In this document: positions 1 through 64,000 of the stretch, one piece after another | Layout of the letters: each line of letters begins with the position of its first letter | Numbering within the stretch: position 1 is the first letter of the stretch | Source: Octopus sinensis | Taxonomy: Eukaryota | Reading direction: 5' to 3' | Length of the DNA stretch: 64,000 nt | Assembly: GCF_006345805.1 (NCBI RefSeq) | Contig: NW_021833064.1 | Span: forward strand, 62,001-126,000 | The notes under the pieces: model-generated | Databases searched by the model: none | What the model saw: only the letters and a program-made list of their open reading frames with translations | What the model was told of the DNA's origin: nothing | Made by a program: the position numbers and the translations under genes

Positions 1-63
1 TTAAGAAAAATTAATTGTGTACTCATTTGAAATACGATATTGCTATTTTATTAAATTCGACTT

Positions 64-390
64 TTCCTTTCAGGGAAGCCAAGTTCCTGGTTTGGGACGC
101 CACCCCCGTTTATTTTATTCGGCGACGATGCTACGCAAGACCTGCAGTAACTTGGGCTACGCCAGTGATCATGCAGCAATGTCACAAGACCGAAATATTT
201 GTGTATTCCTAACTTTTTTAAGTTTTAGCCCCCTGCCTTCGAAACCTCAGGAATCGTCGGCAAGGCCGCAACTTAATTCCTCACTGACATTGGTAGGAGA
301 ACTTCCTCAAAAACAAAGGATCGGATGGAGACGAGCTGGCTCTTCCAGCAAATCTCGGTCGCCGTGCTTCGCAGAAACTGTTATTTAAAA
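64..390 (+). mobile_element. CRE-like non-LTR retrotransposon 3' fragment (restriction-like endonuclease region), degenerate
   Basis: Translates across frames to LVWDAT...ETSGIVGK...WLFQQISVAVLRRN, the motif set shared by the other copies in the window. Confidence 0.65.
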
Positions 391-502
391 AGTATTCTTT
401 GAGCTTTTCCACTTACCCTTGCTAGCATCTAATTTTGTTCCTTAATATGTTTCTGTTTTTAATTTTTAATTAAAAAATAAAGAAAAATGAAAATTGTAAA
501 AA

Positions 503-573
503 TGCGCCAGCCGGGAGTCGAACCCGGGTCGCCTGCTTGGAAGGCAGGTATAATACCGTTATACAACTGGCGC
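503..573 (-). tRNA. tRNA-Gly (TCC)
   Basis: Reverse complement GCGCCAGTTGTATAACGGTATTATACCTGCCTTCCAAGCAGGCGACCCGGGTTCGACTCCCGGCTGGCGCA folds as a cloverleaf with TCC anticodon and GTTCGA T-loop, followed by a T-run (Pol III terminator). Confidence 0.95.
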
Positions 574-841
574 ATTTGTATAACACTATTAATTATAGAA
601 TAGATTTCGCCTCATTTATAAATTATAAAATGTATAAGATTAATGTGAGACCGCTCGTTAGGTTTTCTATATTTAAAAAGTCGTTTGATAGAAGCAGTCG
701 AGATGTGAATATTTCTGCTTACACATTATAAAAGTCGTTTTCACATTATAAAAGTGTTATTTTCAATAAAGGATTACTTTTGATCAATTTGTTTGTGATT
801 TAATTTTAAGAGTTTCAGATATAAATTTCTTTGGCGTAGTC

Positions 842-1033
842 CTAAAAGAGTTTCGCTTGAGCCATCCTTCCAAACGCCACTTTGTTCCTGTCCCTCGTTT
901 GACCATCATCCAGATCACCTGCCACTACCAATTTCCAGATGTCAATTTTGTGACGAGACAAATCCTCTGACAATCGTTTCCTCCGGAATAGAGATGAGGG
1001 CCCTCGAATATTATATGTGACGATTGTGAACAA
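842..1033 (-). mobile_element. Non-LTR retrotransposon APE endonuclease N-terminal fragment
   Basis: TIVTYNIRG...LSRHKIDI matches the start of LINE APE domains; truncated. Confidence 0.55.
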
Positions 1034-1134
1034 AAACTAAGGTCTTTCTCACGAATCAAAAACTGAAATTTTGTATAAGAAAAATAAAGCTGATTAATTA
1101 ATTTAAAATAAAAATATTAATTAATTGAGATTAA

Positions 1135-1325
1135 ATGCCTGAACTGTGTCAGTCACTCGCATGTGACATCCAAAAGTGTCTGCAGAGTAATTAGAGAACA
1201 TTGACTGTTAACTAGGAAATAATTATGACCAGGATAAATGCGAAGAGGCAATTCTATTATTGAAGGCATGTTGTGCGAGAATTGGTTTTACTTCAAAATG
1301 TTGTTCTGGCTTTAATAAATCTTGA
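1135..1325 (+). CDS. CMC4: Cx9C motif protein 4 (p8 MTCP1-like), 2 exons, 53 aa
   Basis: Exons 1135-1186 and 1216-1325 with a 29-nt GT-AG intron give MPELCQSLACDIQKCLQRNNYDQDKCEEAILLLKACCARIGFTSKCCSGFNKS, with twin Cx9C and a C-terminal CSGF; absent from the ORF track. Confidence 0.85.
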
Positions 1326-1913
1326 TTGGGAAGTTTTTTATAATAATTCGGTCTTAATTTGTACGAATCTCATCGTCATTCTAGATAATCAGTTCACCTA
1401 TTTTGTCCAAAGTAACTCAGAAATTTTTAAAGGCCATAATTATTTGAGATTCGCTGACCCGATTTTTCCATTAGAACGACTAGGAATTAGAAAAATAATA
1501 AAAATCATTTGTAGATATCTCACTCAATTTTGTACTATTGATATTGGATAGAAATTTGACTATTACTAACTTTTTTTTTATTTCTGTCATCTTTTTTTTT
1601 TGTTACTAACTATTAAAGATTTTTTAAACTATTGAATAGAAAAAATCAATATTTTTTAATGCCAATGAAGTCTATGAAAAATGATTGTATTTTAATCAAT
1701 TTGCTAGAAAACAGCTTTGAATATAGATATATGATAATCAAAGCCAGTGACATAGCAACAAATACTCTCTGAATTAATTACTAATTGTTGGAAGAAAATT
1801 AATGAAAGTCGTTTTTCGAACACTGTTATTAGTGAATAATGAATTGGAGAGTTTGGATAACATAACTAAAAATATAATTACTGAAAATGAAATAAAAAAT
1901 GATGAGGAGAATA

Positions 1914-3385
1914 TAGGGTTTTCCACACTTTTTCGCTACTTTTCCAAGCAATTCCGTCACTTTTTCAAGCAATTTCGCCATTTTTTCAAGCAATTTTGCC
2001 CAATTCTTAAAAATTTATTATTTAGAAATATACTCGTTTTACTAATATAGATTTTTGTTTATAGCTCTATGAATGAATTATTATTTATTCAAAAAGGAAA
2101 GCCGAAAAAGATAGCAAAATTAATGAGACAAAAGAATCATTAAGTTTAATCAATTTCTAATGGATCAGTTCTTTTTGCAATGATTTTGCTACATAATGTA
2201 ACATATTTCGAATGAATCCATTACAATCATTTTCTGTAATTGATTCAAAGCCCTCATTAATTAAAATAAACAATTCATTTTCTTTTTTTGCATTTCCTCT
2301 GATTATATGATTCTTCCATTTTGAAAAAACATTTTCAATTGGATTTAAAAATGGTGAATATGGTAATAGATATAAAATTTCCAGATTTAATTCACTCATT
2401 TTTGATTTTAACAGTTTGTAGTGGTGTATTTTAGCGTTGTCCATAATAAAAACTGGGGATTCAATTCCATTGTCAATACACGCAGATTTTAAGTTAACAA
2501 TGTAATTCACAAAAAATTCTTTATTTATTGGTCCATTGTGTAATTCTTTCATGATCATTCCATATTTATTCATGGAAGCAATAACGGAAAAATTTCTGCT
2601 TCTTACAGAGGCGGTGACTAAATATGGAATTGAACCCATTTTTGCTCTCCCTTTTTTAGTTCTTGATGATGTATTAAATCCAACTTTATCAATGAAAATA
2701 ATTTTTTGTCATCGATTTCAAGTAATTTTTTATTGAACTGCGTAGCATATTCGAATCTTAATTCCAACGTCCTAAGAGTATTTCTTGCTTCTGGTGCAAT
2801 AGTTATCATTTTAAGTGTGTAGTGAAACTGTTTTAAACATCGATGAACAGTGCTTTTGCTGATGGCTAAATTTTGTTCTGAAAAAAATTTATTTTGTAAA
2901 TCACGTAATGTTATCGTAGGGTGACAATCGACCCATTCTCTAATTTGATTTTTTTTGATTTTCATTCAGCTTTGATTATCTATTTCCACCTGTTGGTTTT
3001 TTAAATATTCTTTCCTCATTATGAAATGTGTTAACTATTGAAACTATTGTACTCCTTGGAAGTTTAAGTATTTTTGAGATTTCCGTATTGCTTAGTCCTG
3101 AATTTGAGTGAGTTATTATCAATCTTCTAGTATCATTGTTAATTTTGTTTCTACTCATGACAAAAAATGTAGTGTTTAATAGGTTTATAAATGTATTTAA
3201 TTGACATAAACAAGGGAAATTTATTTCTAAAAAATTTGGCAAAATTGCTTGAAAAAATTGCGAAATTGCGTGAAAAAGTGACGGAATTGCTTGGAAAAGT
3301 AGCGAATTTGCTTGAAACAGTAAACCGATAATCTACTTTACACGAAATTGCGTGAAAAAGTGGCGAAAAATTGTGGAAAACCCTA
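1914..3385 (-). mobile_element. IS630/Tc1-like DD34E DNA transposon, frameshifted transposase
   Basis: About 30-bp imperfect TIRs (TAGGGTTTTCCACA... at 1914; ...TGTGGAAAACCCTA ending 3385) flanked by TA; three ORF pieces (2976-3242, 2618-2965, 2157-2639) with HTH and DNAKIHH...YSPFLNPIE (D-34-E). Confidence 0.85.
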
Positions 3386-4384
3386 TATATACGACTGAGT
3401 AAAATGTACCTATTCTCGTTTGGAAACGACTGAGTAAAATGTACCTACCTTCGTTTTTGGCTAACACAATTCAGCTTAAGACGATATGGCTTACGTAGGC
3501 GATTCATAGATACCTATAAATACAAAAAATGATACTTATTAAAGGGATTCTACAAATTTTTATTCCAGAAATGGTCAATTTTTAAATTCATAGTTATGAG
3601 CAAGTCCTCTTAAATATTCTATCGGACTTATATTGTCAATTTTGAATACCAGTTCAGCATTATTGTCAGCTTGCTAAGGATTTCGAAACTTAAAATGTTT
3701 GTGTATTCACCAATCCTTTCAATAGAAACAAATGATAAAGCAATTATCATTTTACCTCATAGTGCAAAATTCGGGTCATTTATGTATCTATTCCTTAACC
3801 CCAAAGATTTAATATGTCTGTTTATATGAAGATACAATATGCCGAAACGTTTCTACGCCGAATCGTCCAACACTGAATAGTCTTTCTCAAAATTTTCTAC
3901 GCTGAATCGTCTTACTCCGAATAGTTCTGCACTCAAGATCAAAATGAAGTATCTGTTCTTTCCAGCTCTGGGACGTTCTTACATGAGGCAAGATATAATG
4001 CTTTTTTTGCCTCGGTGTGCGCTGCGAAGTTTGCTTCCTCCATACCACGCGTCCTCTCAGTATTGCAGTACTTCCGGTTTGGGCGAATTTTTTTTGGGAA
4101 TTTTAATATCCTGCTTACAGTGTTATGGTGCGATTATCATGTCTCTAAAAAAGCATTTGATTTTCTTGTCTGGTGTTAGGCTGTATTGTTTGAACGATGA
4201 TAAATGAGCACTTCAAAGTTCAAACACTGATTTGCTGCAATTGTATTTTTCGAACATCTTGTATAACCAATTTATTCCTTAATTTTGCTGACAACATTAG
4301 AAGCTATCGTTAAGCTTTGTTGACTTGGATTTAGTCTGTCTTTTTGTTTACCAAGTTGGTATTTGTCAAAATTAATGTTGATTA

Positions 4385-4880
4385 ATTAAACCGGCGGGAA
4401 GTCGACACGATCGAGAAAGAGTTAGAGCGTACTATCGCGAGGGATATCCGCTCGAAAAACCATCTCGATTTGCGGTCGTCGCCTGTGAGAGCGGACATGC
4501 GGGACCCGATCTCCTGAACGAAGCTGATTGCCTTTCCGCCCAGGGAACCGGGAGTCTAAACCGCGAATGGAAGGAATTGGAACTTCTCAGTAAGTGAGGA
4601 GTACTTCCGCATCTTTATGCATTCCGCGGTTGTGGCGATAGATCCAAGGGCGGATGCAGACATCAGCAGGTTCTGAGGTGAGAAAGAGTCCACACACGTG
4701 GCATCCCAGGTAAGAGGCTTCCCCCTGTTGAAGGGAAACACAGTGATCCCATCAGGCTTTTTCCCATCCCCCGATCGATCCCAGTGGGTTCAACTAAAAG
4801 GGGGATTCTGTCTTTTGAACTATGGTAACTAAAAATGGAATATAGTAACATGGAAGCTATGCAAACGAGCTCCATATTTA
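4385..4880 (-). mobile_element. CRE-like non-LTR retrotransposon 3' fragment
   Basis: LLVEPTGIDRG..GK.PDG...PFNRGKPLTWDATCVDSF...KMRKYSSL...FLPFAV motifs. Confidence 0.75.
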
Positions 4881-4959
4881 TTGAAGATTTATTGAGGCCA
4901 TCTTGGTCTAAATAAATAGTAGCGGTTCCAGATGATCCATTTGTTTGACATCCTTAGGT

Positions 4960-5310
4960 TAGGTAAACGAGACCAGTGTTAAGTACATGTCATTTCGTTT
5001 GTGATGACATGGGATGGAGTGGTCAATAAGTACCAAAATGTGAATCGAGGACATGCTTGTTCATTTTAACTAAAATCCAAAAAAATATTTTGTTAATTTT
5101 TTTGGCGGAAAAGGTTTTAGAACATCATCATTGAGGATATTTTTTATATGTTAGTTTTTTTGGTAGAAGATTTTTAGAGGACCTCATAATTTAGGGCTTG
5201 TTCCCCGTTATTGGCAAATTATAAGGGAAAAGGATCTTGAAAATTTATCTGTATTTTGCTAATGTGAAGTTGGTGGGCACACACGTACACCATACCATTT
5301 ATTGTTAAGA
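4960..5310 (-). mobile_element. Helitron 5' fragment, same family as 48013-50998
   Basis: Reverse complement starts TCTTAACAATAAATGGTATGGTGT...CACCAACTTCA, matching 48013 onward, and carries diverged copies of the 93-bp unit. Confidence 0.7.
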
Positions 5311-5607
5311 AGTCAATCACAAGATTTTGTTAATTCTGGAATGTATACGTTTTATTTAGACTATTTAAAACTGGTTATCAAATTCCTTTCTATTCTGCGT
5401 TAAAAATTGCTCCCTACTTATAAGGAAAACAAAGGCCGGTATACCACCGTCTTATAAGGGTGTCTCATTTTAAATTCCTCAGTTTAATTTTATTAATTTG
5501 TTCTTATAATTAGTAAAAAATGTTTTTAATTATTTTTAAAAGTGTTTCTTTCTGGTTGTTTATTTGGATATCAAAGTTGTGCAATTAACTGCATCGATAG
5601 CAAATCC

Positions 5608-6201
5608 ATGTTAAAAAAATTATTAATTGCCGAGAAAAAAATGAAGGCGTCATCTCACTTATCAATCTTATTGTCAGAATTTTCGATGGTTTATATTTTT
5701 GATAGATAGTAGGTTTTTTTTGTCGAAACTGCTGCGGATTATTTTTATGAAGTTCCATTCCCTCTTACTGTTTGTTTTATAATCTGCACGATTTTGTTAG
5801 TATCCATCCATTTACTAGCACTTGTTATGAGCATTTTTTTAATTCCTTACATCAACGACTCTGTGCGCTCGCTTATTATAAAACAGCCTATCAAATACGC
5901 ACAGGCAAAGGATCTTTTTCCAAGTGTAAATATTTCCTGGATAATGTCGACTCAACTTGGACTTTTATTATTTTCAGTGGACATGTCTCTAATTTGTTTT
6001 ATTCGTTTTTATAGAAATGGATTGGTTTGGGGTTCTATTGGTTTTATTGTGGTAATTTCTACGGTTATTTGGATGTTTGTTATTGCTCGAAGAATAAACA
6101 TCAAGTTTAAAAAAATTAGAAATTTACAAAATTATCGCACCAAAAATTCTACAATTGAATGTAGTTCAGAGACACTTAATGAATTACTTTTAACCGAGTA
6201 A
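5608..6201 (+). CDS. ORAI: Orai (CRAC) calcium channel subunit, divergent; start may lie further upstream
   Basis: With a 24-nt intron (5689-5712): KMKASSHLSILLSEFSM|VFFVE (TM1), LLVSIHLLALVMSIFLIP (TM2), ISWIMSTQLGLLLFSVDMSLICFIRF (TM3), plus a fourth hydrophobic helix; these align with Orai TM1-TM4. Confidence 0.85.
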
Positions 6202-6717
6202 ACAGTAAATTGATTATTTTTCCTTTGGTTTACACAAAAATTTGTGTTTTTTTTGTTTTTTGCAATAATATTTCCTTATATCTTTATTTAATAAGAAATG
6301 CTCCCTTCACAGATACTTTGAAAAAAGTACATCCCAGTAAATTATTTTTATTTTTGGATAAGTAACTTGGCTATTCTCCGAGGCGAGTACTTTTAGACAA
6401 ATTTAGGATATTTAATAATTGGAGGTTTGTAAAAAATGACGAAGAAACTAGCTTGGTGTTTCTAGAGTTTGTAATTTTGATTTTGTATACCTTATTTTTT
6501 ATTGAATAACTTTCTATTTTAATTACTGTATTTAAAATTTTAAAGTATTAACGCGAAAGAAAAGAAATAAATAATCCAATATTTATCAATCTATATAATA
6601 CTCTTTTACTGCGTCGTAATGAACTACTTCATTTGAGTAATCGTGCTACATTGATTATCGTGACATAACTGGATACAAGAGTATGAATGATGAATATAGA
6701 AAATATCGAAAAAACAA

Positions 6718-9700
6718 TGTCACAGTCCAGGGCTGCGAGACGCCAAGGCTGCGAGGTTTTGAAAATATTAATAATTTAAAAAAAAATACATTTCTGAAGT
6801 TCTTTTGTTGATCTCTTCAATAAATATCTAAAATTATTAATTTTTTCTTAATTATTTCAGAGATTGTGATTTCATGAAAACCAACATATCACCAAAATCA
6901 TTGATTTAACGTAGCGTTTTTTGATTCTATTAAAAAATTCACGGAAAATGGTTAACCAAACTAATTTTTGCGACGAAATCTATTAAAAATATTAATTAAA
7001 ATTTATAATATTAAACTTATAAGACTAAACTAACCGACAGCCCTACGGGCAGATCTTTCAGCTTGCTACTAGACCCTATGCGGCCTTCGGCCGCGGTATT
7101 TTTGATACCCTAACTTTCTAGAGAGGTATTTTTCCAAAACATTCTCTTAGACCCAAAAAAATAAAAATCAAAAAATTAAGGAAATTTAAGTTATTACAAC
7201 TTTTTTACGCGGCTTATATGAACGGTGTTTTCTATTTCTTCATCATCAAGAATGGTGATCATCTCTCCGTCAGTGTTTGTTACTTATATTTTTTTGTTGA
7301 AATTTGGTCGTACAGCGGATATTTTCTATTACCCACCCTGGTTTGCGTCCATCGTGACGTATTAAAATCTCATCACCATGTTCAATTTCGTCGTGCTTCC
7401 ATCTTCTTCTTTCTTCTTCGCTTTTTCATTTTTTCGCCAGATTTAACAATATTTGCGAGGGCAATTTTTCGTTTTTCTTCTTCACCCTCCAAATTTTTTC
7501 GAGGCGAAGTAGAATGGATTTCCGCGTCTTCATTGTGACCATCGAAACCTAATAGTGCTTCCAATTTCTTTTTTTCGTATTTTTTGGAAAGATCCACATT
7601 GAAAAATATTTCGAAGGGTCTCTGCTTTGTTGTATCGTGAGTAGAATTGTTGTAATCACGAACAACATCTTTTAGGAAATGGATGTAGCATCCAAAATTT
7701 CCTCTCGGCCCACTAGAGGATGAGATCCATCGTTTTATTGACTGATTAAATCTATCTGGATTAAGCAACAAAAAATACCGTTCGACTTGTCCCTGTATCC
7801 ATGGAGCTCGTGGCCGTCCAGAAACATGAGAAATGTTATATTTTTCGCAAAGTTGTTCCATATGAGAATTTTTGAATTCCTTTCCGTTATCGGTATGAAA
7901 AATAATCGGAGGTCCAATTATGCAAAAAATTCCATTCAGGATTCGGGAAATCTCAATTGCAGATTTGCTAATGGCACTTTCTACTACACCGAATTTAGAA
8001 AAAGAATCAATTAAAACAAGTATCTGTTAATTATATTCAAAAATAATAAACCCAGGAATAATTTTCATTTTGTGCAGAATATCGCCTTAAATCAACAAGA
8101 TCTACGATGTACCGGTCTCTCGGTGCATAAGCAATGATAGGCGTAATTATAGGTTTGGTAGCAAGCATTCGTTAGACCAGGCCTGGCCAACCCAAATCGC
8201 ATCGCGGGCCACTTTGTCCAAATGAATCCTTTCCGCGGGCCGCATATACATGTACATACTAAGGATAGATATCAAAACAACACAGATAAGATTTTATTTA
8301 GTAAAATAGCATTCAGTCCAATATACGTATCAATGAGAAATCTGTTTTTTTTTTATCTTCACTTAATTTTTTCAAATCAACTTCACAATTACTAGTTGCA
8401 CATCTTAATTGGTTTTCTAAGTTTTTATCTGTTAAAGAAGATCTATATCTACTTTTACTAAACTTTAATTTCGAAAAGAATGATTCACATACGTAAGTAG
8501 ATCCAAAGGAGCTTACAACTCTTTGTGCAAAAATTCTTAAGTTGGGATATTTTTCTGCAGTCACATATTTGTTATAAAAGTCAATTTTGGATATAGTAGG
8601 ATAAACAAGTCTTAGTTCACTGTTGCACTGTAGGTCAATTATTTCCGTCTGCAAAGTATTTGAAACAATAGAAACGTCAACATGAAATGGAGAAGAAAAT
8701 GTTTCAAACATTTTCTCATATTTTTTTAGTTCCGAGAATCGACTGTCAAATGCTGCACCAAGATTTTTTATTTCATCAGCGTACTTGAAGAAATTTTTAC
8801 AATGGCTGATTTTAAATTGATTTAGCGTTGGAAAATGTTGATCATTTCCATTTCTTATTTGACATTCAAACAATGACAATTTCATTCGAAATGCTTTGAC
8901 TTGATGGCATGCATTAGTAATCAAATTATCCTGTCCTTGTAACTCCTTGTTTAATTGATTAATTTTTTCGGTTATATCTACCAAAAAGCACAGATCTAGC
9001 ATCCATTCTTCATCATTTAATTCAGTTAATGTCATTTTCTTATGCATCATAAAACTTTTGATTTCTTCTCTCAAGTCGAAAAAACGTTTTAAACATTTTC
9101 CGCGACTCAGCCATCTGACATTGGAAAAATACACAAGATCACCATAGTGAGAATATAACTCGTTCAATAATTCTTTAAACTGGCGATGTTGAAGTGCATG
9201 AGAACGAATGAAGTTTATAGTTCTTACAACCACACTCATAACATGGTTCATAGACAACACTTGCGCGCACAAATTGTGTTGATGTATCAAGCAGTGTATT
9301 ACAAATAAATCATTTTTTATGCTTCTTGACTCCATCTCATCCATTATTAGCTTTACAACTCCTTTATTTCTTCCAATCATAGCCGGCGCCCCATCTGTTG
9401 TCAATCCAGCAAGGGTCTCTAAATTCGCTCCATTGTCGGATAAACATTTCATAACAGCTTGGAAAATATCTTCGCCCTTTGTAGTATCTTTCAAACTGAC
9501 AAGGTTAAGCATTTCTTGTTTCACTTGAAAAGATTCGGTAACTCCACGAATATATACTACAAGTTGAGACGTGTCTGATATATCCGTGCATTCGTCAAAG
9601 GCCAAAAAATAACTTTTGAAATATTTTATTTGATCACGCAAAGTCACCACAATTTCATTTGAAATGTCATTAACCCTGCGACATATGGTTTGACGTGACA

Positions 9701-10835
9701 AGCTAATGTTTGAAAACTTTTTAGTTTTATCTGGCAAAATGTCTTCACACGACAGCATCCAAACACTCTTTTACGAATTCTCCATCCGAAAATGATTTCA
9801 TTCTCTTTGAAATTATCATTGCAACAGAGTAGCTTGCTTTAACAGTATCAGAAGAAGAGTGTATCGATGAATTTAATAGTCTTTGCTGATTTCTCAATCA
9901 GATTTAAGCGAATCCAGTTTCCTTGTTTTCAATTCCTTACTAAATTTCGCGTATTCGGAATGCTTTGTTTCATAATGTCTTCTTACATTGTACTCTTTCA
10001 CCACCGATACTTTCTCCTTGCAAATTAAACATGTTGGCTTGGAATTATGCATTATAAAAAAGTAATCTTCTTCCCATGATTGCTGAATTGCCTGTTTTCT
10101 TCAAAAATTTTCCTTTTCTTCATATTGATAACAGCTACAAAAATAGATAAACTTTAAAATTTATTAAACTTATAAAATTTATCTTTATTTATTAAACTTA
10201 AGAAAAATTTATCTTGAATGTATTTATAGGTTAACTACATACAAAATTTCTCTCGCGGGCCGCACCAAACTCCATCGCGGGCCGCAAACTTGTTAAACTA
10301 AATAAATAACCTGACAATAAACGCATTTAGATACCACAGTGGCAACTTCACTACGTCTTGCACCATAAATCGACGGTGACAATAAACTATATAATTTATC
10401 TCGTCCAAAGTGGTTTAAATTGTGTTGAGCCTAATTTAAATCAGGAAATATCAAACTTCAATGTATTTGAGCTTTAATTCAGCTTCCTCGATACAAAAGA
10501 ATCGCAACTCTCGACCATTTTTAGCAATGTAGGCTGCGGAATTCTTGAAAGTGAAACTTTCGGCATATCGCTTGATTTTTGCCCTTTCCCTCCAGTCGAT
10601 GCATTCATCTAGTAGTCCGGATTCACTGAAATTCTTAATTTTTTGAATTGTTTCAAGAGTTAATTCCACTAGAACCATTTTTATAATTAATATTTAAATT
10701 AAAATTATATAATAAGTTTTATTTTTTATTATTAATAATTTTTTCCAATGAAAAGTTTTCTAAAAAAAATATTTTTTTTGCATTTTAAGCATTGACCTCG
10801 CAGCCCTGGACGGCTCGCAGCCCTGGACTGTGACA
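6718..10835 (-). mobile_element. Ginger-like DNA transposon with intron-containing retroviral-type integrase, interrupted by a hAT element
   Basis: Perfect 22-bp TIRs TGTCACAGTCCAGGGCTGCGAG (6718-6739, 10814-10835); 5-bp TSD AACAA on both sides; HHCC zinc finger and D,D35E core; introns at 10431-10456, 8024-8050 and about 7752-7778. Confidence 0.85.
8178..10290 (-). mobile_element. hAT transposon (GTF2IRD2/SPIN/Charlie-like) nested in the Ginger-like element
   Basis: TIR-like CAGGCCTGGCCAAC at 8178; GCGGGCCGC subterminal motifs at both ends; transposase from ATG 10123 (CLIC...RRHYETKH BED-type finger) continuing into ORF 8313-9758 (FDECTD, TTDGAPAM, CLIHQ, VRWLSRG, FGSTYVCESFFS). Confidence 0.9.
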
Positions 10836-11214
10836 AACAATATCAAAATTTCGAAAGAAAATGACATCAAAAGATTAAATAATAAAGAAAATTCTTTGAT
10901 TTCTTGCTTTTTAGACTTTCAGTCAAGTTTCCCAAGTTTACTGTCATAATCCCATTTAAAATTTGGTCCAATTTACATTGGGATTTTAAACTACTTGTAT
11001 TTTGATCGTAAAAATGTCACATTTATGCAGTTTTACCTTTTGTATTTAAATTATTTATTGAGCAATAGTCGTATCACAAATAATATGTGACATATTACTT
11101 TGTAAACAAGTGTTTTCTAATATTCATTTTTAACTTTATTTGGAAGTACTATCTTACCAGATTTTACGTTAAAAATTTGTATTTATTTTTTTCCTAAAAA
11201 TATATAAATACAAA

Positions 11215-11880
11215 CTCTGCCAATCTCAAAAAAGGTGTCCTGCAGGGATCAGTTCTCAGCCCTTTGCTCTTCAATTTATTCCTGGCAGATGTACCAAAAC
11301 CCCTGCTTTTCGACGGGCAGACTAATTCTCTATCTTGACGACATCTTGGTTACGGATGTCTTAATGTGAGGACTCGGACACAAAAGGAGATTGTATTGGA
11401 GTAGACTTGAACCGTATCTGAGAGAACTAAAGATGTGATGCAGGAATAAATGCTTGAATTTCGCACGGAATAAAAGCTGTATTTATGAGATTTCGATTGG
11501 CCAAGACAGAAAACCGACGTTCAAAAATTAAGGAAACCTAATAACATCGTGGAACCTAGACTACTTTGGAGTAACAGTAGACATCACCGAGTCCTACAAA
11601 CTACGTGTAGACGCAAAGCGTAAACAATTTGCAAAGATCTTAAAAGGACTGAGGCGTTTCCGTCTTAACACAGAAACGTTTTTTTACGTTTACCGGAACT
11701 GCGTTCAGCTTCTACTAATATACGGATCGGACTGCTGGTATCAAACGGACGAAAGGAACCGTCTAATTGTCAAGCTTGAAAAACCAAACGATTTTCCTTC
11801 AAACTGGCATTCGGCCTGGAGCTCAGCAGTCCGTGAAGAATTTGCATAAGCAGAGTATTGACACAATAGACCAGATCCTA
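11215..11880 (+). mobile_element. Non-LTR retrotransposon reverse-transcriptase fragment, degenerate
   Basis: GVLQGSVLSPLLFNLFLAD followed by a DDI-like motif; multiple stops. Confidence 0.65.
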
Positions 11881-11899
11881 TTCATAAGTCGAATTCGTT

Positions 11900-12650
11900 G
11901 ATGCAAATAAGAAAAGGTGCAAAAATGCAATTGAGACCTTCGTGGTTCTTGTTTTCAAACCCCCTAAGCGTTAATTCCTTGACTATTTTTTTGTTATTTC
12001 CTTTTCTCGCCATTGTGTTAATAGAACCATTTTTTGTGAATTTAATTGGTAAATAAATAAAAATGTAAAAATAGGTCAAAGTTCGATAATGAAACAGGCC
12101 GTTATTAAAACGTCAACATCAACTCGATAAAATCAAAACCAATTAAAAGTATTTGGATTTCAATTTCAATAGATTCTTCGTTTAATCTTCACTTTCTTCG
12201 TAGTATCATTTTTTCAAGCATTTATAAATAGATAGAAAGGAACTTTTTTCCTCCATGGGTGTACTGTATTGCTGTAGACAAAAACAACATCCTTAATACA
12301 GGCGACGTATTTTCCAAAAAATCCATTTGAATTGTTAGTAGACGGGTTCCATCAGTTTATACTTTGATTAAAACTAATTAAAAAAATAATTATAATACAA
12401 CCTCTTCACTTGATCTTGTATCGACTGAACTTTATTCGACTTCTTATATGTTTAATTATATATTTTCCGCATAAATTTTCCATATAAGAGTTGCAAAATT
12501 TTGTCACATCATCCGTATGTAAAATTATTGATGGGCCGATCAGATAAAATACTTTTTAAAATAATTCTAAAATTTTTTTTGATGTATTAGTCATGGCAAG
12601 TTCGGCAGCGACATATTTTTAAAAAGAATCAATTAAAACTCCTTTTCACG
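11900..12650 (-). pseudogene. Degenerate Ginger-type integrase remnant
   Basis: LIGPSIILHTDD..KF.NSYMENLCGKY and VK(S/R)|intron|FNQS; shares AAAAAGAATCAATTAAAAC with the 7995-8020 region of the intact element. Confidence 0.6.
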
Positions 12651-12738
12651 ATTTTCGGTTTATCATTGTGTTTGAGTGTAACAATTTTTTTCTATTTCAA
12701 AAAATTTGAGCTTCGGGTCCATTCATCCTCGCAAAAAA

Positions 12739-15700
12739 CACATTACGAAAGATTAATATTTGTGAAATGAAGTGTTAACAAAAAATTAAAAAATCGAGGA
12801 TAATTAAAAAATTTTGATATCCTGATTCATCTAATTTACCACATTACGAAAGATTAATATTTGTGAAATGAAGTGTTAACAAAAAATTAAAAAATCGAGG
12901 ATAATTAAAAAATTTTGATATCCTAATTCATCTAATTTACCACATTACGAAAGATTAATATTCGTGAAATGAAGTGTTAACAAAAAATTAAAAAATCGAG
13001 GATAATTAAAAAATTTTGATATCGTGATTCATCTAATTTACCACATTACGAAAGATTAATATTTGTGAAATGAAGTGTTAACAAAAAATTAAAAAATCGA
13101 GGATAATTAAAAAATTTGATATCCTGATTCATCTATTTACCACATTACGAAAGATTAATATTCGTGAAATGAAGTGTTAACAAAAAATTAAAAAATCGAG
13201 GATAATTAAAAATTTTGATATCGTGATTCATCTAATTTACCACATTACGAAAGATTAATATTTGTGAAATGAAGTGTTAACAAAAAATTAAAAAATCGAG
13301 GATAATTAAAAAATTTTGATATCCTGATTTATCTAATTCACCACATTACGAAAGATTAATATTCGTGAAATGAAGTGTTAACAAAAAATTAAAAAATCGA
13401 TGATGATTAAACAATTTTGGCATCCTAAATCATCTAATTTACCACATTACGAAAGATTAATATTCGTGAAATGAAGTGTTAACAAAAAATTAAAAAATCG
13501 AGGATAATTAAAAAATTTTGATATCCTGATTTATCTAATTCACCACATTACGAAAGATTAATATTCGTGAAATGAAGTGTTAACAAAAAATTAAAAAATC
13601 GATGATGATTAAACAATTTTGGCATCCTAAATCATCTAATTTACCACATTACGAAAGATTAATATTCGTGAAATGAAGTGTTAACAAAAAATTAAAAAAT
13701 CGAGGATAATTAAAAAATTTTGATATCCTGATTCATCTATTTACCACATTACGAAAGATTAATATTCGTGAAATGAAGTGTTAACAAAAAATTAAAAATC
13801 GAGGATAATTAAAAATTTTGATATCGTGATTCATCTAATTTACCACATTACGAAAGATTAATATTCGTGAAATGAAGTGTTAACAAAAATTAAAAAATCG
13901 AGGATAATTAAAAATTTTGATATCCTGATTTATCTAATTTACCACATTACGAAAGATTAATATTCGTGAAATGAAGTGTTAACAAAAAATTAAAAAATCG
14001 AGATAATTAAAAAATTTTGATATCCTGATTCATCTAATTTACCACATTACGAAAGATTATATTCGTGAAATGAAGTGTTAACAAAAAATTAAAAAATCGA
14101 GGATAATAAAAAATTTTGATATCCTGATTCATCTAATTTACCACATTACGAAAGATTAATATTTGTGAAATGAAGTGTTAACAAAAAATTAAAAAATCGA
14201 GGATAATTAAAAAATTTTGATATCCTGATCATCTAATTACCACATTACGAAAGATTAATATTCGTGAAATGAAGTGTTAACAAAAAATTAAAAATCGAGG
14301 ATAATTAAAAAATTTGATATCCTGATTCATCTAATTTACCACATTACGAAAGATTAATATTCGTGAAATGAAGTGTTAACAAAAAATTAAAAATCGAGGA
14401 TAATTAAAAAATTTTGATATCCTGATTCATCTAATTTACCACATTACGAAAGATTAATATTTGTGAAATGAAGTGTTAACAAAAAATTAAAAAATCGAGG
14501 ATAATTAAAAAATTTGATATCCTGATTCATCTAATTACCACATTACGAAAGATTAATATTCGTGAAATGAAGTGTTAACAAAAAATTAAAAAATCGAGGA
14601 TAATTAAAAAATTTTGATATCCTGATTCATCTAATTTACCACATTACGAAAGATTAATATTCGTGAAATGAAGTGTTAACAAAAAATTAAAAATCGAGGA
14701 TAATTAAAAAATTTTGATATCCTGATTCATCTAATTTACCACATTACGAAAGATTAATATTCGTGAAATGAAGTGTTAACAAAAAATTAAAAAATCGAGG
14801 ATAATTAAAAAATTTTGATATCCTGATTCATCTAATTTACCACATTACGAAAGATTAATATTCGTGAAATGAAGTGTTAACAAAAAATTAAAAAATCGAG
14901 GATAATTAAAAAATTTTGATATCCTGATTCATCTAATTTACCACATTACGAAAGATTAATATTCGTGAAATGAAGTGTTAACAAAAAATTAAAAAATCGA
15001 GGATAATTAAAAAATTTTGATATCCTGATTCATCTAATTTACCACATTACGAAAGATTAATATTCGTGAAATGAAGTGTTAACAAAAAATTAAAAAATCG
15101 AGGATAATTAAAAAATTTTGATATCCTGATTCATCTAATTTACCACATTACGAAAGATTAATATTCGTGAAATGAAGTGTTAACAAAAATTAAAAAATCG
15201 AGGATAATTAAAAATTTTGATATCCTGATTCATCTAATTTACCACATTACGAAAGATTAATATTCGTGAAATGAAGTGTTAACAAAAATTAAAAAATCGA
15301 GGATAATTAAAAATTTTGATATCTTGATTCATCTAATTTACCACATTACGAAAGATTAATATTTGTGAAATGAAGTGTTAACAAAAATTAAAAAATCGAG
15401 GATAATTAAAAAATTTTGATATCCTGATCATCTAATTTACCACATTACGAAAGATTAATATTCGTGAAATGAAGTGTTAACAAAAAATTAAAAAATCGAG
15501 GATAATTAAAAAATTTTGATATCGTGATTCATCTAATTTACCACATTACGAAAGATTAATATTTGTGAAATGAAGTGTTAACAAAAAATTAAAAAATCGA
15601 GGATAATTAAAAAATTTTGATATCCTGATTTATCTAATTCACCACATTACGAAAGATTAATATTCGTGAAATGAAGTGTTAACAAAAAATTAAAAAATCG

Positions 15701-15852
15701 ATGATGATTAAACAATTTTGGCATCCTAAATCATCTAATTTACCACATTACGAAAGATTAATATTCGTGAAATGAAGTGTTAACAAAAAATTAAAAAATC
15801 GAGGATAATTAAAAAATTTTGATATCCTGATTTATCTAATTCACCACATTAC
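12739..15852. repeat. Tandem satellite, about 101-bp unit, about 31 copies
   Basis: Unit CCACATTACGAAAGATTAATATT(C/T)GTGAAATGAAGTGTTAACAAAAAATTAAAAAATCGAGGATAATTAAAAAATTTTGATATCCTGATTCATCTAATTTA repeated head-to-tail (starts at 12839, 12940, ...). Confidence 0.97.
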
Positions 15853-16192
15853 TACCGAACAAAGGCAATTACCAATTCACTTACGCAAATGGAATTCTTT
15901 ACATCCCAGTCCTCGTCTTCCCCGTACCATACTGCCTCCAGCCAATTTTTTAATTATTTTATTCTTTTTAAAGTAATAAATCCCCAATTCTCTGACTACT
16001 TTTTTAAAAAAGATACACTAGAAAAAATAATAAACAGTATTATATTATTAATAAACAAGAAAGTTATCGAATCTAACAGTTAATTAGTAGAACTCTAAAG
16101 CTATATTAATGAATATGCAATAATAAAGTAGGGTCAATGGGCGAATTTCTTTTACAAAATTTTTTTTGCTGGTATCAGGGCTGAATAATTAT

Positions 16193-17972
16193 CTAATATA
16201 TTTTTGACCTATTTCGATGCATATTCAATGATTCCTTTATTTCAGATATCATGGGATTATTTCCTTGACCGCATTTATTTCCAGTAACATCGTCAAAATC
16301 TAAGGTCCACGCAAACATTCCTGCTAGTCCGTTATCGTTTACATATTTTGCCTGCAAAATAAAAAAAGAATTTACTTTTTCTTTAATACTTCTAGTGCTT
16401 TCGTATCCTAACCAATAGTAGTCTTTTACTCCGTGCGATACCTTTTGCTTATTATCCCACACTTCAGTATAACCTAGTTTACAATACTAATTTTTTTATA
16501 GAATAGAAAGTACTTCAATATATGCTAGAATTCCTGATTGTTGTGTTATCGACCCTGCAGGAGTTCCGCCAACAATTCTATCCCCAATTTTTGGATTTTT
16601 TGTGGCAGTTTTGAATCCTTGTCCGTAGATGGGTGACCCAATAATCATTTTTGACTTTGGCGCACCATTTTCGGCCCAATATCTGACAACATAATCCTGT
16701 AAATTTTTGTTTATTTAATCTGATTACAATGTTTAATGTGTCAGTATCACTTATTCCATATAATCCAGAGTGATGGCCCACAGTAGTTGAAAACTGCCCG
16801 TAGAAATCGTAAGTCATCAAATTGATGTAATCAAGGTATCTAATTGTAAGATTGCAAATGCTTAACTTGGATATTTCTTTTATCTCATAGGAAGCCTGAA
16901 TCTTGGAAACTCCTGCTGAGACAGCTGCTGTCAACATATATGTTTTCGGGCCTTTTCGAAACTCTGTGCTCATTGCTTTTAACAGTCGGTTGTACGCTTG
17001 TTTTTGATTTTGAGGATATTCCCAGTCAATGTCAAATCCGTCAAAATTGTGTTTTTTTAAAAAATTTTTGGTGTTTCTTGCGAATATCTCGGCATTGGAT
17101 TCACTGCTTGATACAATTGAAAATTCATTTAACAGTCTTTGGTACCCTCCAACAGAAAGCAAGACTTTTAAATTTGGATTCAAACTTTTAAGAGAAGTGA
17201 TACGATGATAATCGTTATATTTACCTACTATATTTTTAACAAATATACCCTCAGGCAAATCAGACCAAGGGTCATTAGAAATAGGAGTGAGATTGTTTGC
17301 ATCAATGTTGCAAAATGCGTATATTATATGAGTACAAAGGTTTGCAATATCTTTGTCATTAAATTCGAACCCTCCTGTCCTGTATTTTGCCCAGTTTGTA
17401 TAATAGCAAAATAATAATTTATTTTCGTTAGTTTCACTGTTAATAGTTATTACTAAAATAAATCAAGCGATAAATCAAATTTTACCAATTAAATTCTGCG
17501 ATTCCGCATCAGAATTCTTATAATTAATTTGATCTACATCTTCGGATGGAAAATCACTATTTTGTGTTTTTCGCCTGGATGATGTTTCGATTTTATCTAA
17601 TTATTTTAATCGCTTAACTACTGGTAGAAGAAACAGTTGGAGCATTAACTTGTTCATTCTGAAATTTAAATTCATTAAAATAAAATACATTTTTTTCTGG
17701 ACAGTTTACTAAGGAAGGCCAATTACAGACATCTGCTTCACTGTCGTATAGTAATCCACTTGGGCAACTCTTAGTGATCGGCTTTATTCCAATTTGAGTA
17801 CACACTAAGTATTTTTTACATCCATCAATAGGAATATTTCCAATTGATGTGCATGTTTGATCTTTATATGATATTAAATTATACCATTTTGAATGGATTC
17901 TTTTGATAAAATTATCTATTTTTGATAAATTAATAAAAAATTACTAACCGTGAATATTAAATAAATTATCAT
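16193..17972 (-). CDS. Secreted GH18 chitinase with N-terminal CBM14 chitin-binding domain, multi-exon
   Basis: MIIYLIFT|IILSKESIQN| leader; six-Cys CBM14 (...SCPSGLLYDSEADVCNWP..VNC); CYYTNWAKYR; catalytic FDGFDIDWEYP; NLMTYD; AGMFAWTLDFDD; short GT-AG introns. Confidence 0.92.
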
Positions 17973-18299
17973 TTATCTTAGAACTGAGTACTCGCTAGTA
18001 TCGAATTTGGTATTCCATCTGTAATTTTCATTTTTTTAATAGATAATAATTAAATAAAATAAAATTATAATTTAAATTTTTGGCATTTTTCAAATTTTGG
18101 CAAAAATAACAGATTTTGAAATATATATTCAGCTAAAAAGTTTTTGAATAACAATAACAAAACAAGTTGGACGTTCTCTTTTATTTTACCAATTTTTCTA
18201 ATAATGGCGCCAGCATTGTCGAAATCAAAAAAGTTTTAATCAAAAAGACTTGTTTAACGAACGCTGAAAATCATTTCGATCTCGCATTTAATACACAAA

Positions 18300-20340
18300 G
18301 GAGACACACAGTTTTCCTTCTTCTGTTTTGTGTATGAATCTAACAAAATTCACTTGATTTTAGAGAATGTTTCTGACTCGGGTTTACTCTGCTCATTGAC
18401 CATAAATAAACCAACCCTCGGAACGATCACGAGGTTCAATTTTTTACCGGAATATAAATTTAAATAAAAACTTTGGATAATTTTGCGGAACGCCGGAATT
18501 TTTATTTTGAAGTATCACGGACACTAGAGATGCAAATGCTTTCATGATCTATCTTCAAATCTTTTTGGTAGAGGTATCCATATACTATCCTCTGCATATC
18601 CAAAAAATTTATATAACCCTAAAAAAGAATTTCTTGTTGGGTCTCTATCGTAGATTTTGAACTCTGCATCGGTAAAATTTAGATTAATGATACCAACAAA
18701 CCCAATACGAACTATAAAATCACCACATGAAAAGAACTTTTAAGAAATAAGCTCAACTGATGTGCCGATCAACTGTATGGAATTATCTTAAATTAGAAAA
18801 TTTCTATGCTTATTGAGATAATCATTAACCTAGGAAAAGAAGATTCCAACGTGAGATGGGTAAAGGCCTATAGTAATCTCAACTATAAATCCTGAAATTC
18901 TGGGCAATGTACAACAAGCTATAGAACAGTTCACCGATCGAAAATTATAAAGGCAATGGATTTCTAGGAAACTATCTAGCACTTGGATGCTTTCAAAAGA
19001 ATTTTATAGTGTCCCTCGACTAAAGAAACGTATACTGTAGCTTAGAAGTTTCTTGTATAACTGACACTTTTTCATCTCTGAATCTAGATTTCACTTCAGA
19101 AAAATCCGTCTTCTAAAAGGTGTCCCACAGAGCTCTTAGTCTTCTGTTATTTTGGTGTGCAATACGAATGACTACCCTGTCCTTGATGAAGATTTTTCAG
19201 CTATTTGTTCAGTCGTTAAATGAAAAGAAAAGAATAAGATGATTAAGTAGTCCTTATCTTTTCTTATCTTTGTAATAATTATCCACTAGTAAGACCATTT
19301 GTGTGGTTGACTGATACTATTAATAATATTTCTGAATTTTTGAAATATAAATTTGAAAAGAGAGTCTAGCATCTTGATACACACCATCACAGTCAGCAGC
19401 CTCCAACTTAACAAATAAACTCCTCGCTAGCACAAAGTACACTATCATCTGCTTTTGTTATTATTTTTTTCACTCGAAAGCCAAAGTCACTTTTATAAAT
19501 TTTCTTCCAAACAACCCCCCGAATCTTGAGAAATTCAAACTTTAAAGACAAAGACCTCAGACACACGTCCTGATATCAAAACTATACAACTACTCTATCA
19601 GAATCATACTCTACGAAACATATGGAAAAACTTTCGAGCCTTGAAAACCGAAAAATGATCTTTCTAATATCCATATCTTGCGCCTTGTCATAAGTATTGA
19701 AAAAACCAAAGTTAATTTCGCTTTTCCTACAACTGCTAAATTTCAAACATGCCTTTAGATTCGGCGTTATAAAACAACACATTTGAAATCTGTATTTCAA
19801 TTTATTACAAATTTTTTTAATATGAAAACCTGGATATTGTGGATAAATCTCGTTTAACTATGTGGCCACCATTCCTTCAAAAAATTATGGCTTTTTAAAA
19901 ATATGATCTCACTTCCTGTAGTCATCATCTATCGAATTTTTATGAACAAACAGTAATAGCTGTCCATTACTTAATTTTCGTTGACTCCTTTCATGAAAGT
20001 AAAGTCTGGATTGACAATTAATTTCATTTTGTGGAGCTTTCGGAAAAAATAGCTTTTTGACAAAATTTTCCATTTCTTCAAAGAAGAATGGTTCTAGATC
20101 GAGAAGCCCGGTATACTAGTCATAGAACAGGCTCATTAATTGCTCTAAATAGATTGGCTGTATTTAGTTTGGTCGCCGATATATTTTTGAATTTCTTCTT
20201 TAATATTTTTGGGTACATCTTTCTTAGTATTTTGCTGCATCTGTCTTTTAGCACTCTCAAATAACGATGAAAATTTAGTCTATGATTCATCTTAATATTT
20301 CAAAAAAAACAATTTGTTAAATATACTCACTTAACTCTGG
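18300..20340. mobile_element. Mixed degenerate retroelement debris (Ty3/Gypsy RNase H-like on +; R4/Dong-like RT on -)
   Basis: LGFTLLIDHK near 18380 (+); TKLNTANLFRAINE near 20140-20180 (-); no long ORFs. Confidence 0.4.
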
Positions 20341-20482
20341 AAAAGCTCTTAATATTTCCTACAATCTCTATTTATGCAATCTACTAAGTCAAGACGACTA
20401 CAGACTGAATAAAATGAGTACTCTCTGAACCAATCTGAACCAATCAACATATTAAAATACAAAAATGGATGTAATATAAAAA

Positions 20483-21270
20483 TTACGAAACAAGAGTAAA
20501 GTTACTGAATGGTCCCAGACCACCCCCTCTGGACACGGGCCTCACTCCAAACCAAAACGAATTGTGCGAGTCATTAGAACGGAAGGAACAAGTCATGGGC
20601 AGAGGGTCACTCTTCACTTTAGTTAACTAAACTAAAATGACAAAACAGACCATTTTCCATTCAGATGACTCACTCCCATACACGTGTGTGTAGATTTCAT
20701 ATTCAGTTATTTCCGACACACTGAACACATTCGAGGACTGCCAGGATAGTTTGAAACCTATTTCCTCAACCCAACACAACTCAAATCCGTCTTAGTCCCC
20801 GAGAGTATTAGGTGAGGATATATCAGAGTATCATTCGTGAGGTCAATCACCCCAATGGACTCCACTCGTCCTTCGAGTAAAGTCGGGTCCTTGATAGCCG
20901 GGGACTCATGGCCATTCTTTATTAAATTGTTGGCACAATCAGGGGGTGTTTGAGTGACCAAATCTGAACTTAAGTCAGAAGGGCAAGTCTGGGTCTCGAC
21001 TGTGACAGACGGGGGATTTAAGGCCTGGTTGAGTCTTTGTAATTGGTCTGAATAGTCGTTCAATTGAGTTTGAAAGGTTTCTAGACTCTCAATCTTGTCT
21101 TTGATAGAGGCTAGACGTGTTTTCACTGATTCCCGCAATGACCTCATCTTTTTATCCAAACATTCTTGGATGGCACTGTCGATGTGGTCCTCAATCTGAA
21201 TAAAATTGAATGGTCAGCAAACTGTTTTTAGATTTAACTTTTGCGAAGTGATCAAAGTATCATTCGACAT
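20483..21270 (-). CDS. ATF7IP: Miniature ATF7IP/MCAF1/Windei-like protein (coiled coil + C-terminal FN3 domain)
   Basis: N-terminal coiled coil (IEDHIDSAIQECLDKKMRSLRESVK); C-terminal FKLSW...EYEIY...SEWK|..KVKSDPLPMTCSF...FWFGVRPVSRGGGLGPFS resembles the ATF7IP FN3 motif WKKIGEVKALPLPMAC...YYFAVRAKDIYGRFGPF; short introns. Confidence 0.75.
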
Positions 21271-22077
21271 CACAAGAACTTAAATGAAATTTTATTTTGT
21301 GTTAAAATTATTTTCTAAAGTCTATTAGACAAGTACATTAATTTGGAATTATATATTTCCCGTAAAGTAGTCCACGTCAAAGGCTTTCACTGAATTCTAA
21401 AAAGGTTCTCTATTCGAATAAAACAGATCTAATAATGCACAAGTTGTGAAAAAATGGAAAAATTCAATTTACCTACTTCTGCTATCATAAATCAAATATT
21501 TTTGTGCTTCATTTATACATCACTGTATTTCAAGAAAGTACAGTTGTCTGGTCTTTTCTATCAAACCAGTTTAATATGAGTGATTACTCTTTCTAAATAA
21601 TTCAGGACATCTCACTTTTATCCATAATATGAAACAGTAAACTGGTCTATATCTGTCTTATACAAAATAACATAAAAAATCTTTTATATGTATTTATTTA
21701 GAAAACAGACAATACGCCTTTTACGCCAATCAACTTGCCAGAATGGGACTCGTTGCGATAAAGGATTGGAATCTAAATACAGCAAAGTCATAGATCTGTG
21801 TATTTCCCCCAAATACTTTCAATGTAAAAACTCCACAGACGCCGTGCCTCATCAGAGAGACTGATATTTTCCGACATTTTTAAAGGAATTGCTTTGTCGA
21901 TCCTCAAAGTGCATCTAAAAATTCCAGACTAAAAAAAAGTTGAAGATTCATCTAAAAGTGTCTACTTTCGACAAGAAAAGTTGATTTAAAGCAAATCTAT
22001 TATTGTCGGCTACTGTATATTGATAATATCTATCATTCAAAAAGTAACAAAAAGGATTAATTGATTGAAATGACCAG

Positions 22078-22425
22078 TCACCACATGGCCCGAGTAATTC
22101 CAGAAAGAGTGTTATAATCGGCGAGTTTCCTAAAGACGGTTCGATTGACTTTATATGGAAACACAACGTGTGGACGACCAGTCCAAACACAGCGTTGACG
22201 AAGGCGAATATAATTCGAATTTGTAGGAATATTCTTAAGCTCATATGAAGCCTGTTCCTTCAGAGACTGGGGAAGGATTCTGTTTTTCCTCAACGCGTTG
22301 TAACGAATTCTATCCTTCCCAAATAACGAAACGCAGATCCTTCGATGCTCATCCCTCAAATTTTGTTTAAAAAAATGCTTTCCACGAATAAACACATTAT
22401 TTAAGCCAAATGAGGCCAACAACAT
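22078..22425 (-). CDS. MRPS14: Mitochondrial ribosomal protein S14 (nuclear-encoded), intronless
   Basis: RD..RR...RIRYNALRKNRILP...IRLRQRCVWTGRP...RTVFRKLAD...SGITRAMW, typical metazoan uS14m including the terminal W. Confidence 0.93.
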   Translation of the reverse strand: MLLASFGLNNVFIRGKHFFKQNLRDEHRRICVSLFGKDRIRYNALRKNRILPQSLKEQASYELKNIPTNSNYIRLRQRCVWTGRPHVVFPYKVNRTVFRKLADYNTLSGITRAMW

Positions 22426-22559
22426 AACGGCCTTGTTTTATTATTTTATTGGGAATGTTTTTCTTTCATTGAATATAAAGAATTTAAAGTAAGTATTAAT
22501 TAATTCAGTAATCTCTTCATTCTAGTCGATACATTATTTATTCGCACAGTGATTCAGGT

Positions 22560-23150
22560 AGGCAAGTCCGGCTTTTTTCTTTTGAGGAGCTGGCAGGCAC
22601 TGGCGATGTTGTAGACACACTTATTTGGTGATAAAAGAATAAATTTCTATCTTACACGAGACAGAATACGCTTTTAGAACGTGGGGAGTCTTTGGCTAGC
22701 CAGTGACTAAAGTTTTTAAAATTTATAAAATCCTCAGTAGCACTTTTGTATAGGATGGAATGAAGATATTTTGATAAAATCTGGTCCAGTTGATGGTTGT
22801 TCTGGGCACTGAAAACCAGTTTTTAATTTACAAATGATTCTTCAAGTAGATATTTGTGCCTCAAGTATTTATCAGTAGTAGCCAGATGAGTTATTTCCAG
22901 CATTTCTGCCTGAAGAATCGAGAAGCTTTTTTGCAGATACTAATTCGGTTTTTTTCAGTCTATAAGATATTTAAAAAGCATACGTTTACTTAGAAAAGAA
23001 ATTAAAGTCAATCCTCTTCCAAAATTGTTACGGGTGAGGTATAATCTTTGTTCGCCGTTCGCAAATGTTTTATTAATTTTTCTTAGATTATATCGTCCGC
23101 CTTGTTTTATACTGTCAAAAAATAATTAAAGAATGTTTATTTAATTATCA
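22560..23150 (-). mobile_element. Degenerate R4/Dong-like non-LTR fragment
   Basis: QRLYLTRNNFGRGL motif near 23000-23060. Confidence 0.4.
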
Positions 23151-23387
23151 CAGTTGATATAATGTGTTACTTAATTCAAAAAATTACAAAAAGCCCATAA
23201 ATTTCTCATAACTTCAATTATCTAGTCTAAAAGTCAATAAAAGATTATTTAGAAAGCAAATTAACCTCTAAATAGAGTCAAAATAGAACTAAATTTGTAA
23301 ATATAAACACAAAAAACCCAGGTAAAAGTTTAAATAAAGTGGGCTGAAGAACAGATCTGGTCAGGCAGACAAAGACCATCTAAACCA

Positions 23388-24240
23388 GTGGTTCTCAACC
23401 TGGGGTCTGCGAGAAACTTCTGAACCTTTATTTGAATTTTAATTTCAACGACAACTCTTTTAAGACACTTGCACACATGTCATCTCCATCTGATGTATAA
23501 AAATAAGGATTCTTTATTTCTTTGCATCAAAAATAAGAATCAAGTATTTACTAATTTCATATAAACTTTGCTTTCTGATAATTCCATGGTATTACCATCT
23601 TACATGATTTCATTACGTATTGCGAAAGAAAAGAAACCTCAAACTATTGCCAAAAAACTGATTCCTTTTTTTGTAAAGAGATAGTGCGTACTCTTATTGA
23701 CACTCATGCTGAAAATATATTTTCAAATATACTACTATCAAATGATACTGTTCATCGACGAATTTTTGACATGTCAGAAAATATTATATTATTCTTTTTA
23801 ACAGGGGATTCGATTTGCTATTGTGATTTATGCATGTAGGTTTCCAAACAGTTAAAGAAAACGAAACCTATGGACCTTCTTGCAGATAAAAATAGTTTAA
23901 AAAGACTGTCGCCTGTGAGACTTCATAATGCCACATGAGGTAATGGTGTAAAAAAAGATCTTGTTGGTGATGCTGCTAAAACTAACTTGCATTTTCTTTC
24001 TGCCATCATTGGAAATGTCAACGATGTCTGAAGGCAAATGGGTGTTTCAGATTGAATTTATAATTTACATAATTAAGTCATAATAAAATTGCATTTATTT
24101 TAACACGTGGTAGAACAAATTAAAACTTCATGCTATGAAAATTTTGCGATACAGGTTAACGGATCTACCGATGTAGCTAACTGTGCTCAATTAATAATAT
24201 TTGCTTGTTATGTCTATGATGGAGATTTTAAAAAAGGTTT
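23388..24240 (+). mobile_element. hAT (ZBED8/Buster-like) 5' fragment, degenerate
   Basis: TIR-like CAGTGGTTCTCAACCTG near 23388; ILLSNDTVHRRIFDMSENI and FAIQVNGSTDVANCAQLIIF motifs. Confidence 0.65.
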
Positions 24241-24249
24241 ACCGGAAGC

Positions 24250-24570
24250 CCAGACACACAAGCTCAACATACGATAGGCGCGTTGGGACGAGAAATCTCG
24301 AGGCTTCTCAGAAAAGAAACGATCACAGGTAGCAAACCCATCCGACAAAGCACTGTCCAGTCAAGATCCGAAAGGTTTGTGTAGGATCTCCGAGGCCAGG
24401 TTGTTGCACATCGAAAGAGAGAATAGATATGCCAGGAATGCCAAATCGGATGCAGTACGGATTCTCGCACCTCCTAATCTCAGCAGAAGCGAGCATTAGC
24501 CTCATCCTGGAGCATACTAGCAGCATCACGCAAATCTTTTTACTTTTCTTAGGCCAAGCGTTTAACAACT
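24250..24570 (-). mobile_element. CRE-like non-LTR fragment (post-RT region)
   Basis: LRLGGARIRTASDLAFLAYL-type motif. Confidence 0.45.
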
Positions 24571-25818
24571 AAAGTAAAGGCATATTTCCAAACTTCATTT
24601 TAAGTTTATTATTTGCTTGTAAATTTATTAGTTGCAATTTAAGAATAGTAAGAGCTGTTTAAGACCTCTTCAAAAATTTCATTTGCATACATAAAATCAA
24701 ATAGCCAAATATATTTTTTTCTACAAAATCATACTTAATCATTTTATTATCATGGAAGAAGAGAATATTATCTTTCAATTCAAAAACTCTTTTTACAAAT
24801 TTTCTATGACTCACTCATTAATTCTAAACTCTGAGTATTTTATAGTAAAAACCAGACTAAATCTAAATTGGAGTAAACTAGTAGCGCAGTCCTCTTCTGG
24901 ACAATTTTACATACCCTGACACAAGTTTATAATCAATTGACCAAATTTTTATTAAACTACGCTTTTTCGTTACAATCTTTCTATAAAATGGTGTGGTCTA
25001 CGTAAATGGAAAATATGTTTATAATCACATCCTCATGCTGCCATCTCACTTGACGAGTGTGCTTATGGAAACTCTTCCTCTTTCAAACGAGTGTGCACTG
25101 AGAAAGTATTTTTTCTATTTAGATATGGTCACTTTCTCACTGCCTCCAATCTTAACCTTGCTCACATGCTTAGTCGTAGATGGCATACTACCAATTCTCT
25201 CACTTTTTGTCATCCTCTTTCTTACTTCCTTCCTGCTTGTCTCACGTGTCGATTTGGCCATTTTTTCTTTTGTACTCCCTCTTACTTATCCCCAAAAAGA
25301 TGTTTTCGATCTTCTAGTTGCAAATCAATAGGCTACGCTCATCCAAAAAGTGTGGATAACCATATCTGAATGAGGCCTTTAAGTCCTCAAAAGCTTAATT
25401 TCGTAAGCAGTTTGATTAAGACATGCAGTCGCCAATGAGATGGTAATCATCCAAGAGCACATTGGATGTGAATTAAATGAGCATATCGTCGTCATTTTCA
25501 AAAGAATGCTTTAATTAGATAACAAACTGAACACTATTCTTCAAAAGATCAATGCAAGAAGTACACAGGCTGAAGAGTATGTTATGGACATTGGAATATG
25601 ATCATCGTGCAACTTGGGGATTTTTTTTAAAAATTTTTTTGAGTACTTATCAATTCAAGAGAATATACAGTTAGAAAAATTGTTAATTGATTTGTTTAAT
25701 CAATCGAATGTTAGGTCTGAATGTCCGCCTAATCCGATTTACTAACTATTTTTATTAATAACAGCTTTGATGCATGTTTTAAAGAATTTGAGTTGCGTTT
25801 TATTTTTAGTATCATGAC

Positions 25819-26070
25819 TAGGGCCAACATTTTTTTAACCTTAAAAATTGAAAAATTTAACCTTAAAAAGTTAACTTTATTAACCTATAAACCAAAATTT
25901 TTAACCTTAAAGTTAAAAAAATTTAACCTTACGATTTATTTTTTTAACTTATTAACTTTATAATTTTTTAAAATATAAAGATAGAACGTTTAAAAATAAT
26001 ATAAAAACAGTTTTTATTTAATTTTTATTTAAAATATTAAAATTTAACTTTATTAACTTTATCACCCCTA
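25819..26070. mobile_element. hAT-type MITE, about 252 bp
   Basis: TAGGG...CCCTA termini; 8-bp flanks ATCATGAC / GTCATGAC (7/8 identical TSD); internal TTAACCTT repeats; non-coding. Confidence 0.65.
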
Positions 26071-26118
26071 GTCATGACCTTTGAACTGGTGAACAAAATA
26101 TAGTAAATATTCTTTGCT

Positions 26119-26610
26119 ATGCACTCTGATATGAACGACATCATACGGAGGGTCCTCGACTCGGCAGGATTTCCTTCGGTTCTCGAACCACCGGGTCTTG
26201 ACCGCGGTGACGGGAAACGTCTTGACGGGATGATTCTTTCCCCTTTTGAGGGCAGAAAAGGCCTCGTATGGGATGCAACCTACTGGGATACTTTTTCTGC
26301 TTCACATTTAACTTCGTGTGTTCTGGAGGCTAAATCTGCTGCTAAGAAGGCTGAAGATTTAAAGCTATCAAAATATTCTGCCCTTTCGGAGGAGTTTTTC
26401 GTGGTGCCGATAGCGGCGGGACGTCGGGTGCTCTCGGTCCAAAGACTGAAAAGTTCCTCCGCAAGCTCGAAGCCAAAATCTCAATGCGCACTCACGATCC
26501 TCGGGAGGTGGACTGGCTATTGCAACGGTTCTCGATCGCCGTTATCCGGGGAAACATTTGGCAATTCGCCAGGCCTGCTGACCTTCCCTTCGATTAATCG
26601 ATATTATTGA
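26119..26610 (+). mobile_element. CRE-like non-LTR 3' fragment (RLE domain)
   Basis: IIRRVLDSAGFPSVLEPPGLDRGDGKRLDGMILSPFEGRKGLVWDAT.WDTF...KAEDLKLSKYSAL. Confidence 0.8.
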
Positions 26611-26642
26611 TAACGAATCTTATAAATATATTTATATTAGTA

Positions 26643-28152
26643 CAGTACCGCTCAAATGTTTCGGACCACCCTATTTTCTCAATTTCCAAGTCAATCCTAA
26701 ATTATTTTTATACGGTTCTTTAGAGAAACTTATTAGATAAGCTTAAACACATTTATTCTATTTTAAAAACTTGGACAGATATTCATGTTTGGCGCAATTT
26801 TAAAATTATCGATTTTATACTCGATCATATGTTCCGGACCAGTTTAAAAAAACCGAAAATTTATTAAACTTATAAAAAGTTAATAATTAATATTTCCTCC
26901 GTTGTTCGTTATAACAGCATTTATTCGCTCTGGAAGTGAATTGTATAATTTTTCAATGTACGAATTATCAATCTCGTACCAAATTTTTTTGGTCAAATTC
27001 CAGAGCGCTGGAAGATCTTTTGGTTCCAGATCATAAAGTTTTGTTTTAGTACCGACCACATATTTTCAATAATATTCAGTTCGGGTGACTGGCTCGGCCA
27101 AGTTTCTAAGATTTTAATTTGTTTCCTTTGAAAAAATTCATTGTCGACATGGACCGATGGGAAGGAGCGCCGTCTTGCTGGAGATACATGGTCTCATCAT
27201 AAAAATTTTCGAGTCCAACATTTATAATTCTCTGATACTCTGCGGAATCAACATTTTTAATGCATAAGACAATGTTTCTCCATCCATTTGCAGCAATAGC
27301 TCCCCAGACCATAATGCTAGGAGAAAATTTTCGTGTTTTTAAACAATATTTTGAGTCAAATCTAGAGTTTGGTGGCCTTCTAACATAATTTTTGTGTTTG
27401 AATGCAATTTATATTTTGCATTCATCACTAAAAATAATTTACCCCAATCATTTTGGCTCCAAGTTAATTTCTCAATGCACCAATTTTTTCTAGCCTTTTA
27501 TGGCATATGGAAAGACTTGGTTTTGGGCATTGCTTTCGCCCATTCAAATTATTTTTTTGTAGGCATCTTTTAATTGTATTTGTGCTTACAATAGAATTTA
27601 ATTTCATATCAAATTTAATTTGCCGTTTTTGTGGGGTCTGCTTTCGAAATTCTCACTAATTTGCGTTCAGATCTTGGGGATAACAATCTCGGTCGACCAG
27701 ATTTGGGTCTGTCGGAATATAGTCCAACGGATGAATATCTGGAAATTGTTCTTTGAACAGCAGTTTTGGATATTTTTAATTTTTCGGCAATTTCTCTTTG
27801 TGAAGCTCCATCTTAAAAAAAAGTGATGATAGCGACCCGATCAACCAGTGAAACACGCGGCATTTGTTATTTATTAGTCTTTTGTTTTTAATTGAATCAA
27901 AAATTATTTAAATTTAAAGAGATTTAACTGGTTCGAAACATATGATTGCAACTGGTCCGGAACATATGATCGAGTCAAAAATCAATTATATTCAATTGGC
28001 GCCAAACAAAAATATTTAAAGAAAATTTTAGAATAGAATAAATGTATTTAAGCTTATCTAATAAGTTTCTCTAAAGAACCGTATAAAAATAATTTAGGAT
28101 TGACTTGGAAATTGAGAAAAATAGGGTGGTCCGAAACATTTGAGCGGTACTG
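26643..28152 (-). mobile_element. Tc1-family transposon with long (about 200 bp) TIRs, disrupted transposase
   Basis: CAGTACCGCTCAAATGTTTCGGACCACCCTA... and its reverse complement at the ends, TA on both sides; MVWGAIAANG...YLQQDGAPSHRS, WPSQSPELNIIEN motifs. Confidence 0.9.
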
Positions 28153-28899
28153 TAAATATTTTTTATTTCTAATCGTTATTTGTCATTCCTTTATTTGCCG
28201 AACATTTTGTTGATTTACATACAAATTTTCTATTATTGGCTCGATTCTGTTTTTGCTGATTTTTTAAATTTATTTTTATTGTTTTAAAAATGCTACAATT
28301 AATTTTTAAACTATGGATTTGGAAATTCTAATATCCTTCAGAACACATTTTGCAAAATACAAGCTAAATAAAATCAGCAACATGGTTAAAAACAGAGCAG
28401 ATGTCTTTGAATTATATAAAAATACTGTGCCTGATGGAATAGTTCATTGTGATTTAGCGCCGGAAGATGTAACAATTAGCACAATTCAGAATTCTTTAAA
28501 TCAAATTTTCTGTGACGGTATAGTAACAGAAGAAATTATACCTCAAAAAGATTTTTAAACTGCAATATCTGTTGAAATACATATTCTAATGATACTATGA
28601 ATGTGTTTGGTGCGATTTTTTTTGAGAATCATACATAAAAACTAAAGAAATGTCAGACAATGATTTCATATTTAGAAAAAAGTTCAGATTCGAATAAAAA
28701 AACAGCCATAAATATTCTTGATTAATTAGTTAAAAAAACTTGAACAAATTTTTTATTCTCTTATTGGCCAAATTTGTAAAATCCTCAACATTGGCAACTA
28801 TTTACTGTATTATACCATTTTCAAGTCATTTTGTCTATTATGAACTACAAATTTACATTTACAAACTTCTAATTGTAATTGAAAATTCAAATTTACAAT

Positions 28900-30250
28900 T
28901 TTAAAATTCATGTTTGCATTTTATCAAAATATTGTATATACTAATTGTAATCATATTATGGACAACAAACAAATATTATTTGTTGAATTAACAATCATAA
29001 AGGTCCTCACCACGAGTAACTCGGGGATAATATTTTTCAATCCAGTTAACAAATCCCATTAATTTTTGTGGTGTAAAAACCTTTTTTGTATCTATTGCAA
29101 TTTTTTCCAATATTTTTAGCCTATATTCAAAAATTAGAGTGTCATCCGAAGTTTTTTTTTATAATTAAGAATTATTGACATCTTTTCTCTTAGCATTTTT
29201 TACTTCTGCTTTAAAAGTACTCCAGGCTAATTCAATCGGGTTTAATAAGTACAATTATTTATTTACCCCCGGCCCCTTCAATTGAAAGAAACCGATGACT
29301 AACAAGAACGAAATTGTCAATGTCGGACTCTCCCAAAGATCCCCGATCGCGATCCGGTGTTTTGAAGAAACAGAAGGTGGGCCTGGACACGAGAAAAGAT
29401 CACTGAGAGAGTGGGAATGCGTGGATTCGGCAAGGCCTATTCTTCGACGATAATTGCGTAGTCCAATATGATAGCCACAGCGGAGACGGGGCAAGTTCAC
29501 TCGGGCTTCTCTCGAGAGGGAGGATTCGTTGTTGTTTATTGGTGGCGGAATGCGTCCCAGAAGCTTGTTTATTCCAAGACATCTGATTGCCTTCGTAGCT
29601 ACCAAGTCGTGAATTCTCTTCTGGTTATTGTCCGGAGGAAAGGAAATGTTTTGGTGGCGAGGCAATAATTATGTCATCAGCGTAGGAGAGAAGTAGAGTA
29701 TTATTGTTCGTCGGGATACTGGACAGATGTAAGTTAAATAAGGCAGGTGAAAGAACCGAGCCTTGGGGAACCCCGTTAGACAAGTATTTGTAATAAGTAC
29801 AAATATGGGGCCAATCGTAAAAGTTCAACATTTTCTTTTTGGTCGGCAGGTTTTGAGAAAAATTAATTCCCCATCAAGCCAATTTTTTACTGTTGTAACA
29901 GACACAGAGATTGAATAATTATTTCGTATTTTCTCCGCACATTCTTTCAAAGTGATCTGATGATCAGTTTCAATCCAACTGATTAATTCATTTATACTAA
30001 TTTGATTTTTTTAAATGTCTTTTACCTCCACTTGGATGTCTTTCTTTAGCTTCATTTTCAATCCAATGATAAGCTGTTCTCAAATTCACTCCAAGAGAAG
30101 AACATAGAGACTGCCAATCGCCAAAATTTTCATGTGGTTCAATTATTCTTTTTTTTGTATCATCACTGTACTTGCGATATCTTGTTTTTTCAGTCATCAA
30201 ACAATTTTCGATGTATTTGACAAAAAAATTTTTATATGCAACATTGACTT
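28900..30250 (-). mobile_element. IS630/Tc1-like transposase fragments interrupted by a non-LTR RT fragment (about 29255-29830)
   Basis: HTH N-terminus (29997-30200) and LNPIELAWSTFK (about 29200-29250) flank an RT piece with GVPQGSVLSPALFNL...SYADD whose 3' end has TAAA repeats. Confidence 0.55.
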
Positions 30251-30319
30251 TTCTAATTTTTTTTTATTCATAAATTTTTTTTAACAAACCGTCTAATTAT
30301 TCTAATTTTAAATTTAGTA

Positions 30320-30655
30320 TTTACAGAGGATAAGATGGAATGGCAATTCCTACGCAAGATGGCTATTGATATGCGTTGGAAAAGCCATGTCCGTTCCCGA
30401 TGATCATTTCCCCAGTTTAATAAGGAATTTTTTAGTTCTGGGACCGAGGACTCCCGACGTCTCCACTGCGATCGGGCCAAAGATATGGCGGTGAGATAAT
30501 GCACGGTATTTCTTGATTTTTAGCTTTTCGGCCAGGTTAGCTGCGGAGCCCGGCTCTGCGGCTGACGTAAAGATGTTTCCGGCAGAGAAGGTGTCCGTGC
30601 AAGTTGCATCCCAGATGAGCGACTTGCCATTTTCGAAGGGAAAGTTGTTAGGCCG
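30320..30655 (-). mobile_element. CRE-like non-LTR 3' fragment
   Basis: PFENGKSLIWDATCTDTFS...AAEPGSAA...AVETSGVLGP...WLFQRISIAILRRN. Confidence 0.75.
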
Positions 30656-30921
30656 TCATGACGTTACAAATTGGAAGTTTGTAATTGTAAATTTGATTTC
30701 TGCGGTTGACATTTGAAGTTTGTAATTGCCAAATTAAAAATGGTATAGTTCTAGCGATTTTTGAAATTTTTCGTTTAATTATCAAATAAGAGAGATTCTC
30801 ATTAAAAAAATGTATTTTTTAACAAAAATGCTTACGTTAGAATTTCAAAATAAGGTTAAGCAGGTGAAAATAATTAAGACATACTTGTCATAAAAATCAG
30901 CATATATAGAATATTCTATAT

Positions 30922-31705
30922 TCAGCAGCACTTTATTTTTTTGCGTACACGATCGAATTTAGACGAAATGGTCGTGATTAGATTCGACAAAGACCCGAAC
31001 GTCGAACAATTTGAATGGAGGTCGGTCTCTGGTAGTTTGTGGTACGTTGATTTATAGGTAAGACGACTGATTATATCTAGAGTCCAAATTGACAAACAAA
31101 CCTTCAAAAACATAGTTAAAGAGTTCTCGTACGTTGGTATCGTAAAGTGCCGACGTTTCCACGAATCTCATGTCATTATTTTCTGGAATAGATTTAAATC
31201 TCAACTTGCAAAATCCTCTGCTTCCTTGTTGGAAACACAGCGGAGATGGTCGAGGTCACATTTGTTTCCAGCAAGAATGAAGACGCAATCCTCGTCGACG
31301 TGGATTTTGACCTTCCTAATCCAATTGCTGCAATTCTCGAATGTGGTGCGCTTGGCCACATCGAATACGACGACCACTCCCATTGCATTCCTGTAATAAC
31401 TACCAAATATGGCCACTGGACTGCCTGGGTATCAATAAATTGAATCGTTCCTGTCCCGCTGTGTCCCAAATGCGAGCTTTAACTATCTTGTTACTCACGT
31501 GGATTATTCAACGAATGACAGTATGGGGTACTTTGTCATGTACTCAGTCCCGATTGTACTCGCCGAGTCCAAACTGAAAGTATTACGTGTGTATCGAATC
31601 AGTAAATTGGTTTTTCCCACTCCGCGGTCACCAATGATTATAACTGTTATTCAACCATGTAATTCAACCTTTGAAAATATAATCATAATTATTGAGGTCA
31701 GTCAT
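30922..31705 (-). CDS. Rab GTPase (Rab11-like), 6 exons
   Basis: YDYIFK|[12 protein letters not shown] (G1), [17 protein letters not shown] (G3), GNKCD (G4), ETSAL (G5), C-terminal CC prenylation motif; introns of 23-25 nt. Confidence 0.92.
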
Positions 31706-31791
31706 ATTTTGATAAGCCTTAGTTAAATAATTTATTCCTTAGTTAATAAAATAATAATTAATACAAAACAAATAATATTAAACAAGAAAAA

Positions 31792-34105
31792 TTAAACATT
31801 GAAGGAAGTGTCCGACATCACTTCCCAATCAGACTACCCAATATGACCAATAACCTTACATCTCCCTTGCAGAACATGGACAGATATTTCGGGTCGTTGC
31901 AAACCTCATAAACAAATTCCTTCCTTTCGTCTTTGTACTTGTCAATCACCTCCACTGAACATGCCGGACAGGAGGAATACACGTGCAGTGCCCCCGATAT
32001 TATATTGCTACCCCCAATGCCCCCACGAATCTAATATATCACTACGATTACATAGTGGGGGACAGTCCCTAGTATTCCTTCAGGGGACACTCCGGCCATC
32101 AGTCCGTCAGGATGGTTTAAAGCACTCGTAAACATTTCAACGGCTATTCCCGCACAGACCTGGGAAATGCCTGGTCTGACTGCCGTGCATTGCTGGTCGA
32201 GTGTTCTGTCCACTGCCCCTTTCTAAAGTGACCCACCCACAATAAACGTTGGAAGGGATGGATATGTCCGAACAAAAATAACAACCCAACTTATTTCCAG
32301 GCAAATGTGACTGTAAAACCTCTGTCTTGTCCCCGTCGGTCGTCGGAGGGTGGCGAATGACCAAAAACGAATCAAACCCAATGGCTACGTTAATCACGGG
32401 CTATTTTATTCACAACTCACTACCTTGGAGACTGCCTTGCACATCACAGTGGGCAACCAACGGGCTTCTCGACTGTCCAATGCCAGGAAAATGACATCAT
32501 ATTCACTAATCAATCCTTCGAGCTGGTCAAAGTCTTTCTCAAACTGAGCAAGAGAACGTTCTGAAATGACTAAGAAAGCTCACCTGACATATCAATGGAC
32601 TCCCCGGGGATCATAACTGTCAGATCAAATCCCTCAACCTCCTTAGAATATGACCAAATAAACAACAATGAAAGGAAGGATTTCCTTAACTCTCTTTGCT
32701 GCAGTCTCAGCCTTTGGACAGTTGACATCCTCCATCCGATAAAGCGTCTGTCGAGACAGATTGGAATAAGACACACACGAATTGTCCACAAACCCCAATT
32801 TGCCTACATTCCATCCCTTCAATAGCACTTCTCATTCTACCATCAGACCACGTGCAATGTTGCAGCCGAGAGTGCCCGCCCCAATGATCAGGCAACTCGT
32901 CGACTCGATTATTTTCAAATCAATTTTAAATGTCCGTCTCCAATTCATCAATTGTAGGTTAAGACGATTACTCGACTTGCACAAACTAAGACTGACACAC
33001 ACATATAACTTTATTGGGGACAGAAATAATGACAAATCCACATGCCGAGGTCCCAGTTGGTTCTTCTCATTCATAAGCCATCCAGTAGGCTTAAAAGTCC
33101 TCACTAGAAATGTGAATAAGACAGACTTGTATCAACATCAATTGGACTGACTCGACATTTGTAGATAACCGAGTGTTGTATTGAGTCATTACTAATCCGA
33201 ACAGACACAAAACACAGCGAGTCCGTCCATTGAGACCTTGATAGTGATATATACCTACCATTTGGCACAAGCGAGGATTATGGCATTCCTCATTGGCCAT
33301 CCTGCTCGAGGCATAGACGAGGAGTCAAGCACACACACAAAGCACTACAATTACAACACAACAACACACCTGCTGTCTCTCAATCAAGTCTTGTGTTACA
33401 CCAGTCAGTCGAATGACTGTCTGAGATTCCAGAGAATAGAGGAATATTGGAATCTGAGGACTTTCGCTTATAAAGTCGAGGATCGCGGTCTCGGCTGCCA
33501 GAAACTAGGCCAGTCAACACCGCCAAATACTTTCTCGGGGGACAAAAATTGGGCGAGACACATTTGTTGGTTAACCACACAAAAATCGCCAACCCGGAAA
33601 GTGGGGAGACAAAACCAGTAAGTATATTTAAACCTTTTGAGGTCCTACTATGCTACACAAGGCAAACAATATGGGCTAACAGAAGGAATTGCATAATCAG
33701 GAGAGGATTGGTAAAAGCGGATTCCAAATAGATCGAATCCAGCAACTGCCGTGGAGGGGGAAATTAACCTCAGCGGCCATTTGACTTAATAATCTGTCGG
33801 CTTCTTGGTTTAGTGATTTGATTGAGTTAAAAACGTGGACAGTGCCTATAATTCCAACTTGGTAGGGCGAAGTGACATGGCTGGGATGGGAGAATAAGTT
33901 ACCTTTCTAGGGCATTGTATTCTATCGTTAGGAAGGATCGGCAGTTCTCGGGTACTGCTATGTTGGCATAACTAATACTGTCACAGGAGTAGGAGCCCAT
34001 CAGGGTTATTCCGTCCTCGCCTAACCCGATTTCTTCGAGCTTTCTCTTTGCGAGTAAGTTCCAGAAATATGGATCTACCACAGGATTCAATGACACAAAT
34101 TTCAT
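31792..34105 (-). CDS. ATG7: Ubiquitin-like modifier-activating enzyme ATG7, multi-exon; 3' end approximate
   Basis: N-terminal FW..LAKRKLE..L; VDL|NLQLM.W; [18 protein letters not shown]; [15 protein letters not shown]; KLGCYFCSD; catalytic [13 protein letters not shown]. Confidence 0.92.
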
Positions 34106-34434
34106 TACATAATTTAATAAGTATTTTTATATACAAACATGTTTACCAAAATATAATGTAAATATTTATAATCTTGTTGTTATTTAAAAAATAACTTGGG
34201 TTACTTGTTTACTAATTTTCTACACACCAAATATAGCAATGTGCATAAATAAGTATTTTTTATACTAAATAGTGCAATTTTATTATAGTGCTGTTGGTTG
34301 GTCCATCAAATCCTAAACAGTCCACTTTACTGGTACATTTCTCAGTACTCCCACATTCAGTCTAACCAAATTGTTTAGAAAAAATATCAAAAATAACAAA
34401 TAAATCACAAAAATTATAAATTGTGTGACCTATA

Positions 34435-35556
34435 CTATATACACCAAAAATACCACAAATTCAAATTTTTCCTCGAATTGGAAGCCTTGAAATCGTTCAC
34501 TATTTTGAACTTTGGAAACACGACCTCCTCATCTACTGACTGTCCACGGAGAGAATCATCCTCCGTGATCTTGTTATTGACATTCCCCAATTCGGCCACA
34601 TTCCTCCGAGGAGTGACTGGTCGAGAATACAAGGACAAGCAAAGGGAGGACATAACCAACTGGATTCCCGCATAATGCAGACAGGAAATGCCACTATGGA
34701 AGCCCAGATGTATAAACAGTCCAAACAAACTGGAGAAAACAAACAAATCCCGGATATATCTAAACATTCTCAAATCCAATCACACAAAAGTTTGTAGAGA
34801 GGAAGAGACAGACAAAACAAAATTGATATGAGACATTCCGAAGAATTCAATGCCTGTTTAGACTCATCCAAGAAAATTGTCAAAACCGACAAAACAGTCA
34901 GAAAACCCGAAATAACCCACCCAACGGAATCCAGCCAAGACCGGGGCGTCTGGACTAACTAACAAGACCAAACCTCAGCATTGGGGTGCCCGGTGGGTGG
35001 AGATATGTGTTGTGGTGCAATATTGAAGTGTTCTTTGCTTAGTTTGGAATCGACAAAATGTTGGCAGGGTGGACAGAGAGAGAACACTCGGTCTAAAACG
35101 GAGGAATACTTTCCGTACTCCCCGTCCTGTCCTAATTACCTCTCACAATACAAAGCGGTCAGTTTGACTGAAAAATGAGTTTAGTTCTCTTATTTTCCGT
35201 GCTTGTTTGAGATTGCAGTTTCCACACAGTCCTCCCCCACCTGATATGGTTGAAACCACCGTGGAATGGCCGTTGTGGTCCGCCGGAATGTCCAGAATAA
35301 AGTCACCGTCCTGTGTGTCACGGAGAATGTATACACTGGCAAATACATTTTGTTGGTCGCAGAAATGACAAGTCCATTTATTAACATTGTGTCGATAGAT
35401 AACTTGGTCGTGGTGACAGAACCAGCATTTAACAGTTTTGTAGAGTGCAGCACTGGGTATTAGCAATGTTCACGTTTACTGGACTATTTTAACGAACAGG
35501 GACACGGAAAATATAAACAGGCCCAACCACTCCACTAAAGTTGAATCGAGCCACAT
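34435..35556 (-). CDS. TMEM201: TMEM201/Samp1/Ima1-like inner nuclear membrane protein; 3' end approximate
   Basis: Ima1-N motif VKCWFC...KWTCHFCDQQNVF..DGDF...LCGNCNLKQARKIRELNSF followed by hydrophobic segments. Confidence 0.8.
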
Positions 35557-35690
35557 TCAAAATATTATTTAATAAGATTTATTTATATAAAAAAGCTAAC
35601 AAAACAGAAATGTTATTTTTAGTAAATCTTACTTGAGTAAAAAAAGTGTTTAGTTTGTAAAACCGAATAAAATGCTATTTTATTGTTGCC

Positions 35691-37234
35691 ATGTTGTCTT
35701 GTGACTCGAGTTATCTCGCTCTGATATTGGCAGCAATCAGTGTGTTATTTTACTATATAACCAAACGTCATTCTGACGGAAAAGTAGTTATAATTTGATT
35801 ATTTATAGTTAAATTATCCACCAATGGTCAAAAGGGGTCTTCCATTCTTTGGAGTCGCCTTTGAGTTTGGAAAAGACCCCGTCAAGTTCCTCCTGTCTTG
35901 CTACGAGGAGGTATGTGGTCAGAATATTCCAAGTATGGGCCTGTCGTGACCTTCACAATGATGGGCAAGCAGTTCACCTACTTGCTGGGCAGTGAAGCAG
36001 CAGAACTGTTCTTCAACAGCAAAAATGATGTCCTCAACGCGGAGGAAGCCTATTCCAAGTTGACGACACCCGTTTTCGGTCCCCGAGTAGTCTACGACAT
36101 CCCCAACCACGTATTCTGATCTCCTAAATAATAGATATTCCTCCAACAAAAAAAAATTGGAAAAAGTGGACTCAATTCTGACCGATTCCGCACATTTGTC
36201 CCCAAAATCGAGGATGAGACTGCCCAATTCTTCGCCAAATGGACAAAGACAGGCGTGGCTGACTTGTTCAAGGAATTGTCCTCTCTGATCATATTCACTG
36301 CCTCCCGTTGTCTGCTGGGGGATGAATTGAGGGAAGTCATGGACGAGTCGGTCGCTGGACTTCTCTCTGATTTGGATCAGGGGTTTAGGCCGGAGGTGTG
36401 GTTACTCCCCCAGTGGTTCCCTCTCCCTGTCAAAAAGTATGGAATATTGACGATTGTAGAGTCCGGGACCGTGCCCACCAGAAGATAAAATCTTTATTTT
36501 CTCAACAAGTTAGAAAAAGACGGGAAAGTGGTATAAGGCGAGAAGATTTGATGCAAACTTTTATTGATACTCCTTACACGGATGGGCGGAAGATGGACGA
36601 TGGCGAAGTGGTGGGATTGCTGATTGGAATGTTGTTGGGAGGGCAGCACACGTCCTCCACGACTTCTTCATGGCTGGGTCTGTACATCGCGAGGGATGAG
36701 GCACTGCAGGAGGCATTGTATGAGGAACAGATGAGTGTGCGGGGAGGGGACCCAATCACGTACGACCATTTGGAGGAAATGGATTTATTGGACAGATGTT
36801 TGAGGGAAACACTGCGACTGAGGGCTCCCCTTATTACTACTATGCGGGTGTGCAAGGTTCCTGTTCAGGTGTTGGGATATGACATCCCCGTGGACACTCA
36901 CGTGTGTATTAGTGCCAGTGTCAACCACCGCCTTAAGAATGTGTGGCACAATGTAGACAACTTTGACCCAGATCGGTTGTTTGTTGGTTTTTATGATAGT
37001 TTCCTTGAGTACGATGTGAGTAAGATTGGACGCTATTCGTATATTCCATTTGGACAGGGCAGACACCGCTGCATTGGCGAGTCCTTTGCCTACGTCCAGA
37101 TCAAGACCATTTGGGCACATCTCATTCAGAAATTTCGTTTCAGCCTTCCGGGGGGTCGTTTTCCTGATGTTGACTTGACTACGATGATTCAAGCCCCCAA
37201 ACATCCAATCATCAACTACACCCTGAGAAACTAG
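35691..37234 (+). CDS. CYP51: Sterol 14-alpha demethylase (cytochrome P450 family 51), multi-exon
   Basis: N-terminal anchor; [20 protein letters not shown]; I-helix [11 protein letters not shown]; ETLR; heme motif [10 protein letters not shown]; introns of 23-25 nt restore the frame. Confidence 0.95.
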
Positions 37235-37286
37235 TTCCTTGTTTGATTTACTAATTGACTGTTTAAATAAAATTGACTTATTCATG

Positions 37287-38430
37287 TTAAACTCGGTCGA
37301 TTGTTTCTCCGCTCTGAGACATACTGACTTGTTTTGCTATGAAGGGGTGGGTCAATGCATGTTTGGCGGTTATTCGATGTCGAGGACACGTTTGGAGCAG
37401 TTGGTGTACCTCCAATTATATGAAATGTGTACAAAATCACGGGCAATGTCATCCACATGGGGGGGAGTGGTGTAGTCTCCGTCCATTATTCGTCCAATAA
37501 GACTGATCTCCGGATTATTCCGAATGCGGCGAATACGACTCGGCGAGTTGGGCATGGAGGGTGGCTCTGGCTTGAAGGGGGCGTCTCCAAACATACTAAA
37601 ATGGAAAGGACTGCATTACAGCATGTAGCAAATGACTCCACATGCCCATCTAAACAGTGAAGGACACACACCTACATGTCAGCCTCTATTCCATACCCCG
37701 AGGGATCTTCGTCCATGCTACATCGCAGTAACTCGGGGGCCATGTAGAGGAGGGTCCCGCAAGAATCTATTCCTCTCAACCCACGAGGAACCAAACAGTT
37801 GCTCATCAGGTTGTAGGATCTTAGACAAGCCAAAATCTGCGACACAAAGTTTGCCTTCATTTGTCATGAGCACGTTCTCGAGCTGCGGTTTTAATGCACA
37901 GAAAATACCTTCAGGTCACGGTGGATTATACCGATGGAATGCAATTGACTAACCGCAGTCAATATTTGCTTCATAAAGATCCTTCTAATCAACACACACA
38001 AGGAAACCTCGTCTGGTCCTGCGAGGAGGCGTATCGGACATTGTGGTCGAGTAGTGTGCCGCCTTCATATCTAAAACAATACACCCCCAAACCAACAAGT
38101 CCAATATTAAACATGAACTTGTCTCTGTCTCAAACACATCGTGAACAGCCACTACAATGTCACATGCTCATTAACTGATGTGAGCCATCCCTGAGCATTT
38201 CTCCAATGCAGTCCTTTCTACGCGGGTTAGATGGATTCCAACCATTATTTCCACTGCTTCTGTCCACTATTTTGGCAGCAAATTCACTCCCTGTACAGCG
38301 TTCGATCACTCGGACGATTACACTGCTCTCTCCCCTTCAATAATTAAGACAACCGAACCGTCCTAATATATCCCGCATTTCGTATTTTGACTCGAACAGT
38401 CTCTTCTCCTCGGAATCGCCTGTGAATTTA
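37287..38430 (-). CDS. PHKG: Phosphorylase kinase gamma-like Ser/Thr kinase; start not resolved
   Basis: [62 protein letters not shown] (cf. PHKG [21 protein letters not shown]). Confidence 0.75.
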
Positions 38431-38499
38431 TCCAGTCTCGTTTGAAATTATTTTATTGTTTTTTTAGGTTTTTAAAAATAAACGATTTAATTATAGTTC

Positions 38500-39450
38500 T
38501 CTAGTAAATAAAAAAAAGTAAATAAATTATTATTTTTTTAGGAGAAAGCACTTTACCACCCAGCCGAAAGACTTTTTAATCTTCAGAACTACCCTATCTT
38601 TCCGCATTCTATAGCCAAGAAAAACTCAAGATTTTAGTGCCAATGAATACTCAGTACTATTAAGAGGGTTGTGCAAGAAATTAAATTAGACGTGGCAATT
38701 CTCTAAGTCTCGATAAGAAGTAAAGAAACATAAATACTGTTTATAGGTAAAGTGTTTTAGCACCATTTAAAACGTTCATTTTATCTGTAATAAATTAATC
38801 CATAATGCAACCCGGTGGCGCCTGTTTGGACATATTTTACGAATGAAGAAAGAAACACCTTGCAATATGGCCATGGAAGAATTTTTTGGCCATACTGAAT
38901 ACTCTAAATATAGAGGACGTCCAAGAGACTGTTTTCCGGGAATACTTACGAAGGAATATGCTACGATCGGAGGCCGATTGAAGGATGCATACAATCTGGA
39001 CGAAATCGGAAAGAGGGCAAGACGATGAAAGGGATGGAAGAGGCTAACGACAAGAATAGTTAAAAACATGGCACAAGCGAAACCATAAACTTTGTTTACT
39101 GGCAACGCGAACGTGCATTAACTAACTAACTAACCATAATGCAAAGGTGAATGTCGTACCGTTGGTTATTACGTGGGATGGAATAACATCCAGATTCTAT
39201 AAACACTACCAGAACTCCTTACAAGTCCAGGAATCCACGCGAGGTTATATCCAGTCAATTGTGATCAAGAGAACATTGGAAAGCATGCGCCCGGAGTATA
39301 AACTCCTTCCTACAGCGACGAAGCATGCAATTAAATCGGACTCGAGAACAACCACAAAAGTGGCCTGCCCTGTAAAATGGATAAGTGTACCCGTCGAGGA
39401 CACTTGCTCGGGCTCGAAGAGAAGGAGAATCGACTGAATGCAGACGCAAT
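38500..39450 (+). mobile_element. Two adjacent non-LTR 3' fragments (RTE-like, then R4/Dong-like)
   Basis: RWRLFGHILRM...RGRPR (38815-39030); VVPLVITWDG...YIQSIVIKRTLES (39147-39437). Confidence 0.6.
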
Positions 39451-39451
39451 A

Positions 39452-41131
39452 CAGTCCGACCTCTAATTGGGGCGCACCTCCAGGGGTGGGGCACCTCTTT
39501 TTTGGGGAAAACTCTGTTTTGGGGCATTATAAATTTTTTTAACCAAATTATAAAAAATCAATTAATTTTAACATCTCTATTTGGGGCATTGATTTTTTAT
39601 TAAATAAAATTAATTATACCAATTTAAAAAATAAATATTTTAAGACACGTTTCATTTCAAATTTCTTGTGTAATGCCTTTGAATTATGAAACCAAGTTGA
39701 AGATTGCTGATCATCTTTTAAAAAAAGAACATTCTGAGAGGAGATTATCCATAATGTACAATACTAGCAAGGGAACTATTTTTCGTATAAAAAAGAATAT
39801 TCTTCCATTTATCAAAAAAGGATTTCTTTCCTCATCATTAAGTGAAAATAAAAACGGATTTGATGAAAAAGTCCTTGATATTTTTCAGCGTCTAAGGGAT
39901 CAGAATGTTCCAGTTTCTGGAACTCTTTTAAAAAAAATTTCCCTAACTGTTTCTTCGAGAATGGGTTTAAACAAGTTTAAAGCTCCAAATGGATGGTTAG
40001 AAAAATTCAAGCAGAGGCATGAATTAAAATTCCGAACATTGTCAGGCGAATCCGCATCTGCTGATCATGCGATAATTTTGAATTTTTTATCAGAATTAAA
40101 TATCAAAGTTGAACAATATGAAAAGGAGAACATTTTTAATTGTGACGAAACTTCTCTTTTTATCAAACTTACCCCACGTAAATCATTCGTGAAAACTGGT
40201 GATTCGGCACGGGGCTTTAAAAGGAGTAAAGATAAAGTTACTCTTCATCTATGCTGTAGTTACACTGGAAAAAAATTTGAACCATTAATAATCGGAAAAT
40301 ATAGAAATCCTAGATGTTTCAAAAAATTTTCTCCCGAAATTTATGGAATTTTATACTCTTCGTCCAAAAATGCGTGGATGACAAGAGACATTTTTATATC
40401 CTGGCTCAAAAAAATTAATGAAAAAATGATTATTCAAAAAAGAAAAATCTTAATGTTATTAGATAACGCTGCTTGCCACAAAATATCGACATTTAGCAAC
40501 GTTGATTTTTTATTTTTACCAAAAAATACGACACCAATACTTCAACCATTGGATGCTGGAATCATTAAAAATTTCAAGGATAATTATTTGAATTGTCTAA
40601 TTGATTTTTTATGTTTTCAAGACGACCAGGATTTGTTTATAGAGTCTTTATTTAAATTAAATTTGCGGCAAGTGGTAACAATAATCTCAGATGCTTGGAA
40701 TAATGTATCTGCGGATATTATTTATAACTGCTGGCAAAAGGTTTTTCGACAACCTCCATCAGACTCGAGTTGCATAAATGAATCATCTGAAGAAATATTT
40801 AATAATGTTATTGATGAATGTTTTGACGAAATAGAAGATAATGATCCAAATATCTATGAGAATATAAGCTGCGAACCATCAATATCACAAATTTTAAGTT
40901 TGATGGAGACAAACATCTTTGATTTGATTCCAGATTCTCTTCATGATTTTTATAAATTCAGAAAGAAAGTGTTGTTAGGAATTAAAAATAAATATAAATA
41001 TGGAGAAAAATTAACTGATTATTTTAAAAAATAATGTTCTTTTTCTTTATTTATTGAGCTTTTTGAAAAACCTCTTTTTTGGGGAAACCTCTGATTTGAG
41101 GCACTTAGTGCCCCATTTAGAGGTCGGACTG
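39452..41131 (+). mobile_element. Pogo/Tigger DNA transposon with intact 453-aa transposase (39673-41034)
   Basis: TIRs CAGTCCGACCTCTAA...GGGGC, TA on both sides; CENP-B-type HTH (GWLEKFKQRH), FNCDETSLF, LLDNAACH, QPLDAGII (D-29-D). Confidence 0.95.
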
Positions 41132-41427
41132 TAATTAAAAATCAATTTTATCTGGACTTTTCAAATAAATTCTTTCTGCAATAATTTATACACTCTTCTC
41201 ATCTCATCAATAAAAAGTTCTGGGATAAGTAATATATTCATATTTATGACAATTCTAGCAACAAAGTGCACTAAAATAATTAGCAGCCATTTAATTTGAG
41301 AATGATTTAGTAAAGAAATAATGCGGGTAGGTTGACACGTGAATAGACGAACGTGAATTGACGCGACCGATAAGTATTTATACTTGATTGCCGTTTTGAG
41401 TTTGATTTCTGTTTATTTGTTTATAAA

Positions 41428-42253
41428 ATGTTTTCTTTTCATAATCCTAAAAATATCACTATATCTATCCGAGTCCCCAATTGCCAGTATACGGCAGAAA
41501 TAGTCGGAAAACAAGGTGCTGCGTGAATATTAACCGACAGGGTCAAAAATCAAAGCCATTTGCGAAGACACAACACATTCATTCAGAATCCCACCAGAGG
41601 AGAAGAACCAATCTTCTGCGTGACTGGGGCCTGAGGATGTCGAAAAGGCCATCAACGAAATCAAATGTGCTGCTCAACATTTTTCAAAAATCCGGTCGAC
41701 ACAACTCGTGGGAGATGAACAGGTGGTGGCGTACGTGAAGGTACCTGACCACTTGGTGGGACTGATTGTGGGGTATGGGGGAATGACGATCACACGAATA
41801 CAGCGCGAGACGGGCACATACATTGTCTCGCCCACTCGAGGGAAGGAGCCCGTTTTCAAAATCATTGGGAAGACCAGTGATGTGACCTGTGCCTATGATA
41901 AAATCAAAGCACACGTTCAGACGAGAACAGGGGTGAATGAGGGAGACATCAGAAGATGTATGTTCCTAACGATTGAGGAAATGGAGACTATTCATAGCAA
42001 GTCCATTGAGTCGGGTGACGAGGAACAGTGCAAGGATATCACCCTTAAAAACACGACTCCTCCTAGTAGGGGCTCGACTTCGCCCAGTGATCAATCTTGG
42101 GATATCACCTATGAATCATGTTTGCATAGACCATTTTACGGAATTCTATTTTGTGGGTATTATGACCCGTCGCTTTATATGTTCTCCTACTTGCAGTACT
42201 TGGAGACAATGTGCTATATCCACTTTTTCAATTCGCAACTTTGTTATGAATAA
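41428..42253 (+). CDS. MEX3: MEX3-like tandem KH-domain RNA-binding protein
   Basis: AEIVGKQ|GSKIKA (25-nt intron 41516-41540), NPTRGEEPIF.VTG, AAQHFSKIR, VPDHLVGLIVG.GG.TI.RIQRETGTYIVSPTRGKEPVF; two single-base shifts in homopolymers in KH1. Confidence 0.88.
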
Positions 42254-42392
42254 AGTAACGCTTGGCTGGAATAAAATTCTAATTTCTTTTTATTTCTTAA
42301 GTTATTTACTATTTTTTAATTTACTTAGACGCCACAATCTTTTAAAAAGTGTTTAAAAAAAGTGGAATTTTATGAAAATAATTATTTCATTC

Positions 42393-42500
42393 TCATGCGC
42401 ACCCATGATCCTCGGGAGGCGAACTGGCTAATGCAACGGTTCTCGATTGCCATCATCCGGGGAAACAGTTTGGCATTCCGCCAGGCTACATATCTACCAT
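42393..42500 (+). mobile_element. Short CRE-like 3' stub
   Basis: Similar at the DNA level to 26490-26570 (GATCCTCGGGAGG..ACTGGCTA.TGCAACGGTTCTCGAT). Confidence 0.65.
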
Positions 42501-43247
42501 AAACATAATCCTATTGGGAAATTAACAATTGATAACAAAAAAATTATTTCATTTATTTGATTGTATTAAAGTTCTAAATGTCCAGGCGCAATTTATTATT
42601 AGCACAATTTATTTATAGCCCGGCATGTGCAACAAACAATATTACACAACTAATTAAGTTGCTTCATGCATTTATTTATTGACCAAAAAACCAGGGTAAG
42701 CCAGTTAATTATAATAATCCGCGTGATCCCCGATTCAAGCGAGGGAGATCCTTCTGAAAAGTTTGATCCTGCCCACATGAATCGGACTGAGATGTTCGTT
42801 AGAGATTTGATCAACCTGAATGTGATTTTTTAACACAAATTAATTTCTTGTAAAAAATAATTGTAATAATGGAATCATTTTTGGTGACAATTAACTTTAA
42901 TAGTTAATGTAATTACAGTCTATATCTATATTGCATGTATCAATAAAATTGCCCACACCAATACGTGCAATAAACAGATAAACTCGAAGTGAAGCTTTCA
43001 TTTTGTCAAATTCATGATACAAAACCACCAGAATGAGAAATTCTTACGTTTTGTAAATAAGAATGAACATGGTTATTCCTTCGATTTCTATTTAAGTGTT
43101 TTGAAGTCCTTTTGTGTAGAACAAGTAATGCAAACAAGCTCTCTCTCTATTTTGCAGTGCACCAACAGATCACTAATACAGTGGGAAAACTTTCTCTTCA
43201 AATAATTAATTAGTCGAGGCCTACAAAATGTATCGAAAAACTTGAAA

Positions 43248-43490
43248 TCACAAAGTGTAAATATTTGAACATTTTTTGCTATCCGCTGAAGGATCGTAGA
43301 CAAATTGATGTTCAGTGACAGCAACAAATCCCTCCTCAAGTGTGGGGTACTCAAATCCGGCATAGAACTCATCAAACTCCTCTTTGGACGTCAAATCAAT
43401 TCCCCCATCACTCGAAAAGTGTCTCACTGCATTCAAATGCTGAGCCAATTCGAGATTGACAGCCAAAACAAGACATGCGGGCTCTGCTAG
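43248..43490 (-). pseudogene. PNKP: Orphan C-terminal fragment of polynucleotide kinase 3'-phosphatase
   Basis: ACLVLAVNLELAQHLNAVRH...FEYPTLEEGF aligns with the PNKP C-terminus (RCFLFTATLEQARHNNRFR...FEAPTLAEGF); upstream sequence is hAT transposase, not PNKP. Confidence 0.6.
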
Positions 43491-43562
43491 TGTTATGAGC
43501 CATAACACTGATTTTTCACTAAATCTGACTGAAGCATTTGTTTCAGCAAATATTCCTTTATA

Positions 43563-45360
43563 CAGTAGACTATCCATTTAACGAAAAAAAATTTAACGAA
43601 AATATTCATTTTACGAAAGTCAAAATATTTTTTTACGTTTTTCCTTAGATAAATTCAAAAATAAATTTTTTTTTCTTTGTATTAGTGAATATTTAAATAT
43701 ATTTAACGAATATTTAAATAACGAAAATTAAAATTTTTGATAAAATTTTAAAATATTTTTCCTCGCTATTTCTTTGTAGTAAACCATGTTGCAAGGGTGA
43801 ACAATATGAAAAAAAAAAGAAAACTTATCAATTTCAACAAAAACTGGAAGTTATTGATTTCAAGAAGATAATCCTGCTGTTACTCAAGAAAATTTGGCTC
43901 AGCGGTTTAATATACCTATTGGAGTGATCAATTCAACGTTGAACGTTGAAGAAAATGCATTGTATGGATCAAGGCGTCACAAACAAAAAAAGAATATTAC
44001 ATTTAAAAGTTGTACTGATAAGATATATGAACCACTATATGCATGGATTCAGATCAAACGTTTCTGTAATCACACCATAACTAATGAAATGGTACGCGAA
44101 ATGGCACTCAAAATTGCTCAACGATTTTATAATGAAAATTTCAAAGCATCTCACCCAGATTTCACGCTTTAAGGAAGAGTATAAAATAAAAACACTCACG
44201 ATTTCTGGAGAAGAACAATTAGTGGATCCCGTTTTGCTTTAGATTCATATGAACGCTTTGCAGCCATGTTAAAAAATATGGATCGAAAAATGTTTACAAC
44301 TGGGATGAAACTGCCTTTTTTTCAAATGTACTCCAAAAAAAACATTAGTTCTTGACTCCGAATCAAGGGCTTCAGGAAAATTTTCTAAAGAACGAATAAC
44401 ACTGTTATTATGCACAAATATGGAAGGAGATAAAGAGCATCCGTTGGTAATCGGAAAATTCAAAAATCCTCATGTTTTAAAAATATTAAATGAATAATCT
44501 TGGGATTCAATATGCAAATAGTAATAAATCTTGGATGACCAGTTTAATTTTTAAAAACTGGGTTGAACGGTTAAATTCCAAAATGAGTGTGGAAAATAGA
44601 AAGATTTTGCTTTTTTAGATAATGCGCCATGTCACTATTTTGATGGCGAATTCAGTAATATCGAATTGTATTTTCTTCCTCTAAAGACAACATCTAAGAT
44701 TCAACCAATTGATCAAGGGATTGTGCATTCATTTAAATCGTTGTATAAAAAAGGAATGACTAGAAATTTGAGTATGGGAACAAATATAGGAACATTGTCA
44801 TATACAGATGAACTTACCAAATTCAAATTAGTGAATGCTCTACCTTTAATTATTGAAACTTGGAACGAAGTCACAGTGGACACTATCAAAAATTGCTTTA
44901 ACAAGGCATTAAATAATTGGGCGAAGATAGATGAAAAAATACTTGAAGAATCCACTGACGAAAAAGGTATTAATTTAAATCACCTTACAATTAAAGATAA
45001 TAAAAGTGAAATTATGATTGAGTTTCCTGTCTGTGCACCTGTCGTCTGCGAAGAAAACGCGTATCTTGATACAATACAATGTGAGGAAGAAAATGAGCAT
45101 GAAGAAATAGATAGCACAAATGACAATCCATTGGTTATGCGATGCACTTAAATATTTGGAAAATATTGAAAAATATTTTTTGCAAGAATCTGGTGAACAT
45201 ATTCACCTAATTACAAATTTGAGAAATATATTGGCAAAAATTAAAAAGAAGGAACCTAAAATTACCGATTACATGACACATTTTTAATTAAACAATTTTT
45301 TTCGTTAAATTCATTTAACGAATGCTCAATTTTCATTTTCGTTAAATGAATAGTCTACTG
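43563..45360 (+). mobile_element. Tigger/Pogo transposon, copy A
   Basis: TIR CAGTAGACTATCCATTTAACGAA / TTCGTTAAATGAATAGTCTACTG; TA TSD; frameshifted transposase. Confidence 0.92.
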
Positions 45361-46206
45361 TATAAACTAAGGAATCCTGCATTAATCAATTTTTTCAATG
45401 CTATCGGATTCGAGTTACCCTCAGAATCCAAATGCCGAAATAATGTCAAAATTTTGGCCGAAAGACGTGTCCATGAGATAATCAGCTTGTTAATTAATGA
45501 AAAAAATTTTTTTATCGTGGATAAGACTGACGCTGGTAATGAAAAAATAGTAAATATTCTTATTGGGAAAATAACGGATCCCCAAATCAGCTATCTTATT
45601 GGTTGTGTACCATTAATTCTTCGCTTAATGCATCAATTCTATGTCAGATTGTGGATGATACGATTTGATGTGCAAATGTTGAGAGGAAAAATTTTTATTT
45701 GTTATTAACCGACGCGGCAAAGTATATGATTTTAGCCGGAAAAACACTAAAAAATTTGTATCCTAATTTATTCCACGTAACATGTATTGCACATTTAATT
45801 CACAATTGTGCATTAAGGATAAAACTAAATTATCCTGTAGTGGATAACTTAATTGCCTCTATAAAAGAACTTGTTTTGAAAAATAATAGTCGAAGGCAAC
45901 TATTTGCTGAAATAGGACTACCTCCTAAACCTATTGTTACTAGATGGGGAAGCTGGCTCCGAGCAATCAAGTACTACGCGGAAAATTTTCCCAGAGTGTT
46001 GGAAATATGCAATTCGCTAAAAGGAGAATCCATATTGATTCGGAGAGCAATGGAATCAATAAAAAATGAAGGACTTCTTAATGATTTAAAGGAGATATGG
46101 AATCAATATTCCCCACTCGTTGATGTTCTTAGTGAAATTGAGTCAAGGAACTTTTCTATCCAAAAAGCATACAATTTTCTGAGAAAACTCGATTTCAAAG
46201 AAGATA

Positions 46207-48008
46207 CAGTAGACTATCCATTTAACGAAAAAAAATTTAACGAAAATATTCATTTTACGAAAGTCAAAATATTTTTTTACGTTTTTCCTTAGATAAATTC
46301 AAAAATAAAATTTTTTTTCTTTGTATTAGTGAATATTTAAATATATTTAACGAATATTTAAATAACGAAAATTAAAATTTTTGATAAAATTTTAAAATAA
46401 TTTTTCCTCGCTATTTCTTGTAGTAAACCATGTTTGCAAGGGTGAACAATATGAAAAAAAAAGAAAACTTATCAATTCAACAAAAACTGGAAGTTATTGA
46501 TTTCAAGAAGAATAATCCTGCTGTTACTCAAGAAAATTTGGCTCAGCGGTTTAATATACCTATTGGAGTGATCAATTCAACGTTGAAGAAAATGCAATTG
46601 TATGGATCAAGGCGTCACAAACAAAAAAAGAATATTACATTTAAAAGTTGTACTGATAAGATATATGAACCACTATATGCATGGATTCAGATCAAACGTT
46701 TCTGTAATCACACCATAACTAATGAAATGGTACGCGAAATGGCACTCAAAATTGCTCAACGATTTTATAATGAAAATTTCAAAGCATCTCACCCATGGAT
46801 TTCACGCTTTAAGGAAGAGTATAAAATAAAAACACTCACGATTTCTGGAGAAGAACAATTAGTGGATCCCGTTTTGCTTATAGATTCATATGAACGCTTT
46901 GCAGCCATGTTAAAAAATATGGATCGAAAAATGTTTACAACTGGGATGAAACTGCCTTTTTTTCAAATGTACTCCAAAAAAAACATTAGTTCTTGACTCC
47001 GAATCAAGGGCTTCAGGAAAATTTTCTAAAGAACGAATAACACTGTTATTATGCACAAATATGGAAGGAGATAAAGAGCATCCGTTGGTAATCGGAAAAT
47101 TCAAAAATCCTCATGGTTTTAAAAATATTAATATGAATAATCTTGGGATTCAATATGCAAATAGTAATAAATCTTGGATGACCAGTTTAATTTTTAAAAA
47201 CTGGGTTGAACGGTTAAATTCCAAAATGAGTGTGGAAAATAGAAAGATTTTGCTTCTTTTAGATAATGCGCCAGTTCACTATTTTGATGGCGAATTCAGT
47301 AATATCGAATTGTATTTTCTTCCTCTAAAGACAACATCTAAGATTCAACCAATTGATCAAGGGATTGTGCATTCATTTAATCGTTGTATAAAAAAGGAAT
47401 GACTAGAAATTTGAGTATGGGAACAAATATAGGAACATTGTCATATACAGATGAACTTACCAAATTCAAATTAGTGAATGCTCTACCTTTAATTATTGAA
47501 ACTTGGAACGAAGTCACAGTGGACACTATCAAAAATTGCTTTAACACAAGGCATTAAATAATTGGGCGAAGATAGATGAAAAAATACTTGAAGAATCCAC
47601 TGACGAAAAAGGTATTAAATTTAAATCACCTTACAATTAAAGATAATAAAAGTGAAATTATGATTGAGTTTCCTGTCTGTGCACCTGTCGTCTGCGAAGA
47701 AAACGCGTATCTTGATACAATACAATGTGAGGAAGAAAATGAGCATGAAGAAATAGATAGCACAAATGACAATCCCATTGGTTATGCAGATGCACTTAAA
47801 TATTTGGAAAATATTGAAAAATATTTTTTGCAAGAATCTGGTGAACATATTCACCTAATTACAAATTTGAGAAATATATTGGCAAAAATTAAAAAGAAGG
47901 AACCTAAAATTACCGATTACATGACACATTTTTAATTAAACAATTTTTTTCGTTAAATTCATTTAACGAATGCTCAATTTTCATTTTCGTTAAATGAATA
48001 GTCTACTG
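46207..48008 (+). mobile_element. Tigger/Pogo transposon, copy B (near-identical to A)
   Basis: Same TIRs with TA TSD; LLLDNAPVH, QPIDQGIV motifs; differs from A mostly by indels. Confidence 0.92.
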
Positions 48009-48012
48009 TACA

Positions 48013-50998
48013 TCTTAATAATAAAATGGTATGGTGTGTGTCTGTCTGTCTTTCTGTCTGTCTGTCTGTGTGTGCACACCAACTTCAAATTGGCAATACG
48101 ATGTCCTCGACTTACATGATGAGGTCCTTAAAACCTTCCCCCCCCCAAAAAAATTAAAAAAAAATTTTCTGCATTTTGGTCAAAATGAACAACTACGATG
48201 TCCTCGACTTACATGATGAGGTCCTTAAAACCTTCCCCCCAAAAAAATTAAAAAAAATTTTCTGCATTTTGGTTAAAATGAACAACTACGATATCCTCGA
48301 CTTACATGATGAGGTCCTTAAAACCTTCCCCCCAAAAAAATTAAAAAAAATTTTCTGCATTTTGGTCAAAATGAACAACTACGATGTCCTCGACTTACAT
48401 GATGAGGTCCTTAAAACCTTCCCCCAAAAAAATTAAAAAAAAATTTTCTGCATTTTGGTTAAAATGAACAACTACGATATCCTCGACTTACATGATGAGG
48501 TCCTTAAAACCTTCCCCCCAAAAAAATTAAAAAAAAATTTTCTGCATTTTGGTTAAAATGAACAACTACGATATCCTCGACTTACATGATGAGGTCTTTA
48601 AAACCTTCCCCCCAAAAAAATTAAAAAAAAATTTTCTGCATTTTGGTTAAAATGACAACTACGATGTCCTCGACTTACATGATGAGGTCCTTAAAACCTA
48701 CCCTCCAAAAAAAAATTAAAAAAAAATTTTCTGCATTTTGGTTAAAATGAACAACTACGATGTCCTCGACTTACATGATGAGGTCCTTAAAACCTACCCT
48801 CCAAAAAAAATTAAAAAAAAATTTCTGCTGCATTTTGTTAAAATGAACAACTACGATGTCCTCGACTTACATGATGAGGTCCTTAAAACCTACCCTCCAA
48901 AAAAAAATTAAAAAAAATTTTCTGCATTTTGGTTAAAATGAACAACTACGATGTCCTCGACTTACATGATGAGGTCCTTAAAACCTACCCTCCAAAAAAA
49001 ATTAAAAAAAAATTTTCTGCATTTTGGTTAAAATGAACAACTACGATGTCCTCGCTTACATGATGAGGTCTTTAAAACCTTCCCCCCAAAAAAATTAAAA
49101 AAAAATTTTCTGCATTGGTTAAAATGAACAACTACGATGTCCTCGACTTACATGATGAGGTCCTTAAAACCTACCCTCCAAAAAAAAATTAAAAAAAAAT
49201 TTTCTGCATTTTGGTTAAAATGAACAACTACGATATCCTCGACTTACATGATGAGGTCTTTAAACCTTCCCCCAAAAAAATTAAAAAAAATTTTCTGCAT
49301 TTTGGTTAAAATGAACAACTACGATGTCCTCGACTTACATGATGAGGTCCTTAAAACCTACCCTCCAAAAAAAATTAAAAAAAAATTTTCTGCATTTTGG
49401 TTAAAATGAACAACTACGATGTCTCGACTTACATGATGAGGTCCTTAAAACCTACCCTCCAAAAAAAATTAAAAAAAATTTTCTGCATTTGGTTAAAATG
49501 AACAACTACGATGTCCTCGACTTAATGATGAGGTCCTTAAAACTACCCTCCAAAAAAAATTAAAAAAAAATTTTCTGCATTTGGTTAAAATGAACAACTA
49601 CGATGTCCTCGACTTAAATGATGAGGTCTTAAAACCTCCCGCCAAAAATCAAAAAATTATTTTCTGCATTTTGATTAAAATGAACAACGCGAATGTCCTC
49701 GACATTCATGATGAGGTCCATTAAAACCTTCCAGGCAAAAATCTCACGTATTAAGAATATCCTTGATGAAAACGACAGCGAGAATATTAACAATGATGAA
49801 TCCCATTATTCGCGATAAAGAAATTCAATTCATCCTATGTTTTCTCTTTAAAATTAAATGCATATATCATTATCGACCATGAATCAAAATTAAAGCTATT
49901 ATCATATTTGACTTTGACAGAAAATGCAATCACAGATTGCACGACTTTAAATAGAGTGTGCAATTAACAGATTTTGAAAAAACCACTTTGATAGTTGAAA
50001 CCACATTAGCACAATCATTAACACTTTTTTAAATAGATAACCGAAGGAGGAAAAACGAAGCTGAAGAAAAACGGTCAGCTTAAGGTAATTAATTAAATCT
50101 CTTTTGTGCGTCGCTTTTATGGCTGCTGCTACTCTGCTTGCCCCATCTCCGCCTGCCCCATTCTGCCTGCCCCATTTCCGCCAGTGGTTTGTCTAATCAA
50201 GGTCACTAAGCTAAATCTCCGGACTATAAAGGCTCTTAAGCATTATCTTAATTGGCTGTTAAAAAATTAGACAGGTTGTTGCCGTGGCGGCAGAGATTTT
50301 TTTGTTTATACTATTTACAAATTTTTAAAGTTTTTTTTGTTTTTTTTATTTTTTTTGTTTTTAAATTATTTATTTTTATTTGTTTTTTTTTTTTTTTTTG
50401 TTATTTTCTAAAAATTCAACCGGATTGAATTTTTAAACTCCTTAGATCCCTCTGGAATGCCCAATCATCTTTTAAAGTTAAAGATAGGCGTTCCAGTGGT
50501 TTTATTACGAAATCTTGCGCCACCTAAATTATGCAACGGAACGAGGTTAGTTATCAAAAATTTGATGGCTAACGTAATAGAGGCGACGATATTAACAGGT
50601 AAGTATAGAGGTGAGGATGTTTATATTCCACGAATTCCGATAATTTCTGATGAATTACCATTTAGATTTAAAGGCTGCAATTTCCTTTGAGATGAGTTTT
50701 GCAATGACAATAAACAAGGCCCAGGGACAGTCATTAAAGGTAGTTGGGTTATTTTTAGAGAGTGAGTGCTTTTCACATGGACAGCTGTATGTGGGATGCT
50801 CGAGGGTAGGCAGAAGAGAAAATTTATTCATATATGCCAAGGAAGGACGGACGACAAACATCGTTTATCAACAGGCGATAGAATAGGGTTACATTAAACC
50901 AGGTAGTTTTATACATCTACATAAACTTATAGTTGTTTGATGAAACAGGCCCTCCGCAGGAGCTAGGTCGCGGTGAGCGAAGCGAGCTGCCGAGCTAG
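48013..50998 (+). mobile_element. Non-autonomous Helitron with internal tandem array and PIF1 helicase C-terminal fragment
   Basis: A|TC 5' end, (TCTG)n, 3' GC-rich subterminal motif and CTAG|T; ORFs 50457-50886 with [48 protein letters not shown]. Confidence 0.88.
48097..49730. repeat. Tandem array, about 93-bp unit, about 17 copies, inside the Helitron
   Basis: Unit TACGATGTCCTCGACTTACATGATGAGGTCCTTAAAACC...AAAAAAATTAAAAAAAATTTTCTGCATTTTGGTTAAAATGAACAAC (starts at 48194, 48287, ...). Confidence 0.95.
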
Positions 50999-51867
50999 TT
51001 TAAAATAAATGAATATATCGAAAAGAGATTGAACACGAATGAAATTTTAAAAATTGTTAACGGAGATGGAATTTTTTTGCCTTTGGAAAAGTTTCAACTA
51101 CTCCAGTGTCAGGCCACTACCTGTTCAGTAGAGCGCTCGTTTTCAGTTCTTCATAAAATTTTGGCCAAAGACCGAAATTTTAAAACTGAAAACGTCAAAT
51201 ATTATATGATTCTATATAATTCATGTTTCTAGAAAAAATTATTGCATAAAAATTATCTGAAAAACTTTTTTTAGGTCTACATTCTGGTCAACTTTCATCT
51301 TTTTTGAATCAATTTTGTTGACTTTATGGAGGTCAATTTTTGCTTTTTTTAGGTCAACTTTGTGGTTGCCCTAGTAATAAATAATTATTGCTTAAATGTT
51401 CACAAGCTATCGGGATGTTTTATTTCATATTCACGACATGTGGATTGTGTTGATTTCTATCTTAGCCATTTCTAAAAATGTTTATTTTTTGTGATTATTT
51501 ATTTCATTACCCAAGATTGTCTGGTTAAAAGAACAAAAGGGAAAAACTGACAACTAACCAAGTGATGCCAGACTTGTAGAAAAAGGGCATCCAATATCGC
51601 TCTTCTCATAATTAATTTATCCGGTTGAATGATTATTTTTTGTATTTTAGATAGGTGATTTTGAAGAGTCATATTAGTTCCCATTCCAACAATAAAGAAT
51701 TTATTAAAATCAAGGGTCTATGTTTTTTATTTGCTTCCATATATATGCTTAATTTTGTTTTTAAGGCAGAAGGAATCTGGAGCATTATTCTTAAACTCCG
51801 TTCTATTTTCTGTTTGTAGAATCTCTCAAAAGCCGATTTAAAAACAAAGTTCTTCAAATAATAAATA

Positions 51868-51945
51868 CTAGCTCAGCAGCTCGCTTTGGTTACCGCGACC
51901 TAGCTCCTGCGGGGGCATATTTCATCAAACAACTATAAGTTTCTG
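51868..51945 (-). mobile_element. Solo Helitron 3' end, same family
   Basis: Reverse complement of 50930-50998, ending CTAG|T. Confidence 0.75.
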
Positions 51946-52039
51946 GAGAAACATTCGGAAACATTCGAAAAGACCATGTTTGTTTTGGAATGGGAGTCAA
52001 AACACATTGATCTCAAACCAACGAATTTCCGGAGGAGTA

Positions 52040-52640
52040 AGGATTGGTGGTCATCCATCGGGTCTTTTCTCATCTCCACGATCTATACCCACTGGCTCTG
52101 GCACCGAAGGGAAGCTCGCTGATTCAATAGCTCGTAAGATAACATTGGCAGCGGAGTCCCGAGTAGTTCTCACAGCACTTTATTTGCAAAAAAGTGGGTG
52201 AATCGTCGACCATTTTTCCACATCTGCAACAATGTTGTTTGCCGATGTCAAGTCCGAGTCTCAGAACAGTACCGATGCGTATGCAGTCATCCTCTAATAA
52301 TGTTCCGAGACCAGCAATTGAGATAGTATTCAGCCATACCCGTTGTGTGGCACAGCTGCAGAGCGTAAACAGGTGAGGCGATGCTGGTCAAGCCTCATTG
52401 CAAAATTGTTTGAGGTGGATTCGCAGTATAAATTGTCTACCTCCGTTGGAGTGATGTTTGGAGTTGAAATTTTAATCCTGAATCCTTCCACAGTATACAC
52501 CGATCTTCAAAAAACTTGTCCGAATACGATTCGGGGGATTTATGTAGAATCTCTCAGGATTACCTTTAGAAGAATGAGTGAGAGGACAGAAAGGCCGGTA
52601 GGACAAAATCCAAAACAGATCTTAGACCAGCTACGCCAGA
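52040..52640 (-). mobile_element. CRE-like non-LTR fragment (zinc finger + RLE start)
   Basis: LRLGLDIGKQHCCRCG...SASFPSVPEPVGIDRGDEKRPDG. Confidence 0.7.
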
Positions 52641-52959
52641 ATTAAGTGGTAGTCTAAATTGCATACCCATCATTATCGAAAAGATCGACTCGGAACACAC
52701 TCATAACGTATTAATAGAATGCAATATTTCGTCTTTTATTTCTATTGATTGTAACAATTATCCTCAGGTGAATATTTGGACAAATGTGTCGACTTTTTAC
52801 AAAATTTATTGCGTGTAGCGTCGTTTGCAAGTAAGCTTTCAATGGCCATTTCTTCAGAAGAGTGTTTTTTGTTTTATAAAACACATTCTGATTTAAATAA
52901 AGTTTAAATCGAAGAACAAAAGCATTATGGTAACTTTTTTGTAATATAAGTCATTATTC

Positions 52960-53260
52960 CAAAGTATAGAAAGGGAAAACAATTGGGATTTGCCAGTAGC
53001 TCATCGCGAATAACAAACGAATTACCTGGTAAGATTGCTATAAATATTCTCTGGTAGAGCCGGCTGGTTTCCCGGTGGTCAAAAATTTTCTTTCCGACCA
53101 GTTTCCCAATTATAGACAGAATCCTCTTCCTGGCCGGCCCAATCACACCACCTCTCTCCACCGCAATTGGGACAAAGTTGTACGCGTCAGGAACAGTGTT
53201 CCCTCTAAGCGAGTGGTAGCTATGCGCGCTGGGCACATTGCATTGTGCAGCGTTATAAAG
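52960..53260 (-). mobile_element. CRE-like non-LTR 3' fragment
   Basis: YNFVPIAVERGGVIGP...RETSRLYQRIFIAILPGN. Confidence 0.7.
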
Positions 53261-53264
53261 TGAC

Positions 53265-54410
53265 GTGTGCAAAAAATTTTTTGGGGGGGGGGAAATTTTA
53301 CAATTAAAAAACCAATGGTTAAAAAAATAGGTCTAGTCAATTGGATATTCTCTTCTGTTTTTATTTTGTATCCAAAATTTGTATATTCGATCAAGATCCA
53401 CTGTATTCAAAGATTTCAGATAGATCTTATAGATCTGAAAAGTTTTTCTACTATAAATAAAAATTTTAAATGGATTTTAACGGTCATTGACGTATATAGC
53501 AGGTTGGTTTTTTAACAATTTTTATAGATTTGCATTTGCGAGGCCGCTCTACACTAAGTCCTCAAATGAAGTTTGTGAAAACCTCAGATCATTATTTTTC
53601 TTAAATGGTCCGTGTCAATTTCTTAAGTCCGATAATGGGACTGAATTCAAGAATCGTGAAATGACCAATCTATGTGAGGAATTCAATATCAAACGAATTC
53701 ACGGAAGGCCAAACAATCCCCGCTCACAAGGGATTGTCGAACGCTTCAACCAGTCAATTACAAGAAAAATGGCAAAAATGATCGACAATGATAATAAAAA
53801 GTGGCTGGAAAAATTAGAAAATGCAGTGTACAGTTATAACATTTCTGTCCACTCATCTTCTAATGAGAGCCCTTTTGAAAGATACCGGAGAATAAGTGGA
53901 ATAAATACAATATTTTATGGTTGTAATTATAAAATTATTCCTTAGATAATTCAAGTAATGATTTGTTGAGTCCTGATCAAGTCGATGATGCAAACAATTG
54001 TCCGAGTCCAATTGAAAATTCATGTAATTTGAATTTCTATATGTAGATGATTGCAATTATTCGTTTACAAGTCCGAAAAGATTTCAGTTCGAAATCAACC
54101 CCATTGATCCTAATTCTAATTATTACAAAGCGATGAACAGAAAAATGAATGTTCACAATAGTAAGTATGAATTTAGTGTTGGTGATAAAGTATGCATAAA
54201 AATTAATGTTTAGGTTTGAGTTAAAAAAGACTTTGGAACAAATCCTTCGTTGCGACTGGATAAGTTTGAATCTCCATATTATCCATCTGCAGAAATTATC
54301 AGTATTTTATCAAACAATCGCGTTGAGGTAGTTTAAACATTTAAATTTAATAGATAAAAAATTCGATGAGCGAAATTTCGATTGTGCCAATGTCCAGACT
54401 TAAAAAATAA
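53265..54410 (+). mobile_element. Second Ginger-type integrase family, truncated, with a 25-nt intron
   Basis: QRFQIDLIDL...WILTVIDVYSR|FAFA (intron 53503-53527), SDNGTEF, QGIVERFNQSI, YSYN..VHS; no TIRs resolved. Confidence 0.75.
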
Positions 54411-54446
54411 TTAACAAGTTATTATTCTTTGAAGTTTTGACCTTCT

Positions 54447-54730
54447 TCATTCGGAAGTTCGGCATCCTTTCCTGGCTCTGCTGCAAAACGTTCTGAAGAG
54501 TTGAAGAAAAAAAATACTCTTATATCTTTTCCAGCCAATCGACAGATATCTTTTCCAGCCAATCGCTGTGGAGACTTCTGGAGTCTTTGGAACAGAGAGT
54601 TTTTCGTTCATTCGAAGATTGGGTGGTCTAATCTCCAAAAAAACAGGTGATCCGCGGGAGACGTCGTGGCTCTTCCAGAGGATTTCGTGTGCAATTGTCC
54701 GCGGAAATTCACACGCTATCCGAGGCTCAT
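54447..54730 (+). mobile_element. CRE-like non-LTR 3' fragment
   Basis: PIAVETSGVFG...GDPRETSWLFQRISCAIVRGN. Confidence 0.7.
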
Positions 54731-54779
54731 ACTAATTAATTAAAACTTTATTTGGTCTAAAAAAGTTTAATATTAATTA

Positions 54780-55290
54780 CAATATTGACATTAAGTTAAG
54801 CTTCAAGGTCACGTCAGGTATCACGCGGCCCATAGGTGTCACGCAAACCATGTCACATAATATCTTTAATTTTGATTCATGGTCAATAAAGATATGTGAA
54901 ATTTAATTTTAAAGTGAAAATCCTAGGAAAATTGATTTTTTATCACGAATAATTAAGAGCACCTAATTGCTCATATTCTCGCTGTCGTTTTTATTAACAT
55001 ATTGAAAATAATTCTTTAATTTTTTGTTTAAAAGGTTTTAATTGACCTCATCATCAGAGTCGATGACATTCACATTTTTCTATTTTAGCCAAAATGCAAA
55101 AAATAATTTTTGGTGGGAAAGGTTTTAAGGATCTCATCTGTGAATCGAGGACATCTTTGTTGTTGATTTTAACTAAAATGCCGAAAATAATTTTTTGGCA
55201 AAAAGGTTCTAAGGACCTCATCATCGAGGATATTCTTAATACGTTGGATTTTCAAGATTCTTGAAGGACCCCATCATTTTGGACTGTTTT
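54780..55290 (-). mobile_element. Helitron internal fragment with diverged 93-bp units
   Basis: Resembles the reverse complement of the 48097-49900 unit and downstream sequence. Confidence 0.55.
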
Positions 55291-55444
55291 CACATTATTG
55301 ATTAATTATAAAGGCAAAGGATTTTGCCAGTATAGACATAGAACGCGACATATTTGTATCTCACAATATTTTAATTATTTATAATTTAAATAGTATTTTT
55401 TTACTTAAAAAAATTAATTGTGTCACATTCAATTAATTTTTCTG

Positions 55445-55923
55445 ATGGAAATCATGTTATTCTATACAAAATGGAAAGGAATTACTTTATTTTTTCAAAG
55501 GTTCACTCTGCAATCACAAAAACGTATTATTCCTGCATTTAATTTGAAGACCTATGGCTCGCAATTTTCGCAACGGTGTTTCTAACAATGTTATCAGAGT
55601 TGCTGCTTGTTTTAGAAAAAATTGTGACGTTTGAATACGGCAGATTCGGTAAAATAAATTATCGCTATGTTCAAACACTGAAATCCTTGTTTCATTTGGG
55701 CAAATCCGCAATTCTCACAATTCGACTCGGAATAAATTATATTTTAATGTTAATATTCATGTCTCTCAACTATTATCTGTGCTCGGCCGTTTTGGTTGGA
55801 TTTTTTCTAAGTCAGATCTTCATTTCTCCCATTCAAATATCAGTCCAGAACTATCATGCTCTCAGCGACGAAAATGATTTGTGCTGCGGATTACTTTTTT
55901 TTCTTATTCCCAATTTTCAATAA
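55445..55923 (+). CDS. Ctr/SLC31 copper transporter-like; ends approximate
   Basis: Met-containing N-terminus (MEIMLF...LFF), hydrophobic TM1, INYILMLIFMSLN (MxxxM), then TM3; 26-nt intron. Confidence 0.75.
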
Positions 55924-56139
55924 ATTTAACCAAATCTTTACTACGGTCAGTCTAATCATTGAAAAAATGGTTTTCAGATGTTTGTTAAAAACACTGAGTA
56001 AAGTAATTCAGTACTTTGAAAGGACTTTTGCCGAATACATTAATTAGTGGTATATTATGTGATAGCCATTACGCATATGGAACCGGTTACATTTTTTGAT
56101 TTTGTAGACGTTTAAATAAAAGCATTTAGTTATCACAAT

Positions 56140-56390
56140 ACAGTTGAACCAGAAAAGCTTAAGATTGCGAAATATAGAGAACTCTCGGAGCGATATCTAT
56201 TCGCCCCTGTTGCTGTCAAGACTTCAGGGGTCATTGGGGAAAAGTCTTTGACTTTCCTCTATAAGCTCGGACGTCTGATCTCTCTGAAGAGAAATGACAC
56301 ACGCGAGACGGGCTGGCTCCTTCAGAGGATTTCCTTGCCATTGTACAAGGAAACTGTTTCTCCATCTACGAAGCGGGGAAGTCCTCTAAC
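56140..56390 (+). mobile_element. CRE-like non-LTR 3' fragment
   Basis: KIAKYRELSERYLFAPVAV.TSGVIGEKSL, similar to 57972-58208. Confidence 0.7.
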
Positions 56391-57399
56391 TAACTTTATC
56401 ACATTTAATTACATTGATTAAAAAAAAAAGTTGAACCAATTGATTAAAATATTATTTGTCATCCATGCATTTTTGGACGCATCGTATATAATCTGTATGT
56501 ATATTTTAAAATCATTACTTCACAATCCTCAGTTCTTATATTTTTAAGGCATCTGGGTGATTTATACTTTTCAATAACCAAAGGTTTTAACTTTCACCTT
56601 TAATAGAAGAGCATAAAAGAAGGATTGCCATTTTTTCTTTACAGAATTTTCTACCAAAGCAATTTTCATCATCAATGACAAATAATTTATTCGGCTTCTT
56701 TTTTTAATGAAAAGGCAGGTTTCGTTACAATTAAAAATGTCTTCCATGTTGAACTTATTTATAAATTTTTTAATTAAATTTTTGTTGGAGGAATTCTTTT
56801 CACCAAAAATTGCTCTAAAAGATAGTTCATTACGTTTTTAAAGCGGCCTAGCTATCTATTAGAGCAGCGGTTCTTAACCTTTTTAAAATTTTTGATAAAT
56901 TGTGCCTCTTAAGGTTAAAAATGGAACCCGCATACCCCCTATCTATTTTTAAATTATATATTGCATACTAGCCATAGTCAATAACGAATACTTTGGAATC
57001 ATTTTACTCAAAAATTCCATAAATATGCAAGAATTGAAACATAGCTGAATAATAAAAAAAATTGTCTGATTCATAGTCTCTGTATAGAACTGCGTCAGTA
57101 ATAGGATTTGAATAAAATCCTTGTTTAGTTTCCATTTTTATTCTAAATACTGTTCCCTTTCCAATTTTAAACATCTTGGATATTTCGCTTTCAAATATAG
57201 AATTTGCCAACAGCACAAAATTTTTTTTCCTTAAACCACAAGAAAGTTTTTTTAAGATAACCACTAAACGACACGCTATTATTTAAAATAAAATAATGCA
57301 TAAAAATTTTATTTAAAATTATTAAAAAAATGCCCCAATAAGCGGGATCGATAGTATTCTATTTTTAGAAATTTTTTATTGTTAGAAATTTGGTTAATT

Positions 57400-57716
57400 T
57401 AGTATTCCACGGAGCCTTGAATTCCACGCCTTATCAACCCGGTTCGTCGGCCGAGAAAGCCGAATTCACGAAATTGACAAAATACGAGGATTTACGCGAT
57501 CGATTTTGCTTTTGGGCAATTGCCGTCGACACTTCCTGTATTTTTGGGGCCAAGACGTTTGCTCATCTTAAGAAACTTGGCTGTCTGTCGATCCAAAGAT
57601 CCCAGGGAATTTATATTCCTTATTCAGAGGATCTTGCTGGCTGTTTTACGCGGACACTCGAATTCGCTATTCACCAGAATGCCGCCAGGGAATACAAAAA
57701 CTTCATAAAAATGTAG
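57400..57716 (+). mobile_element. CRE-like non-LTR 3' fragment
   Basis: PGSSAEKAEFTKLTKYEDLRDRFCFWAIAVDTS. Confidence 0.65.
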
Positions 57717-57799
57717 TAAATTTCTTTTTACTGCGAAACGCTTAATTATTGAACGAATTATAAAAGACTGGGAAATTTGTAAATTTGCCGAGCCATTAA

Positions 57800-58208
57800 A
57801 AGTGTTGGGCTTGCGAGGGGAGACGGGAAAAGACCCGACGGTCTATCGACTTTCCCGTTTGAGTTCGGCAAGTCTCTGATATGGGATGCGACGTGTTCAG
57901 ACACTTTCTCGGAGCTTAATCTTCCTTCTTCAGCTGCCGAGCCTGGCTCAGTCTCTCGCAAAACCGAGAAGATGAAAATTGGAAAGTACAAGGAGCTCTC
58001 TGAACGATATCTGTTCACTCCTATCGCCGTCGAGACTTCGGGCGTCATCGGCGAAAAGTCTCTTTCCTTTTTGAAAAAGCTTGGCCGCATGATTTCTCAT
58101 AAACGGGAAGACCCACGCGAGTCCAAGTGGCTTCTCGAAAGGATTCCCTCGGCTATAGTACGGGGAAACTGTGTTTCCATTTACGAGGCCGGGAATTTAG
58201 TTAGATAA
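57800..58208 (+). mobile_element. CRE-like non-LTR 3' fragment
   Basis: GDGKRPDG...GKSLIWDATCSDTF...KIGKYKEL...PIAVETSGVIG...AIVRGN. Confidence 0.8.
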
Positions 58209-58539
58209 TAACTATTTTATTTCTTTTAAAAGTTGTTTTCAAATAAATATACTTAGGTATTGATTCTAATTACCATGTAACTGCAAGAAGTCCACATGAA
58301 AGATTCAGAGGGAATCCTTTTGATGTTAACAAATATAAATATTTTAACAAACAATTATCAACATTTACAACAAATTTAAAGTCTGCAAATTCTTAAAAAA
58401 TATAACTGCCTTTGCTGATACTTATTTTAGAAGCTATAAATAAATTTAAAAAAATTTTGTCAAATTTGATATTGCCAAATTTTACAAACAGACAACGGAT
58501 GAGAATTTTATTTACAAAATCAGTTATCATAATGTTCCA

Positions 58540-59207
58540 GAACAATTTATTTTCGAGTTTCCAACAACGGAGTGGAATTCAAAAAACAACTGATGGATCA
58601 AATATGCAAAAAAAATAAAATCAAAAATATTTATAGAAAACCAAATCATTCCCAGTCACAAGTTTATAATTTTAACTAAATGAAGGTGTGATTGACCGCT
58701 TTAAACAGACATTGAAACAAAGTATGGCAAAACTGATGAAAAAATAAAAAACGGAAACTATTTTTAGACAAAGTAACTTATTCGTATAATACGACACATC
58801 ACTCGGTGATCAATGAAATCTTCGAAAAGTTTAGTAATATTTCTGGAATTAACACTGTGATTCATGAAATAATAAATTTTTATCTCATTTATTATTTAGA
58901 TGAAATTAATTAGGCATCGTTTGTCCAAGATAAACTGAATGATAAATTTACGATGTATTTATTTTTAGAAACGACTTATAAAATTTTCAATTTACTCGTC
59001 CAACATGAGTTCATCTTATTTTAAAAGAATGCATAAAAAGATAGGGGTAGAAAGGTAAAAATATGATTTTAGAATAGAGAATAAGGTATAGTTAAATAGG
59101 AACAGTTTGGGTTGAATCGAAATATTATGGAAAGAATTTTCATTGAAACAACATATAGATTTGATGAAGAAAAAAGAAAAGTAAAAAATGTAATGCCTGA
59201 TAACAAA
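58540..59207 (+). pseudogene. Degenerate Ginger-type integrase remnant related to 53265-54410
   Basis: GVIDRFKQTLKQSMAKL; YSYNTTH; downstream sequence parallels 53880-54250. Confidence 0.5.
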
Positions 59208-59209
59208 TA

Positions 59210-61123
59210 CAGTTTACCCTCTATTGCTCGCCAATTCTATTGCTCGCCATTTCTATAACTCGCCACTTTTTTAGAAAAAATGCCATTTTTACTAAGGAAA
59301 TTTCATTGCTCGCCAAATTCTCTTACTCGCCACGTTTTAGTATTAAAAAATTAAAATTTATTATTAAAAAAATAATTTTTTCAAATATTTATACCGCGTG
59401 TTTTTTTTGTAACATGAGGAAGTGCTCAAGATTATCTTATGATCAAAAAAGAGAAATTATAAATTATCTTATTGATAATTCTTCTCTAAGTCTAAGGCGT
59501 GTTTCAGAATTTTTTCGTCGCGTTTCAAAAAATCAATTTCGAGACGTGCAATTAACGATCTTAAATTGAACAAACAGAAGATTCTTGGAATTAATCCAAT
59601 TTATGGGAGAAGTTCTCGTTTTTCGAAACTTAGATATTCAGCAATTGATTCTGAAATCATTGCCTGGATAGATTACATGGAATCTATTGGAGTTTGCCCT
59701 CAATGATGAATATTTTGTCGAAAGCAACTGAAATTGCTGCGTTAAACGGTCTCTTCTTCGAATTTAAAGCCAGTAAAGGATGGCTTGAAAAGTTCAAAAA
59801 AAGGCACAATGTAAAACTAAGAATTTTTCATGGTGAATTGGGATCGCGGAGACTTCAAAGACCAAATCGAAGACTTTAAAAAAATTATCTCTTCTAAAAT
59901 AAATGAATATGGTTCAGAAAATGTTTATAATGCCGACGAAACCGGCGTATTTTACAAGACCATTCCATCAAAAAGTGTCTGCAGGAAACGCCGACCAGAC
60001 AAAAATTACTTAAAGATAGGTTTAACATTTTTAGCCAATTTTCAGATTTTCATTAATGCTTTGCGCAAATATGACTGGATCCGATAAAAGAACCCCTTTG
60101 ATGATCGGGCAGTTTAAGAAACCAAGGTGTTTTAAAACTTGAACGTTGATGAATATCTACAATACCGGAATTCTTCAAAGGCTTGGATGAACATGGAAAT
60201 ATTTAACGAATGGTTGTATAATTGGAACAAGACTCTCAAACAAAAACAAAAAAAGATACTTTTGGTTGTAGACCATTGTCCTTCGCATAGAACAACAATC
60301 GAATTAAGTATGATAGAAGTTTTATATTTACCAAAAAACACGACTACTGTGCTTCAACCGATGGATCACGGAATCATTAGATCATTCAAATCTCATTTCA
60401 ACAAATTTAAATTTAAACATATAATTGAACAAATAAACTACGGTGACGCAACTATTGAATGCTATAAAAAATTAACCCTGAAAGATGCAGTCTTATTTTC
60501 TTATCTAGCCTGGAAAGATGTGTCAGTGGATACAATATCAAAATGTTTTCAGCACGCCAAATGGGAAAACAGAATGAAGAACCTATTATGGGAGACCATA
60601 AAATAAAAATTTCGAACAAATTATAGAAAATTAATGATCACAGATCCCATAAAAAGGAGTTTATAGACTTTACGTACTCTGAAAATGACGAACTTCATGA
60701 ATTTGTTCAAAACAATAACTATGAAAATAACGATGAAAATGCAATTTTTAGACAGTTCAATTACTGAAGATTGGAAAGAAACAACTGTATTACACATCGA
60801 GATGCGATAAAATGTATTTCGGACCTCAAAATATTTTTCACATGACGATAATTTTGATGTGAATATGCTAGAAAGTTTATTAAAAATGCAAAAAAATTAG
60901 AGAAAAGATCATACAAAAAAACTATAAATGATTACTTTACTTAAAATTTTGGTTTTTTAAATAAATGTTTCGGCTATTTATTTAAATGTTTAGATAGTTA
61001 AAAATTATAGAAATTTTTTGTTGATAGAAAATAGGATATTAATTATTTCTCTTACTCGCCAAATTCTCTTAGTCGCCAATTTTGGCTTGGTCCCAAAAAT
61101 GGCGAGCAATAGAGGGAAGACTG
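59210..61123 (+). mobile_element. Tigger/Pogo transposon, frameshifted
   Basis: TIRs CAGT(T)TACCCTCTATTGCTCGCCA / TGGCGAGCAATAGAGGGAAGACTG; TA flanks; YNADETG, VDHCPSH, QPMDHGII. Confidence 0.9.
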
Positions 61124-61668
61124 TAAATGGTTAGTTGTTTTTCCAAACATTTAGATCAAGTTAAAAAATAAAATCTAAGATAGTTACTATGAATAAAGTT
61201 AAAAAATGTAATTTTGTTAAATTGTTTATATAAGTTTCAAACTATTTATATCACCGTGGTCTCCAGTTTAGTTTGCGAAATAATAATAATAATTTAAAAT
61301 ACGCAGTGCGGCGTTGTCAAGCTGACCAGTAGGGTCTCGACTAGCCTTTCAGCCACTTTGATATTTTCAGTTAAAATGCTACAATTTAAAAGTCTTATTG
61401 ATTAACTTGTAAATTATTTGATGACTCGACACTCGGATAAGTTTTTGTCACCTTTGCATGTAACGTATTTTCAAATTAATCGTTTTTAACTAACAGTTTC
61501 TTTAAGAAAATGAGTTAAAAGTTTGAAAAGTGATCACTTTTATTCGTAATCAGAATAATTTCTTTGTACATTAATATTTATAGCAAGTGGAGCATCAGAA
61601 TTAGCCAAATAAATTTAGTTAGTGAGGTTTCAGTGTAAGTAAACATAGTAGTGTTAGTGATGAATGAC

Positions 61669-62837
61669 TTATGGAGTCCACGTAATCACTCTTTTTGCAA
61701 TGTTAGCCGCTCTGGAAACGTAATTTTCCTCCGTTTCGATCAAATGGCATATCTACACTCATTCCCTTGATGTATACCCGATCGAGGTGATTCAGCAATG
61801 TTTTTCTAACAGAAGGAACTTCTGCCAAACACGTCAAACACTAAAAATGACAATCCAGAACTACCTTCAGTGCATTCGTCTTGACGTGATCTGACTGGCT
61901 TTCTAACAGAGGCAAAAGAAGGTCGACTGCCCCATTATCAACAGCCACAAACTTTCCTTTAGTAATGACGGTTAGCCTGGAATAGTCAACAAATATTACA
62001 GCATGAGAGCCCCACAGACATGCCCCTTGACCTCATCGTTCTCATCATTCAACAACTTTAAAAGGAGAGGGATAGACCCCTCCTCCACTGCCTTGTTCTT
62101 CCCATCCAGAGACACACTGACATTAACTAACTCAAAATACGCCAAATCCATCAAATTCCTGGCTGCTCGAAAACGTATTGTGTAAAGATGACTGCCTAAC
62201 AGACACAAAAACACTCCGATGGCTCCGTTTTCGATGGCCAGTGAAGTATTGACTCTCAAACAGTTGTGGAGAGTGTCCAAAACAATAACCTACAATCCCC
62301 CTGACCGACTACTTTAATCCCCTCGACCTCCTCAGCCGTCTGAGTCACAAATTGGGGGATCATTCCTTCTACAATCATACACTCCGAGCCTTCCTGCAGA
62401 CAGGAAACCCTCTGGAGTGTCCCCTGAGCTAATTGTCGGATGTTCTCTAATTCGTTCTGTTCAGTCAACAAGGCAATTGGTTGGATTAGACCTTCAGAAA
62501 TGATGAATTCCCGCCCACAGCAGTGCCCTGGGTAAGTCAAATGTCCAACCTGCCAACGTGAAGACACACTGCACTGCCAGAGACCGCAGAACATTGTCCA
62601 CATTGGTAAGGAAGGAGGTCAGGTTGGTGGCTAGTCCTATTTTAATACACGTGTAAGTATGTTCAGGATCATGGACTAGGTCAGAGAGGGCTCTCAGTGC
62701 ACGTTGTTGGGTTATTATTGAGTTGGAATGAATTTGAATGTTCTGTTGGTCAAATATACTCAAACCAGTTGATAGAAAGACTGCCGTCCGTAGGCTATGG
62801 GTGTCCGAGATGGGTCAATAAGTGGAGGATACTTCAT
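61669..62837 (-). CDS. RSPH14: Radial spoke head 14 homolog (RTDR1), ARM-repeat ciliary protein, multi-exon
   Basis: PIAYG, QQRALRALSDLVHDPE, GKNKAV..GSIPLLLKLLNDE..EVK...CGALM, terminal RAANIAKRVITWTP. Confidence 0.85.
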
Positions 62838-62937
62838 TGATATAGTGTTAGACTCATAATGACCACACAACACAGATTACTTAGATATTATTAAATTCAA
62901 ATTAATAATAATACAACTAAAATTATATTTTAATAAA

Positions 62938-63402
62938 TTATATCAATTTTCGTCTTTTAGGGACAGAATCGTTTACAGGATCTTTGACTGCAAATATTTC
63001 TAAATACTCAGGCGGCAGATGGCCTTCCTCCAATCTAAACGACTCCAAGTCGTTTTCTGAGAGAGGGTTGATAGATTTGGCCACTTCTGGCCTCTGGTTT
63101 AGAATTTGTCTCAGTGAACTGCCTTCTGGCTGCCAGGTGAGGTCCATATGTCCCAAAAGTCGAGGCAAGTAAGCTGTGAGGCTTTGATCTATTCGTTTAT
63201 TTGAGTATTTGTCGAATATTGTGTCCAATTCATAGTATTTTAGGAGGTTGTTGTAGCCTGAGATCAGATCGGGTTCTGACTTGTTTTTATGTTTTTTATT
63301 ACCTGGAAGTTTTCTAAGTAAATAGAAAGGTCCATTAGAAATGACAGAAGGCTTTTCGACGAGGGAAATCACTGTCTTTAGTGATGATTTCGAGTTTTCC
63401 AT
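62938..63402 (-). CDS. MED19: Mediator subunit 19, intronless
   Basis: GPFYLLR.LP, NLLKYYEL, YLP.LLG..D, SSLR, FRL..G.LP are Med19 conserved blocks. Confidence 0.85.
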   Translation of the reverse strand: MENSKSSLKTVISLVEKPSVISNGPFYLLRKLPGNKKHKNKSEPDLISGYNNLLKYYELDTIFDKYSNKRIDQSLTAYLPRLLGHMDLTWQPEGSSLRQILNQRPEVAKSINPLSENDLESFRLEEGHLPPEYLEIFAVKDPVNDSVPKRRKLI

Positions 63403-63503
63403 GCCCACAAGATAATATTGAAATTTTGAATTTTATTTATCACAAATTAAAAATATAACATAAAATATAATTTAAAATAAAAAAAAACAATCGATGTGGG
63501 ACT

Positions 63504-63900
63504 TCAAGACAGCTGTGCTGTAGTAATACATTTATATTGTGCTTTTTCCTTAATGTACCCATTGAACAGGTATTTGTTATGAACAGTGTAAATGCTGACG
63601 TCGACAGTCTCGTCCACGGGTTTATTCGCCAGTTTTTGGAGGTAGACTCCGTCGCCGTCTGTCCCCGGCACGTCGGAAGTGAGTCCCAAATAAAATATTT
63701 CCCCGAGTGGACAGTCTTGTAGATGGCCCATTTGGAGGGGGATTGTCCTTTGATGAACAAATCCACGATATTATCTCCAAAGACTATTTCGACTCGTCTG
63801 CAGGGGGAATGTCCTCCATGACACTTTAGGCTTGGGGAGCATGTAGGGGACTGTCCCCATTATCACCTGCACTAATCTAATATTTAAATTACTGCACCTA
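63504..63900 (-). CDS. Probable 3' exons of an unidentified gene
   Basis: GC-richer coding-like composition and overlapping open frames; product not recognised. Confidence 0.35.
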
Positions 63901-64000
63901 TCATCATCAACACGTTCGACACCGCCAGGAATGCCATCCAAAACATTTCGGAACTATTTTCTTTTACTTTTCTTTATATTATCATTTATTTCCTAATTTG

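Follow-up and report, generated by a model that had tools for sequence, protein, structure and literature searches.

Gly98, a hinge, and Pro245, a kink, are regarded as mechanical elements of the CRAC channel gate, and mutations at each of these two residues cause human tubular aggregate myopathy or Stormorken-like disease. The locus at positions 5608-6201 of the window (the whole 64-kb stretch of DNA that was analyzed) encodes, as judged from its sequence, a divergent Orai protein that naturally carries substitutions at sites whose alteration opens the human channel without its activator. The question raised is whether the gene is genuine and whether its product is gated in the classical, STIM-operated manner.

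Gene structure and family membership

The gene model comprises the following features.

5608-6201, forward strand: Orai gene, by translation, with ATG at 5608-5610 and TAA at 6199-6201
5608-5688, forward strand: exon 1, M1-M27, a minimal ETON-like cytosolic N-terminus and most of TM1
5689-5712, forward strand: intron of 24 nt, GTTTATATTTTTGATAGATAGTAG, phase 0, with in-frame TAG TAG inside
5713-6201, forward strand: exon 2, V28-E189 plus TAA, an open frame with Pfam and PDB matches

Removal of the 24-nt GT..AG segment (5689-5712) yields a product of 189 amino acids, MLKKLLIAEKKMKASSHLSILLSEFSM|VFFVETAAD..., the translation of which recovers TM1 as it had been read in the first-pass annotation (MLKKLLIAEKKMKASSHLSILLSEFSM|VFFVE). 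The unspliced frame runs into TAG TAG at 5707-5712 and stops after 33 codons. The N-terminus encoded by exon 1 begins at the equivalent of ORAI1 residue 75, and the Pfam and PDB alignments begin at residue 3-4 of the product; the start at 5608 is a candidate. Upstream of 5608, translation gave no open frame in any of the frames. An upstream exon joined through a 25-nt GT..AG candidate (5576-5600), which would add MFLIIFKSVSFWLFIWISN, was rejected, since homology support was absent and a hydrophobic segment at the N-terminus would be at odds with the topology of Orai. Exon 2 encodes the remainder of TM1, which includes the selectivity Glu, and then TM2, TM3, TM4, a basic helical extension and an acidic LNEL tail; its frame is open for 163 codons in DNA of 34% GC, for which the chance is about 4e-6. 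An alternative intron at the 3' end (6161-6198, 38 nt) had no support; its removal would exchange the LNEL tail for a nonsense ORF rich in AT.

The gene is a real, intact, two-exon and highly divergent member of the Orai family, and its earlier identification as Orai is borne out by several types of evidence. The Pfam profile PF07856 (Orai-1) was matched with E=4.4e-24 (85.5 bits versus a cutoff of 25, profile positions 8-161 of 173), and Drosophila Orai (4HKR) with E=9.9e-21. In the AF2 model (pLDDT 86.2), helices span residues 2-36, 43-83, 87-125, 132-173 and 180-187, and the significant Foldseek matches in the PDB were all Orai entries, including 7KR5 (TMt 0.82, rmsd 2.2 A). An exhaustive HMMER search returned 259 family representatives at E<1e-3; these were distant relatives, at most 42% identical, with no orthologue among them. 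A word-indexed protein search with the spliced product gave no matches. Core identity to any other Orai was 30-36%, about two thirds of the core positions being different from those of other animal Orai proteins. Among the 29 family columns conserved in at least 90% of members, 21 are retained, including the pore Glu, H134, W176 and G183.

The 24-nt intron

On sequence grounds, the 24-nt intron is credible, because its phase-0 site is the same as in lamprey and mite Orai genes and because introns of 23-24 nt occur in the CYP51 gene of the same window. The site falls between the equivalents of M101 and V102, and both its position and its phase recur in the lamprey (atg|gtgagt...cag|gtg) and the mite (tta|gtaagt). 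Once the intron is removed, the family motif FSM|VFFVE is recovered ungapped, and many mis-predicted proteins of the family diverge exactly ahead of VAMVE. The CYP51 introns measure 23, 24 and 23 nt and were validated by colinearity, and a GH18 gene contains tiny candidate introns of 31 and 27 nt. With GTTTAT, the Orai intron has a weaker 5' splice site than the CYP51 introns, which have GTATG. The 24-nt segment was also considered as a diverged tandem duplication of the next 24 nt (MVYIFD versus VFFVE); the 12 of 24 identities, counted by eye in AT-rich sequence, were judged to be due to chance. Neither the intron nor the probable dicyemid origin of the contig had been mentioned in the first-pass annotation.

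Origin of the contig

Dicyemids are tiny kidney parasites of the octopus, with a body of about 30 cells. The contig, VCDQ01010919.1 of the Octopus sinensis assembly GCA_006345805.1, most likely derives from such a parasite, co-assembled with its host, since the ultra-short introns, the composition and the repeat load all fit. Dicyemids and myxobolids are the only animals in which introns shorter than 30 nt are known (PMC13644364; PMC6543705). D. japonicum, which lives in O. sinensis, has a genome of 36.7% GC with 49% repeats; dicyemid genomes are strongly reduced, to about 5,000 genes, and high evolutionary rates have been noted for mesozoans (PMC6736024). The CYP51 of the window is 50-55% identical to those of other animals, which share 60-75% among themselves. 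No cnidarian occurred among the CYP51 matches listed by name, which, together with the octopus host, disfavors a myxozoan origin. Renal ciliates also possess tiny introns and read TAA/TAG as Gln. A ciliate source was rejected, given that in-frame TAA/TAG is absent from 451 CYP51 codons and from GH18, that animal Orai genes have an intron at the same site and that transposons are abundant.

Orai subunits heteromerise in mammals, and the product could conceivably form no channel alone. It would then act as a dominant or modulatory partner, entering complexes with a canonical Orai paralogue encoded at another locus of the genome and changing the gating or selectivity of that channel. The extreme divergence is compatible with a lineage-specific paralogue, and mixtures of native Orai isoforms are discussed in a preprint (bioRxiv 10.64898/2026.07.10.737753). 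However, tblastn detected no second Orai copy in the 64-kb window, and retention of a paralogue is less likely in a genome of about 5,000 genes, because dicyemid genomes are strongly reduced. We regard a purely modulatory role as very improbable.

Composition and integrity of the gene

The Orai coding sequence has a GC3 of 0.29, compared with 0.41-0.54 for CYP51, KH and Med19, and both its GC and its GC3 match the AT-rich background and the transposons, fragments of which surround the gene. These properties would suit a non-functional or decaying copy, an unexpressed or unspliced relic, the oddities of which reflect relaxed constraint. The weak 5' splice site and the stop after 33 codons in the unspliced frame point in the same direction. 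So does the minimal N-terminus, which leaves little margin because deletion of residues 1-78 abolishes the function of ORAI1 (PMC12893689). Exact look-ups in the protein collection found neither of two ORF versions of exon 2 nor the hAT ORF on record, although the collection does contain a neighboring ORF from the same contig.

Decay is nevertheless difficult to reconcile with a reading frame of 189 codons that is free of stops and frameshifts although the protein has diverged by roughly 65% from all relatives, with the retention of the 21 near-invariant positions and with four confidently modelled helices. Since the ancestral intron is kept, with an intact GT..AG and a length divisible by 3, the Orai gene is not a retrocopy; its origin as a retrocopy or a transposon-captured gene was rejected for this reason and because meaningful flanking direct or inverted repeats are absent. 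A low GC3 was likewise dismissed as proof of a pseudogene, as the nearby GH18 is equally AT-rich and keeps its catalytic DxxDxDxE motif, so that this property is no marker of dead genes here. Overall, a decaying copy appears quite improbable.

Residues of the pore helix

Residue equivalences were derived from an ungapped alignment of TM1 to human ORAI1, the numbering of which was checked at 19 landmark residues. Frequencies were counted over 150 cluster representatives, with fewer at some positions. In this register, E9, K13, H17, E24, F25, V28 and E32 are equivalent to R83, K87, R91, G98, F99, V102 and E106, respectively, and L21 to L95, such that the hydrophobic gate residues V102, F99 and L95 are all kept.

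5632-5658, forward strand: inner-pore basic region, with Glu9 (R83, GAG at 5632-5634), Lys13 (K87) and His17 (R91, CAC at 5656-5658)
5677-5679, forward strand: Glu24, GAA, at the position of ORAI1 Gly98, the 'gating hinge'
5725-5727, forward strand: Glu32, GAA, the selectivity-filter Glu (ORAI1 E106), kept

The first reading of the locus had stated that the E106, V102 and H134 equivalents are conserved, and in the alignment they are (E32, V28 and H60); the E106 position is occupied by Glu in 145 of 149 representatives. The four substitutions that it had listed, G98E, R83E, R91H and E190D, also agree with the alignment, and the family counts strengthen the first two. All 119 representatives with a genuine TM1 have Gly at the G98 position, Glu occurs there in none of the 150, and each non-Gly residue stems from a mis-predicted first exon. 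At the R83 position, Arg (98) or Lys (19) is found in 117 of 129 representatives and Glu in none. At both positions, Glu is unique to the window protein when compared with the 150 representatives. In contrast to these sites, the R91 position is naturally variable (R in 69, T in 18, K in 16, H in 4). The R91H change is probably harmless, because His, Thr and Lys are natural there and hydrophilic residues at this site preserve ORAI1 function (PMC12893689). Only K13 remains basic among the three basic rings (R91, K87 and R83).

The GAA codon itself (versus GGA) could stem from a sequencing or assembly error, or be recoded in the RNA: only one assembly is available, the contig probably represents contamination at low coverage, and a single transition would be enough. 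The divergence, however, is gene-wide and extends beyond codon 24, and the other unusual residues are independent of that codon. The frame, moreover, survives several A7 and T9 homopolymers, in which long-read errors concentrate. An error or recoding at this codon is extremely improbable.

TM2 to TM4 and the C-terminus

5980-5982, forward strand: Asp117, GAC, at the position of ORAI1 E190 (TM3)
6025-6093, forward strand: TM4, V132-I151, with no proline, then VIARR at the position of the LVSHK nexus
6115-6126, forward strand: I162-R-N-L165, the MAFFT equivalent of ORAI1 L273/L276 (fly IRELEL), in a basic helix
6175-6186, forward strand: L182-N-E-L185, the same letters as ORAI1 L273-N-E-L276, in a short AF2 helix of low confidence

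The equivalents of H134, W176 and G183 (H60, W103 and G110) and those of L138 and F187 are kept. Asp at the E190 position occurs in 6 of 147 representatives, and E190Q lowers the selectivity of ORAI1 (PMC12893689). In the HMMER alignment, the loop-2 residues E149, E166 and E173, which pair with the N-terminus in ORAI1 (PMC12893689), are replaced by N, K and N.

TM4 (GLVWGSIGFIVVISTVIWMFVIARR) falls about 7 residues short of the canonical Orai length, and no Pro occurs anywhere in residues 130-156. The Val initially placed at the P245 position is reproduced by HMMER and one MAFFT run (V141), whereas another MAFFT run places S143 there; TM4 is proline-free either way. Pro occupies this position in 128 of 139 representatives, and some of the remainder are truncated or mis-predicted. 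The AF2 model superposes better on the unlatched structures 6BBG, 6BBH, 6BBI and 6BBF (rmsd 5.2-6.3 A) than on 4HKR (8.7 A). The straight M4 was not accepted as an unlatched or open-like sign, given that a control canonical mite Orai with G98 and P245 was also modelled with one continuous M4 helix, and the AF2 model is therefore silent on the open versus closed state.

The helix at residues 152-171 contains 8 basic and no acidic residues. A C-terminal TLNELL had been likened to the STIM-binding motif. It is indeed present, and its LNEL (L182/L185) is identical, but it lies 13 residues further from TM4 than usual, and the canonical spacing of L273/L276 (P245+28/+31) is here occupied by R169 and N172. 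The competing match, I162/L165, lies 7 residues closer to TM4 than usual, within the basic helix, in the context KKIRNLQN (compare fly GIRELEL). The argument for STIM coupling from TLNELL is, at the level of sequence, ambiguous. STIM coupling is possible, given the retention of VIARR (nexus-like), of the hydrophobic I162/L165 pair and of an LNEL tail, and this was counted against altered gating.

Comparison with known Orai channels

Drosophila Orai (4HKR, 6BBF, 6AKI and 7KR5) and human ORAI1-3 share with the window protein the Pfam family, the four-helix fold, the TM1 register, the equivalents of E106, V102, F99, L95, K87, H134, L138, W176, G183 and F187, and the phase-0 intron site at M101|V102; a short TM3-TM4 loop is shared with the Drosophila protein. 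In contrast, the core of the window protein is only 30-36% identical to theirs, compared with 47-70% for sponge-to-human pairs, and carries G98E, R83E, R91H, E190D, A103F, T142I and P164Q. Its TM4 is without proline and ~7 residues shorter, the long N-terminus is absent, the M4 extension is basic rather than acidic and the acidic residues of loop 2 are gone.

Among the library sequences searched, nematode Orai proteins (for example, Bursaphelenchus xylophilus A0A1I7ST83 and Parastrongyloides A0A0N4ZIS7) come closest to the window protein in percentage identity, with 40-42% across the region matched, but possess canonical G98, R83, R91 and P245 and long N-termini. An aliphatic residue in place of P245 is found in the lamprey 'CRAC channel protein 1-like' (XP_061417020.1, Leu) and the sponge Oscarella pearsei (Val). 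However, both differ from the window protein in having Gly98, R83 and a canonical TM1, and their identity to the cores of other Orai proteins is 47-57%. The natural occurrence of such P245-less channels was also counted against altered gating.

Parallels are also offered by mutants. In agreement with the earlier statement that substitutions at G98 and P245 open ORAI1 without STIM, G98D and G98P yield constitutive, non-selective channels, G98S is a gain-of-function disease mutation and any substitution of P245 leads to STIM1-independent Ca2+ entry (PMC12893689). The searchable literature yielded no record of G98E itself. A non-Gly, acidic residue at 98, as in the series G98D/G98P/G98S, and a non-Pro residue at 245, as in P245L/P245X (fly P288L, 6AKI), are united here in one natural protein. 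The mutants, on the other hand, are single changes in a human or fly background that is otherwise wild-type, with known currents, whereas the window protein is changed at most positions.

A proposed mode of gating

By analogy with other Orai proteins, the product would be a four-helix pore subunit that assembles around TM1. In the pore, E32 (the outer Glu ring) and the hydrophobic V28, F25 and L21 would be kept, with the remainder of the pore and its closing devices rebuilt. Midway along the hydrophobic gate, a second acidic ring (E24) would stand where the Gly hinge is normally found; of the three basic rings, K13 alone would be left, flanked by H17 and E9; and TM4 would form a shorter helix without the proline kink. 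By analogy with G98D/P/S and P245X, the canonical closed state would not be stabilized as in ORAI1, with altered gating as the expected result. Any closure would then require lineage-specific, co-evolved features. The reading that we favor, and to which we give about an even chance, is that gating departs from that of a classical STIM-operated CRAC channel: the channel may be independent of STIM or partly constitutive, and its Ca2+ selectivity is probably lower. Since a constitutively open Ca2+ channel is usually harmful, some compensating gate is argued for. Moreover, with a core identity of 30-36%, epistasis is likely, and the effects of single-site mutants may therefore not transfer.

An alternative is an essentially conventional, store-operated Orai, in which E24, the proline-free TM4, H17 and E9 are neutralized by co-evolved changes and a co-diverged STIM opens a channel that is closed at rest. 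The proposed compensators are F29/F30 beside the gate, the shortened TM4 and the rebuilt loop 2. The lineage is fast-evolving overall, as indicated by CYP51 and by mesozoan rates; the residues that set the closed state of ORAI1 (equivalents of H134, L138, W176, G183 and F187) are all kept, as are VIARR, I162/L165 and LNEL; P245 is replaced naturally in lamprey and sponge; and a Ca2+ leak would be costly. However, the invariance of G98 (119 of 119) means that a charged residue at this position is not ordinary neutral drift. Similarly, in canonical channels an acidic C-terminal helix faces basic STIM residues, whereas the helix here is basic, and the acidic loop-2 residues have become N, K and N. 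A conventional channel is possible but rather unlikely in our assessment.

Altered gating could also be carried one step further. Orai is older than STIM and may have worked without it (PMC11506743). Dicyemids may have lost STIM and turned a single Orai into a STIM-independent cation channel with a double acidic ring (E32 and E24), a basic gate that is almost gone and a TM4 without the kink. We hold this tentative suggestion to be unlikely. The dicyemid literature and supplements that were searched contain no mention of Orai or STIM. If correct, the suggestion would offer a naturally occurring parallel to G98S and P245L, two human disease mutations, and would demonstrate that an Orai pore can be controlled, or usefully leaky, without the canonical closing devices.

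A natural and apparently selected Orai that replaces Gly98, Pro245 and two of the three basic rings constitutes a ready-made experiment. It could reveal which features are truly needed for a shut, Ca2+-selective pore and which second-site changes are able to compensate, and it bears on a possible return of Orai to a STIM-independent mode, as proposed for pre-metazoan Orai. Finally, the probable presence of parasite contigs inside a widely used octopus reference assembly matters when the latter is mined for 'cephalopod' genes.

Orai family membership and structure of the gene

The first-pass annotation had placed an Orai gene at 5608-6201, and matches to the Pfam profile, to Drosophila Orai and, for a structural model, to Orai entries in the PDB confirm it. 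The gene and its predicted intron are located as follows:

5608-6201, + strand: Orai gene, ATG start, TAA end (from coordinates, about 67,608-68,201 of the 147.5-kb contig VCDQ01010919.1, GCA_006345805.1)
5689-5712, + strand: predicted intron of the Orai gene, 24 nt, GTTTATATTTTTGATAGATAGTAG, GT..AG, phase 0

Unspliced, the frame runs into TAG TAG (5707-5712) after 33 codons, and removal of the 24 nt yields a product of 189 aa, the window protein. This protein matched Pfam Orai-1 (PF07856) with E=4.4e-24 and 85.5 bits (cutoff 25), and the Drosophila Orai crystal and cryo-EM sequences with E ~1e-20. An exhaustive HMMER search of 1.84 billion cluster representatives returned 259 matches, every one Orai-like and with at most 42% identity; neither this search nor a word-indexed protein search, which returned no match, found an orthologue. 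The AlphaFold2 model, computed from an alignment of 32 sequences, had a mean pLDDT of 86, with helices at residues 2-36, 43-83, 87-125 and 132-173 and a short one at 180-187. Its only significant PDB matches were Orai entries (e.g., 7KR5, TMt 0.82, rmsd 2.2 A). Profile, fold, pore Glu, interface residues and gene structure all place the window protein in the Orai family.

The 24-nt intron has a weak donor (GTTTAT), and is believable because three independent lines converge on it: a gap-free motif in the alignment, a conserved site, and tiny introns in neighbouring genes. Splicing gives EFSM/VFFVE (slash, junction) against the family motif GFAM/VAMVE, without gaps. Two annotated Orai loci were fetched for comparison of the site. 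In lamprey (L003), exon 1 ends atg/gtgagt and exon 2 starts cag/gtg, and in an oribatid mite (L002) the junction reads tta/gtaagt; in all three genes a phase-0 intron separates the codons equivalent to M101 and V102. A dozen mis-predicted database proteins lose their family resemblance right in front of VAMVE, and the M104 equivalent, a few residues into exon 2, is where 14 fragments begin. The neighbouring genes are:

about 35,700-37,234, + strand: CYP51 (sterol 14-demethylase) gene, complete-looking
35911-35933 (23 nt), 36111-36134 (24 nt) and 36437-36459 (23 nt), + strand: CYP51 introns, from colinearity with Lingula CYP51
35784-35808, + strand: fourth candidate CYP51 intron, 25 nt, just upstream of these three
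about 16,400-17,900, - strand: GH18 chitinase-like gene, catalytic motif DGFDIDWEYP intact
16697-16727 (31 nt) and 16487-16513 (about 27 nt, boundary uncertain), - strand: candidate GH18 introns

Only with its three introns removed is the window CYP51 colinear with that of Lingula, over 451 residues (53% identity). Similarly, the GH18 frame (about 16.4-17.3 kb) is open through its motifs once the 31- and 27-nt candidates are taken out.

Pore and gating residues

ORAI1, the window protein and 150 family representatives were aligned; the numbering of human ORAI1 was verified at 19 landmark residues. Conserved positions include K85 (K11), K87 (K13), L95 (L21), F99 (F25), V102 (V28), E106 (E32), H134 (H60), L138, W176 (W103), G183 (G110) and F187. 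The window protein is an Orai-fold subunit with its outer Glu ring and hydrophobic gate residues intact.

Substitutions at key ORAI1 positions in the window protein, with family counts (150 representatives unless stated)
R83 to E9: R in 98, K in 19, E never
R91 to H17: variable (R 69, T 18, K 16, H 4)
G98 to E24: G in 119; all non-G cases are mis-predicted exon 1
A103 to F29: A in 93%
E190 to D117: D in 6 of 147
P245 to V141 (HMMER, MAFFT A1) or S143 (other MAFFT run): P in 128 of 139

The alignment bears out both the retention of E106, V102 and H134 and the changes G98E, R83E, R91H and E190D read by the first-pass annotation. Its valine at P245 held in HMMER and in MAFFT A1 and was replaced by serine in the other MAFFT run; TM4 lacks any proline either way. 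Genuine exceptions at P245 in nature include a lamprey CRACM1-like protein (Leu) and the sponge Oscarella (Val). In total, 21 of the 29 family columns conserved at 90% or more are retained, the radical misses being G98E, A103F, T142I, P164Q and P245. Acidic E149, E166 and E173 of loop 2 are N, K and N in the HMMER alignment. The window protein lacks three features usually considered characteristic of Orai: a glycine hinge, a proline in TM4 and a set of three basic rings.

TM4 falls about 7 residues short of its usual length and is followed by VIARR, in place of the canonical LVSHK nexus, and then by a strongly basic helix. R169 and N172 occupy +28 and +31 from the TM4 proline site, the canonical spacing. 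One hydrophobic pair, I162/L165 (KKIRNLQN; cf. fly GIRELEL), lies one heptad closer to TM4; another, L182/L185, lies 13 residues beyond. The latter falls in TLNELL, whose earlier likening to the STIM-binding segment holds as a string (identical to ORAI1 LNEL) and is ambiguous as homology. In the AlphaFold2 model the TM4-extension helix is straight, and the model fits 'unlatched' Orai structures better. As evidence of an open state this was rejected: the model of a canonical mite Orai reproduces it, so AlphaFold2 is of no help on gating.

Functional gene or relic

Base composition at third codon positions differs strongly within the contig, since two further exons exceed the Orai and GH18 genes in GC3. 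These exons and the transposon ORFs, some long and intact, are:

41708-42253, + strand: KH-domain protein exon, GC3 0.54
62938-63408, - strand: Mediator subunit Med19 exon, GC3 0.41
2157-2639, 4556-4875, 7382-7861 and 8313-9758, - strand: transposon ORFs
26119-26610, 39673-41034, 44666-45151, 46430-46996, 53487-53945 and 60139-60606, + strand: transposon ORFs

The Orai gene has a GC3 of 0.29, like transposons and background and unlike CYP51, KH and Med19 (0.41-0.54); it lies in a transposon-rich neighbourhood, has a weak donor, and encodes a minimal N-terminus whose first residue corresponds to ORAI1 residue 75. ORAI1 lacking residues 1-78 is non-functional (PMC12893689). A pseudogene would nevertheless have to keep 163 codons open in 34%-GC DNA (chance ~4e-6) while about two thirds of core positions came to differ from every other Orai, and to preserve near-invariant structural residues, an ancestral intron with GT..AG boundaries, and confidently modelled helices. 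Moreover, the similarly AT-rich GH18 gene (GC3 0.34) keeps its catalytic motif, so low GC3 is no sign of dead genes here. We regard a relic as quite improbable.

Likely gating and comparison with other Orai channels

In ORAI1, G98D/P gives constitutive, non-selective channels and G98S a gain of function that causes disease; activation is blocked in G98A, expression is lost in G98R, and Ca2+ entry becomes independent of STIM1 whichever residue replaces P245 (PMC12893689). The basic region of R91, K87 and R83 makes up the inner gate, function is preserved with hydrophilic residues at R91, and E190Q lowers selectivity while E190A is without effect on Ca2+ influx (PMC12893689). Against the canonical profile of acidic, hydrophobic and three basic rings, the pore of the window protein would run acidic (E32), V28, acidic (E24), L21, His, Lys, acidic (E9). 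With a polar, charged residue at 98, TM1 should tend towards the orientation in which the hydrophobic stretch is hydrated; with most of the positive charge gone, cations may face a much lower electrostatic barrier, and a shorter, unkinked TM4 would remove one more closed-state stabiliser. Most likely, the window protein would be a cation channel with gating other than canonical STIM operation and with reduced Ca2+ selectivity. Because it is costly to leak Ca2+ freely, we expect this lineage to compensate in some way of its own; that such compensation amounts to a normal store-operated channel is possible but rather doubtful.

The nearest functional analogues of this putative non-canonical channel are the ORAI1 G98D/S and P245L mutants. 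In nature, the lamprey and sponge Orai that lack P245 come closest, though both keep G98. Lamprey (L003) has Leu and Oscarella pearsei (P0075) Val at the TM4 proline, where every substitution in human ORAI1 is reported to activate the channel. The literature searched contained no mention of G98E, nor of Orai or STIM in dicyemids. Because Orai predates STIM, the idea of STIM-free Orai function has precedent (PMC11506743). The window protein offers a neat natural experiment on CRAC gating, in one sequence from a contig that is itself probably a contaminant.

Origin of the contig and other content

The CYP51 ORF product is on record for VCDQ01010919.1, a contig of the Octopus sinensis assembly, and by its coordinates the window spans about 62,001-126,000 of that contig. 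We know of no 23-nt introns in octopus genes. Among animals, introns below 30 nt are reported for dicyemids and myxobolid myxozoans only (PMC13644364), with a median of 27 bp in Dicyema sp. (PMC6543705). Dicyema japonicum, from O. sinensis kidneys, has 36.7% GC and 49% repeats (PMC6736024); the window has 34% GC, introns of 23-31 nt and dense hAT, pogo/Tc5, Tc1-like and integrase ORFs. The window CYP51 is 50-55% identical to mollusc, annelid, brachiopod, vertebrate, sponge and placozoan CYP51, which share 60-75% among themselves. Host assembly, intron size, composition and divergence, rather than a match to dicyemid sequence, make it probable that the contig is dicyemid DNA co-assembled with its host, which would mean contamination of a widely used cephalopod reference assembly. 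A myxozoan origin is disfavoured, with no cnidarian among the named CYP51 matches, and the standard genetic code and abundant transposons speak against a renal ciliate.

The CYP51 region has a GC of 0.45-0.49, much above the remainder of the window; that a reduced parasite should carry a P450 of sterol synthesis is noteworthy by itself. By eye, an upstream Cys-rich stretch in the GH18 gene looks like a chitin-binding domain. Among the transposon ORFs are transposases of the hAT (481 aa) and pogo/Tc5 DDE_1 (453 aa) types, together with integrase (rve) fragments. Visual inspection adds pieces that look Tc1/mariner-like, more that look DDE_1-like, and two related ORF fragments with a common WDAT...D.FS motif, possibly retroelement-derived. 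Two RNA genes were found:

503-573, - strand: tRNA gene
3890-4093, + strand: U2 spliceosomal snRNA gene (Rfam RF00004, 66.5 bits)

The U2 gene precedes the Orai gene by 1.5 kb; coming from an organism that splices 23-nt introns, it could be worth comparing with canonical U2.

Follow-up and report, generated by a model that had tools for sequence, protein, structure and literature searches.

What kind of mobile element occupies positions 6718-10835 of the window, the 64,000-nt stretch of DNA analysed here, and how did its integrase gene come to carry introns as small as those of the host's own genes? With a probability of roughly 80%, the locus is a dead copy of a Ginger2/TDD transposon in an animal with introns of about 25 nt, most likely a dicyemid, and the introns of the element would have been gained in that host lineage. 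The outline of the element, with its terminal inverted repeats (TIRs) and target-site duplication (TSD), is as follows.

6718..10835 (4118 bp), minus strand: whole element, assigned to the Ginger2/TDD type of DNA transposons from its TIRs, TSD and coding content; dead copy with a nested hAT element inside
6713..6717, no strand: left TSD copy, AACAA; flanks identical at length 5 only
10836..10840, no strand: right TSD copy, AACAA; flanks identical at length 5 only
6718..6757, plus strand: left TIR, perfect at 6718-6739 (TGTCACAGTCCAGGGCTGCGAG), imperfect to about 6757
10795..10835, minus strand: right TIR, perfect at 10814-10835

The TIRs are perfect over 22 nt at both ends (chance expectation 0), and their similarity reaches about 41 nt at 93% identity. 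The element starts with TGT and ends with ACA, its TGTCA...TGACA termini fitting the pattern TGTNR...CA. The TSD is exact at 5 bp, and a length of 4 or 6 bp does not fit; both the perfect 22-bp TGT...ACA repeats and the AACAA duplication reported in the first-pass annotation were thus recovered. The left TIR contains the motif GGCTGCGAG twice, and its terminal TGTCACNGTCC is common to two related elements described below, L001 and L007. In the right TIR, identical 15-nt direct repeats (CTCGCAGCCCTGGAC) are present at 10797-10811 and 10814-10828, and these are likely to serve as transposase-binding sites. An empty site with both flanks joined was not found in the window or in ten related loci.

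A direct-repeat scan found no long direct repeats (LTRs) within the element bounds, and a domain search gave no match inside them to reverse transcriptase (RT), RNase H, gag or polymerase, in line with the earlier statement that LTRs, RT and gag are lacking. The coding content consists of the integrase gene and the nested hAT only, which leaves about 600 nt outside both transposase genes; RT and gag can be regarded as absent, since the element has neither room nor a match for such genes. The main coding features are listed below.

7194..10678, minus strand: integrase-type transposase gene, broken; ATG at 10678, stop at 7196-7194
10314..10424, minus strand: H2C2 zinc finger, H-x3-H-x28-C-x2-C (Pfam Integrase_H2C2, 2.7e-6)
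7640..8120, minus strand: rve catalytic core, D,D35E (Pfam rve, 8.9e-13, plus rve_3)
8313..10123, minus strand: hAT transposase gene remnant with three frameshifts (Dimer_Tnp_hAT, zf-C2H2_12, DUF4371)

The zinc-finger match (2.7e-6) exceeds the curated Pfam cut-off, and the rve match, which spans profile positions 5-102 of 102, lies above its cut-off on the spliced pieces. The catalytic D/D/E residues could be aligned to those of PFV integrase (E = 4e-9), gap-free across the junctions of introns 2 and 3 (see below) and with the second D and the E set 35 residues apart, so that the D,D35E core proposed earlier is confirmed. The gene ends after an SH3-like tail and has no protease domain. It is interrupted by the hAT element, about 2.1 kb in size, which lies in the same orientation as the surrounding gene and reaches slightly past its own gene at both sides; the hAT domains are identified by Pfam matches to Dimer_Tnp_hAT (1.8e-7) and zf-C2H2_12 (1.3e-10) and a weak match to DUF4371, its terminal repeats are weak, and the 8-bp duplication at its flanks is imperfect (6/8 positions match).

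The gene pieces to the left and right of the nested hAT were analysed separately, and frame changes in the C-terminal part were determined by tblastn with three relatives and by direct frame reading, profile-based counting being too noisy. In addition to the nested insertion, the gene is disrupted by three frameshifts and one in-frame stop. None of these lesions lies in the catalytic core, which itself is open after removal of introns 2 and 3. The earlier description of the gene as "open apart from the hAT insertion" was therefore too favourable, and this copy of the element is non-functional.

Only one copy of the exact family is present in the window, and no copy with more than 61% amino-acid identity was found in the databases searched. 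A sister copy, L001, has 64-nt TIRs starting TGTCACGGTCCAG, flanked by TAATA and TGATA. Another relative, L003, has TGT...ACA ends and an exact 5-bp TSD (ATAAT), and L007, 2.27 kb in size, has TGTCACCGTCC termini and an intact ORF of 413 aa that contains no introns. TGT...ACA ends of this kind recur in all three. A TIR search in the surroundings of L004, L005/L006 and L010, which are intact relatives, gave nothing convincing at the seeds used. A search for the conserved terminal pattern in a metagenome collection returned 120 single matches with a median GC of 53%, none accompanied by an integrase, and these were discarded as chance occurrences in bacterial DNA on account of both properties.

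The nearest named relatives of the integrase are annotated as "KRAB-A domain-containing protein 2-like" (E = 1e-73 and 6e-29), while the first retroelement pol protein follows at 1e-8; in the exhaustive search the top matches are mostly stand-alone proteins of 350-480 aa. A GPY/F motif in the C-terminal region (in any frame) and a YPYY motif upstream of the finger are both absent, and each was found in 0 of 35 stand-alone relatives. Judging from such hallmarks and from the "KRBA2-like" names of its relatives, the element appears to be a Ginger2/TDD-type transposon. The Ginger-like nature suggested in the first-pass annotation is thereby upheld and can be specified as Ginger2/TDD, on the combination of H2C2 finger and rve core, TIRs, TSD and missing motifs.

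The Ginger2/TDD superfamily includes TDD-4 and TDD-5 of Dictyostelium and families in cnidarians, insects, molluscs, nematodes and lancelet (PMC2836005; Bao, Kapitonov and Jurka 2010), and its TSDs are 4 or 5 bp long (PMC10045372). The present element resembles these in its one gene, whose integrase-like transposase combines an H2C2 finger with a DDE core, in lacking GPY/F and YPYY, in its TGTNR termini and AT-rich targets, in its 5-bp TSD (as in TDD-4/5), and in a size of about 2 kb without the nested hAT, close to that of L007. Published metazoan Ginger2 elements have a 4-bp TSD and TIRs of 45-180 nt, whereas here these are 5 bp and 22-41 nt; the TIR length (64 nt in L001) is at or just under the published Ginger2 minimum (range 45-297 nt). 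A further difference is the interruption of the gene by three introns of 26-28 nt, and the literature searched contains no earlier record of the superfamily from the host phylum, which is probably Dicyemida.

Other integrase-related groups fit less well. Ginger1 and the GIN1/GIN2 genes share the integrase-like transposase, the TGTNR termini and, in some families, 1-4 introns (PMC2836005), but Ginger1 is also marked by a 4-bp CCGG/CCGT TSD, by the motifs YPYY and GPY/F, and by an OTU or Ulp1 domain at the C-terminus, all of which are absent here. GingerRoot/IS3EU elements have a homologous DDE core, but also a 6-bp TSD, mostly TA..TA termini and TIRs of 100-150 nt (PMC6839031, PMC10045372), and differ in this from the 5-bp TSD, TG..CA termini and short TIRs of the present element. 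Polintons/Mavericks, again with a homologous core, are distinguished by a 6-bp TSD, by ends of the form AG..TC, and by a polymerase among many further genes (PMC6839031), and the homologous core of Gypsy/BEL LTR retrotransposons is accompanied by LTRs, gag, RT and RNase H; neither the TSD, polymerase and capsid of the former nor the LTRs, gag and pol of the latter are found here.

The names of the relatives raise the alternative that the locus is a domesticated KRBA2-like host gene, or else a relic of the integrase of a Polinton or LTR retrotransposon. In mammals, the genes KRBA2 and SCAND3 (ZBED9) descend from transposases of Ginger2 (Llorens et al. 2012, PMC3575427), the introns are typical of host genes, and some database matches lie in giant gene models that also contain RT and RNase H. 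SCAND3 moreover combines part of a hAT transposase with a Ginger2 integrase, which recalls the hAT inside the present gene in the same orientation. Here, however, the hAT has simply inserted into the gene and disrupted it, with no fusion involved; no KRAB or SCAN domain is present, and the decayed gene is enclosed by TIRs and a TSD, its relatives L001, L003 and L007 having the same kind of ends. The giant RT-containing matches were rejected as a sign of LTR origin: each of these chimeric models contains two or three distinct integrase stretches, which inflate its summed score. Together with the absence of LTRs, RT, gag and polymerase within the bounds, and with a 5-bp TSD and TG..CA ends as against the 6 bp and AG..TC of Polintons (PMC6839031), this makes domestication or a retroelement or Polinton remnant very improbable. 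The element probably forms a new family within a kind already known, and does not represent a kind of its own; that the family is undescribed, as had been suspected, is plausible, since it has no close relative in the databases searched, the best one reaching 61% amino-acid identity.

Restoring the integrase from the Ginger2/TDD-type gene requires the removal of three short segments.

10431..10456, minus strand: intron 1, 26 nt, GT..AG; best of 31 candidates
8024..8051, minus strand: intron 2, 28 nt, GT..AG, between ...NENYSW and ILVLIDSF...; best of 39 candidates
7752..7778, minus strand: intron 3, 27 nt, GT..AG; interrupts, in phase 2, the Arg codon after the catalytic Glu

Intron 1 precedes the first zinc-finger His by three codons and carries an in-frame TGA. 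Its removal changes the profile score from two stretches of 24.0 and 37.1 bits to a single one of 76.8 bits, and removal of intron 2 likewise turns 55.8 and 219 bits into 294.3 bits. Intron 3 is in frame and hidden inside the ORF at 7382-7861, and its removal adds another 15 bits (294 to 309). A scan of all GT..AG segments, with 31-39 candidates per round, recovered exactly these three, and no other segment adds score. Retention of intron 1 or 2 leads to a stop within a few codons, and retention of intron 3 to nine extra residues, right after the catalytic Glu-Arg, that read YFLLLNPD(R). A possible fourth intron in the stretch from zinc finger to core was rejected, as no GT..AG segment of workable length is present and the relatives are continuous there. 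Intron 1 is known from the present copy alone.

The first-pass annotation had given intron sizes of 26, 27 and 27 nt, of which the first and third are right and the second should be 28 nt (8051-8024, minus strand). Its two statements on the third intron, namely that it follows directly on the catalytic glutamate (here Glu-Arg) and that it is concealed in frame as YFLLLNPDR, proved accurate.

Introns were also identified in related copies. L001 has introns at the second (27 nt) and third (26 nt) positions, the third in the same phase, and an additional micro-intron in the linker region, and a decayed copy in the window (12178-12639) has a 28-nt intron at the third position. The intron positions are shared by copies with 39-61% protein identity. 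A second Ginger2-like lineage in the window does not have introns 2 and 3 and has its own micro-introns at other positions.

Given that a stop codon, frameshifts and the nested hAT mark this copy as dead, the three segments might be random indels of a decaying pseudogene with GT and AG ends by coincidence. This is hardly credible, as independent copies have GT..AG segments of different sequence and length at the same sites (28 and 27 nt at the second, 27, 26 and 28 nt at the third), and removal restores the frame in each copy. In addition, all segments are at the modal intron length of the host, each is the unique best of its 31-39 candidates with nothing else raising the score, and the true frameshifts elsewhere in the gene bring no intron-sized extra DNA. 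Because intron lengths differ between copies at common sites, only splicing accounts for the lengths. With their GT..AG borders, lengths near the host mode, and restoration of frame and colinearity upon removal, the segments behave, as far as sequence can tell, as genuine spliceosomal introns of the host size class.

That size class is evident from host genes in the window encoding CYP51 and a GH18 protein, which have introns of 23-31 nt and give full-length p450 and GH18 matches after their removal; the 26, 28 and 27 nt of the element fall within this range, as had been anticipated. The CYP51 has a best match of only 54-55% identity. A ciliate origin with reassigned stop codons was ruled out, as both genes are animal-type and use the standard code. 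Among animals, introns below 30 nt are known only in dicyemids and myxobolid myxozoans (PMC13644364), and the median intron of Dicyema sp. is 27 bp (PMC6543705). The host is therefore a divergent animal with introns of about 25 nt, most likely a dicyemid. The contig VCDQ01000492.1, 1.29 Mb long and filed under Octopus sinensis, bears the sister element with the same micro-introns, which suggests that parasite DNA is present in the reference assembly of its host.

Were these introns inherited and reduced, or newly acquired? Dicyemid introns are thought to be old and to have shrunk in place, according to Ogino et al. (2010) as cited in PMC6543705, and the first-pass annotation had likewise assumed that the introns of this family shrank to host size. 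An ancestral intron set reduced during long residence would agree with sites common to copies that are 39-61% identical, which makes the introns old relative to the copies, and with the 1-4 introns of Ginger1 in other animals (PMC2836005). However, introns are absent at all three sites in 16 of 16 continuous homologues from other sources that are colinear across the junctions, a sample in which intronless relatives may be over-represented, as protein databases are built from continuous ORFs. In a neighbour-joining tree, the intron-bearing pair (73% support) is nested in an intronless clade (67%), both values being moderate. Furthermore, the other Ginger2-like lineage of the window has micro-introns at positions of its own, and L001 has the further one in its linker. 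Shrinkage is therefore unlikely and was not borne out. With intronless relatives outside the clade and an intron-bearing group embedded among intronless copies, a gain of the introns in the present host lineage, at host size, is probable. Long residence does receive support, since intron positions are common to diverged copies.

By analogy with its family, the product of the single gene would be a DDE transposase resembling retroviral integrases, in which an N-terminal region is followed by an H2C2 zinc finger, then by a D,D35E core of RNase-H fold and finally by a small SH3-like tail. The enzyme is expected to bind the repeated 9-15-nt motifs in the inverted ends and to cut at the TGT...ACA termini; the ends would then be joined to the target with a 5-bp stagger, repair of which would give the 5-bp AT-rich duplication. 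The enzyme would be encoded only after the host spliceosome has removed the introns of 26, 28 and 27 nt, and these are presumably a derived trait of the clade of the element, acquired in the tiny-intron host lineage. The present copy would later have received the hAT insertion and decayed further, by one stop and three frameshifts.

Since introns 1 and 2 stop translation if retained, production of the enzyme would depend wholly on an unusual spliceosome. The control of transposition through splicing that the first-pass annotation raised is a hypothesis. In the P element of Drosophila the transposase is likewise made only after intron removal, retention leads to a truncated protein, and tissue-specific splicing has been demonstrated; this is an analogy only, the transposase family being unrelated. 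The intron-bearing clade described here has three or four introns, one of them directly after the catalytic Glu. We consider it an even chance that at least two separate Ginger2-type lineages of this one genome recently gained introns, at different positions but all at the host mode of about 27 nt, that the enzyme would thus have become splicing-dependent, and that truncated DNA-binding products could serve as regulators.

Aside from its introns, the element is an ordinary dead DNA transposon. In ORF-based annotation the gene is broken up and its in-frame intron goes unnoticed, and such elements are easily missed or mis-modelled as a result. If the introns are indeed lacking in every outside relative, they would show that such a genome also acquires new introns, minimal in size from the outset, and would form an intron set whose age follows from how far the copies have diverged.

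The element at 6718-10835 is real and well delimited, as the first-pass annotation had correctly recognized. Its terminal inverted repeats (TIRs; TGTCACAGTCCAGGGCTGCGAG) are perfect over 22 nt (6718-6739 and 10814-10835) and extend to about 41 nt at 93% when one gap is allowed; the 22-nt sequence has no further match anywhere in the window, where none is expected by chance. The five bases just outside either end are AACAA, and target-site duplication (TSD) lengths of 4 or 6 bases do not fit. A short motif is present twice in each end, the right end contains two identical copies of the 15-mer CTCGCAGCCCTGGAC, and no long direct repeats were found for the element. The window has an AT-rich composition (about 25-47% GC) and eukaryotic content, including a U2 snRNA, a tRNA-Gly and numerous transposon ORFs. 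A perfect GC hairpin (GCGGCC-TTCG-GGCCGC, 7078-7100), which matches nothing else within the window, is located inside the element, 3' of the integrase stop, in AT-rich surroundings.

All notable coding content of the element is on the minus strand. The integrase ORF starts with an ATG at 10678 and reaches a stop after 74 codons; once a 26-nt GT..AG segment is passed, translation in the next frame gives AQHNLNHFGRD...CVYCQ, an H-x3-H-x28-C-x2-C finger. Downstream of a hAT remnant the integrase picks up again (MLATKPIITPII...IVDLVD...NENYSW), continuing after a 28-nt GT..AG segment as ILVLIDSF...HTDNGKEF...QGQVER, and after a 27-nt GT..AG segment as FNQSIKRW.... In an alignment with prototype foamy virus (PFV) integrase (E = 4e-9), the element's D, D and E pair with the catalytic triad, the second D and the E being 35 residues apart.

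Features of the integrase gene
7194-10678, minus strand: Ginger2-type integrase gene
10431-10456, minus strand: intron 1
8313-10123, minus strand: hAT transposase within the integrase gene, in the same orientation
8024-8051, minus strand: intron 2
7752-7778, minus strand: intron 3

The integrase pieces on either side of the nested hAT were analysed apart and never joined. They were scored before and after intron removal against a profile made from 16 relatives that are continuous.

Profile scores before and after removal of each segment
Intron 1: two partial matches of 24.0 and 37.1 bits before; one colinear match of 76.8 bits after
Intron 2: two partial matches of 55.8 and 219 bits before; 294.3 bits after
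Intron 3: 294.3 bits before; 309.3 bits after

In an unbiased scan, each GT..AG segment of 18-45 nt was deleted in turn (31-39 candidates per round). The unique best candidates were exactly 10456-10431, 8051-8024 and 7778-7752, and beyond these three no other GT..AG candidate improved the score. Pfam identifies Integrase_H2C2 in the upstream piece once spliced, and rve (profile positions 5-102 of 102) together with rve_3 in the spliced downstream piece; without splicing of the downstream piece the rve_3 match is gone and the rve match is shortened. The PFV alignment is gap-free over junctions 2 and 3.

The strongest argument for these predicted introns is provided by the sequences of independent copies. 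The protein encoded by the sister copy L001, on contig VCDQ01000492.1, shows 61% identity over the core. At its intron-2 site L001 carries a GT..AG segment of 27 nt, which its public gene model reads through as nine extra residues, and at the intron-3 site one of 26 nt, which derails that model. In the decayed copy at 12178-12639 the intron-3 site is occupied by a GT..AG segment of 28 nt, in identical phase. The segment lengths (27, 26 and 28 nt) differ modulo 3, so that the frame is kept in all three genes only by removal. The length proposed earlier for the second of the three micro-introns, 27 nt, requires correction to 28 nt. Five Ginger2-like loci are present in the 64 kb, among other transposon remains.

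Further transposon-derived features of the window
12178-12639, minus strand: decayed integrase fragment of the same superfamily, its upstream part cut off by a satellite array
51736-51822, minus strand: decayed integrase fragment of the same superfamily
53345-54412, plus strand: second, distant Ginger2-like copy, decayed, with its upstream part missing or disrupted
58560-58676, plus strand: decayed integrase fragment of the same superfamily
2157-2639: Tc1/mariner DDE_3 fragment
44666-45151, 46430-46996 and 60139-60606: pogo-like pieces
45699-46292: another hAT fragment

The satellite array adjoining the shortened integrase copy (12739-15852) consists of 31 copies of a 101-nt unit with 95% identity. 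An unbroken, intronless pogo/Tigger-type transposase ORF of 453 codons (DDE_1 and HTH_Tnp_Tc5) is found at 39673-41034 (plus strand).

The catalytic core of the element is open after splicing, but the gene overall is not. The spliced core had initially been described as looking open apart from the hAT insertion; the gene also contains one in-frame stop and three frameshifts. The frameshift sites show no extra DNA of intron size, and relatives run through them without a break. This copy is dead, and so are L001, in which another element (with TIRs of 198 nt) is nested and which has other defects, and the other copies in the window. Intact relatives are present in public data, e.g. the 413-residue ORF of the related locus L007. 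The nested hAT element is about 2.1 kb long and flanked by an imperfect 8-bp duplication; its transposase remnant, with three frameshifts, matches Dimer_Tnp_hAT and a Spin-doc-type zinc finger, and weakly DUF4371 (Pfam). Mammalian SCAND3 was assembled from the same two ingredients, hAT and Ginger2 (PMC3575427), whereas the hAT found here is merely a disruptive nested insertion.

For classification, family hallmarks were taken from the literature: Ginger2/TDD has TGTNR termini, a 4- or 5-bp TSD, AT-rich targets and H2C2 and DDE domains without GPY/F or YPYY; Ginger1 has a CCGG TSD, YPYY and GPY/F motifs and a protease domain; GingerRoot/IS3EU a 6-bp TSD and TA..TA termini; Polintons a 6-bp TSD, AG..TC termini and a polymerase gene; and LTR elements LTRs, gag, and RT with RNase H (PMC2836005, PMC10045372, PMC6839031). 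The element has the Ginger2/TDD features, and a search for GPY/F and YPYY motifs in it found neither. It does not fit Ginger1 (TSD, motifs, protease), GingerRoot/IS3EU (TSD, termini) or Polinton (TSD, termini, polymerase), nor an LTR element (LTRs, gag, RT with RNase H). Other members of the family are built alike: L001 has 64-nt TIRs starting TGTCACGGTCCAG, with flanks TAATA/TGATA; L003, with the ends TGT.../...GTGACA, is flanked by a 5-bp duplication that is exact (ATAAT); and L007 is a 2.27-kb unit with a single ORF between TGTCACCGTCC termini. The flanks of the L007 unit (63-2334) hold no matching 5-bp duplication, and at its left end (63-121) a pair of terminal repeats placed back to back forms a 59-nt palindrome.

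An exhaustive search (E <= 1e-30) yielded 4132 cluster representatives, of which the best single-stretch matches are stand-alone proteins of 350-480 residues. The very long matches are chimeric gene models, their scores being inflated by the two or three integrase stretches in each. Of the close relatives, only 'KRAB-A domain-containing protein 2-like' proteins from Octopus sinensis and Mytilus edulis bear a name; KRBA2 derives from Ginger2 (PMC3575427). The element differs from published Ginger2 in its shorter TIRs, and from published metazoan families in its TSD of 5 instead of 4 bp, but these departures are slight. The published hallmarks and the KRBA2-like names place it in this known superfamily, within which it forms a new family, in a host that has been little studied.

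Such short introns are not confined to the transposon. The lanosterol 14-alpha-demethylase (CYP51) gene at 35691-37234 (plus strand) has four introns of 25, 23, 24 and 23 nt, removal of which gives a 482-codon ORF matching p450 over positions 3-455 of 462, and animal CYP51 proteins over 99-100% of the ORF's length with about 54% identity (best in database). A GH18 chitinase-like gene (17462-16196, minus strand) requires introns of 31, 27 and 24 nt for a whole-profile match, and possibly contains one further in-frame intron. Together these two genes provide a convenient set of host introns from the same region. A KH-domain gene contains one 25-nt intron; at about 41590-41640 (plus strand) two of its exon frames can be joined only by a 16-nt GT..AG segment, or else by a frameshift.

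Among animals, introns this short are known only from dicyemids and myxobolid myxozoans (PMC13644364), those of Dicyema sp. having a median of 27 bp (PMC6543705). The Dicyema japonicum that was sequenced came from Octopus sinensis as host (PMC6736024). The 1.29-Mb contig VCDQ01000492.1 (GCA_006345805.1) is filed under Octopus sinensis and shares several repeats with the window (66-81% identity). Its RefSeq gene model LOC115227152 reads through dicyemid-style 26-27-nt introns of a Ginger2-type element, and the contig also encodes a second 'KRBA2-like' protein, XP_029653938.1 (loci L001 and L010). This contig is probably Dicyema (parasite) DNA within the octopus assembly. A dicyemid origin of the window is, we infer, the best reading, because of the intron lengths, the filing of the contig under the host of D. 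japonicum and the common repeats. A full-length U2 spliceosomal snRNA gene (3890-4093, plus strand; 66.5 bits) and a tRNA-Gly(UCC) gene (502-574, minus strand) were also identified; the U2 of a genome with introns of about 25 nt may merit a study of its own.

What the sequence shows is the inverted ends with their duplication, the set of domains, a catalytic triad and a frame dependent on three splices. By analogy with the family, the transposase would bind the repeated motifs in the ends, cleave at the CA-3' termini and perform strand transfer with a 5-bp stagger. As read from the sequence, retention of intron 1 or 2 leads to a stop a few codons on, and retention of intron 3 adds nine residues directly after the catalytic Glu-Arg, where in retroviral integrases the following helix starts.

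These introns had first been read as shrunk to their present size. At all three sites, the 16 continuous relatives lack extra residues. A neighbour-joining tree built on the core places the element and L001 as sisters (73% support), nested in a clade of intronless relatives (67% support). Contig VCDQ01000492.1 also carries an intronless family member. A further intron of L001, 27 nt long, lies in its linker region. The distant copy at 53345-54412 groups with a Mytilus KRBA2-like protein and lacks introns 2 and 3, reading ERFNQSI unbroken. It has a 25-nt intron (53503-53527) seven codons downstream of the intron-2 site; when this is removed, the score climbs from 29.8 to 193.7 bits. Segments at 53920-53945, 54024-54046 and 54328-54353 are additional intron candidates. 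The intronless relatives, the nested tree position and the different sites in a second lineage all speak against shrinkage of ancestral introns. The simplest account of these sequences is that host-sized introns were gained repeatedly in the host genome lineage, bearing in mind that databases favour continuous ORFs and that tree support is moderate. The evidence that transposase genes gained minimal introns within this one lineage is the most interesting aspect of the element.
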